From contig JYFJ02002417.1 in assembly GCA_000934665.2 (NCBI GenBank), forward strand, positions 1-57,450: a stretch of 57,450 nt of DNA. Reading direction: 5' to 3'. Origin of the DNA: Catajapyx aquilonaris. Lineage: Eukaryota. The notes beneath the pieces are model-generated. The model made no database searches and had not been told where the DNA came from. It saw nothing but the letters and a program-made list of their open reading frames with translations. Each line of letters begins with the position of its first letter. Within the stretch, counting starts at the first letter, position 1. The translations under genes were made by a program, and so were the position numbers. Positions 1-57,450 of the stretch are shown here, piece after piece.

Positions 1-446
1 TCTCGCAGTCAACCAGGCATTTCGGTGTACCCTTTCGATTGGCCTCCGCGTTTTTCCCGCCAATTTTGAAGGCACTTTTAAATGTGCCGTAATTTATTCA
101 GTAATGTCATTTTGATGCAACAGAGTGATGGAATGTATGTTTACGGGCATGGGCTAGCTAGTTATGAACAAAAATCCCAAATCCCAGACCAAGGCTAGTT
201 CCCCATTGTATACTGCATACTAACTCGTTCGATTGCATGTTTTTTTGCTGTTGCTTTCAGGAAATCCAACTAGACATATTCATGTCAGTTTTGAGTTTAT
301 TCCATCTATATTATTGTACAGACCCTCAAATATTTATGTAGATTTTAGCTTCAGTTCCAAGCTGAAAAAATGAATAACTTGCTGTACATGATTCAATCAT
401 TCCATCTATTTGACATGTGGCGACTGAAACCATGTGCTTGCAATTC

Positions 447-2501
447 TTACAGCATTCCAGTGTCCATGATTGATTTGTGTCGGACTGTGAGATGGCTGCT
501 GATCTCATCCCATCGCATAATATCGCAGCAACAAAGGCTTTCCAAGATGAATTCCACCACACTACATCCAAGGCCTAACAGTAGCATTAACAATGGCGCC
601 CTCAAGTCAGCCACGGAGAAGACATCTTCCTTCATCTTCCTGATTTCCTCCTGCTCGTCTTCCTTCCTCCTCAACCCTCGAGTCGGGAGATGTCTCACGT
701 AAGCGTCGTCGTTCTGCCATCTCTCTATCAAGTGCGCTTCAAAAACTCTACTGCTGTGTTTTGCCATGTTGGGAGTGTAGGCTTCACCTCGTCCGAAACC
801 AATTCCACCGAAGCCATGCAGATATTCATCAGGGTAATAAGTCAACTTGTTCTCACCCTTCCTGTTCACAAACTCATCCTTCTCTCCGGATACAGCTTGA
901 ATGGATGCTATGCAGGCAAAATCACTCTTGAGGGTGGCATACAGGCAAGAACTGGCACTGCTCATGACTGACGTGTTTAAATATATTATTTCATAGACTG
1001 GTATGTCTAGGTCATGCGAGTTTAACTTCTTCCACCCGATATGGTACTCCATTGTTGGGACCCCCCATTTGAATCCAGACCCCACCAGTTCTTCTAGAGT
1101 TGTAGGAAGCTGTTCATATGGTGGAGTGGTGATGAACTCGACCAGTTTGGTCCTGTATCCGCAGCAAACCACGGTCGCAAACACCCAGAAAATTCCAACT
1201 ATGAATCGGTGCAGCCAGTGGGAAGGTCCGGTCAAAGGCTGCTCGAGAAGGATCCGGAAGAGGAAGGTCAAAGAATGCAAGAATAGCCTCAGTTTGGTTT
1301 GTGATGAAGTGATAAAAATCAATGACAGAGCGCAAATCACAGTTGTCACCAAGACACTGATCCACATGGAAGGTGTGAATGGATAAATCAAGATTTTCCA
1401 CGTCATTTTGGAACGAGGTTTACGAGTACTCATTATTGCGAACCAGTGCATATATGGGTGTGACATTTCCAAATTCATGGCATCATATTGCATCTGCAAC
1501 GTAAGGGAAGTGAAGTTTACCTTTCTCATAATAATGCTACCCAGTACACCTCTCCAGGTTCCGTTTTTATATTTCTTTTTAAAACCGCCGTCGAACTGGT
1601 CGACAGTAATGCGTATCTTGCAGTGAAGAGTGTCTTCAATGAGAAGGGCAAAATTCTCAAACACATGTACAAACATGCGGCCCAAGGTGTTCCTCCTCGT
1701 TCTCTGATCGTCTGTATCGTACGGGTAGTAGCTTCCCACGGTCAGGCTGCTTCCGTTGAGGTCACGGGTCATGTCCAGATAGAGTGACCCCGCAGTGACC
1801 TCTTCCCTCTCCCTGTGGACCCCCATGTCCACAATGGAAGGATGTCCTGACTGACAGTAGAAGCAGGCCGTGAAGAGACGGGTCAGATGACCTGCTGGGT
1901 CACCAGTGGCCATCATCTTGAACCTTATTCCCGACAGCATAGTGTCCGAGAGCCAGTTGAGGTCAGGGGGCGTGTTTGGGGTCATCCAGAAAAAGAAGGG
2001 GTCGTGGAGGTTTCTCACTCTGACTAGACTTGCCACGTGGAGGACCAGTTGGGCCAATAAGCTGGATCTATAGGGAGCGAGCAGGTTGAAGGAGCATCCC
2101 ATCAGTGGAAATGAGTGTGGTGACCTTGAGGGTCGGAGGTCAGATGGCATGGAGGTGAAGGAGAGCAGGTCCTCCTGGCTCCTGAGTCCTGGGTAGTCCT
2201 GGTAGGAGAATGTCTCGTTTTCCTCCTTGACAGTTGTTACCACCGTCCTGTCCCCCCTTCCGATGAATGCACCCAAGCCAGTCCATGGACACCCTTCGTC
2301 CCTGGTCCCTGGCAACCACCAGTGAACACCAGTCGCTGTTACTCACCAGTAGTTGCTTCAGTAGGTCGATTGTTGATCCTTCGTCGGCATCCTTCTCTAC
2401 CAGACTGTTGATCTTTCCACAAGTGATAGTGACTGGTAGCAGTGCCAAGATCACAGGCAGTACAGTAGATGAAGCAAGACGGACAGAATGATGGGATTCA
2501 T
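447..2501 (-). CDS. Divergent ionotropic receptor (IR, iGluR-related chemoreceptor), intronless; 5' end apparently frameshifted (possible pseudogene or assembly error)
   Basis: ORF 447..2315 carries IR hallmarks in order: S1 'NGTWRGVLGSIIMRKVNF', pre-M1/M1 'KPRSKMTWKILIYPFTPSMWISVLV', M2 'FWVFATVVCCGYRTKLVEFITTP..PTTLEELV', and M3 'FSVADLRAPLLMLLLGLGCSVVEFILE'. The signal-peptide-like start MNPIILSVLLHLLYCL begins at ATG 2501 but hits a stop; the hydrophobic sequence continues in another frame (VILALLPVTITCG...). Confidence 0.85.
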
Positions 2502-2510
2502 GCCGTGTCG

Positions 2511-2541
2511 ACTGAATTGGTGACCACTAATTGTCTTTATA
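2511..2541 (-). promoter_or_regulatory. TATA box plus arthropod initiator of the IR gene
   Basis: On the minus strand, TATAAA (2541-2536) is followed 20 nt later by TCAGT (2515-2511), then the ATG at 2501. Spacing is canonical. Confidence 0.6.
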
Positions 2542-4041
2542 TTATGCAACTGTAATGAACTTCAACAACCAAATGTTTTCCCACCGAAAGTAACACTGCA
2601 ACTGCTGATATAGCCAAGCAATACATATATGCCTAACTTTTGCGCTTCTGGAAAAGCGTCAACATGTTTGGGTCATTTAGTTTGTCCATCGACCGTGACT
2701 TCGGTGCCGTGTATGTGTGTGCTCTATAGTATATCCAATCAATACTGTGCTGTTCACCTCAGCAATACATTTGCCAACTGGAGTGGAGCGAAAAAATTAA
2801 TAGTATTTTTTTATAGAAAATGTATCCTAAGTGTAACCGACGCGACGATCACCTGCATATTATTATATTATGAAATGACAACACCGTGCCCTTAACTTTC
2901 CAATCACGTTTCACAAATCGCAGAATCGACTTCCTAGCAAGTGCAAGGACTGCAACGCAATTAGGATGGCAGAATAGCAGAGTCCTCCGGATTTTGCAAT
3001 TAAATTTGCGAATCCCCCGTCTCACTACTTCTGTCAAAAGCGTGACCTGAATCGAACATACTTGTAGGAGAAAAAACCAAGATGCAATTCCACACGAAAA
3101 TCAGGTGAATCCAATTCACTCCCAATATCGACCTTGTTGGTGCAAAATGCAGGAAACTTTCGCAACGATTCCGGCAACGTTCTCACCAGAGGATCATTTT
3201 ATAGAGTGTAATTTAAGAGGTCTGGTACTACCGCACAGGAATAATTAATTTGCAAATGACTAAGGTATTTTTTGTGCAGTTAGTAAGATTACGGGTGAAG
3301 CTTTTTTCCAAAGGGAAGGTCAATATCGCAGAATAAAGCTCCACCCTTTCAGTACACAGTACTGCAATGATTATTATCTCAAGATACTGCGCAGAACTGA
3401 AGCTTATTACAATCATAGCCTACTTCTAATCATATGGAACTCCCATGTGACACTTGACGTGACCCTTGACGTGATTATATCAAAGGGAGTGGCACTTTCG
3501 GAAATAAAAAGGGATTTGCATGAGAACTTAAATTCAGGCGGTGTCTGATCCAGCAAAGACTCATCTTGCTAAGTGTTTAACAATAATAATTAATTTCAAC
3601 TTGAAACCTCCATTGCGCCAGTAAATGGTTTTATTAACAACAGGAGTGAACAACGGAATGTACATCTGTAAACAGAAAAGCCGTAATTAACTCCCATATA
3701 CACGACCTTTTTTTCTTTTTTCAAACAAAAAAAAACTCGCAAAGATCGTCATAAGCATGGAAGGCAAAAAAGCGTAACGCAAACACCTGTGGCGTAGACA
3801 GTTATTTTGTTTGTTTTATGCCATTTTTACACGCTGTGCAGCTTATGTCAGTCGTATAACAATTTTTTCTTTCAAATTACATAGAAATTTCGCATTTTTT
3901 TACATTCCGGATGTTTTAGCGGTTGGAAAACACCCCCACTCTGAGTGCATGACAAGCATCGTTTAACACTGACCTAGTAGCGTCCACATAATGAGCGTCT
4001 GAAAAAGGTGAAACTTTTCCGTGACCATCACTCTCACTTCC

Positions 4042-5495
4042 TCAACCGTAATACTGCTCTCGTATGTTTGAAGGCAACTTCAACGAGAGGTACACTGGTA
4101 TCGGAACCTTGTAAGCAGGAATACGTTTCACTTGGGGCATCTTAGAGTCGTAGGTGAACTTTGGTACATGAGGCACGTGGTTGTGGGTCATCACCTCTTC
4201 ATGCTTCGGACTCTCTGGCACCTCCTGTGAATATTAGTTGGTGATTTTTGTGATTAATAAAATAATGTTTACAGTGTGATATGGACTTACGAATTGTTCT
4301 TCGTTGTCATCGTGCTGGTCATCAGAATAATCTGATTCGTCTTCTTCTTCGGTCTCTTCAGTTACCTTGGGAGAAAGTGCGTCCTCAATGGTAAACTTAA
4401 CAGGTTCAGGTGCCGCCTCTTCTTTTATCTCAGGCTCAGAAGATTCCTAAAGTCACATGCAACTTGCTGTTATACTTGTTAAGTGTGACAGTCACAAGAA
4501 CCAGAAATACAGTACCATTTTTATGACGTACAACATTCATTTCGAATTTGGATAATTAGCATATATGATTGTGTTCGAACCATTACATTCACTTTTATGA
4601 ATGGTAACCCAGTTTTTAAGCATTATTTATGACGCAAGAGCAATATTATTATTAGGCTAATGCTGCATCATAAATAAGGTTAGGATATTGATAAGAAACA
4701 CGTTACAGGTACAATGATTGGAAAACTAATATAATACTTAATTGTGACTCTAAAAATTACCTTCAAAATGTTCATGACCTTTAAAATGTTCATTACAAAC
4801 GTTACTGAAACGAGAGTGTGAACAGTACATTTATCATAATATTAATGAGTAACAATAACTGTGTAACTGTAAAATACATTTAGCAGTAATTTGCCCAACT
4901 CTGAACACATATGGCACCTAATTATTATTCTGGCCCTATTAGTTGTAATTGGACAAGAAATGAATTAGCAATTCATTTAAAAAATTGATCTGCCTTTTTT
5001 TTGTAATGTGACAATAATTATATGAACACGATAAGATGTTGTGTTGACATTCCCAAACGTGGTTTATTTAGCTGGCATCAGAAGGTTTGACTTTAGATTA
5101 TTTTCACGATTGTCTAACTTGTCAAACACATGTCCTAAATCGCTATAACCTTATACGTATGATTTGCTATACTTTACACTCACGTAGGATTCCTGATTGA
5201 CCTCGTGTCCAAATGAGTACTCGTGGTCTTCGTGGTCTCCGTGTTTTTCCTCCTTCACCTTGCTGTATCCATACCCTTCCTCCTTCTTGTATCCATCTTC
5301 GTGGCCGTCGCCATAACTTTCGCCCTTGTTCGATATGTAAAATCCGTGCTCGAATTTGTAGTCGTCGTCTGCTTGGCTCCAACCGACTCCAACAATCAGG
5401 AGAGACGCAATCACTATCTGCAACAATTATTCCACTGTTAAACTGTTGCCTTCAATTACGCATCACTCTCACGTGGTTATTACCATTCTGGCCAT
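4042..5495 (-). CDS. Secreted His/Glu/Asp-rich low-complexity protein (~195 aa, 4 coding exons), possibly cuticular
   Basis: Exons 5495-5484 (MARM|gtaat), 5417-5184 (IVIASLLIVGVGWSQADDDYKFEHG...QESY|gtgagt), ~4446-4291 (ESSEPEIKEE...DDNEEQF|gtaagt) and ~4224-4042 (EVPESPKHEE...IREQYYG*), all phase 0 and GT-AG. An N-terminal signal peptide is present, with upstream ATATAAA (~5560) and TCAGT (~5527). Confidence 0.75.
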
Positions 5496-7184
5496 TGTCA
5501 CCTGCTGTTGTCCCGGAGTAACACTGATGTCCACTGTGGCCTTTCTTGGTCTATTTATATGCAAAAATGGAAAGTGGCCCTTTCTCCACCTTCATGACTC
5601 CTCCCATTTTTATATGTTACGAGCTGCACTTCTCTAAACCTGCCAAGCATTGTTGAGTGGGAGAGATACATGCTATTAGCGGCTCAGAATGCGTGAACAC
5701 ATTATTTAACGAGAGTATATGAATTTATTGCTCTTTGTGCCATGACCACTGACCAGCATGATGTGCTCCAAATCTTATCCTTTGTACAAAACGACTTTGA
5801 AATTTTGGAACGATCGATCACATAATAATTATGGGGTAAAATTGAGTCTAGGGTAACTTAAATTAATTTCGGTGACCTATAGGAATGGTGTAATAAAATA
5901 TTGTCACGTCAGGCAAAATTAGATAATAAACCGTAAATCCCTTAATATAGAAACCACTCAGATGTGACCAGATATGACTAATTTGTTTTACAATACAAGT
6001 CGAGTCTTCAAATGCTCAATAAAAAAGAAATAATAATGAATATACTAATAAAATAATCATCATCAGCATTGCCATCAATTTGTAATGTACGCACTTAAAA
6101 AACAACACAACCACTAATTATTATGAGACTCGGAATTTTAATCGTCAGTGACACAGTTCACAGCATGCTCTCCGTTAAAATTATGTTGATTATAGTTTCC
6201 ATAATGGAACCAATATTATTTTATAGGCCTACATTTATTTACATTATATTTGCAAACACTGGTGTGGTTAGTGTAGTACGATCAACCGTTGAATCATAAA
6301 TAAATATCCAAATATTGCAGGGTGTTCACGTTTTAAAAATAAAATCTTTGAGAATCATAAGACTGTTAGCTCAATTTTTCCTTGCTTTAAAACCCGTCGT
6401 AATACTTACTGAGTTTTATAACATTTTAAACATTATTTGTAGGTATGAAAATCGTGAACAGGTTGTTGCATCATAAGCGGAACAACCATCAGTGTGAAAT
6501 ACTCAAATAACAATTAATCACATGGCCCTGCGTAACGTGCTGTTACGTAAGACAAAAAAAAATCTTTTTTTGGAAAAGCAGGCCAGCTGACATATTAGAA
6601 ATTCAAAAAAGCGGAATAATAGCAGCACAATTATTATAGTGCTGACGAAGTAGGCCGATTGGCGATGAAGAATTTTAAGATGCAAAAAGGAACCGGCGAT
6701 GGCAATAAAAGAGAAATGAGTGTGGGGTATAGGACTATTACAGTTACATTACAGTATATTACTGTCTTGCATTGTTAATTACTTTACTCGGCAATTTTCG
6801 GGTTGCAACTCAAGGCCGGTGTTCCTAATGTGAAATTCATTGCTAATATCAACACCACTAAACCACATGTCATAAACATAACCTAGTGAATACATAGAAG
6901 GTGCAATCACGGATTGTATGAGTAAGACGTACTGTAATAAAATGCTGCAAATTAAATGATAGATCATAGCAAACTCCTGTTCAATGATTTTATTAGAAAG
7001 TCAACTTGTCTCATAACTACTCGTTCATATATCGATTACGGCACATGCGTCGGTCCTCGACGTTTGTAGGTGTGGTCTGTCTCGTCCTTGAACTTTGCAT
7101 CAACCAAGCTCTATATTCAGATTGTGTATTTTTCAAGTGTCTATAGTCTTCTACGCCCGATCAGTTCAAAGCCAGTGAGCCAAC

Positions 7185-8568
7185 ATGGCGTTTTGGAAAC
7201 ACGGTTCAGACGACATGGACAGCATATCAGTGTCGTTTCGACCATTGGAGAAAGTGTCGGTCATACTTGGTCTTCTGCCGTACAAAACCTTGCCCATCAA
7301 GTACAGACAATGGACAACACTGATTCATCTGACGTTGCTGGCCGGATTTGCAGTTTCATATGTTATCCAGCCGACTTCCGTATTCGTAGGCATTCAGCAT
7401 CATGGCAAGCAGATTGACATTTGCACTTTCGGATTGTTCATACTCTCGCTGATACTGTACCTGTTCAACTTTTTGTATATGGCTTACAAGCCTGACTTGG
7501 TCGCTTGCATTTTGGATCGGATACAAACTTTCGACTCTGATTTACACGATGGCCTGTCCCATAAGGGAATCCGGATACGTGCCGTGATGCTAACTGCGTT
7601 TGCAGTATGTCACACAGCTGTTTTTGCAGCAGCCTGTCATTTAGGAACCCCGGCCAAAAATTTCACAGATATATATTACTTTTGGGTAGTGAGCCACATA
7701 TTTTTCTGCAGTAAAGTAGTGGCATGCCAGCTCATTTTTTTCGCTATTGCTATTGAGCAAAGAATGGACATAATCAACGCTGAGTTGTCCTCGTTTTGTT
7801 CAAAGTGCCAAATATTTGGGCTGGAAGAAAATAGTGGTAAGAACCACTTGACAGAAGCCAGTTTGCATAAGAACGGCAGGTTGTTTTTTGAACTGTGCGA
7901 TTTGATCAAGCTGGTTAACAGCACATACACACTATTCATGCTGATATTTTACTCAGCTCTAATGCTGACGATACTCACGACCATGTTCTTCACAATATTC
8001 TCCTTCGGGAATGCCTACGACGAATCTATCGGCAGCACAATAATAAACTCGGTGTTCACAGTGATGTATGTTGTTCTCGCCGTTTTGCTGACTTTTTCTG
8101 TCGGAAACATATCAGTACGGGTGAGCCAAAGTTAAAACAATGTAAATAATTAGACACTGACCATATTTTCTATGGTGTGTAGTCGACCGAAGCATTAGAC
8201 GACCTAATTCGAGTACGTCAGATGGATCTGACCCCAGCTGGACAAGCACAGGTATCCAAAATTAGACTATTATTTTTTGCAAGATTGTCTTCTAAAATTT
8301 CCCCCCAAAAATGCCAATGTCTTTGTATTTTGACTCAGGTTCAGGCTCTGATCCACAAAATGTCAGGTTCTTCAATACAATTCACAGCCGCCAGCTTCTT
8401 TACTGTCAATCGAGGGACAATCACATCCGTAAGTTCTCCTCTTACTCTGTTGTCACACTGACTGTAAGTGTCACTAATGCCATATTTTTTCCTCCCAAGA
8501 TTGTGGGGGCAGTGGCTACATATCTCATCGTACTAGTTCAGTTCAAAGGATCTGAACATCAGCTTTAG
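7185..8568 (+). CDS. Gustatory receptor GR-a (7TM chemoreceptor)
   Basis: Exons 7185-8120, 8183-8251, 8339-8428 and 8500-8568, with three phase-0 C-terminal introns. C-terminus 'FTAASFFTVNRGTITSIVGAVATYLIVLVQF' matches the GR TYhhhhhQF motif. Confidence 0.92.
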
Positions 8569-8779
8569 GTTGACGCAAGTTATTGCAGTGAAATGTTACA
8601 CCATCAGCCTTGTGGTTGTTATATAATCAAGAAGACCTACATAATATGAAAATTATTTGAAATATATTTTTTTACTGTACTGCACTACGTAGCATATTTA
8701 TTACTGTGTACAGAATTGAAACAGGTGTAACTTTCATTCCCTCATGGCATGAATAATAATTATTCTGCAAAATAATATC

Positions 8780-9480
8780 TGGATGGTCTGCAGAACGATT
8801 CTGGGGGAATCCGGATAATTCGCAATAGGACGCTTGTGATTACGACGTTTTCGTTGCTAACTCATGCACTATACATGATATCCTTATTCTTGGCCACCCA
8901 GCATGAAAATTTCTCCCATTGTTATCTACTGTGGGTGAGTTTCCCCTTGAACTTGAGCCCGAGACTGCTGGCATGTCACGTCAATTTTTTTGCCCTGTGC
9001 ATCACACATAATTTGAATATTATAAACTCTGAAGTGAAAGCCGCATGCACGTCCAAGCTCTTTGCGTCAGAGACTATCCGAGCAGATATCCGGATAAAAA
9101 TCCGGAACAGATTGTTCATAAATATTTGCAGATAACTTTTCAGAATGTGGGACGTATCGCAACAAGTGGCAGAAACGTACGGATTCTTCCTTCTGGTTGA
9201 TATTAATTATTATTACTTTTTAACATGTACAGGTTAATGCCCTAATTATACTATAAAAATGTCTGGATTTCCAATGCAAATAGCAGCAGCAAATTTTTTC
9301 GCCATCAATCCAGGTGTGCTGATTTCAGTTAAGTGTAGTCCAGCATCGTCCTGTACGTATGAAATGCTTGCAAATCATCATTATCTTTTTTCCCAGATTC
9401 CAGGCGGCGTTGCTACATATCTTATAGTCTTGACACAATTAATGTATGCAGAGGTTTCATTCGATCCACCTACTAGTACT
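8780..9480 (+). pseudogene. 5'-truncated gustatory receptor pseudogene
   Basis: GR-like fragments 'LLACHVNFFALCITHNLNIINSEV', frameshifted 'FRMWDVSQQVAETYGFFLL', 'MSGFPMQIAAANFFAINPGVLIS' and 'IPGGVATYLIVLTQL'. There is no N-terminus, exon 2 is missing, and stops/frameshifts are present. Confidence 0.75.
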
Positions 9481-9769
9481 AATATTACACTGTCCAACAG
9501 TATAATATATTTCATAATTATGATGAATAATTTCTCCAGAAAAACGGCCACATTTCCTTCATGTTCAAGACTTATTTACAATCTTCGACATTGTTAATTG
9601 TCTCGTTGCTCAGCAATACCATGTTGAATATCCACCATCAATAATTTTGAGCACATTTCGCCACTACACCGGTGGTACCATGACCAAATTACAGCATTTT
9701 TTTAGGCCCCTCCTGACTCCTGCACACACACAAAATTGTCTTTAAAATGGAAAATCTAGGAGTGGCACA

Positions 9770-11439
9770 ATGAATAAACCATGTGTAAGACCAGAAGAAA
9801 CTTCAGCACCCAATTACAGCAAATTCATCTTCGGAGGATTAGCAGGGTAAGTACGCCTCTAGTTACATTGGAGTAGTTTGACGAGGGAAGAGTGTATCGC
9901 ATTGTGTCGTATGCGTGTCGTATGCGTGTCGTATACTGTAATATTATGTCGTATGCATGTACGACGTACTGTACATACGATACGCATACGGTATACAGTA
10001 TAGGACACACATACGACGTAGTGCATACACTATGTCGTACTGTACTGTACGTCGCATGTGCAGTACAATACAGTATGTCGTATATATGGCCATTCTTCAC
10101 TCTGGATGTCTCCTCGTCCTATATGACAGCATGGCCGCAGCAGTGTTTGTTCAGCCGGCGGAACTGATCAAAACCTGGATGCAGCTGAGCGGAGAGGGCG
10201 CCCATGTCAAGCACACGGGAACAATGTCCATCATGAAGGAGGTGGTGGCCACCAAAGGAGTGTTGGGTCTGTGGCAGGGTCTGTCTGCAGGTCTCTTTCG
10301 ACAAGCCACGTACACCACCACCAGAATAGGCGTGTACTCGTACCTGTTCGACAAGTGCACCGGACCTGATGGTGAACCGCCTTCCTTCGGGGTCAAGGTA
10401 TTGTTAGGGATGGCCGCAGGGGCAGTCGGAGGAGTCGTGGGCACCCCTGCCGAAGTGTGTCTCATCCGGATGTCCTCTGACGGAAAGCTGCCTCCGGAGA
10501 AGAGGAGGAATTACACAGGGTTGTTCAACGCGATAGCCACCATGGCCAAAAAGGATGGTTTCACGTCGCTGTGGAGAGGCGTGGGACCGACGGTGGCCAG
10601 ATCAATCGTCGTCAATATAGCACTACTATCGTCGTACTCGCAGGTCAAGCAGATGATGTCGGAATCAAGTATGCTTGGAAGTACGTTACACCTGCTGGGT
10701 CCCACATTTAACTGGAACGATAAAGAAACGATAATATTCTCTCTCCAATAGAATACATGAAAGAAGATGGGGTGCCGCTGTATTTCTGCAGCAGCATGAT
10801 TGCTGGATTAGCCGCCACGGCCGTGTCGTTGCCTGTTGACATCGCCAAAACAAGGTAAGATTCGCAATATATTCCACACGTACAGACGATTTCTTTTAAA
10901 CGAACGTAACCGAGTAGGCTATACCCACCACAGTTCGCGCAGCGTGCACGGTTGGCATTATTATCAATCATAGTTTGGTAAGCTCTATGTAGTAGGCGTA
11001 CTGTCCTGTACTTATTTCCAACGCTACGCTTAGAGGGAAAACAAAATGGCCGACTTTTTCGACGTTTCCAAAGCTCTGGAACGAGCTACTGGGGAGTAAA
11101 TTTGGCAACATTGTTGTCAGAACAATGGAGCTGCACATTCGGTTGCTCTCGTAAAAATAAATCATCTAATATATTAATTCACACAGTATGTTATGAGGAA
11201 AATGGACTAATTTATTCTTATCATTATGATGTAGGATTCAGAGCCAGAAGACCTCGTTGGGTCCCCCGAACTATAAGAACACAGCGGATGTCCTGATCAG
11301 AGTGGTCAAAGAAGAAGGGTTCCTCTCTCTGTGGAAAGGGTTCACACCCCAATACGCGAGACTAGGACCGCACACCGTACTCACCTACATTTTCTTCGAG
11401 CAAATGATCAAACTGTACCAAAATTTCTGTGAGGGATGA
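9770..11439 (+). CDS. SLC25A11: Mitochondrial 2-oxoglutarate/malate carrier-like protein (SLC25 family), paralog 1
   Basis: Exons 9770-9846, 10130-10668, 10752-10854 and 11235-11439. Motifs KFIFGGLAGMAAAVFVQP, GLSAGLFRQATYTTTRIG, GTPAEVCLIRMSSDGKLPPEKRRNY, SLPVDIAKTRIQ and SLWKGFTPQYARLGPHTVLT are typical of the OGC subfamily. Confidence 0.9.
9890..10086. repeat. Low-complexity self-complementary repeat in intron 1 of carrier 1
   Basis: Repeated GTGTCGTATGC and its reverse-complement-like CATACGA/TACGAC units, with many GTAC/TGCA palindromes. Confidence 0.55.
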
Positions 11440-11651
11440 ATCGGATAAAAAAATTTATGATTGTGTCGAACATGGAAGCAAATCGATCAGTGTTTCACTT
11501 TATGAGATCACATGGCTCCACCCTTTCCCTTGTGTGCTCAAGTAGGCCTATAGGTCATATTGTGGCTGATGGTTATCGACAACTGGAAGGGTAAGTTCGA
11601 CATGCCCTTGGACATTCATTCGTTGTCCAAAGCACATAGTGAGCCGGTACT

Positions 11652-14087
11652 ATGAAGAAGTTAGCTTGGATAAGGTCCTCAAAGCAAAGCGACAACAATG
11701 TTCTCAAGTCATTCAGACCTTTGGGAATATCTGCAAACATTATGGGGATCCTGCCATGGCCTGTAGGAAGCACTGGAAGGTTTAGATTTTGGACAACATT
11801 TATTCACATGCTAGTTTGGGCTGCATTTTTGGTCATTTGCGCCGCGCAGAATCCGCCTGTGTACCAGTATTTGGCCAAATTGCTGACTAATATTCCACCC
11901 ACCCGTTTATGCATAGTTGTTGGTTTTTCAGTAGCCAATTTGTTACGTTGCATGTCAATGCTGACAGTCATTCCTAAGCAGAAGTCTGTGTCTGTCATAT
12001 TGGAAGGGTTGAAACAAGTTGATGCGGAATTGACTTGCAACATTAATGGAAGCGTCGCGGTGTTGATGGTAGCTTTAATGTTGATTACGACATTTGAAGC
12101 ACTTCTCCACTTACATTACGCTCACTCTGTTGCTGTTGGATGGTTAGGCATGACTTTCCACTGGATTCTCTTTCATCTGCATGTCTCTACGGCTGTTGTT
12201 TTGTCCCAGGTCTACTTTTTCGGCCTATCAGTTTTGAAGAGGTTGAAAACCGTGAATTTTGAGATTGCGGAGTGCAGCAAGCACTTGCATCTTTTCCCAT
12301 GGGACGTACAGGAGAAGGATTTGCAGCATGAGAATAAAGGTGCTGAGCTTGGCATATTCAGGGCGGGTCGCATTTTGTTCAAATTGTGGGACGTGACCAA
12401 TAAAGTTGACCAAACGTACGGGTTTAGCCTCCTGACCTTTTACGCTTCAATTGTTTTTGAACTGGTGATGGGCATTTTCATGTGCTTTGAAGAGAGAAGT
12501 GAAATAGTATTTACTCCAGTGCTATTGTTACTGGAAATGGCATTTTCCGTTAAAGTCACCTTGCTGCTTGGAAATATTCCTACCCAGGTAAGTTGCCGTC
12601 CGTCAGAGTTTGACATCGGAGTAAATCATGTTCTATTTTTCAGGCAACTGAGTCGCTAGGTGTGCTTATTGGAATGGGTACAGAGGGTCTCAGCCCGAGA
12701 TGTCAAGTGCAGGTGAATAAAATATTTTTTTAATACAATTGCATGACAGAATATATATATTTTTGGTAATTTTTACTGATTTATTCACGTTTGTCCTGTA
12801 ATACCATTATAGGTATCACAGGACAAGAAAGTGTGGTATTTTGAATCATTAACGAACGTAAAAGAGTCACATTGTTTTACAAATTTATTTTTCAAATATA
12901 AGGTAGGTGTACCGATGGACAGTATCCCAGTGATGGACATCTGAGTCTTGGAACCTAAATAACAAGGAAACGCTGCAATATTGATTGGAAATGAAACATC
13001 TGGCATCATTTCACCAAAGAGTTCTGCTATATTATATATACACCTAGAGGAGGTACTCGGCCTGAAATGTGAGGCAGGCAACAATGCAGGCAACAATATG
13101 ACCTCCAACAAGATGGCGGACGCCTGACATTATTGAACTAATTGTCGCCCAGTTGTCATTATTGGTTGTTGTCCCAGTTGCTGGACAACTGTTAGAACAA
13201 CAATATGACCTCCAACAAGATGGCGGCTGCCTCAGCCTGTCCAATGGAAAAGGATAGGGAGTACCTCCTCTAGGTATTATATTATATAGCAGAACTCTTT
13301 GCATTTCACATCCCTTTGGGGTTGACTGATCGCAACTGATCTCCCATTTTTGCGCTTGAAATAATTGTGCTTTTCTTAGTGGTTTCGGTAAGAGACACGT
13401 AGAATGTAAAACCTTTCATATAAATAAGTGGAAGTGTTACTTCGGGTATTGTGAGTGGAAAATGATACAAATGCTTCAGATTTTCTAAATTTGATGTCCT
13501 TTTGGGTCAATCTGATGTAAAGAAAGGTTTAGCTGGGGTTCCACTTGCATATAAAACATTTTAACGCAAAATTAGCCTGTTTAATGTGGCACGAGTATGC
13601 ATTGCATGAAAGAGCAAGTCTCGACGATCCGAAGGATATTTTTTTCAAGGAATTCTTAAACCAATTCGCTTGGAAAGAATGTCCGACGTTTGTTTCCTTA
13701 ACGTGTCCATCACTGGGACACTTACCTTAGTACATAAATTAAACGTGATAATATTTGGACTATCATGACTTCAATGTTGTATTATACATTAGCCTCTTAT
13801 GTATACCTTCTTGCAGATACAAGCTCTAATTCGGAAAATGAGTGGACCGCCTATGCAGATTACAGCAGCCAAGTTTTTCGTCGTCAACAGTGGCCTTTTA
13901 CAATCTGTACGTTTCTCACTGGCCTATTCATTAGAAGAATAGATTATTATGCTTATCATACTTTGACAATAATTAATATTCTCTCTCACGTCAGATACTA
14001 GGTGCCGTGGCTACCAATCTCATCATCCTGGCTCAATTCAAGGCTTCCTTTCCTATTTCTGATTCACCTCCCCTGCCGCCCTTATAG
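11652..14087 (+). CDS. Gustatory receptor GR-b
   Basis: Exons 11652-12587, 12644-12712, 13817-13906 and 13995-14087, all phase 0. C-terminus 'ITAAKFFVVNSGLLQSILGAVATNLIILAQF'; the last residues derive from an insertion (see findings). Confidence 0.88.
13015..13301. mobile_element. MITE with ~45-bp terminal inverted repeats and 8-bp TSD (P- or hAT-type non-autonomous element)
   Basis: Ends CAAAGAGTTCTGCTATA...CCTAGAGGAGGTACTC and GAGTACCTCCTCTAGG...TATAGCAGAACTCTTTG. The direct repeat CATTTCAC lies at 13007-13014 and 13302-13309. Confidence 0.85.
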
Positions 14088-14357
14088 GCAGTTGAGATCC
14101 GCCGTCTCCCCCCCCCNCCCCCCCACCTCAATTCAATATTTCTCTCGTTGAGTGTTCTCCTTCATTTCATTTTATTTTATTTAAAAGTGTATATTTCACA
14201 TTATGGGAGCCCCAGCAGGGAGGCCGCCTTTGGGTTTTCTGCGTGGTAGCAAATCCGGCGCTGGGAATCCCCCGGCCAAAATTGTGAATTTTTAAATGAT
14301 TTCGCCTTTATTTACCCATTTAAAAAAATATTTATTGCAACTCGCGGCCGGCGTTGG
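14055..14357. mobile_element. ~300-bp insertion with 9-bp target-site duplication inside the last exon of GR-b
   Basis: TCCTTTCCT occurs at 14046-14054 and 14358-14366. The sequence after the second copy resumes alignment with the GR-c last exon. Confidence 0.75.
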
Positions 14358-14579
14358 TCCTTTCCTGAGGATAAGAAAATGACTTCTTGCCAGTAATTTG
14401 GCACTTTGTCGTGCATGTGGTAATTTATTATTATAAATATAGAAATATTATAAATGTAAAGTTGTCAGTGCACCATATACGCGTAATTATCAGTTGTTGG
14501 AGTATGTGATTGAAAACATTTAGTAAGCGCTTCCCTGTTCAATTTCACTTCTTTCTTTGTTCTTGAAATACATTTCATG

Positions 14580-14712
14580 GGTCCTGATCAGAGTGGTCAA
14601 AGACGAAGGGTTCACACCCCAATACGCGAGACTATAGGACCACACGCACCGTACTCACCTACATTTTCTTCGAGCAAATGAACACACTGTACCAAAATTA
14701 TGTGCGAGATGA
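14580..14712 (+). pseudogene. Degenerate partial copy of the last exon of carrier 1
   Basis: GTCCTGATCAGAGTGGTCAAAGA...CCGTACTCACCTACATTTTCTTCGAGCAAATG matches 11290-11439, with a 21-bp deletion between two AAGGGTTC repeats and small insertions. Confidence 0.85.
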
Positions 14713-14932
14713 ATCGGATAAAAATTATGATTGTGACGAACATGGAGCAAATCGATCAATGTTTCACTTTATGAGATGACATGGCTCCACCCGTTCCCCT
14801 GTGTGCTCAAGTAGGCATATAAATCAACTTAAAATATGGTCATATTATGGGTGATTGTTATCGACAACTGGAAGCGTCCTACTTGCCCTTGGACACTCAT
14901 TCGTTGTCCAAAGCACACAGTGAGCCGGTACC

Positions 14933-16568
14933 ATGAAGAAGTTAGCTTGGCTTAGGTTGTCAGGTCAAGACAACAACAATGTTGTCAACTCATTCAGACC
15001 TTTTGGAATAGCAGCAAACATTGTGGGGCTCATGCCATGGCCTGTCGGAAGCACTGGAAGGTTTAGATTTTGGACAGCATTTATTCACATGCTAGTTTGG
15101 GCTGCATTTTTGGTCATTTGCGCCGCGCAGGATCCGCCTGTGTACCAATATTTGGACAAACTGTTGTCCGGTTTGCCACCTATCGCTCTATGCACTATTC
15201 TTGGTTATGTAGCAGGCAATATCTTACGTTGTATGACAGTTATAGCCGTAATTCCAAAGCAAAAGTCTATATCAGCCATACTGAACGGGATGACACAAGT
15301 TGATGCGGAATTGCCTTGCAACATTAAGGGAAGCGTCGTGATGATTTTGGCAGCGTTAATGTTGCTTACAATATTTAAAGCACTTGTCAACTTACATTAC
15401 CCTCACTCCGTTGCTGTTGGATGGTTAGGCATGATTTTCCAGTGGATTCTCTTTCATCTGCATGTCTGTACGGCTCTTGTTTTGTCCCAGGTCTACTATT
15501 TCGGCCTGTCAGTTTTGAAGAGGTTGGAAACCGTGAATTTTGAGATTGCGGAGTGCAGCAAGCACTTGCATCTTTTCCCATGGGACGTACAGGAGAAGGA
15601 TCTGCAGCATGAAAGTGAAGGCGCTGAGATGGGCATATTCAGGGCTGGTCGCATTTTGTTCAAATTGTTTGATGTAACCAAGAAGGTTGACCAAACGTAC
15701 GGGTTTAGCCTCCTGACCTTTTACGCCTCAATTGTTTTTGAACTGGTCATGAACATTTTCATGTGCTTTGACGAGATAAGTGATAGGGTATTTACTCCGG
15801 TACTCTTGTTATTAGAAATAGCATTTTCTGTTAAACTCACCTTGCTCCTTGGAAATATTCCTACCCAGGTAAGTTGCCGTCAGTCAGAGTGTGACTTCGG
15901 ATTAATTATTTTCTGTTTATTTATTTTTGCAGGCAACAGAGTCCCTAGATGTGCTCATTGGAATGCGTGTAGACGGTCTCGGCCCGCAATGCCAAGCGCA
16001 GGTCACTTGAGTATTTTTCACGTATTCTACGATTATTGTCGTATTTCATTGGCTTTTTTACGGATTTGTTAACTTGGTATAATTTTCCGTCATACTGTTA
16101 TACGCGTAGTGTGGTATTTTGTATGATTGTTATTTCGGTTTAATGCAAGTTTCACGATGTTTACAAAATAATATCTTTGACCACTAATAGACTACTGTAG
16201 CTACATGAATTAAACGTGATAATATTTTACTGCTAGGACTAACATGACTTTAATACCGTATTATAATATTCATTCGGTCTCTTGAGGTCAATTATACTGA
16301 TTAATTCCTGTTTTGCAGATACAAGCTCTAATTCATAAAATGAGTGGACCCCCAATACAGATTACAGCAGCCAAGTTTTTCGTCGTCAACAGTGGCCTTT
16401 TACAATCTGTACGTTTCTCATTGGCCTAATGAGATTATCCTGATCATACTTTGACAATATTATTCTCTCTCACATCAGATACTGGGTGCGGTGGCTACCA
16501 ATCTCATCATCCTAGCTCAGTTCAAGGCCTCCTTTTCTGAGGAAACAAAAATGGCTTCTAACCAGTAA
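14933..16568 (+). CDS. Gustatory receptor GR-c (tandem paralog of GR-b)
   Basis: Exons 14933-15868, 15933-16001, 16319-16408 and 16479-16568. Ends 'ILGAVATNLIILAQFKASFSEETKMASNQ*' and is highly similar to GR-b. Confidence 0.9.
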
Positions 16569-17423
16569 TGGGACACTTTACCGCTCATATATTATTATTA
16601 TTATTATGAGACAAGCACAATAATATTGTTAGTGCACCATAATGAGCATATGTTGGAATAAATGGCTCTAAACATTATTATTAAGCACTTCTGTGTTCAG
16701 TTCACTGCTGGAATGTTTCTGAATTATGGAATAAGCTCATATGTACAGTATAAATAAACGTGAATTTCAGGAACGCATTGATGGTCATGTTACATGGCTG
16801 TAACCAGCTCATTCTCCCACAGCGCCCACAGACTCATAATTTCCTAATGGCCTAATAAATCGTTACGTCCTACATCATTTTCAACAAAGCAACCTTCTTC
16901 GACCGCGGAATGTTAGCTGCTGGATCACAATCTCCTCCCAATGTCAGTCACACTTTGTTGAGGTCGCATGCCGTGTACGGATAATATAAAATGGCACATG
17001 ATCACGCCTCTGACTTTGCTACAGCAACCTTCTCTTCTGATGGATTAGATTGACATTTGCGAGCTGGTCGGGATTTTGAATAATTCAAACTCACTTCAAT
17101 TTTTTTTTACCGTGTTGGAGTATTATATGGATATATAACGAGGTTTTGTGAGCTTCAACCCCAAAAGGTATAGCAATGGAAGACTCGCATCCTTCGACTT
17201 GTATGTGCTTTTTAAATATTTATAATGAAAATTTACAACGCATGTAAGGTGTGGTGCTATTAGATATCGACGTAATCGCGCCCTTAATTCAGCGATATTG
17301 ACTTAGTTTGATGACGTAATCCAAATCGATAAGACCACGCCTATTTGACTATAGAGCATGGTAAATATTTACATTGAGGGCTAGAAAATTCAGTGGGCAA
17401 GAGATTGTCTCTAGATTCAAGCC

Positions 17424-18976
17424 ATGGCGAAAGTGTCTTGCAATTCCTTCGAAAAAGAAGAGTATGTGGATTTTGCCACTGTTTTCAAGCCATTGGAAGT
17501 GATTTCAAAAATTGTAGGACTTATACCATGGAACTATCAGCTTTTCAAAAGATTCAGTTGGCCAGTGTTGAACTCAATTGTTTACACATTGTTGCTGGTT
17601 GTGGTGTTCGCCATAAGCGCTTTTGACCAACCTGCGTCATTTATGTTGAATTCGGATCATTCAACGACGAAGTATGCAGGAGCTGCAGTTTTCATATCAT
17701 TTTTCGTGAGTTGCACTGCAATTCTCTGGATGATCGCAAGGTACAAGTCGGTTAGAGAAATTGTAGAAGAACTGTCCTGCCTCGATTCAGCCATGGAATG
17801 GGAAGTAAACAAGAAAATGAAACGTACAGGAAACATTCTCGCCGCGTTTTCTGTGTTTGTATACTTCGGCTACGTACTGGCTCATTTGCTTCTTCTAGAT
17901 TGCAGCAAATTTACTAACGTCAATTATGGGCTCTTAGTCAGTCACATTAACTTTGGTAATAGCATTTTGGCGAGCCAGGCCATACTATTCGCAACTTCTG
18001 TGTGGAAGAGGATGGAAGTGATTAATTATAATATTAAAGAGTTTTGCGTCAAGTATCGTTTGTTGTCTGTAAATGACGAGAGCAAAATTCGGCAAAGAAA
18101 GATGGAAAAAGATATTGGCATGTTAGTCAGCCTGTACTTCAAACTCTGCGATGTGGTCAGGATGATAGAAAAAGTGTATGGATTATTCATTATCGTATAC
18201 ATAGCTTCATACATTGCGGAAGTAACTAGCAGTATTTACTATGGCATATACGTGATTTCAAATCAGCCGTCAAAAATTTATATTGCAATCAACGTTTTTA
18301 TAATTAGTTTCCATTCACTATTCACTATGGCCTTAATTTTTGCAATTGCAAAAATTCCACAGAAGGTAAGCCTCATTCATTTAATTACCTTTTTCTGACT
18401 TATCATAAATTTATACTATAAGAACACACTAAATATTAAAATAATGGCTAACAATTTTTTTAAATTTTATCACAGAACACTGGAATAATATTATTCACTT
18501 CTTTATAGGCATCTGCATCTCTTGACAGTCTACTACAAGTATGTCTACTTGACATCAGTCCTGAATGCAGAGTACAGGTAAACTTAAATCAGAACAGTGT
18601 TTTATTATATTCAATTATAAAATAATACGTATACAATTGCATTATTAGTATGTTATGATTTATGATAATCAATTTTATAGGTTCAAACACTGGTGACGAA
18701 ACTGTCTGGCTCTCCCGTCCAAGTCACTGCGTCTGATTTCTTTGCCATCAATCATGGACTGCTCACCACTGTGAGTTACAATTGGTTTTGGCATACCGCG
18801 CGATACTCTGTAGTAAAGAAAGGGTGTCGTGATTTATTATGATAACCTAACAGCTTTTCTCACAATAGATTGCTGGAGCAGTCGCAACCTATCTCATTGT
18901 GTTGGTGCAGTTCAAGAGTTCAGAACCTGCAAAATGCATCTGTAACATCACTTCACAGCACGAATCCAGCACATAG
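17424..18976 (+). CDS. Gustatory receptor GR-d
   Basis: Exons 17424-18365, 18509-18577, 18681-18770 and 18869-18976. C-terminal 'VTASDFFAINHGLLTTIAGAVATYLIVLVQF'. Confidence 0.92.
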
Positions 18977-19718
18977 CCTCTGCTTCACTGTCGTGTCTTC
19001 AGCACCATCGCTTGCAGATTTTAATCAACATTTTCCATTGCACTTTGCAGTCCCAAGTTTATTGTAATGTGTTTCGTCAATCACGTTAAAGATTTCTTGG
19101 TGTGACTTCATAAGCATATTGACGTATAGGCTCAAATTCTATGCGATCAGATTAGTCAGCTTTTTTTTGATGTTATTGGATGGCTATGCACCACAGTGTT
19201 TGATGGACTAATGAAAATCATTAAGGTGGTAATAAAAGCGAGCAGTCCATCACTTTTGGCATTTGCATTATTGTTGGAAGTATAGATTAATCCAGAAATT
19301 CATAAGTCCATACCTATACCGCCACTCACCAGTAGTTGATGCGACAATGCCTATAAATCATGTTATTGTTTTCTGGCCTCTACATTGTAGACGAATGATG
19401 CCAGGTCAGGCTTCAATAAAACGACATAAATTGTCAAAATCGACCACACCTTTGTTTATCGATACCGAATATACTCTCTTGAGAGAACGGAGATTGATGG
19501 TTATATTTTAGTCTTCGAAAATTATTCAGTCTTGTATAAACTGCGGTAGAGATGAGATGGTCTGCACTTTGTTACCCGTTTGTAGACCATTATTAACGTT
19601 TTACATTTTAATGTGCTACATTGATAATATTATGTTCATAATTTTTAAAATATTTCTGTAATTGGCCATATCCTGGTGAAGCTCACGAAGGACACTGCAT
19701 AACTTGAACTGTCTGAAC

Positions 19719-20970
19719 ATGGATCGACAGGCAGGGATTGGTGGTTGGACTGGAAAAACCTCCCTAGTTCTTCGCATCCGGAAAGTACTGGTCACCTGCA
19801 AAATTCTAGGTGCCATGCCAGTTAAGAACGTCTTGTCCTGCCACGGTGGACCTTTTCTCACGCGATTTCCTTGTGTTGAAAACCTGTGGTCATTGGTGTT
19901 GGCCTCGGTGGTCATGGCCTGTGTTTGGAATCAACACTCAATACTGCTGCTGGTCCTTGAGAATCATTGGATTGACCGATTTTCACTCCTCTTTTATCGC
20001 GTCTTCAGCAGTGTCACTTTCCTGGGTAACCTTGTGCTGATGACCTTCGCCGCCAGAGGAGGATGTCGAATCATGATCAAACTAGAAGCCGCAATGAAAC
20101 ATGTGCTGTCGTCTGATGACTCCAGGAAATTGGACACTCGCGTGTTCTGCATCATTCTGACTGTTTCATTTGCTTATGGTTCACTCGCCTTCCGGGAGGG
20201 ACATGATGTTCAATTGGTGATGCATCACATAGGAACCGCTGTGGTGGAAACGATCAACTTTTCATGCCTGGCCATAGTGACCCTGCTGTCACTGCTAACG
20301 TCTGCCATGTTTCGCAATATTAACAGCCGGATTCGCACTATCTGCTTACACCAATCGCAGCATGGCATGCCTCTGACCCAGTTAGAAAAGTGCTCCCATC
20401 TGCATTCGGTCGTTTCCAAAATTGCGAATTGCATCAGCAGCGATTACGGGCCTGTAATGGTACTTAATTATTGCGACATGACCATCTGCACTGTGTCGCT
20501 GACTTACGTGCTGATTGGAGATCTGCTGGACAAACAGTACTGGTATATTCCGTCGGATGTCATCAGAATTGTGCTAGTTATTGTTCGGTTCATTTGGGTG
20601 ACTTACGCTATCGGAACGGTCTCTCAGGAGGTGAGTATGAAGTGTTTATTTTCTTTGCACAACTGATGGTCAATCTTTTTGTGCCAGGCCAACACCTCTC
20701 TGTTGGATCTGGAGCAAGTCAGCATGAGAAGTCTGGACCACGACTGCCGACGTGAAATCCGATCTTTAATTCGGAAGTTGTCTGCAGTCAATCATGGAAT
20801 TACTGCAGCCGGTTTCTTCAGCATCAATCGCACACTCATTATTACAGTTAACTATACTTTTTCTGTTACATTTGGCATACTGTAATCAACTGTTGGTCCT
20901 ATCATTGCAGGTTGGTGGAGCTATAGTGTCATACATGGTGATCATGCTCCAGTTCAAGATTAGTGATTAA
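19719..20970 (+). CDS. Gustatory receptor GR-e (2-intron subfamily)
   Basis: Exons 19719-20630, 20688-20846 and 20911-20970. C-terminus 'ITAAGFFSINRTLIITVGGAIVSYMVIMLQFKISD*'. Confidence 0.9.
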
Positions 20971-21644
20971 TAGAGCCGATCTCCAGGCAGACCTAAAATG
21001 TCCACATTTCTGATAAGCACGTGACATTTTCTGAATTCCGTGCGATGAAAGTCGCTGAATCACGACCATTTTATTTGATTGTCTTCTTGAGTTGAATTCC
21101 TTTATTGAGTGATAAAAGTTACATAACCAAAGTACACCCATTTTCGGCTTCAACCTTGAAGCTTAAATTCATGCGATATGGGATAGAAAATCTTTAAGTT
21201 ACGCAATAAATAGGAGTGATCTGAAATCTATACCAAACGTGTTTCATGCTATGAAAATTATGCCCTTGGGCTAGTGCAATCATTAAAATATGACATCGTT
21301 CGCACGGAAGGATGTTGCTGGTACAACAACGGACACCGACGCACTTTATAGATTGTTTGGACCTTTACAAAAAGTTTTCATTTTGATGGATTAGAAGCTG
21401 TCTGTACAGCAATAGGCCGCCATTTGAGACTAAAGGAATAATTGATTACATGAGGATTAGATTATGCTTGCGCAAACTCTGGACATGTGTGTTCATGGCA
21501 ACGAGCCACACCCTTGTCACTCGATAATAGAAACCTGAGAGCGGCGTGTGCCATTAGAGGAAAGATTGACGTCGGAGTAACAGTACTTGACACTGAAAGC
21601 CTGAAAGTGCGATTCGCTTAATTGAACAGTATGACCTACTGAAA

Positions 21645-22942
21645 ATGAAGAAAACGAAAGAAATTGGTAGTTTCTGCACTGAAAAGCCATCACAAGTGCT
21701 TAGCATCCGGAAAGTTCTTGTCACCTGCAAAGTTCTAGGTGTGATGCCAGTGAAGAACGTTTTGTCCGGACAGGGTGGACAATTTCGCACTCATTTTCCT
21801 TGTGTTGAAAACTTGTGGTCACTCGTGCTGTCATGGGTGATTCTGGCCTGTGTCTGGGATTATCACGCAGTGTCGCTAATGGTGAACGAGCATCACTGGA
21901 TCGACCGATTTGCCTTAATCACCTATAACCTTTTCATTAGTGTTACTCTTGTAATCAACCTCGTTCTGATGATCCTCGCTGCCAGAGGATGTTGCCGAAT
22001 CATGAGCCAAATGGAAACCGCAATGAAACACGCGCTGTCGACTGAAGATTGCAGGAAATTGGACACTCAAGTTTTCTGCATCGTACTGATCGTTTTATTT
22101 GTGTATTGCGCAACACTTCTTGAAAATTTTGGACTGTATTATGTCGTGCACCATGTCGGAGCCGCTCTGGTGGAAACAGCCAACTTTTCATGCCTGGCTA
22201 TTGTTGCACTGCTGTCACTGCTAACTTCAGCTATGTTTCGCAACATAAACAGCCGGATTCGCACATTATGCAAACTCCAATCGCAGCATGGCGTGAGTCT
22301 GAACGAGCTAGAAAAATGCTCCCATCTACATTCAGTAATTGCCAAAATCGCGAATTGCATCAGCAGCGAGTACGGGCCTGTAATGGTACTCAATTATTGC
22401 GACATGACCATCTGCATGGTGTTGCTGCCATACGTGCTAATTGGAGACTTGATTGACCAGAAAAGCTGGTACATTTCTGGGAACATACTTAGAATAGTGG
22501 GCGTAATTTTTCGGTTCATTTGGGTGACTTACGCTATTGGGAGCGTCTCGCAAGAGGTGAGTAGACATCTCAACAAATTAAATCAGTAATATTTCTACAA
22601 GCAGAGTTCCTCACTTGTCTCATCATGCGTGTAAAATCAAATTTTTTGTGCAGGCCAACACCTCTCTGTTGGATCTGGAGCAAATCAGCATGAGAAGTCT
22701 GCACCACGACTGCAGACGTGAAATGCAAAATTTAATTCGCAAGTTGTCTGCAGCCAATCAGGGAATTACAGCTGCCGGTTTCTTCAGCATCAATCGCCCA
22801 CTCATTATTACGGTATTTATAACTGCTTTTTTTGTTACATTATTTTGGTTGTACAGTACCATAATGACTTATAACATTGCAGGTTGGTGGAGCCATAGTG
22901 ACGTACATGGTGATCATGGTCCAGTTCAAGATTAGTGATTAA
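21645..22942 (+). CDS. Gustatory receptor GR-f (2-intron subfamily)
   Basis: Exons 21645-22556, 22654-22812 and 22883-22942. C-terminus 'VGGAIVTYMVIMVQFKISD*'. Confidence 0.9.
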
Positions 22943-23207
22943 ATAAAATATTTCTGACACATTCACTCACGTACAGTACAAGAATGCATTTCTCTAAACC
23001 TTTTGCTAGGTAACAGACATAACCGTAAGAAGTCATTATTGCAATTATAAATTATTGCAGACCGTCCCTTAGGTACAAATTTTACCTTTTTCAGCACATA
23101 AATTTCGGTACTTATTTTTTTTCCGGCAGCCAAATCCATTCTATAAAAATGATCAAGTAACGAGACCTGGCAGCTAATCTGGAAAAAATCTCCCGGTTCG
23201 TCGGACT

Positions 23208-24638
23208 ATGAGAAATCCATCAATAAGTGAAGACAGATCAGGAAAACAGGTAGTACTTCCAAGCTACGCCAAGTTTATCTGCCCGTCAAGTTATTTAATA
23301 CCAACATGTTGTGCTGGTGGAGGACGACACGGAAAACCCTCAATTCCCTACCATGTCAAGTTTATCGTTGGAGGACTTTCAGGGTAAGACTATTGCAAGA
23401 ATTTTTCAAACTAATTTTTAAACAAGTCTTTGTAATATGCCGCAGCATGGGAGCAACCTTGGTCCTCCAGCCGTTGGAACTGGTCAAGAACTGGATGCAG
23501 CTGAGCGGAGAAGGCACAAACGCCAAGCCCTCCGGAGTGCTCGCCACAGCGTCCCAGATCATGTCAACGGACGGTTGGAGAGGCTTCTACCACGGAATGT
23601 CTGCTGGTCTTTTCCGACAGGCCACATACACCTCTACCAGGATAGGTATATACTCTCTTCTGCACGACATGGCCACCAGCATCAGAGGTCAGCCACCTCC
23701 ATTTGCGGCCAAAGTCATGTTCGGGATCATCGGAGGAGCCGTGGGTGCAGCAGCTGGGACACCAGCAGACGTGTGTCTTATCCGGATCACATCTGACCAC
23801 AGGCTGCCTCCTGCTCAGAGGAGGAATTACACCGGAGTGTTCAACGCCTTGAGTAGGATAATTAGAGAGGAAGGCTTCACGACACTGTGGTCCGGAATCT
23901 ACCCGACAATGGGAAGGGCCATGGTTGTCAACGGGTTTCAGCTGTCAACGTATTCTGAAGCGAAACATCAGCTGGCACGTACAGGTATTGACCAGATCCA
24001 GATTGACAATTCTATGAAATCTGTACAGTGTTGGACCGTTGTCGTTTTTATTGGTGGCACCACGAGCCGTTGGCGCCAAAAGAATTAATGGAATTGGCTG
24101 CTAATTCGTCACTTCGATTCGCTCTATTGCTGCCATCGTCTCATGTCACCACCAGTACGACACCTTTTCCGTATACAGTACATAAAGAACACAGAAATCA
24201 CTGTTTTAATTAATCTCAGGTATCTTTACGGATGGACTGGTGCTTTATATTGTGAGCAGCATGATATCTGGTTGGATCACATCCATAGTGTCACTACCGA
24301 TTGATATGGCCAAGACAAGGTAGGCCTATTGTATTTAAACATATTTTAATGTTCATGCTACCATTTTAAATTGATCAGCATATACTAGTCCTCGTTTTTC
24401 CAATCAAGTGATTGTTATTTGCAGGATACAAAACACGACGTGTCCTGCATCAGGAAGGCCGATTTACAAGAATACCTCCGATGTAGTGCTTAAAGTTATT
24501 AACACGGAAGGATTCTTCTCGCTCTGGAAAGGATTCTCTCCATATTACGTGAGATTGGGTCCACAATCTGTGCTCATTGCCATCTTATATGAGAAGATGG
24601 CCACGGCTTACCAAATGTGCTGCAATAACAAAGGATGA
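23208..24638 (+). CDS. SLC25A11: Mitochondrial 2-oxoglutarate/malate carrier-like protein, paralog 2
   Basis: Exons 23208-23383, 23446-23984, 24220-24319 and 24425-24638, with the same intron positions and phases as paralog 1. Motifs KFIVGGLSGMGATLVLQP, RQATYTSTRIG, GTPADVCLIR, SLPIDMAKTRIQ and SLWKGFSPYYVRLGPQ. Confidence 0.88.
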
Positions 24639-24867
24639 CATCAAATTTGGGGACATATGCTGTTAATCGATGTTCAAAATCATAACATTTATGATTTTAT
24701 CTACAATAATAGGTTTCAACGTGGAAATTGATGTACAGACATTTGAACAAGAAATACACATAACATTGTATATAATTATGGATATTATGCTAATTTCAAC
24801 TGCATAAATTAATTTTCTCAGTTGTGATCAGGTGGCTATGAGTGCCATATATGTGGTTCTTCAGCAT

Positions 24868-26288
24868 CTAGGATGTCACGTTGTAACAGTCGCATTGACC
24901 AGGTTCGGAACTCTTGAACTGCACCAGGACGATGAAGTACGTGGCAACTGCTCCGGCGATCTCATTACAGCAAATAATTTAATAATTATTAAGAAACATG
25001 TGTAAACAAATGGGACTTACAGTAGTGAGCAGCCCACGGTTAATGGCGAAAAAATTAGCTGCTGTCACTTGAATAGGAGCACTTGACATTTTTTGCACCA
25101 GAGCTTGGATCTGTCCAAATTACATTAAAATATCTCGTCAGCAATCGGGATATAAATAAGTACTCCACTAATTACTTTGTTGATTACCTGTACTCTGCAT
25201 TCAGGACTGACATCGCACAGGCATAATTGTAGAAGACTGTCAACAGAGGCAGATGCCTGAAACAATGTAATACGTGTAATAGCTCAGCAATGAGTGTTTT
25301 TTTATTTAAAAATATGTCACCAAAATAATGTCACGCTTACCTTGAGTGGAATTTTTGCCAGAGTAAAGATTAGGAACACGGCAAAGGAGGAATGCATGCT
25401 CATCATTAAGATATTCACAATACTAATAATAACAACAGTGTGTGTCGAATGTATAAATACGACGTAGTACAATCCGCATATCATTTCAAGTACAAATGAA
25501 GCGAAAAAGAAAATAATGAAAACGCCATACATCTCATTTATCATGCTGACTACATGGCAAAGTTTAAAGTAGAGGAAACCTAGCCTTGAAATTTCATCAT
25601 GGCATTTGCGAGACTGAAATTCGCAAACATTAATTTCGGTTGCGAGCCGAAGTTTAGAACAGAAAAGTTTAATTTCGTCGTTTATAACCTCCATTCTTTT
25701 CCACACTGCAGTAGAAAATATTATGACCTGACTGTTCACTACATTGCATCCTAAGAATATGAGGCTGACTGTGAAGGCGTAATGATAATCGGAAATATCG
25801 TTTTCCAGAATTAGCCAATGAGCCATGAAGTATGTGACGAAAGAAAATATGCAATACACAAATAGAATTCTGGCTCTAAGTCTCATTTGGTCATTAACGC
25901 CTGATTTCACGATCGAATCAAACTCGGACAGAATGTCCAAAATGCTAGTTGCTGATTTATCTTTCGTGACCATAATGAGAAAACCAATGTAATGGGACAA
26001 AACTGCACTCATGACACCAACACCTACGTAAAGAAACGTAGAATAATCTCCATGAAGCATGAAAAATGACACAAAGTTGTGGCAAATGAACATCACGAGC
26101 ATGGCAACAAGAAGCAGGACGTAAAATAGAGTGAATAACACCCTAGTGTGTAGTCTGGACAAACGCGAATTAGGCCAAGAGATAAGGCCCAAAACACGAG
26201 AAATAATTTCCACTGGTTTGAAAACACTGTGAATGTCAACAACTGTCTCGTCTTTTCCTAAGAAAACACACACCACCTGCGCCGCCAT
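24868..26288 (-). CDS. Gustatory receptor GR-g isoform B (proximal first exon plus shared exons 2-4)
   Basis: Exons 26288-25341, 25256-25188, 25110-25021 and 24960-24868. C-terminal 'IAGAVATYFIVLVQFKSSEPG'. Confidence 0.88.
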
Positions 26289-26664
26289 GACTTGTGTCTG
26301 AACCCAACTATACCTCTCGAATGTCGCAGAATTACAACGATCTACGCGATTATCATAGGGCGTGGCCAATTCTGATTATGATGAAGTGGATACTGTTCAA
26401 ATAAAGGTGTGGCATCGACATGAAAGCACTATGCAAATATTATGCAACACATTCTTAGCAAAATTGAGCCATTGATTTAATGGAATGGAATGTTTAAAAA
26501 ATCAACCTCTAGAATTTATTTTAAAACTATTGTTACACCTATCTGCACAACAACGTCGTTGCAAGTGGCGGAAATATGAATTTTTAAATAATTAAATTTT
26601 AATATAAAATTTTTCTTCATTTAAGAATTTTGGCAAAAGCAATGCAGTCGGCACGTAATCTTAC

Positions 26665-27636
26665 CTTGTGCGGAATTTGTCCCAGAGTGGTGGTAAGGTA
26701 CACGACGAATATTATGTCCAAACTCAGTGTCAGTACAGTCAAAACCAGGAAATATATTCCATGCTTTAACAGGTAGTCATGAGGAATTTCTGAAGTAAAG
26801 TACAGGCCGCAGACTAGCTCAAGAATCAGATCCGTAGAGACAGAGCAAAAATGGACAGTAAACTTCCTCCAACAGCTTTGTAACATCGCACAATTTGAAG
26901 TAAATGTATCCCAGCAGTGTGGTCATATCAGTGCTGTTTTCGCACCGAATAATAATTGGATTTGCTGATGAGACCTCGGGGCGAAAAAGCGGTAGTTTTA
27001 TATAATACGGCATGATTCGAGCGTTGACAATGTCCATCCTCTGTCCAACGGCGGAAGTAAAAAATATTAATTGTCCTTGATTAACTTTTGAGGCAGCGAA
27101 GAGATGGGTGGACACTAATATGAACATTTCGTCAGTGAACACTCGGTGCTCATGTGCAAGTGATACGGCAACAAAGTAGGAAATGGACACGACAATTATG
27201 TAAATAATAATTCCAATCGCTTTCTTCTTCAGGTTGGCATTGTTTGTCGCCATCATTAGATCAATTTGCGAGAAACGTTGCAAAATTGTGCTGACTGATT
27301 CGGGCTTGAGAGCCATTGAGACGAAGGCTGCTCCGTATATCAAAACATTGCTAACCGCAACATAACTGGTGTAAAGTGTCGTGTTGTGGTAAGCACCAAT
27401 GGTAAGAACAGACAGTGGTTGAATGGCCCAACTCACGGCCAGAATTCCCAGGAGCAACAGGTAGAAGAGAACGTTCCATCTGCTCAGCAATTTGAATTTC
27501 GAGCTGCACTTCAACTGCGAAGGAACCAGACCCAAACCGACCGAAATTGCTCTCAATGGCTTGACTTGAACACACCATGAATGTCCACTGAAGTAGCTTC
27601 TCTAATTGGCCGGGCTTCCGACGGCATGTTGTGCAT
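26665..27636 (-). pseudogene. Frameshifted alternative first exon (isoform A) of GR-g
   Basis: Paralog of 30155-31150, ending in 'GQIPHK|gtaaga'. A 5-bp duplication at ~27561 gives a premature stop (FKSSH*), and there is a 2-bp deletion at ~26827. It has no exons 2-4 of its own. Confidence 0.82.
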
Positions 27637-28034
27637 CCAGTAGACTGGAACAAGGTCCAGATTAAGCGAGATTAAGTGTACCAGGTCAGCCAATGCGCAG
27701 GAAGCAAACAAGCCCCGCCTACGCGTGACGTCACTTGTTGCGATAAGGCACAATTTGAATACTTTGCAATTTGATTACTATAACAGCCACATATTTTTGA
27801 TTGGCTTTTCAACATTGTTCGACATATAAAATTTGCAAAATTCTATTTGCACACTATGATAATAGGGTGGTTTCATTGAGTGGACTTAAACATTTATTTC
27901 TTTGCTCACCTATGTCAGCACAGGTGAATTTTTTGGAGTACTTCGACGTAGATATTGATGTACACACATTTGAACAAGAAATACACATACGTTTTAATAT
28001 AATTATGGATATGCTAATTACAACTACATTAATT

Positions 28035-28278
28035 GAGGCCGTTAGAGCAAATGTCCGTTTTTGCCACTTTAGACATACGACAGCCATCACGCTCAGAAGG
28101 CTACTCCAAGTTGGTGCAAAATTAGTGTCAGTCCTAAATTGGACATTTGACAAGTAGTTGGCATAATCTTATTTATGCTCCAAGGAGAATAATTGCCTAC
28201 GCCAACCATGGAGCATTTCTTGTCAATTTTCGTAGCATAATTTTTTTGTGCTTGGGCCACTTTTGTTATAAGAGCCTC
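28035..28278. mobile_element. MITE with GAGG...CCTC ends and AATT TSD (Sola-like)
   Basis: Imperfect TIRs GAGGCCGTTAGAGCAAATGT / ACTTTTGTTATAAGAGCCTC, flanked by AATT on both sides. The element is absent at the paralogous site near 24807. Confidence 0.72.
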
Positions 28279-28337
28279 AATTAACCTTCTCAGTTGTGAT
28301 GAGGTGTCTATGAGTGCCGTTCATGGTCCTTCAGCAT

Positions 28338-29810
28338 CTACGAGGATGTCACGTTGTAACAGTCGCACTGACCAGGTTCGGAACTCTTGAACTGCACCAG
28401 GACGATGAAGTACGTGGCAACTGCTCCGGCGATCTCATTACAACAAATAATTTAATAATTATTAAGAAACATGTGTAAACAAATGGAACTTACAGTGGTG
28501 AGTAGCCCACGGTTGATGGCGAAAAAATTAGCAGCAGTCACTTGAACCGGTGCACCTGACATTTTTTGCACCAAAGCCTGAATCTGTCGAAATTACATTA
28601 ATAATATCTCATCAGCAATCGGGATATAATTAAGTACTTCAATAATAACTTTATTGATTACCTGTACTCTGCATTCAGGACTGACATCGCACAGGCATAA
28701 TTGTAGAAGACTGTCAACAGAGGCAGATGCCTGAAACAATGTAATACGTGTATAGCTCAGCGAGCAGGCCTATTAAGGCCTATTAAAAGGCCTAATTAAA
28801 AGGCCTAATTTGTGTTTTTTTACTTATTATTTAAAAATATGTCACCAAAATAATGTCACGCTTACCTTGAGTGGAATTTTTGCCAGAGTAAAGATTAGGA
28901 ACACGGCGAAGGAGGAATGCATGCTGATCATTAAAATATTCACAATACTAATAATAACAACAGTGTGTGTCGAAAATATAAATGCGACGTAGTACAATCC
29001 GCATATCATTTCAAGTACAAATGAAGCGAAAAAGAAAATAATGAAAACGCCATACATCTCATTTATCATGCTGACTACATGGCAAAGTTTAAAGTAGAGG
29101 AAACCTAGCCTTGAAATTTCATCATGGCATTTGCGAGACTGAAATTCGCAAACATTAATTTCGGTTGCGAGCCGAAGTTTAGAACAGAAAAGTTTAATTT
29201 CGTCGTTTATAACCTCCATTCTTTTCCACACTGCAGTAGAAAATATTATGACCTGACTGTTCACTACATTGCATCCTAAGAATATGAGGCTGACTGTGAA
29301 GGCGTAATGATAATCGGAAACATCGTTTTCCAGAAATAGCCAATGAGCCATGAAGTATGTGACGAAAGAAAATATGCAATACACAAATAGAATTCTGCCT
29401 CTAAGTCTCATTTGGTCATTAACGCCTGATTTCACGATCGAATCAAACTCGGACAGAAGGCCCAAAATGCTAGTTACTGATTTATCTTTCGTGACCATAA
29501 TGAGAAAGCCAATGTAATGAGACAAAACTGCACTCAAGACACCAACACTCACGTAAAGAAACGTAGAATAATCTCCAAGCATGAAAAATGACACAAATTT
29601 GTGGCAAATGAACATCATCAGCATGGCAACAAGAAGCAGGACGTAAAAAAGGGTAAATAACACCCTAGTGTGCAGTCTGGACAAACGCGAATTGGGCCAA
29701 GAGATAAGGCCCAAAACACGAGAAATAATTTCCACTGGCTTGAAAACCCTGTGAATGTCAACGACTGTCTCGTCTTTTCCTAAGAAAACACACACCATCT
29801 GCGCCGACAT
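28338..29810 (-). CDS. Gustatory receptor GR-h isoform B (recent duplicate of GR-g B)
   Basis: Exons 29810-28866, 28730-28662, 28583-28494 and 28433-28338. Nearly identical to GR-g B. Confidence 0.88.
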
Positions 29811-30021
29811 GACTCGTGCCTAAAGCCAACTACCCCTCTAATGTCTCAAAATTACAACGCTCTTTACCCTAATATACGCGATTATCATAGGGCGTGGCCA
29901 TTCTGATTATGATGAAGTGGATACTGTTCAAATAAAGGTGCGTCATGAAAGCACGCAAATATTGTGCAACACATATTAGCAAAATAGCGTCATTAACTGG
30001 CAGTTAAAAATTCATATTTTG

Positions 30022-30023
<2 letters not shown>

Positions 30024-30069
<46 letters not shown>
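30024..30069. repeat. (TA)n microsatellite
   Basis: Pure TA run. Confidence 0.95.
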
Positions 30070-30071
<2 letters not shown>

Positions 30072-30154
30072 AATCTGTATCAAACGTCAGATGCAGAATG
30101 AAGTCATTTTAAGTGGCGGAATTTTGGCATAATCATTACAGTTTGCTATCTTAC

Positions 30155-31150
30155 CTTGTGCGGAAGTTGTCCCAGCGTGACGGTAAGGTACACGAGGAAT
30201 ATTATGTCCAAGCTCAGGGTAAGTAGAGTCAAAGTGATAAGATACATTCCATACTTTAACTGGTAGTCATGAGGAAGTTCCATGACAAAGTACAGGCCGC
30301 AGACTACATCAAGAATTACAGAGCCGTAGAGACTGATCAAAAATGGACCGTAAACTTCCTCTAACAACTTTGTAACATCGCACAATTTGAAGTGAAGGTG
30401 TCCCAGTGTGGTCATTTCAGTGCTGTTTTTGTTCCAAATTGGTTTTGCTGATGAGACATCGGGGCGAAAAAGCGGTAGTTTTAAACAATACGGCATGATT
30501 CGAGCGTTGACAATGTCCATCCTCTGTCCAACGGCGGAAGCAAAAAATATTAATTGTCCTTCCACAACTTTTGAGGCAGCGAAAAGATGGGCTGTCACTA
30601 ATATGAATAATTCGTCAGTGAACACTCGGTGAGCATGTGCAAGTGATATGGCAACCAAGTAAGAAATTGACACAACAATTACGTAAATAATAACTCCAAT
30701 TGCTCTCTTCTTCAGGTTGGCATTGTTCGACGCAATCATTAGATCAATTTGCGAGAAACGTTGCAAAATTGTGCTGACTGACTCGGGCTTGAGAGACATT
30801 GAGACGAAGGCTGCTCCGTATAACAACACATTGCTAACCGCAGCATAACTGGTGTAACGTGTCGTTTTGTGGTGAACACCAATGGTAAGCGTAGACAGTG
30901 GTTGAATGGCCCAACTCACGGCCAGAATTCCCAGGAGCAACAGGTAGAAGAGAGCGTTCCATCTGCTCAGCAATTTGAATTTCCAGCCGCACTTCAACTG
31001 CGAAGGAACCAGACCCAAAGCGACCGAAATTGCTCTCAAGGGCTTGAACACACCATGAATGTCCACTGAGGTATCTTCCGTATTTGGCCAGGCTTCCGAC
31101 GACATGTTCTGCATCCAGTAGACTGGAGTTCGATCGATGAAAAGTCTCAT
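30155..31150 (-). CDS. Gustatory receptor GR-h isoform A: alternative long first exon, predicted to splice to shared exons 28730-28338
   Basis: Intact ~330-codon GR exon 1 (VDIHGVFKPLRAISVALGLVP...KLCDVTKLLEEVYG) ending at the phase-0 donor AAG|GTAAGA. No downstream exons lie before the next first exon. The true start could be 31150, 31114 or 31105. Confidence 0.82.
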
Positions 31151-31396
31151 TATACTACTTTTGTTCCAAAGGGCGTGACTCTCTAGTCGATGGCATACAA
31201 TGTCAGAGTACGCGCACGTTTGACAGAACTTTAGTAAGAATCTAATTGCAATAGATTTAAAATATCAGAAATGTTGCATTCATAAGGATAAATAAGATAA
31301 TGTTTACTATACAGTACACTATACAATCATATCATGACTTGTGACAAAGCTTTCAGTGTTAAACGTTGTGATATTTGTCTTGCGCAGAATTCCCAA

Positions 31397-32719
31397 TTAA
31401 TTACTAATTTTGAACTGGACCATGATCACCATGTACGTCACTATGGCTCCACCAACCTGCAATGTTATAAGTCATTAGCGTGCAGTACAACCAAAATAAT
31501 GTAACGGAAAAATTAGTTATAAAATACTGTGATAATAAGTGGGCGATTGATGCTGAAGAAACCGGCAGCTGTAATTCCCTGATTGGCTGCAGACAACTTG
31601 CGAATTAAATTTTGCATTTCACGTCTGCAGTCGTGGTGCAGACTTCTCATGCTGATTTGCTCCAGATCCAACAGAGAGGTGTTGGCCTGCACAAAAAATT
31701 GGTATTATTTAGTACTATTTTACACGCATGATTAGACAAGTGAGGAACTCTGCTTGTAGAAATATTATTGATTTAATTTGATTGAGATGTCTACTCACCT
31801 CTTGCGAGACGCTCCCAATAGCGTAAGTCACCCAAATAAACCGAACAATTACTGCAATTATTCTTATGATGTCTCCAGCAATGAACCAGTATTTTTGGTC
31901 CAGAAAGTCTCCAATCAGCACGTATGGCAGCAACACCATGCAGATGGTCATGTCGCAATAATTAAGGACCATTACAGGCCCGTAATCGCTGCTGATGCAA
32001 TTCGCGATTTTGGTAATGACAGAATGCAGATGAGAGCATTTTTCTAGCTCGTTCAGACTCACGCCATGCTGCGATTCGAGTTTGCATAGAGTGCTAATCC
32101 GGCTGTTTATGTTGCGAAACATAGCTGAAGTTAGCAGTGACAGCAGTGCAACAATAGCCAGGCATGAAAAGTTGGCTGTTTCCACCAGAGCTGATCCGAC
32201 GTGGTGCGTGACACGATGTAGTTCAAAATCTTCAAATGTTTCAAAAAAGATTGCACAATAGACAAACAAAATTGCCAAGATGATGCAAAAAACGCGAGTG
32301 TCCAATTTCCTGGAATCTTCAGACGACAGCACGTGTTTAATTACAGCTTCCATCTGGCCCATGATACGACAACAACCTCTGGCAGCAAGGATCATCAGAG
32401 CAAGGTTGATTATAAAAGTTACACTACTGGAAAGGCGGTAGGTGATTAAGGCAAATCGGTCGATCCAGTGATGCTCATTCACCATTAGTGAAATAGAGGT
32501 AAAATTCCATTCAAATGCCATCAGTGCTGTGGCCAACAAGAGTGACCACAGGTTTTCAACACAAGGAAATCGCGTAAGAAAAGGTCCACCATGACCGGAC
32601 AATACATTCTTCACGGGAATGACACCAAGAATTTTGCACGTAGCAAGTACTTTTCGGATGCTAAGTACTCGGGTGATCTTTCCAGTGACGAAAGTACCAA
32701 TTTCTTTCGTTTTCTTCAT
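31397..32719 (-). CDS. Gustatory receptor GR-i (inverted paralog of GR-f)
   Basis: Exons 32719-31799, 31686-31528 and 31456-31397. Starts MKKTKEIG like GR-f and ends 'VGGAIVTYMVIMVQFKISN*'. Confidence 0.9.
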
Positions 32720-33422
32720 TTTCGGTAAGGTATTCTGAGAGTGACTGAATCACACTTTCAGCAATGAAGTGTCGAGCACTGCTACTTCGACGTCAGCCAT
32801 TACTCTAATGGCTCTCAGGTTATATTATCGAGAAACATGGGTGTGTCCTTCTGCCATGGACACACATAGGCAGATGGCTTACACAATCATAATCTATTCA
32901 ACATTACTTTTCTTCATTCACGAGTTGCTTCCTATTGGTCCATTGATATTTGCATTATTCAATCCAAAAGGCATCAAAGCCACAAAAATAAAAATAAACC
33001 CATTTTAAAACATTCACAAAATATGATTATAAATGTGTCATCTTTCCAAGCCCACGTCATCGTCATTTCCATTGCGTGCACTGACATTTCATGCTTGTAG
33101 AAGTCCCGAGGGCGTATTCAGAGCATGAAAATTAATACGTTTGGTATAGATTTCAGATCACTTTTGTATAATCCGTCACGTGCCACTATAAACCTCAAGA
33201 TCTTCTATGCCATTTCACAAATTAAGCGTCAAAGCGAAGTTAGAAAGGAAGGCTTGGATTACATAACTTTCAGCATTCAGTAAAATTTTAGTCACGGATT
33301 CATCACGCGAAGGGAATCCATAATAAGTGGTCGGGAATCACTTACGAAAAGAAATGTTACATGGAAGTCATTTTTGACATTATTTTCCAGACTTCCTTAT
33401 AAATCACTAATCTTGAACTGGA

Positions 33423-33944
33423 TGCGTTATCTCCGGGCTGTTTGTGGGGTTACCAAGTTCGATAGGATTAGGAATAAGGAGATTTTGCAGAGGTGTAATG
33501 TTAAGGAGACTGCTAAAGATAAGGTGTGTAGGTCTACTTTAAGGTGGTTTGGCCATGTGGAGAGGATGAAGGAGGAGGAGATTGTGAAGAAGGTTTATTG
33601 GGGTGGAGTAGTTGGTAAGAGGGGCAAGGGTAGGCCTAGGAAGACATGGTTGGACCAGGTGGGCCAGTGTCTTAAGGGTGTTGCTAGTGTTAAGCCGAGA
33701 CGTTCTTGTGTCAATAGGACCATGGACGTGGCTGAGGCTAGGGTTGTTTGTTTGGATAGGTGTAAATGGCGTAGGTTAATTAATGGGTAAATAGGTAAAT
33801 TTGTCTGAGGATAAGGTGATGTCTGAGGTGGGCAGGGGTGAGGGGTGGGACAGGTTGTTTTTAGGTTTATTCTCATGAGTTTTATTAGTTCATATGTTGC
33901 GTCTCCCTTCATCGCTGACTACCCCTCATAGGGAAATGTCGTGA

Positions 33945-33973
<29 letters not shown>
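33423..33973 (+). mobile_element. 5'-truncated RTE-clade non-LTR retrotransposon with (GTT)n tail
   Basis: Encodes 'MRYLRAVCGVTKFDRIRN...LRWFGHVERM...GKRGKGRPRKTWLD', an RTE C-terminus. It has a (GTT)n tail and the TSD TTGAACTGGA at 33413-33422 and 33974-33983. Confidence 0.9.
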
Positions 33974-33975
<2 letters not shown>

Positions 33976-34160
33976 GAACTGGACCATTATCACCATGTAG
34001 GCTACGTCACTATGGCTGCACCAACCTGCAATGATACAAGGCCGATTGTCACGTAATTACAATAGCGTACCGTATAACATGAAAAATTACTGTAATATTG
34101 AGGTTTCGATTGATGCTGAAGAAACCTGATGCTGTTATGACATGATTGCCTGCAGACAAC

Positions 34161-35116
34161 AACAACAACAACAACAACCCAACATATGAACTAATAAAAC
34201 TCACGAGAATAAACCTAAAAACAACCTGCCCACCTCAGACATCTCCTTATCCTCAGACATATTTATCTATTTACCCATTAATTAACCTACGCCATTTACA
34301 CCTATCCAAACAAACAACCCTAGCCTCAGTCACGTCCATGGTCCTATTGACACAAGAACGTCTCGGCTTAACACTAGCAACACCCTTAAGACACTGACCC
34401 ACCTGGTCCAACCATGTCTTCCTAGGCCTACCCTTGCCCCTCTTACCAACTACTCCTCCCAAATAAACCTTCTTCACAATCTCCTCCTCCTTCATCCTCT
34501 CCACATGGCCTAACCACCTTAGAGTAGACCTACACACCTTATCTTTAACAGTCTCCTTAACATTACACCTCTCCAAAATCTCCTCATTCCTAATCCTATC
34601 GAACTTGGTAACCCCACAAACAGCCCGGAGATAACTCATCTCTGTAGCCAACACCCTACTCTTATGCCTATCTGACCAAACCCACGCTTCACTACCATAC
34701 ACAAGAGAAGGAACAATAACGTGAGAGTAGACAGACAACCTACAGGCAGAAGATAAGTCCTTATTTCTAGAAAACTTACTTGTGGCACCTATTACCTACG
34801 GTTGAAGGTGTAGGAGTGCAGTTTGGTGATGAGTTAGTTAGTCACTTGCTGTATGCAGATGATTCTGCCCTTCTGGCGGAGAGTGAGGCTGATTTACAGT
34901 TGATCCTATGCAAGTTAGATAATGTTTGTGAAAAGAGGGGTATGAGGATTAACGTAGATAAGACTAAGGTATTGGTATTTGAGAGGGGACAGCAGCTTTC
35001 TCCTTGTATGTTGCAGGTACGAGGAAAACTGGTTGAGCAGGTCAGCCAGTTTGTATACCTGGGTAGTGTTTTTGAGTAGAATTGATGGGGAAATAGACAG
35101 GAGAGTTAGTTCTGGG
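34161..35116 (-). mobile_element. Second RTE copy, with an inverted 5' segment containing the RT YADD motif
   Basis: The minus-strand 3' part (34161-~34797) encodes 'PSLVYGSEAW...LRWLGHVERM'. The plus-strand part (~34798-35116) encodes 'LLYADDSALLAESEADLQ...INVDKTKVL...FVYLGS'. The TSD TTGCCTGCAGACAAC is at 34146-34160 and 35117-35131. Confidence 0.9.
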
Positions 35117-35139
35117 TTGCCTGCAGACAACTTGCGAAT

Positions 35140-35363
35140 AATCCGCCTGTGTACCAGTATTTGGCCAAATACTGGTTCACAGGCGGATTCTGCGCTGCGC
35201 AATAAATGACCAAAAATGCATGTGAATAAATCTTCCAGTGCTTCCTATACAGGCCAATGCAGAATCCCCATAATGTTTGAAGCTGTATTCCCAAAGGTCT
35301 GAATGACTTGATAACATTGTTGTCGCCTTGATTCGAGGACCTTATCCAAGCTAACTTCTTCAT
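35140..35363 (-). pseudogene. 5' fragment of a GR-b/c-like gustatory receptor
   Basis: MKKLAWIRSSNQGDNNVIKSFRPLGI from ATG 35363, then frameshifts and deletions, ending in a fold-back palindrome. The upstream region also resembles the GR-b 5' flank. Confidence 0.8.
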
Positions 35364-36068
35364 AGAACCGGGTCTTTGGACAACGAATGTCCTTTGAGTA
35401 CCCAAGGACAACTCGGGCGCCTCTATACAGTCGTCGATAAAAATCAGCTATAATATGACTTGAGCAACTACAAAACAAGGTATTAAACATGTTGACATTG
35501 ACGATTTGCACAAAGTTATTCAATTAGAGTTTATTTATTTAGAGAGTTTCTATTCAATCATTTTTGACTTGTGTCCACTGGAGTATAGTTATTTGACCAA
35601 GACATAGGGGCAGCAGTTGGATCCGTCTAGTGGAGTTTGTCCAAGTTCAGAACCTGTATACGACCACTTATTCTTCTTCTGGATGCCTCCAGACTCCAGC
35701 CCTGAAGCAACACTCTTGTCAACCACAACATCAGACGTACGTTGATGGCCACATACAATCAGGACCTTCAATCACTGGACATTCACTCCAACTGCTTCAG
35801 CTTCCCTACTTCCTGAGAAATGCCATCGTATGAAATAATTACACTTACAACCACTGTGTAACATTTTTACACCAAGCATAATGCAAATTGGTAACAATGT
35901 ATTTCTCACATAATAATTATATTGCAATAGGACACTGAATATTGATCCAATCACTCATTAGCTTGTAAAATAGGTGCTGAGTATTGTGACTATGTATTCT
36001 TACACAAATAAAAAAATTTCAAGCACTATTTTTTATCTAATGTCAACATGTACTAACCATAATTAAGC

Positions 36069-39000
36069 TTACTTAAAATAGTCTGACCAACGAAGAGCAG
36101 GTCTAAGTGTGAAAAAGTACACCAGTTCTATTCCACTGATGAGGCTGAATCCAATAAATAAACCCACGATGCCTCCAAATGCAGCTGGTTGAAAACAACA
36201 ATGGGCCAAAATTACTGAATGTACCTAAATAAATAATCAAGAAGATGATCACTTACCAATAAGATCAACCCATTTGTACTTCGTGTCGTTTTTGTACTTG
36301 ATGTAAGTGAAGCCATCAAAATATGTTCGGAGCAACACTAGGGTGGATCTGAAATTCAAGTGAGTTTGACATCTTGCAGACAATGTGATGTTAATAATAA
36401 TAATTATTTGCACACTCACTTGTTCACTAATTTTTCAATTTCGTCAGGCAAAGCCACGTCCTCTGGACGAACAGGAAACTCTGCCGAGGTGATTTGTACG
36501 GAGTAGTCGAGCTTATCGCAATTGGACTTACACTTGGGGCATCGCATGGACTCTTCGGGGTCATCCAGGCCTTCTACATCATCTTCAGGTTTAATTGACG
36601 AAAACATTTCTGAAACAGCAAAATATGTGTATTTTTTTACTTTAAAAAGGTCGCAGCATGAATTAATAAGCCGAAGGTATTATTACTCAAATGTCTGTTG
36701 ATGCATTTAATCCCTTTGAAGTCACATGTTTTTGGTGGATCTGTAATAAAACCGTGTAATGCTTCCAGAAATGCTGTTATTAAAAACTCTGGCTTACCAA
36801 TTTGGGAATATATGTAGGGTATACATTTGCATTTCTTATACATCATTTCCACTGTGCATTCCAATAGACAGTTGGCATGAGAGTATGACTCGTAGAATTT
36901 GAGTCCTCTTTCGTCTGTGAATTTGCATTTCCTGCTTGGGCTGGCCCTGACATCCTTTGTGCTTTGGGTGTAACTCGCTTCAATGGCCGCAAATATCTCT
37001 TTGCCCGCGTCTGCCAGGAATCCCTGGGTTGCAACGTAAGGGAAATCATTCGGATGGTGAATAGTCACTTTGAATCCATCGATGTTGTCGGTAGGAGCAA
37101 GATAGTCTGAGATTTCTGGGTTCAACAGGACCGTAAGACCCATCGTAGGACCAGCTCCGTTCACTCTTTTAGGTTTGAACGGTTTGGGTTCATTGTTATT
37201 GCTTAAAGGCACCGTTTGTTCTTCGCCAGACACTAATTTTTCAGTCTCCTCATTTCCATCAGATTCTGAAGTAGTGTCGTTCAGGGGAGTTTCATCGTAA
37301 AGGTCACTCTCATACCTGCGAAAGCAGAAAATGTTGAAATTAAAAGAGAATCAAAACTGCCCACAAAAATAAAATAATGTAACCAGAAATTCTCAACTAG
37401 AGCACTACCAGTATGTACGAGTAAAATTTTAAATATCGGTAATAAGTGAAACTACTCTAACAAGATTGTATGAGATGGGACCTAAAATCTGCAATAAATA
37501 AACAACTAAATAAATGCAAGACAAAAAGCTTCCTTCAGAAATTCTGGAATATCTGTCATTCATTCATTCATTCATCAGCTTTATTTATTTCATTAGGTCG
37601 GCTGCAGCAACTGCCACTTTGCCAATCTGTGCATAAGAGATGTTACTTATTGGACCACCTTGCATGTCATACTTTGGAATTTCCTTCCTTAGACCTTCAG
37701 AATTAAAGGACCAGCAAAATCCCTCGTCGGTTCTACGCAGCTCAAATATTGTTTGGCAATTTACAGGCTTGCCAATCCACCAGCAACGAATTGCCATTCT
37801 TTCTATCGGCTGGATAACCTGCAACAAACATAAAAATATATTTTTTTCTGACTGAAGTCTATAAAACAATGCTATCCAAAGATGAATCAGAAAATGGAAA
37901 ACAACCGAATTCATGAGGGAATCCGATAAATTTTTGTTTTCTCGAAAAAGTTGTTCTAATAAGGAGTCTTCATCATGTCCATCATCATCCAGAGACACAT
38001 CTCCAATCGCTACCAGGACCTTTACTGCTTTTTCCATTATGTCGGAATCACGCTGATAGTACTGATACCACCTGAAAAAAAAGCAAATGAAATATTAGTA
38101 CAGCATTATATTTTATCACTTATCCATCCGACTAGGTTTGGTTGCATCAGTAATAATCACTTTGTACAATTTGAGGAGCTCCCAAGCAAAAGCAGCTAAC
38201 TCCATAATAAGAACTTGTACAGGAGAGGAGAAAAACCTGCCATTTGGAAACGGTTGCAACGGTATAGCTGATAGGGGAAGTCATGAGATGGCATTTTTAT
38301 GCATTTTTAAACGTAAGCTGCTTTTGCTTGATACAAACTTATTTCACGGCTTGGAGTTAGCTGGTTTTGCTTAGGACACGCATATTATGGACCATTTTAC
38401 ACCCATTTCTATGTGGCTGTGATGCACCATATTTGGGTACTTGGTAGAGGACAACATGGAGAATTCAATCCCAGTTCAAACTCATTTTTCCATTTTATAT
38501 TGGAGTTAGCTGCTTTTGCTCGGGAGCTCCTCATTTTGGTCTGTACACTTACGGTTTCATGCGTGAAACTGCGTTAATCCTTTCACGCGACGCTTTGTTC
38601 ACATTACAGATTGTAACTCCAGGGAACGGAATTTCCCAAATTGGGCGTCCAGTTGACTCAATAGCTGTCGCTGTCTCGCCTTGTGCATATGTTTGAAAGT
38701 ATGGTGTCAACAGTATGATGGCCCCGACAATTGCTCCTACGCAACATAAAAACCACACGATCCTGGAACACAAAAGAGTGATTCATCTTCCGCAATAATA
38801 TCATTATCATTATCGCACCTTTCAAATTTGTATGTCTCCTCGTCAACAATGTACTTGAACCCGTGCAATGATGTGTTGTTGCAATATTCTTTCATTGTTT
38901 CTTCCAAGAAATCCATTGGAGTGTTAGTGTTCCTTCCGCTACAATATGCCGGATTGTTGGCCAAATTCGCGATGGTTTTTTTCGCTTCCCATGCCTTCAG

Positions 39001-39539
39001 AGGTCGAGCGAATTCTTCATTATTTATGTAATGACTCGTAATGTCTGTGCTTCTCGATGGACCAGGTGTCACAAATGAACTGACTTGAGGACATCCTGTA
39101 TCTATATATAGAAAACAATAAAAATATCAAAAGATCCCTTTGCAATTGAAGTTCATCACCATAATATAGGTTACAATGCAACTTCTAACAATGTAAGTCA
39201 TACCTCTCCGTCGAAGTGTCGCTTTCAGAGGTTTGGACAACTCTTCTTTCATTATTGTGAACATTTCATTCAGACGCCTTCCGCGTAAATCCCTCGCATT
39301 GTTGCTCCCATGCACGTTGCCTTGTAATGAAAGCAATTAAGCTCATTGATTTAGTTCCGCACAAAGTGTGTCGCATTGCACAACATTACGCTCTCAGCTT
39401 GTTATCGTAACATTTGTGAGTGTACACCAACACTGCTACCATTAAATGAGCTAATTCGCAAATTCTAATAAAATGCCAAAATACTGTACATTATTACTTC
39501 AGCAAAATATTTACCTTCCAGCCTTCTTCCCAAATCCAT
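36069..39539 (-). CDS. ppk: Pickpocket / DEG-ENaC sodium channel subunit (multi-exon)
   Basis: Motifs 'EYCNNTSLHGFKYI' (HG motif), TM1, 'PFPGVTICNVN', 'TDEGFCWSFN', 'GLTVLLN', 'YSHANCLLEC...CKCIPY', 'CPKCKSNC' and TM2 'FGGIVGLFIGFSLISGIELVYFF'. Splice phases are compatible from ATG 39539 (MDLGRRLEG); the stop is most simply TAA at 36071-36069. Confidence 0.9.
38173..38532. mobile_element. MITE in ppk intron, 32-bp TIRs with GAGG...CCTC ends and ATTT TSD (Sola-like)
   Basis: GAGGAGCTCCCAAGCAAAAGCAGCTAACTCCA matches the reverse complement of TGGAGTTAGCTGCTTTTGCTCGGGAGCTCCTC with 1 mismatch. ATTT lies at 38169-38172 and 38533-38536, and a partial internal TIR copy is at ~38351. Confidence 0.82.
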
Positions 39540-41509
39540 TTCCGTCACTGTCAGACGTTACTCTCACTTTATTCCTTTCGTTTTAATTATGTGTATTTCT
39601 AATTACCTCTAGACACATTAAAATATCTACTGCTGGCTTTAAGGTCCTGTTGTCACTATTTTGCTGTCCAGAAACTTGGATACTCAATTCTCATGTCGAT
39701 GAACAAAAAAATGTTTCCATGACTTTCAGACAATGATGGGCCAGTACAATCAATACCAGGAACAATTCATGTACTCTAAAGGCTCAATTGATTCCAAGCC
39801 TGTTCGTGCAGGCGATAATAATACAAGTGTGACCATTGAGACATTATTTTTTTTGTCACCAGGTCGGCGTCAGGTAATTGCAAAAATCACAATGTAATAC
39901 TGATAGCCTACACTAAGCGAAAAAATCATTGGAGAATTCAAAATACTCTGTACTACTACAACACAAATGCATGTTTCAAACACCTCAACCACAGACGCGA
40001 CACAAAATTAATGAAAAATAATCACCAAGCAACGTCGGTGACTCAGTAAACACTGAGTGACCCAGCCGTACGCTGAAAAAGTAATTAAAAAGTCAGACGT
40101 ACTATCAACAATCTGAGATCCCATTTATTCCATTGACAGGTCTGAAAGTACAACACCATGACTTTTTAGGTTATCACCTACAGCTTCACATCGACTTGGC
40201 TCTGGAATAGATGCGCACACCCACAGTGGCGTAGGAACAACATTTTTCGCACAACTGCAGCAGTTTAAGTACAAATCTTTCTTTTCGCGCCATCAGCCTC
40301 CAACTTGCAATGAAAATATATGGGAAGCAGAACCATTGGAATCAATAATAAGCCTTCAATACTGCGCAAGTACTAACGCCAGCAGTCGTCACAACTAGTT
40401 TTTTTCTTCTCATTAAAATTGGTAAAACTGCAACGTCTTTACAACTCAACAAACTTAATAGTTTACATCCTACTGGAAAAACTTTGTCTCGTCAACTGCA
40501 ACATGTGTACATTCTAACAATGTGAGATATTCGTTGAAAAAATATAATAGGCCTAAATGTTACAAATTAAAAATGTTATGTGTACGCAGCCTCTGAATAC
40601 AACAGACTACAAAAAGCTTGGCCATTTGCAGGATATGGATACTTTTTTTTTTTTCCTCTTCAACAACACATGCCACATCTACGCATTTCAAGTGTTAACA
40701 CTCTGGAAAATCTCTTGTGTTTACCCTTAAAAGAAAACACACTTCAACACCTCTCTCACTGTACAAATTCCCCTCAAGATTATTCATAAACGTTTCTCAC
40801 TAAACACTGCCACACTGGGAAGTTTGGGAAAAGGAGAAATCATAACAAAAAAACAAAACCACATTGCGATTCCAAAAAAAAAATTGACAAGCCCTTGCCT
40901 GCTGCCCACAAAAATATTGATATACTGTAGCCCTGAGAGGAATGCTTTGTTGTCGAATCAATATCTAGGAACAGCATCATACATTTTTTTTTTTTTCCTT
41001 TTAAGGGGAAGGTTTTACATACAGTGTTGTGTAGTGCACAGGTACTTGTAAAACACATCTTGGCCAGCGAACACTAAGGCACCTCTACGATTTAGAGCAG
41101 GGTGGATATTAATAAATTTTCAAGGAGGGGGGTTCATCCTAATGCAATGTAACCACCACATGCTTTTTTGCTATGCGTCTACTCTGGTTTTAGTGAACCG
41201 AAACTGAAATCCGAGGCTGAGCAAAGATAAGAAAACAAAGCCACGATTAACCATTGGCACTACGACATAGTGGAAAAAACACCATTGTTATCTCTTGTGT
41301 TCATTTTTTTTCCCGCCGCCTCAACTCAGCTCCAGGCCGAACAATCACACTCCAGGTAACAGTTCATTTGTGAACCACTCCTTTTTCTTCCCTTTTCATA
41401 CAAAATTTTTCTCATGAATGACATGTGTCACTGAAATGTCCTCTTTGTCTACAACCACTCTCCTCGAGTGATTATAATGGCCTGATAGGCTACTAAAATT
41501 AATTCTTTT

Positions 41510-44500
41510 TTAATTCCCAAACGAGTAGCACAGTAGAACTAGTGGAAGCAGAGTGTTGAGTAGCCATAGAATTCGGCGCCATGGGAATGTGGATGCACCA
41601 CTGACACAGTTTGCAGGGTCTTCCTGTAAATACAAAATGTGGCGCATTAATATCAGAGTCGCACGGAAATGACAATGCAAAATAGTCTGGAAATAATTTT
41701 TCGCATAATCTCCACCCCCAAATCTAAGCTGAGCGCACATATCATGAGTTACTTACCAGTTCATGCCTATCATAGCAGAGTTCTGGTCGCCGCCGATACA
41801 AACTTGAATTCCCACAAAACTCTGGACCTTTGTCTGAAATACATAAAGCATGATTAGTATCCTGAACTACAATCACAGTTTCCCTCCGACTTAATTAAAT
41901 GCTGTGTAACAAAATATACATGTACGTTTAGCTCACCTTCTTTTGGCGCCTGTGGCAATGGCTCTGGTGCAGACTCGCACTGACATGGAAGAGCCGCCAC
42001 CATGAGCAAAGTGTTAGTCTTCTCCACCCGAGCAGTTGAGAACCACCGCTGGCACTCCCCGCATATGAACTGTCCTTGTCTCACGCCCCCAGCATTACCC
42101 TGGTAATAACGAGCCGATTTCGTGATGCAAGGTCGTGGTGGCTCCTCCAGAGGTTGCGAGAACAGGCCTGGTTTCTGCTGGAATTCAGGCAGGGCATCTG
42201 CTGAATGCGGGACCCACCAGAGCAGGAGAGAGTAAATGTAGGTTCGAGCTAGGTCAATCAGGAGCCAAGGGTCAAGGAGTCGGGTTGGATTGAGAGACGC
42301 AAGCCATGATGGGAGGCCCAGACGGGAGGGAGAGCTGCTAGTGCGCTTCGGAAGACTGGTGCAGGTCGACTGAAAGTCATAACGGACCAGCTGGCGATAT
42401 ATGGAGTGGTTCAGCAATCCTGTCATCAGTTGCACATCATCTTCACCCAGGAACGAACCCATCTATTGATAAAAACATGAAGGGTAAAAATCCTGCGGCG
42501 CTAGTTAATTTGTAAGCTCATACATTCCCAAAATGACAAGCAGATTTCCGCACTAATTATTCTTACACACATCCACTACAAGCAACTAGCACAGACATAA
42601 AATCACCAACCTTAACTTCCGGCCGATTAGAAGCAATCACAAATCCACCTCCGTCAACCAAGTAGCAGACAAGCTGGTCCGTGTCTTCGCAACTCCAGTG
42701 TCCTCTGGTTTTTACCACATCTTTGAACTCGGAGAATATGGATGTGATGTACTCGCTCTTCACATTGGCTCCCACCACTAACAAAATGAGAAAAGTAATG
42801 TTACAAAATGTTTTGTCCTAAAAGGAAGTAACGCAAGTTGAGTATAAAATGAAGCTATTATTAACCTGCAGGGACAAACTGCCTGATGCCTTGAGACAGA
42901 ATCACCCTTTTGGCGACAGTGACCACCATTTTTTCAGGCTCGTTCTCATTGCTGTCATCGTCATCTTCCTCGGCAATCTCATTATTATCGTCGTCGTCGT
43001 CGTCGTGAATTCCAGTGGTTCTCACGGTGTTAATGGAGAAGATGGCATCTGGAGACATAGCAGCCATGCGAAAGACGGTGTTGTTGTACACGTTGGCCCA
43101 TGAACGGTAGTGACTAGCAGCACTGTAAGCAAAAACAAGACAGCACAATGTAAAGCACTTGTCTCGAAGCATTGTAGTTTCCGTAACAATACAACTCACG
43201 TCCTAGGATGAACGATGGTTAGTCCGCCATCAGTCGCCACAAACCGACTGTCAACAAAGTCACTCTCCTTTCCTCTGTTCCAACTGTCAAGCAAACTCTG
43301 CACTGCTCGCTGATCCCATAGCAGATGTTGAACAAGGTGATGATCACATTTGTCATAACGTGACTTAATTGCCCGACTCAAATTGCGCACTATGTCATAA
43401 TGCAGCCCTTTCATAACCCGCTTGTCACAAAACTTCCATGGTGGCAGGAATGTCGCATGTGGATCAACTCTGTCTAGCCCAACAGTCGAATCTTCACCAT
43501 CAACATCCATCTGCATCTGATCCTCAGGCATTGCTAAACCCAGGCTAAAAGTCGACTCCTTAACAGGCGTGAAGTAGTACTTGAGCTTCAATGGCATTGA
43601 GGTCCGATCATCAAGTATCAGATGACTGGTCATGAGGTAAGAGCCTCTCTTTCCATCTATCATATCCTTTCGTAAGGTTTCCAGTTTGGAAGAGGGTGCT
43701 TCTGCATAGATCATGTCGATATCTGGTGGATCCTCCACGAAGACACGCACATGCCTGTGCACGTACGGATGGAACAGGACGTACCCATTTCGATCAATAG
43801 CGAAACTGTAGCCATGCGAGCCCATGCTCTCCCATGGGGTGAAATCCACCATGGTGCTCACAGGCACGTCAACTCCAACCACACCCAGCAAGGTCTGGTT
43901 TCCTTGCCGATGCTGTGATGAACAAAAAAATAATCACATGATCCTTCTAAAACAATATAGTATTTCTCTAGCAATTAAGAAAGTGAATGTGCATAAAAAA
44001 AGACACACACAAAAGTAAATGTAATGACTCTAATTTACCTACCGAGTTGCTGAACACAGGCAGCGTCACAGTGGTCATCATACCCAATCCCTGCAAATGA
44101 AAATATATATTATTATTCACAGCTAAAATAATCTGATCAGGCATTCCCAAAATCCTGGCAATTACAAAATTTTACTTAAAATAATGTGCATGTTGCAAAA
44201 AAAATGTGACGATGCTCACAATGCAAAACTTACGACTACTGTAGAAATAAAAAAGAATGACAAGCAACACACCTTTTTGCAGCTCATGCCACATACGACA
44301 CAGGCGAGTGGAAGCTAGACATATCCTGCAGAAATAATGTGAAACATAACATAATGTAGAGGCCATGCAGTACAAGAATTTGTGAAATGTAGCAAAAAAA
44401 TCTATTATAAAAAGGGAGTGGAATCTATTTCAAACACCAGCGAGAAATGTTTTGAATCGACATGCTCTCGAAGGCACGGATTGTGAGAAATTTCCTTTTC

Positions 44501-46922
44501 CAACAAAAATCTCGTTGCTATTATAATTCAGTTCGTTTTACCCTATTTATCCATTAAAACTGGCTGATCTAAATGTCATTTTTTGTGAATTTGAATAATT
44601 GGAGTGTTTCACTTGCGTGAGGTAATAAAACAAATGGATTCAACAAGTAAATTATGTTTGAGAAAATGGACATGGCAGGAGCTAACAGCCAAAGTGAAAC
44701 GAAAAGTTCAAAACCGCTCTTGAAGCAAAAGTTACTTTTTTAAATATTTTAATAACCAGTTCAATTACCACTACCTATGAGTGGATTCTCTATAGTAAAA
44801 TATTCCCTTTTGTGTACAATAAAATGAATGGGTCCAAATTATCTTACAGATTATTATTAAATTAGCAAAAATATAATACTACTGGCACATTGAACCTAAT
44901 TCCACTACCTAACAATATAAACAGTGCAATGAACATAGCGAATGTTCTCTCACAGCCGCATCCTGATAAAAGTTGCTCCACTGAAATAGTTGAGTGTTCC
45001 CGCTAAGTACTAGCGGTATGCTCAAGAACTTGACATAGTCGTGTATCTTCTTTCGTACTGACTCCAGCGCCACAATCTGACTGTGAAATCCGGTAGTATT
45101 GCAAGCCAGCATCTTAAGCGTAACAGTCGGGATCGGATGCGGTCCAACAGCCACCGTAAAAATCCTGACGTTCTGAGTAACCGGATCGGACAAGTAGGTG
45201 TCCAGGACTTCTTGAGGCCATTCGGTGCTGCCGTCACTAAATAGCATGATAGCCTTGTGACAGTCGGCTCCTTCCCAGGTATTGCGACTGAGTTCAAAGG
45301 TTCGGATGGCCTCAAAAGCAAAGGTGAGTGCATTGGCATAGTTGGTAAGGTTGCCTTCCTCCAGAGCTTCGATGCCGTCAAACAGGATTTTCTTATGCTG
45401 GCTGTTGGCGTTCACCAGTGTGTTGAAGCACGGGACTATCCAGCCCACATCGGTGTTGAACTGAAAGACAGATTCAGGGAATCACTCTTTTTGGCCACGT
45501 CAACACGAAGGTAACAAAATGCCAACCTACGCAGCTACAATCTACGCAATGATTTACGGTTACTAGACTCACCCATGCGATATTAACATAATCATTCTCG
45601 CCCAAAGTGTTAAGCAGTGCTTTGACGGCTGCCTTCTCTATCTTGAATGTTTGGCCATGAACGCTCCCACTCCTGTAACATTTCGGAAGTTGTAAGCAAA
45701 AGCTTTCCAGTAAAAATTAACTGCTAAACTCACGTGTCAATTAAAACCATTATATCCTTAGGTGAAGCAGCGGCCTGAATGTACCAGGGACGTCTCCGGG
45801 CATCGAACATGTCCGGCAAATCTGGATTTTCTGGCCATCTAAAAAATTAGTTTGTGATATAAGTCACACGCATGCTCCATTATGTTTAAAAATGTCATAC
45901 TTGAATGCAGGATAGATCCGCATGTATCCAGCCTGATCGCCAAAAAATTGCCATCGCAAGCTTGGATCTTTCTCAATATTCTCTTTGAAGACACCATCCA
46001 GAGCAGCAGACCATTTGACACCATTCAAAACCTGGGGATCTACAACGCCAAGATTGTTAAAATTTTGCAGCATAATTTCAGAAGCTTTGTTCCTAATTAA
46101 AAAGCGATAATTACACCTACCTTTCCACCATCGCACTTTATATCTTGGGCCCATCCCTGAAATCAGAACAATGTTAGTAAGCAATTAAACCTGACACATG
46201 GAGTGAACTTACATCCTTCGTATAATTCTAACGGGACATGAACACCGGACGCAGTGTACGTCACATTTTGCTTGAAATTTGCACTGTACTCGAGTAGCGA
46301 GGAGTTTTTGAAGTCCTTCACATTCACAAAGGTGACTTCGGCCAACTCAAGTTCCTCATGGTACTCATACTCTGAAAAAGCCTTTCCAGCGGCGTCTACC
46401 AGTCGCTGGTGGTAATGAAAAACAACCCGTTAATCAACTGTCAGATTATTCATATAATTTGACAACCGAACCTGGAGTGCTTCTTTCTTTTTGCGGAAAG
46501 TGGCTGTCATCCTGTCAGCCATGTTTTGAAGCAACATTTCGCCATCTAACGGAGTGATTTTGGCATTCTTGCTTAGTTTATTATAACTCTGCAAATCAAA
46601 TTGCTCGTTAGAACAACAGTTCGAATCATAAGGTAATCAAGATGTGAAGCTCACCTCTTGCAGTAGAGTAACATTGGCAGTAGATGACGTCATAGGCTCA
46701 AGTTTTAGTTGCAATATTTTAGCCCATTCTCTCATTCTGTAAAAAATGTTTCTTGTTAATTGCATGCATACGTACACTTCTACATGGAAAATCTCGTTAT
46801 TATAAATATTTAAATGCAACGTACACTCTGAGGTTGGGCAACGTCTTGGGCTCTTCTGCACAAAGGCAGTGGAAAGCCATAATCACCATTAAAATCCTCG
46901 CCACCATTTTCTTGGGAATCAT
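41510..46922 (-). CDS. CACNA2D: Voltage-gated calcium channel alpha2-delta subunit (about 16 exons)
   Basis: Signal peptide followed by '[11 protein letters not shown]', '[10 protein letters not shown]', '[18 protein letters not shown]' and VWA MIDAS 'IDTSGSVHG...KAIMLFSDG'. Cache motifs 'LGVVGVDVP', '[16 protein letters not shown]' and '[11 protein letters not shown]'; 'YDFQSTC'; C-terminal hydrophobic tail. Confidence 0.92.
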
Positions 46923-48397
46923 TTTTGTCCAGTCACATGTAAACAGACTTTCCCATCTGAAAAAAATGCAATTTAGTGTTAAAATTACATATGAAGCGCA
47001 ACGTACTTGGCAGTATTTAGACATGTGAAACACACATTTGGCTCATAGCATGGAGTTGCGTACAAGTGACAGGAGCAATGTAATTGCCCTCACCTACAAG
47101 TGCTGTTAAAATGAAGTACGACAACCTTTAAAAACTAGCAGTTACAGAGAGACCTCGCTCTAAATATTAAACAAGGCCAAACACGCAATAAATGTAATAA
47201 ACATGTCCCATTACAAGCTTGACATCTCGTAAAATGTAGGACACCCGCCGAGCTAGGGTAATGATACAGCAGGATCCCCAAACATAATTAGAGTATGCTG
47301 CTGTTGGCACAGCTCAAAATTAGTGGTCGGCAGATGACGCACTAACCTACATGAACCAAGATATTACATGAAATACATCGACATCACGTCATTAAACTGT
47401 ACTATAATTCATTTCAAAACTAATGGCGGAAGGTGCGGAAGTCATTAGGCAATGGTTTTACTGTGCAGAATTTTGAAAACGTTAACACGGTATTCGGTTA
47501 AGATTACTGGACTTATCAGTACCTTGCTTACACAAATAGACATGTCTAATTGCAGGCTTAAACAACCAATGTGAATCAGTGTAAGATGAAAAAAAAGGGC
47601 AGAACATGTGTCTTATGTCTGCCGTACCGCCACATGGCTTCCAGTGACCAAATAAAAAGAATGGTCGGTATGACTGCCTCTTTTGGAAGCAAAAACAATG
47701 GTCTCAAGACTTGAAAAACTTTTATTAGTCTGGCTGGAGCTGTGGTAAGAAGTACAAGTTACATCTGATACCACTATGTTCCCCCTTCTGAATCATGTGC
47801 TCAATATGTTATTGCTGACACCAAACTCATCGTAACAAATTATCTACATTTGCAGTCTGAAAATCCATATGTAAAATATGCAATCAGAACAGCCAGTACA
47901 ACTAACAAATTTGTGATTATTATTTACCACTACTATATTAAATAATATCGCAATTATTGGTCACCGAATCCCATTAAATAGATTAAACAAAATTAACTCT
48001 TATAGATGCTTGTTAGCAATCATGACTTCTACCCTACCAAAAAGCACTTACGAGATAATAGCCTGTCTTATTTTTTACTACGAAACTTTCCTCTCCCGTG
48101 ACCTCAAAAACTTTTACGGACATGCATGCATGGTCCCTGACCCTTTGGAAACCACAAACTTAAGGATTACCAATATCAAAAGCTGGTGTACGAGACACAG
48201 CCTGTATTGCAAAAACGAATGGAAAAAAATACCAATCAAAATCTATATTATGTATAGTTTAATAGTGGGTTCACACTCTACATTGCAGTGGTGTCAACCC
48301 ATTCAAAACTCTATCATGCTATTCCGCTCTTCTACTTGATCATCGTCAATTTATTGGATGATTGAATTCTCAGGGAAAATATGACAGTTGTGCTTAA

Positions 48398-49191
48398 CCC
48401 CTTCGGCCCCAGATCGGCCCGAACCACACAGTTTTTGGCTTACGCGTACTCCGAAGATACGGACAAGATATTTTGCAAATAATAACAGCTATACTTACGA
48501 GAACTGGGAAAACCCTATGAATGTGTCTGGAACCATTTTACTCGTCTAGAAGTCCCTAAATTAATTTCCAAAAAAGGGCTATAATAACTCGAAATTGGAC
48601 TACTGCCGCCCAACTTTGAGGCTGATTTGATTATGAAATGCGTGAAAATATGCGGAATAACAACCATGAGAACTATGCCAGACGAATTTGCTGAAATCGT
48701 CGTACTTCATGAGAAATAAATATTTATTTTTTCTTTCTAGCACTTCGGAAAACTCCTAAATGAGTATGAGATGAATTTTCTGAAATCGTCGTACTTCATG
48801 AGAAACAAATAAATTTGGGAGTTTTCCGAAGTTTTCCGAAGTGCCAGAAAGCCGCAAATAAGTATTAATTTATTTCTCGCAAAGTACGACGATTTCAGCA
48901 AATTCGTCTGGCATGGTTCTCATGGTTGTTATTCCGCATATTTTCACGCATTTCATAATCAAATCAGCCTAAAAGTTGGGCGGCAGTAGTCCAATTTCGA
49001 GTTATTATAGCCCTTTTTTGGAAATTAATTTAGGGACTTCTAGACGAGTAAAATGGTTCCAGACACATTCATAGGGTTTTCCCAGATCTCGTAAGTATAG
49101 CTGTCATTATTTGCAAAATATCTTGTCCGTATCTTCGGAGTACGCGTAAGCCAAAAACTGTGTGTTTCGGGCCGATCTGGGGCCGAAGGGG
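48398..49191. mobile_element. Nearly fully palindromic piggyBac-like non-autonomous element
   Basis: TTAA|CCCCTTCGGCCCCAGATCGGCCCG ... CGGGCCGATCTGGGGCCGAAGGGG|TTAA, with inverted arms >300 bp and few mismatches. Confidence 0.9.
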
Positions 49192-49834
49192 TTAACTGAT
49201 GGCCAATAAATACATACGGTAACTTGCACGCGCTTTATTAGGAAGAACGATTCAAAATGACCTAGTAAACTTATGAAGTAACCTGGTTACATTTTAAGCT
49301 AGAAAAAGCCATTGTAATTGGCATTTTAATATTATTAAAATTAGTGCCTGTGTCATTTATTACTTCCTCTTTTGTTCATCATTCTTCGTCAGCATCTTTT
49401 CAGTGCTGTCTGCTTACTTGAAACAGTGTAAGGTAAATAAGCTCGATAACTTCTGTATAATTTGTTTCGCCATGTGCGTGTATCCAACCTACTTCTGTGG
49501 GTTGCTTGTAAAGCGCACACAATTTCTGAATTTATTGGCCACCACTTCTATATGACAGCCTTATTTTCCCCATGAAAACACGTTCAGCTATCTTAACAAT
49601 GAACATTACTGCCATACAAGTTAAGTCCACCAAGTCCGATAACCCAGTTTCAGGCTAATCGAAGGCCAAGGTATGATCTTGTACTGGCATGTTAAACAGA
49701 AAATAGTACTGGCTTGCTGGCTAATTGCATACATTTTGGACTAATGAGGCGATAGAGCTGAAAAAATGTGGACTTGACGTTTCACTCGCACATTTACCCG
49801 TCACTTTTTAGAATGCTCACAAGATAGAACTGGA

Positions 49835-49842
49835 CATCATCA

Positions 49843-49886
<44 letters not shown>
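49835..49886. repeat. (CAT)n(ATT)n microsatellite
   Basis: Direct reading. Confidence 0.9.
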
Positions 49887-49888
<2 letters not shown>

Positions 49889-49898
49889 TGCAGAACCA

Positions 49899-50219
49899 CG
49901 GCAGAACCCCAATTATCCATCACCCACAGGACAGGGGCATGGTCGGAACACAATAGAGGTCGGATAATCCGAGGAGCAAAGAAAACTTTAATGAAACACA
50001 ATAGAAAAACATGAAACGATGTACAATATTATGGTTTTCTGAATAACAGTGAAGTACTTTATCTTTTACATGCACACTGTATGTATTTACCATTTAACTA
50101 AGGCAATACGAAACAAACGACAGTATTTGACGAGAAAAAATATATTTATTTCAGAAGCGGGTTGGTCGGATAAACTGAGGAGTTGGATAATCAGAGGTCC
50201 GATAATTGGGGTTCTACTG
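49899..50219. mobile_element. Tc1/mariner-pogo-like MITE
   Basis: Left end CGGCAGAACCCCAATTATCC; right end CCGATAATTGGGGTTCTACTG|TA (reverse complement CAGTAGAACCCCAATTATCGG). Internal GGATAAT subrepeats are present. Confidence 0.65.

Positions 50220-50224
<5 letters not shown>

Positions 50225-50276
<52 letters not shown>
50225..50276. repeat. (ATT)n microsatellite
   Basis: Direct reading. Confidence 0.9.
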
Positions 50277-50278
<2 letters not shown>

Positions 50279-50864
50279 CACTACGCCGCCCTTCTTTTTC
50301 TGAGTTGCTCATCCAATGCGTCTGCACACACAACCGTCATTTATCACGCGTGACATTTCCACACTGACAATGGTGTCGTAGAAAGGGTACCGATGCGGCC
50401 ACTTTGTAGCGCACAACCGTTTGATCGCAACCGCTCACGCTCCCAGCAAGACCGATCCTTCAAGTGACGAACCATGCACTGATATTTCCCATACACCCAC
50501 TGCACTTGCACAAACTCCAATGCACCGTGATCCTATTCCGATTCAAAACTTACACCTCTGTTTGTGTACGCACTTCCTCTGTCAATTATATTTCTTATAT
50601 ACCAAACAATAGTTTGTTGATGGGTGTGTTGATGTTCAGATGATCAGTAGTAGTTGGTGTTGGCAAATAGTAGGGACCCTCCTTTATCCCGCATCGTCGG
50701 TCGTCCTCTCTTCTCTGCCTTCCCTTCCCTCCTCCTCCTCCTCTCTACGTGTATATCGATCAGCCAGAAGCAGAAAGAGGAGCGACACACACACGTATAG
50801 AGTAGAAAGAGAGCTAGGTGGTAGGGGATATGGGCTAGGGGGTTATAGTCCTGTGAGGGAGAGA

Positions 50865-51012
50865 CGACGAGAGGAGAGAGAGAGAGAGAGAGAGAGGAGG
50901 GGAGNGGGCAAGGGGAGAGAGGGGGAGAGAGGGGTGGGGTGCTCAGTAGTGCCAACTGAAAATGACGGGGGGGCCTGGAAACAATGTCAACGGAAGAAGA
51001 AGAAGAAGAAGA
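50865..51012. repeat. (GA)n / purine-rich tract and (AAG)n
   Basis: Direct reading. Confidence 0.8.
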
Positions 51013-52433
51013 AAAAAATGGCTCGATTTTGGTCGTGTACTGTAGCTCTCTGCATGCATGCACATCAAATTATTATAAAGGAGGAAATCTCATATCGTGC
51101 ACACTTTATTGTCATTAATAAAATGACATTTTACATCACCTCCCTGCTGCTATTATAAAAGAGCAAAATTTGTTCGTTTGTCAACAAACATCCATGCAAT
51201 TAAAAGCCTTGAAACGAGCGTCTTATTGTGTTATTATAAAAGACAAAATGTTTGTGTGTTTGTTTGTTTGTCCAGTTTCGTATACCGTGTATATTTCCAT
51301 GGGTATAGCCTACCTGCCCAAATAATAAAGTGGCTTTGTGTTATTACGAAATAAATATAAAATTATTTTTTGTGAAAATAAATGAATGGAGCAATCTGAG
51401 ACTTGCATTATTAAATCTATACTTTGATTTATATTTATTTTTAATTAGAAACATTTAACATCTATGAGATCTGTGATTATAAAATGCAAAGTCTGTTTAA
51501 TGTTATTTGTTTGTTTGTTTGTTTGTCCAGCTTTGGTTACCTAGCTATACATGGCAACACATTTATATGGAAACCTGAACAAAGTGTCGTTAGTGTTATA
51601 TAATAATAAATATAAAATGCTGTTTATTTAAAATTGATAAATGTGATATTTTGAGATCTCTGCCTTAGTAGTAGCCTACTATTATTGATAATTTATTGTT
51701 TCGCTTATTTTAAATTTATAACATTTACATTCGTAATACGAAAGATAGGGCCTACTTGTTTAGGATTCCATGGGAACATGTTTCCACATGGTAACCAAAT
51801 CTGGACAAACAAAGAAACAAACAATTACATAGGTTACATAGTTAGGCAAACAAGCACACAAACGAAGTTTCCCTTTTATAATAATGGAGAGGCTATAATA
51901 ACTGATAGTCCTTATTTTTAGTATTTCGTAAGGCATGTTTTATGCACTGCGACTGTCGTGTTGCCTCTTTTTCGCTATTTTAAAAGTTATTGGCTTGTGT
52001 TTCCAAGGATGGGAGGGTTGGAAATAAGGGGGTACCGTATCGATGTGGAGTATAGATTTATCGGAAGGTGTTTTTTTTTTTTTTTAAGCGGTTTTGGTGG
52101 GCTGGTTTTGTGGGGGTGCATTAGCGGGTGAGTGTTAATTATGCGGGGGACCCCGTTTTTTTTTTTTCGTTGGGGTGTGTAATGATCGTGGGAAAAGAGA
52201 GCCCAGCTCATTTTCTGGGCCCGCAAGCTGCATGATCCCGATACTACCAAGATTCTGGTGTGTGTAAAGTACTGGGATGCCAAATATTACTATAGCTAGT
52301 AATATTTGGCATTCAAAAAAAAAATCTGGTGTCCCAACTAGCATATTAGGTAAATATCAGCATATTTGGTGAGCTTCACTCATTTGAATCTTAATGAAAA
52401 AGTTCACTATTAGCAGTATAAACCATAGATTGC

Positions 52434-52507
<74 letters not shown>
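52434..52507. repeat. (TAG)n microsatellite
   Basis: Direct reading. Confidence 0.95.
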
Positions 52508-53131
52508 CCTGTTCCAGAGCGTCATTTCTTTCGTTTCTTTTTCGGCATTTTCTTTTGGCAGCAGTCGTCGTACCCCTCAGGTATCTCTTCGTGGCTTAAC
52601 TTTTGGAGTCCCCCGTGGTGACAGAGCCGTTCTATAACACTATTTTTCGATGATGAGTAAACGTCTAATGCCGTATGTTACACTATGATAATGATGATGA
52701 TGTTGGTGGTATTTAATTATGTAATACTGTGTCTAGAAGTTGCAGGAAGCTAACCCTATACACCTAATTGCTAATAATGGTGTAGTAATAAAGTACACCG
52801 CAATCAGGCGCTGATTCTTGTCGGATGAGATAATTGTTACAGTCAGTCAGTATATAATTACGGCCTTATGAAACATCTCCAAACCTCTGATGCGGAATGA
52901 TTCTCTCCCATTTTACATGTCAGTGCTGGTGACAGGCACAAACCACACTGCCACAAATGGGCAACGGTGGATTTGACATTGTGCCAAATAACATCTAGAT
53001 ATTGTGTCTCTGCTCTCCCGTCTCTCGTCTACTCGATGTCTAAAATTGCTCAATAATGAGGCGATTAATAAAATCGAGTAAGAAAACTTGAGGTCCAATT
53101 TTGCGACAGATAATAAATTCTGAGCCTGTGG

Positions 53132-53213
<82 letters not shown>

Positions 53214-53224
53214 TGTCATCATCA
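53132..53224. repeat. (TCA)n microsatellite
   Basis: Direct reading. Confidence 0.95.
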
Positions 53225-56200
53225 TTATACACTGACAACAACCACCTAGTCGTAATAATTAGAAATTTCAAAATTTTCCAGCATCAATTTAAATATTGCT
53301 TGTATGACACGCATTTTCTTGACGATTGATTATAATTGTGGTTATTGCATTCCTGCTGGGAATACATAATTGCGTATAATGCACTAGTTGTCGTGCATTA
53401 AAAATGAGTGGCCCGTGGGCGTGGTCGAGTTTGGCAGGGCTCCATTAAATTATTAATTTTTTTTGAATTGCAGCAGAGTCTAGAGGCTATAATGTACCCT
53501 ATAATATGTAAAAGTACATGGTGCAGGAGAACTAATGAATTGCCTATGCCCTGATGGCAACCAGCTTTGGGGGGGGGGGACTACTGTAGGCCTACATAAT
53601 CCTTGGAATATGTGTTCATTAATAATAATTACACTTTTACAAAGCTTCATCAGTGTTAAGCACACATTACCGCAAGTGCACACAGAATTGTCGAAACGAA
53701 ACGTATGCCTGTAAAATAATTACATTTCATGTTCATACTTACCGAGATGTCATGTCGGCACGTGTATAAGCGACGGAACCATTGTTAAAACAGCCAGGCT
53801 TTTAATAACGAATCAGCCAATAATGTGTTACAATCGACGAACTAAAAATTCCACTCAATTAAAACAAAAGGGACCGAAAAAAAAGACATGCTGAGGTCCA
53901 TTATTGTTGCTGGATTTCCAGAGTCCGCCGCTAAACTTAAATAAGGATTTGGCCAGCAGTCCGGGTCGAAAGCTTATTGAAACCAGCCAGTCCACACCAT
54001 CACAATGCCCCATTGTTATACTCCAGCTCCAGACTACATGCCTCATTTCTGCCTGCCTTCTGTGTCGAACTGCCAACTCTCTCGGCGTGCAGGTAAAATA
54101 CACCGTCAGTCTTGGGAATTAACTTTCATTACAAGCCTCATGTGTACTGACTCTAATGGCTAAGTAGATTTGAAGAAAAAGACCGAAAAAGTATGAAAAT
54201 ATATTCAGAATGCACATTTTTATAGGCATGTAGATTCCAGAAAAAATTCCAAAGCTATAAAAAAGGTAAGATTATATTGTGTCACTGTTAGTGAAAGGCT
54301 ATACATACAGTGTAATTTTGAGATACAATTTTGATGCCAATTATATGCACGAAGTACACTCATAAAACCCAACAGCTCATTCAGCTACATTAGACGCAAA
54401 CAATCAAATCAAAGCAAACAAAATACGAGGTACCATGATAAACATCATATCCGTGCAATTTGTGGTCACTCCAAACTATAGCTATTAAAAACGTGCAAAA
54501 ATTTTAATTAATGAAATAACTGTGCGTCGTTTAAATTAACATTGGTTTTTTTACTCCTACTGCAATATCCACACATGTAAAAAAAACTATGTGTCTACAT
54601 ATATAGCACAACAATCCCCCAATAATCAATCGTCACCACAAAATTTTCATGGCTGGAGCTCAAAGAGGAATATTTTTGTGCATCAAAACATTCTGGACCA
54701 GTATCTGAATCAATACCACGATCGTGCCAGTTGCAGTAATAAATTATTTGCACTCAATGGATCGGTGTCATTTGGTGTCATCATTCCTCGTTACTGAAAT
54801 GATTAGCATTAATTAAAGAGTGTAATATATGCTCAGGGGGGATACAGCTTACGACATTTCCATCACAGGCTGTCTGCGCATAATATCACAATTTAAATCG
54901 TGAAAACACTATTGTAAATTAATAATTGCACAGTACTTAGAAACTGAGAGGATAATTTGTACCTTGCGTTTGAAAGCTAATTAGCTCTGTACAAAAAGAC
55001 CACAAAGAATACCCAGCAATTTGTCTGTGCAAGAACAGAATTGCACATATATTACGGAAGCAATTAGTCTTATTACACTGTACTTTTCTCCAGACCTAGT
55101 ACAATGATTTGCACCACAAAAAAAAAGTTTTCGCAATTGTAGGATCCTCAGTGAAAGTTGCGAATTCCCTTCGCCCCAACGTAGTTCGCAAAGTTGGTTT
55201 TTTTTTGTTCCGAAAGTGTTAATTAAAAACAAGCAATTTCCCGGCTAACTTGCTTTTAGGTCCTATTGCATGCACTTTCTGGGGGATGGAGCCTCTCTAA
55301 TCCTCCTCGAAAATTATTTTCCAAATGGAGCGATGTGCGCAATGTACTGCAAAGGCTATTAGCTTTATGAGGAAGAGTGACTGTTAGAGTCTGTTTACAT
55401 TTCCTTTGTTGTTGTTTACAGATAAGATACGCCCAATTGAACGTCACTCTTAACCCTTTGAATGTATTGATTTGGTTGGGGGGGAGGGTCCATATTGGCG
55501 GATTTTGTAGAATATCTATGGACTAAAAGGGCTGGAAAATTCAGCTGGTTCATGGAAACATGCGAATTTTTAATCATTTTGAAAAGTGTAGCTAATATTA
55601 GCAGCGTTCAATCCTTTAAAATCAACAGTTGTTGATCGAATATTGAAGTTTTCACTTCAGTTGCTGTAACAGATTGTTTAATGCATTATTCCTCCCCTAT
55701 TTTTACACCACAAAATTTACCAGCCTGTACTCTCGAACAAGACTGATTACATTAGCCTGAAGAGCTCTCTAAAAATTCAGCGTTGTGGGCAGCCCCCAAT
55801 GTTGCAATCAATGCCACCCGCACATAATTATCGCGACTGGAAACACATTCTCATAAATCCGGGCACCGGACCCAGTTCCCGTGCTATGCTCCGCTCATCA
55901 AAATCATATGACACTAATCCAATGCCAAACGCCCGCCTTGATTAAAATGCCAGGATTTGGTTAATTCCGGACCCTTGGATATTCATCGATTAGTGTGTAT
56001 CAGGATCCAAAGCCGATTTTGATGTCTATCTGTTAATCGAAAATTGGACTTTGGATATTTAAAAAAGTTGCAGAACTTATACCACTGAGAGACGGTTGCA
56101 TCAGCACAATTTTTTGTCGACATATTCACATTTTTCATTTTCTACTAATATGCACCTTTTCATAAATATTTTACAGTCTGCAACTTTCCACATTATCAAG

Positions 56201-57450
56201 AATTTTTTAAAATAATCATTTTCACGAGCGTAAGTAGAAAATAAGCCAAAATTGATTTTTGAAATTGCATTTAAATAAGTTCAATAAATTCCCAATTTTT
56301 ATGCATATTTCAGTGTAAGTTGACTGAGAGTTTGGTAAAAAAAGAAAGGTTGGGGCCAAATTTAATTTAATTTAAAGCCTATAAAACGCTCGATTCAATA
56401 GTCTCCCCTCCCCCACCTTATAACAGCCGCCTAACTCTATATGGATCAAGTCATAAAAACAAGTTTTCCCCCGCTAGTCGTTATCGATTAGATCGTAGTC
56501 TATTTATGAAGCTGCCGCAGGAAATTGGACCGGAATGCTAGGCTTATAACTCGACCACTTTCTTTCTATAGAATGATGAAATGGAGCGAAAGAAAGAGGA
56601 CTTCTTAAGTACCCTTATATTGAGCCCCTTGTCTGGCTAACATGGAGGAAGTTTGAGGAGGGTGGGTTAATTAAGATGATGAGTCTATATGAAGTGAACT
56701 TTATTGATTCTGCATATGATGGCTGGGTATGGTCAAACTCAGTGTCTATTTGGAGCAGTGGAGCATACTATAGAAATGCGGTTTTATGGAGGCTGAAAAA
56801 AATGTTAATTATGCATATATGGGTTTGCTGTGTCCAGAAGTTCTATTATCATTACAGAACACTCGGTATTGTGAAGCAGTATAATGGGTTCAATTATGGC
56901 AATACCAAACGAAGAGTTGAGGTATGTAACAATGTTACATACTTTAATAACAAGGAACTCTCCCTTTGATTAATTTTTAAACAACGGTGATGCTCCCATT
57001 AAAATCTGGGAAGCCATTTAGCTAGAAACGAACATGAACTAACTGCGTTTTTAAAATAAATTTAGACTTTTACAGGGATCACACGCACATCAAAATGGAG
57101 CGTAAAAAATTTAACAATGGTGCAAACCCAACTTCAATTATTTTAAACGCTCTGTAAATATTTGTTGAGTCAGGTGCACTGGTTTCCGCTAAAAATTAAT
57201 CTACTTCATTAGTACATCGTACTTTATGCAGGTGCATAGTGCAAGTCCTCAGTTCGAAGGATGCGGCGAAATTAATTGTTTATCCCAGCAACTTGCCTTG
57301 TGTCTAGACTGGTTGTTGGAATATACAACCTGTAACGCCTTTCCTTGAAATTAGGACTTTGTGCAAGTACAGTACACCACCTTTGCATACAGCAATCAAG
57401 CTTGAGTTTCAAGTAGTCTAATCATGCCAGTTCCAAGTTGCGCTATAATT

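What the first reader, a model, noticed from the sequence alone, without database searches (positions are those of the whole stretch)
24868..31150. Duplicated two-isoform GR locus: alternative first exons with shared TM7 exons, and one isoform lost in one copy
Seen: each ~3-kb unit has two divergent long first exons (A then B), both ending at the same phase-0 donor, but only one set of exons 2-4. In the right unit both A (31150-30155) and B (29810-28866) are intact. In the left unit B is intact while A carries +5 and -2 indels. Known: the same architecture occurs in Drosophila Gr28b and Gr39a. Inference: an independent origin of a variable-N/constant-C receptor cassette, then whole-locus duplication with isoform-specific pseudogenisation. 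Cross-unit splicing could add further combinations.
Basis: partly seen in the sequence, partly recalled or inferred. Interest (0 to 1): 0.7.

Follow-up and report, generated by a model that had tools for sequence, protein, structure and literature searches.

The report
Duplicated two-isoform taste receptor locus
This is a tandemly duplicated arthropod taste-receptor gene in which two different long first exons appear to share one short tail, an arrangement already well known in insects, with one first exon broken in one copy.

Summary
On the minus strand lie two tandem units of about 3 kb. Each has two long gustatory-receptor (Pfam 7tm_7) first exons, A then B, and only one set of three short C-terminal exons carrying the TM7 motif. 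All other GR first exons in the window (7 of 7) have their own C-terminal set.

The right A exon is intact. The left A has a +5 and a -2 frameshift, and it also lacks the right copy's upstream promoter-like region, because the duplication boundary lies 12 nt before the likely start codon. Read-derived contigs show both frameshifts. They give both units about the depth of the flank, so the units are not split haplotypes.

No RNA data could be found, so the A-to-exon-2 splice is unproven. Indirect evidence favours it: the A copies differ by replacements far more conservative than chance (P about 0.0001; wrong-frame controls are null), with no stop codons and a second-codon-position deficit. Against it, dN/dS is about 0.9-1.0.

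The architecture matches Drosophila Gr39a/Gr28b and many cockroach and beetle GR loci, where pseudogenic isoforms are also reported. It is a new member of a known kind. Cross-unit splicing has no support.

The parts
30155..31150 (-). Right unit, first exon A. It is an intact open frame. The likely start codon is the ATG at 31114 (320 codons), and the first in-frame ATG is at 31150 (332 codons). It ends at the donor AAG|GTAAGA.
   Evidence: Pfam 7tm_7 scores 32.0 bits against a cut-off of 26.6, profile positions 2-287 of 370. Donor sequence.
31149..31177 (-). Promoter-like elements upstream of right A: CACGCCCT (31177-31170) followed 15 nt later by TATAAT (31154-31149). Left A lacks them.
   Evidence: The same CACCC-box-then-TATA arrangement lies upstream of both B exons and of other GR first exons. 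Promoter function is inferred.
29811..30154 (-). A-B spacer of the right unit (344 nt). It holds a (TA)n run at 30013-30078 and the B promoter-like region. It contains no C-terminal exon remnants.
28866..29810 (-). Right unit, first exon B (315 codons, intact), ending at the donor AAG|GTAAGC.
   Evidence: Pfam 7tm_7 scores 53.5 bits. Donor sequence.
28662..28730 (-). Right unit, shared exon 2 (23 codons).
   Evidence: Acceptor TTGTTTCAG|G.
28494..28583 (-). Right unit, shared exon 3 (30 codons).
28338..28433 (-). Right unit, shared exon 4 (31 codons plus stop). It carries the TM7 motif TYFIVLVQF.
28034..28274 (-). Insertion of about 240 nt present only in the right unit's 3' flank. It has 11-nt terminal inverted repeats (TTAATTGAGGC) and resembles a miniature transposable element.
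   Evidence: Contig word depth is 71-144 in bin 28010-28243, against about 20-40 nearby.
27650..27941 (-). Unique junction sequence between the end of the right unit and the start of the left unit.
   Evidence: no other match in the window. A 403-nt read-derived contig (27507-27909) bridges the left A boundary.
26665..27649 (-). Left unit, A pseudo-exon. It has a +5 (27569-27560) and a -2 (near 26827) frameshift plus in-frame +6 and +3 insertions. The donor AAG|GTAAGA is retained. The upstream region of right A is absent.
   Evidence: Contigs 27507-27909 and 26380-27033 cover both frameshifts with 0 differences in 3 of 3 DNA runs laid.
25341..26288 (-). Left unit, first exon B (316 codons, intact).
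25460..25795 (-). A 336-nt tract in exon B identical between the units (equals right 28985-29320). Gene conversion is the probable cause.
   Evidence: The contig over it has about twice the depth of unit-specific contigs.
25188..25256 (-). Left unit, shared exon 2.
   Evidence: 100% protein identity to the right copy.
25021..25110 (-). Left unit, shared exon 3.
   Evidence: 93% protein identity to the right copy.
24868..24960 (-). Left unit, shared exon 4 (30 codons plus stop), with the TM7 motif TYFIVLVQF.

Best explanation
WHAT IT IS
This is a gustatory-receptor gene of the Gr39a/Gr28b type. Two tandem long first exons, A and B, each encode most of the receptor. Each appears to have its own promoter, its own start codon and a phase-0 splice donor. 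Each would be joined alternatively to one shared set of three short exons that encode TM7 and the C-terminus. The result would be two receptors with different ligand-facing bodies and the same tail.

HOW IT AROSE
The locus arose locally within a lineage-specific GR cluster, most simply when an upstream paralogue (A) lost its own three C-terminal exons. It was then duplicated in tandem as a unit of about 2.9 kb.

WHAT HAPPENED SINCE
- The upstream (right) unit keeps both isoforms.
- The downstream (left) A copy began 12 nt before its start codon, so it lacked the old promoter region.
- Left A nevertheless seems to have stayed under protein-level selection for much of the time since.
- Left A has now been killed by two frameshifts, so the left unit encodes only the B isoform.
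- The B exons are partly homogenised by gene conversion.

SHOWN VERSUS INFERRED
- Shown: the anatomy, the frameshifts, the reality of the duplication and the selection signatures.
- Inferred: the A-to-exon-2 splice, promoter use and the order of events.
For: FAMILY
- A and B score 32.0 and 53.5 bits on Pfam 7tm_7, above the 26.6 cut-off. Both cover profile positions about 2-290 of 370, so the rest must come from exons 2-4.
- TYFIVLVQF lies in exon 4.
- Language-model look-alikes of B are arthropod 7tm_7 clusters, scoring 0.96.

ARCHITECTURE
- There are 11 GR first exons in the window but only 9 C-terminal exon sets. Exactly the two A exons lack their own set.
- No remnants of C-terminal exons lie in the A-B spacers.
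- Both joined frames are open.
- The A donor AAG|GTAAGA is kept in both units, although the spacer just beyond it is 24% diverged with 10 gap runs.

SELECTION ON A AFTER THE DUPLICATION
- The 47 single-step replacements between right and left A have a mean BLOSUM62 score of +0.45, against -0.38 expected from random single-base changes (P = 0.0001-0.0003).
- The same differences read in the two wrong frames show no such excess (P = 0.93 and 0.59) and include 5 and 2 stop-involving changes.
- Exon B, as a positive control, gives +0.60 against -0.28 (P = 0.025).
- None of the 95 substitutions creates a stop, where 4.1 are expected (P = 0.015).
- Second codon positions carry 20 of the 95 differences, where 31.6 are expected (P = 0.006).
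- Right A fits a profile of the 9 other paralogues better than left A, 194.3 against 172.8 bits (sign-flip one-sided P = 0.045). On Pfam the scores are 28.5 against 24.1 bits.
- A has no C-terminal exons of its own in either unit. Protein-level selection after the duplication therefore implies use with the shared exons.

PROMOTER-LIKE ELEMENTS
- Right A has a CACGCCCT box followed by TATAAT, like both B exons and other GR first exons.

THE DUPLICATION IS REAL
- In run X1, contigs specific to the left unit have depths of 36-40, contigs specific to the right unit 28-34, and the flank contig 28.6.
- The contig over the identical B tract has depth 56.9. Runs X2 and X3 show the same pattern.

PRECEDENT
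- Gr39a has four large exons alternatively spliced to three small exons. Its exon A has frameshifts in D. sechellia and is significantly degraded in D. erecta (PMC2204066, abstract and passages).
- Cockroach GR genes have long first exons spliced into three shared short final exons, and some isoforms are pseudogenic (PMC6175461, passages).
Against: - There is no transcript evidence of any kind. No RNA run holding the stretch was listed.
- Counted dN/dS for the A pair is 0.88 (NG86) to 1.01 (YN00). The non-synonymous share is 47 of 63 single-difference codons, against a neutral expectation of 0.73. By that measure A looks neutral, whereas B gives 0.35 and the shared exons 0.05.
- Polarising A differences with the nearest paralogue is symmetric: 8 sites favour right as ancestral and 7 favour left, and 42 of 61 sites are uninformative.
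- An intact frame is partly an ascertainment effect. For one lineage alone the chance of no stop is 0.13.
- Gene fragments do occur in this cluster, for example an orphan exon 3-4 fragment at 9256-9453.
- The promoter motif would survive in a recently orphaned exon too.
- The DNA runs laid are from one sample, which may be the assembly's own source.
Confidence: 0.6

Rival explanations
1. A is an orphan 5' fragment in both units. It would be the remains of a neighbouring GR gene whose three C-terminal exons were deleted before the duplication. It is not spliced to B's exons, and each unit is simply a one-isoform B gene with a decaying relic upstream. Right A is still open by chance.
For: - dN/dS for the A pair is 0.88-1.01, and the non-synonymous share equals the neutral expectation.
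- Outgroup polarisation is symmetric at 8:7.
- A diverges faster than B, 9.8% against 3.2% of nucleotides.
- One A copy is already frameshifted.
- Another partial GR fragment lies in the cluster at 9256-9453.
- The phase-0 donor is a family-wide feature that any relic would keep.
Against: - Replacements between the A copies are strongly conservative in the true frame only (P = 0.0001-0.0003; wrong frames P = 0.93 and 0.59).
- There are no stops among 95 substitutions (P = 0.015), and second codon positions are depleted (P = 0.006).
- A has only 4 indel events in about 970 nt, against 21 gap runs in 774 aligned non-coding nt. Low-complexity sequence inflates the non-coding figure.
- Right A fits the family profile better than left A.
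Confidence: 0.27
2. A is transcribed, but its product is not a full receptor. It might be a truncated protein without TM7, or a regulatory upstream transcript that modulates B expression.
For: Right A has promoter-like elements and an open frame. Nothing here shows which acceptor, if any, its donor uses.
Against: - The donor is in the same phase and at the same homologous position as in all functional paralogues. The joined frame is open through TM7.
- Conservative replacements along the whole exon point to selection on a folded membrane protein.
- No precedent was seen in the papers read.
Confidence: 0.06
3. The two units are an assembly artefact: two haplotypes of one locus laid in tandem, or a collapsed or mis-joined repeat.
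For: The units are 87-94% identical and adjacent. The region between them is repetitive, and contigs end in loose ends there, at 27934-28155.
Against: - Contigs specific to each unit have about the same depth as the single-copy flank contig: 36-40 and 28-34 against 28.6 in X1. The pattern is the same in X2 and X3.
- The tract identical in both units has about twice that depth (56.9, 70.7 and 44.3). Split haplotypes would give half depth for each unit and single depth for the shared tract.
- A contig bridges the left A boundary into the junction sequence (27507-27909).
- The left copy begins inside the A 5' end with novel upstream sequence, and the right copy carries a private insertion.
- Caveat: contig depth is a coarse measure, and all the runs are from one sample.
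Confidence: 0.03

Closest known systems
Drosophila Gr39a (and Gr28b, Gr23a): alternatively spliced gustatory receptor genes
   Same: [quoted passage not shown] They are spliced alternatively to three small constitutive exons that encode TM7 and the C-terminus.
- Exons are duplicated, lost and pseudogenised. Gr39a exon A has frameshifts in D. sechellia (PMC2204066, abstract and passages).
- Here, too, there is a long exon, three short exons and one frameshifted A copy.
   Different: - Only two first exons per unit.
- The whole locus, shared exons included, is duplicated in tandem within one genome.
- No transcript evidence.
- No sequence relationship beyond family level: A and B found no relatives at E <= 0.001. 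The origin is therefore independent of the fly loci.
Alternatively spliced GR loci of cockroach and beetles (e.g. BgerGr60a-m, DponGr38a-d, TcasGr214, AglaGr99)
   Same: [quoted passage not shown]
- Mutually exclusive N-terminal exons lie consecutively with shared C-terminal exons. This is often inferred from gene structure alone (PMC6720082, passages).
   Different: Those loci have up to 13-30 first exons. Here there are two, plus a duplicated copy of the locus. The species is unknown, and its GRs are not close to any in the libraries searched.
Ancestral arthropod GR gene structure (single-isoform genes)
   Same: [quoted passage not shown] The other 7 GR genes in this window have this structure.
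   Different: The two A exons have no C-terminal exons of their own and sit 344-376 nt upstream of another first exon.

Membership tests
Arthropod gustatory receptor family (Pfam 7tm_7, PF08395) | Match to the 7tm_7 profile above Pfam's gathering score | tested here: met
   A scores 32.0 bits and B 53.5 bits against a cut-off of 26.6. Of the 7 first exons tested, 6 pass; the exon at 7185-8120 does not.
Arthropod gustatory receptor family (Pfam 7tm_7, PF08395) | TYhhhhhQF motif in TM7 near the C-terminus | tested here: met
   ATYFIVLVQF lies in exon 4 of both units. The motif is named as in Text S1 of PMC4244043.
Arthropod gustatory receptor family (Pfam 7tm_7, PF08395) | [quoted passage not shown] | tested here: met
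   Exon lengths are 945-996, 69, 90 and 93-96 nt. All exon boundaries fall between codons.
Arthropod gustatory receptor family (Pfam 7tm_7, PF08395) | Seven transmembrane helices | tested here: inconclusive
   A crude hydropathy scan finds 7 segments in B's first exon and only 4 in A's at the threshold used. It finds 1 in the shared exons in both cases. No structure was predicted.
Alternatively spliced GR locus of the Gr39a/Gr28b type | [quoted passage not shown] | tested here: met
   Right unit: the A start is the ATG at 31114 (or 31150), with donor AAG|GTAAGA. The B start is the ATG at 29810, with donor AAG|GTAAGC.
Alternatively spliced GR locus of the Gr39a/Gr28b type | One shared set of short C-terminal exons downstream of the last long exon, and none between the long exons | tested here: met
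   tblastn with the C-terminal exons of all paralogues finds one set per unit and nothing in the spacers.
Alternatively spliced GR locus of the Gr39a/Gr28b type | Transcripts joining each long exon to the shared exons | not testable with these tools
   Only DNA contig runs were listed, and no RNA holder.
Alternatively spliced GR locus of the Gr39a/Gr28b type | Each long exon kept under purifying selection | tested here: inconclusive
   - B has dN/dS 0.35.
- A has dN/dS 0.88-1.01. Even so, its replacements are conservative (P = 0.0001-0.0003), it has no stops (P = 0.015) and second codon positions are depleted (P = 0.006).
- Left A is frameshifted.
Alternatively spliced GR locus of the Gr39a/Gr28b type | A separate promoter for each first exon | tested here: inconclusive
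   A CACGCCCT box followed by a TATA-like element lies upstream of right A, right B and left B. Related boxes lie upstream of other GR first exons. Of 13 CCACRCC matches in the window, 6 lie in sense orientation within 300 nt upstream of a GR start. Function was not tested.

The most novel reading that the evidence does not exclude
This may be an independently evolved alternative-first-exon taste-receptor locus in an arthropod lineage whose GRs have no detectable relatives among 1.84 billion representative proteins. It would be caught shortly after a tandem duplication of the whole locus. Both A copies stayed under protein-level selection after the duplication, even though the left copy lost its original promoter. 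One copy was then lost by frameshifts, while the B exons are kept similar by gene conversion. That would be a natural snapshot of how alternative splicing and gene duplication trade off in chemoreceptor evolution.
Probability: 0.5. Interest if true: 0.35.

Novelty: new member of a known kind. Interest (0 to 1): 0.25.

Why it matters
Chemoreceptor repertoires grow both by gene duplication and by adding alternative first exons. Loci that show both processes, with one isoform just lost, help to time and order those steps.

For annotation, the practical point is threefold:
- The right unit should probably be modelled as two isoforms (a and b).
- The left unit should be modelled as one isoform plus a pseudo-exon.
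- The A start codon is probably the ATG at 31114.

Beyond that, the finding repeats a pattern already described in flies, cockroaches and beetles.

Tried and rejected
RNA EVIDENCE
- The look-up of sequencing runs (kind any) listed 4 DNA contig runs of one sample and one run of unknown kind. No RNA holder was listed.
- Laying X1, X2, X3 and X5 gave only DNA contigs. X5 had one partial contig in the repeat region.
- No cover was laid over 28946-29413 in the right B exon. The tool says a hole proves nothing, and this stretch coincides with the tract identical to left B.

RELATIVES ELSEWHERE
- The search for homologous proteins with exon A (0 of 3538 candidates scored) and exon B (0 of 2103) gave nothing.
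- phmmer of A against 1.84 billion representatives gave 0 hits.
- No orthologue could therefore be used to polarise changes.

GENOME AND EARLIER NOTES
- The window's own genome is not held.
- Earlier scan notes gave nothing in 3 look-ups.

SPECIES
- The best relatives of the neighbouring mitochondrial carrier are only 57-58% identical and come from many phyla.
- Two short peptides of A and B were sought in the centipede genome paper's supplements and not found. This covers the first 12 files and Text S1; the GR table (an old .doc) and the FASTA file could not be read.
- That paper says its GRs end at TYhhhhhQ[S/T], unlike those here, so the window is probably not that species.
- The species stays unresolved beyond 'arthropod-type GRs'.

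ANALYSES THAT GAVE LITTLE
- Outgroup polarisation with the 29%-identical paralogue was uninformative (8:7, with 42 of 61 sites matching neither).
- The hydropathy count of transmembrane segments was too crude to use.
- An A-to-B in-frame fusion was considered and rejected. B has no acceptor or pyrimidine tract before its ATG, and the only AG nearby would be out of frame.


Full report
WHAT IS IN THE SEQUENCE

The window is eukaryotic DNA with about 40% G+C and short introns. It holds a cluster of gustatory-receptor (GR) genes.

Stop-to-stop frames of at least 150 codons include 11 long GR first exons:
- Six lie on the plus strand, starting near 7179, 11643, 14924, 17415, 19680 and 21597.
- Five lie on the minus strand: left B, left A, right B, right A, and one at 32749-31715.

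Of 7 first exons scanned, 6 match Pfam 7tm_7 above its cut-off. A scores 32.0 bits and B 53.5, over profile positions about 2-290 of 370. The exon at 7185-8120 does not pass.

A scan for the TM7 motif and a tblastn with the three short C-terminal exons find nine C-terminal exon sets, plus one orphan exon 3-4 fragment at 9256-9453. Each of the 7 other first exons has its own set. Each minus-strand unit has one set for two first exons.

The finding's coordinates are exact.
- Right unit: A 31150-30155, B 29810-28866, exons 2-4 at 28730-28662, 28583-28494 and 28433-28338.
- Left unit: B 26288-25341, exons 2-4 at 25256-25188, 25110-25021 and 24960-24868.
- All boundaries fall between codons, and both joined frames are open to the stop.

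No remnant of a C-terminal exon lies in either A-B spacer (344 and 376 nt). The best tblastn E is 0.14 over 11 residues.

LEFT A

Aligned to right A, left A has:
- a +5 insertion, a tandem TCAAG at 27569-27560;
- a -2 deletion, where the TA at right 30318-30317 is missing;
- in-frame +6 and +3 insertions.

Reading from its ATG, the frame stops five codons after the +5 insertion. The 260-codon frame between the two shifts is open.

Homology between the units starts at right 31127 = left 27649. That is 12 nt upstream of the ATG at 31114 and downstream of the ATG at 31150. Left A therefore lacks everything upstream of that point.

From the ATG at 31114, the conserved VDIH.VFKP motif falls at the same residue numbers as in B. 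The ATG at 31150 overlaps a TATAAT. I therefore take 31114 as the likely start codon. This is an inference.

THE DUPLICATION

The unit runs right 31127-27942 = left 27649-24715.
- The right unit carries a private insertion of about 240 nt at 28274-28034, with 11-nt terminal inverted repeats.
- The units are separated by 292 nt of unique junction sequence.

Read-derived contigs of three DNA runs from one sample were laid on the region.
- Contigs at 27507-27909 and 26380-27033 cover both frameshifts with no differences in all 3 runs.
- In run X1, contigs specific to the left unit have word depths of 36-40. Contigs specific to the right unit have 28-34, and the flank contig 28.6.
- The contig over left B 25302-26011 has depth 56.9. 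Runs X2 and X3 show the same pattern.

That contig contains a 336-nt tract identical in both units, right 29320-28985 = left 25795-25460. Its doubled depth is what two real copies predict. Two split haplotypes would give half depth for each unit.

Two caveats apply. Contig depth is coarse, and the sample may be the assembly's own source.

IS A USED?

No RNA holder was listed, so there is no direct test. The same phase-0 donor occurs at the homologous position in all 11 first exons. [quoted passage not shown] The donor therefore does not by itself argue for alternative splicing. I looked instead for selection on A after the duplication.

Evidence against constraint on A:
- Nei-Gojobori dN/dS for the A pair is 0.88 (dN 0.102, dS 0.116, 322 codons). 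The YN00 estimate is 1.01.
- B gives 0.35, and the shared exons 0.05 (dS 0.21).
- The non-synonymous share is 47 of 63 single-difference codons. The neutral expectation is 0.73.
- Polarisation with the nearest paralogue (29% identity) is symmetric, 8 to 7, and 42 of 61 sites match neither copy.

Evidence for constraint on A:
- None of the 95 substitutions makes a stop, where 4.1 are expected. P is 0.015 for both lineages and 0.13 for one.
- Second codon positions carry 20 of the 95 differences, where 31.6 are expected (P = 0.006).
- The 47 single-step replacements are much more conservative than random single-base changes with the same spectrum. Mean BLOSUM62 is +0.45 against -0.38 (P = 0.0001-0.0003).
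- Read in the two wrong frames, the same differences show no excess (P = 0.93 and 0.59) and include 5 and 2 stop-involving changes.
- Exon B behaves like A in this test, at +0.60 against -0.28 (P = 0.025).
- Right A fits a profile of the nine other paralogues better than frame-projected left A, 194.3 against 172.8 bits. The sign-flip one-sided P is 0.045, and the B copies differ by only 1.5 bits. On Pfam, the stretch of right A between the two frameshift sites scores 28.5 bits, against 24.1 for the matching stretch of left A.
- A has 4 indel events in about 970 nt, against 21 gap runs in 774 aligned non-coding nt. Low-complexity sequence inflates the non-coding figure.

My reading is that radical changes were filtered from A after the duplication, probably in both copies for much of the time. 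Neither unit has C-terminal exons for A, so the simplest source of that selection is a receptor made by joining A to the shared exons. The high counted dN/dS suggests relaxed constraint, as reported for duplicated Gr39a exons (PMC2204066, abstract). I put this reading at about 0.6 and the orphan-fragment reading at about 0.27.

PROMOTER-LIKE ELEMENTS

- CACGCCCT occurs three times in the window, where 0.55 are expected. All three lie upstream of a first exon: right A at 31177-31170, right B at 29896-29889 and left B at 26364-26357.
- Each is followed 12-16 nt later by a TATA-like element.
- Related CCACRCC boxes lie in sense orientation within 300 nt upstream of GR starts in 6 of 13 matches.
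- Left A lacks the box. Function is inferred only.

OTHER DIVERGENCE DATA

B, together with its upstream 184 nt, is 94% identical between the units. The C-terminal region is 92% identical and A 88.5%. The 336-nt identical run in B is far longer than the surrounding 3-9% divergence would allow, so it points to gene conversion.

COMPARISON WITH WHAT IS KNOWN

[quoted passage not shown] Exon A has frameshifts in D. sechellia and is significantly degraded in D. erecta (PMC2204066, abstract and passages).
[quoted passage not shown] Some of these splices have RNA-seq support, and some isoforms are pseudogenic (PMC6175461, passages).
- Beetle GR loci have up to 30 such variants, often inferred from structure alone (PMC6720082, passages).
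- The Daphnia GR paper contains no word beginning 'alternative' or 'spliced' in its main text (PMC2680840).

The present locus therefore meets the structural criteria of this known kind.

Its origin is independent of the fly loci. A and B are only 29% identical to each other, and B is 38% identical to the neighbouring single-isoform paralogue at 17415. The shared exons are 73-83% identical to that paralogue's own exons. Nothing related was found outside the window. Independent origins are, however, the rule in this family.

The species could not be named. B's nearest language-model clusters are arthropod 7tm_7 families.

VERDICT

The architecture, the real duplication and the loss of A in the left unit are shown. 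Use of A is supported only by selection signatures. Cross-unit splicing has no support.
- This is a new member of a known kind, of modest interest.

Noticed in passing
window 7179-32749: The window holds a GR cluster of 11 long first exons and 9 C-terminal exon sets in two opposed arrays: the plus strand over 7179-22939 and the minus strand over 32749-24868. Three subfamilies stand out. The exons at 11643 and 14924 are 78% identical. Those at 19680, 21597 and 32749 are 68-78% identical. The A/B group is the third.
   Followed up: partly
window 9256-9453 (+): An orphan GR fragment holds only exon-3-like and exon-4-like pieces (73% and 58% identical to the shared exons). Its TM7 motif is decayed (TYLIVLTQL), and no first exon lies nearby. 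It sits just downstream of the gene at 7179-8556.
   Followed up: no
window 13995-14054 and 16479-16532 (+): The two paralogues starting at 11643 and 14924 have TN instead of TY in the TM7 motif (ATNLIILAQF). Both copies share the change.
   Followed up: no
window 9942-10751 (+) and 23231-24088 (+): Two mitochondrial carrier genes are interspersed in the GR cluster. The second matches Pfam Mito_carr at E = 3e-33. The first is at most 57-58% identical to 2-oxoglutarate/malate carriers from many animal phyla.
   Followed up: partly
window 28034-28274: An insertion of about 240 nt is present only in the right unit's 3' flank. It has 11-nt terminal inverted repeats (TTAATTGAGGC...GCCTCAATTAA) next to TTAA. 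Contig depth is 2-5 times that of the surroundings, so it looks like a multi-copy miniature transposable element.
   Followed up: partly
upstream of GR first exons, e.g. 31177-31149, 29897-29870, 26365-26340, 17335-17341, 21506-21512: A CACCC-type box (CCACGCC or CCACACC) followed by a TATA-like element recurs 60-140 nt upstream of GR start codons. Of 13 CCACRCC matches in the window, 6 lie in sense orientation within 300 nt upstream of a GR start.
   Followed up: partly
window 33284-33790 (+) and 34271-34795 (-): Two similar open frames of 168 and 174 residues lie in inverted orientation, with no Pfam match. From recall, their sequence resembles the C-terminal part of retrotransposon reading frames. 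This was not tested.
   Followed up: no
window 447-2342 (-), 36637-38094 (-), 41854-45481 (-): Other sensory or channel genes flank the cluster. A 631-residue single-exon frame has a weak ligand-gated ion channel match (29.1 bits, below the 30.8 cut-off). There are two exons of an amiloride-sensitive sodium channel (E = 2e-32) and exons of a calcium-channel alpha2-delta subunit.
   Followed up: partly
window 24500 joined to 31397 (table 5): One contig in each of three runs joins these two places on opposite strands. It most likely reflects the similar last exons of the inverted paralogues at 22883-22939 (+) and 31456-31403 (-), not a rearrangement.
   Followed up: no
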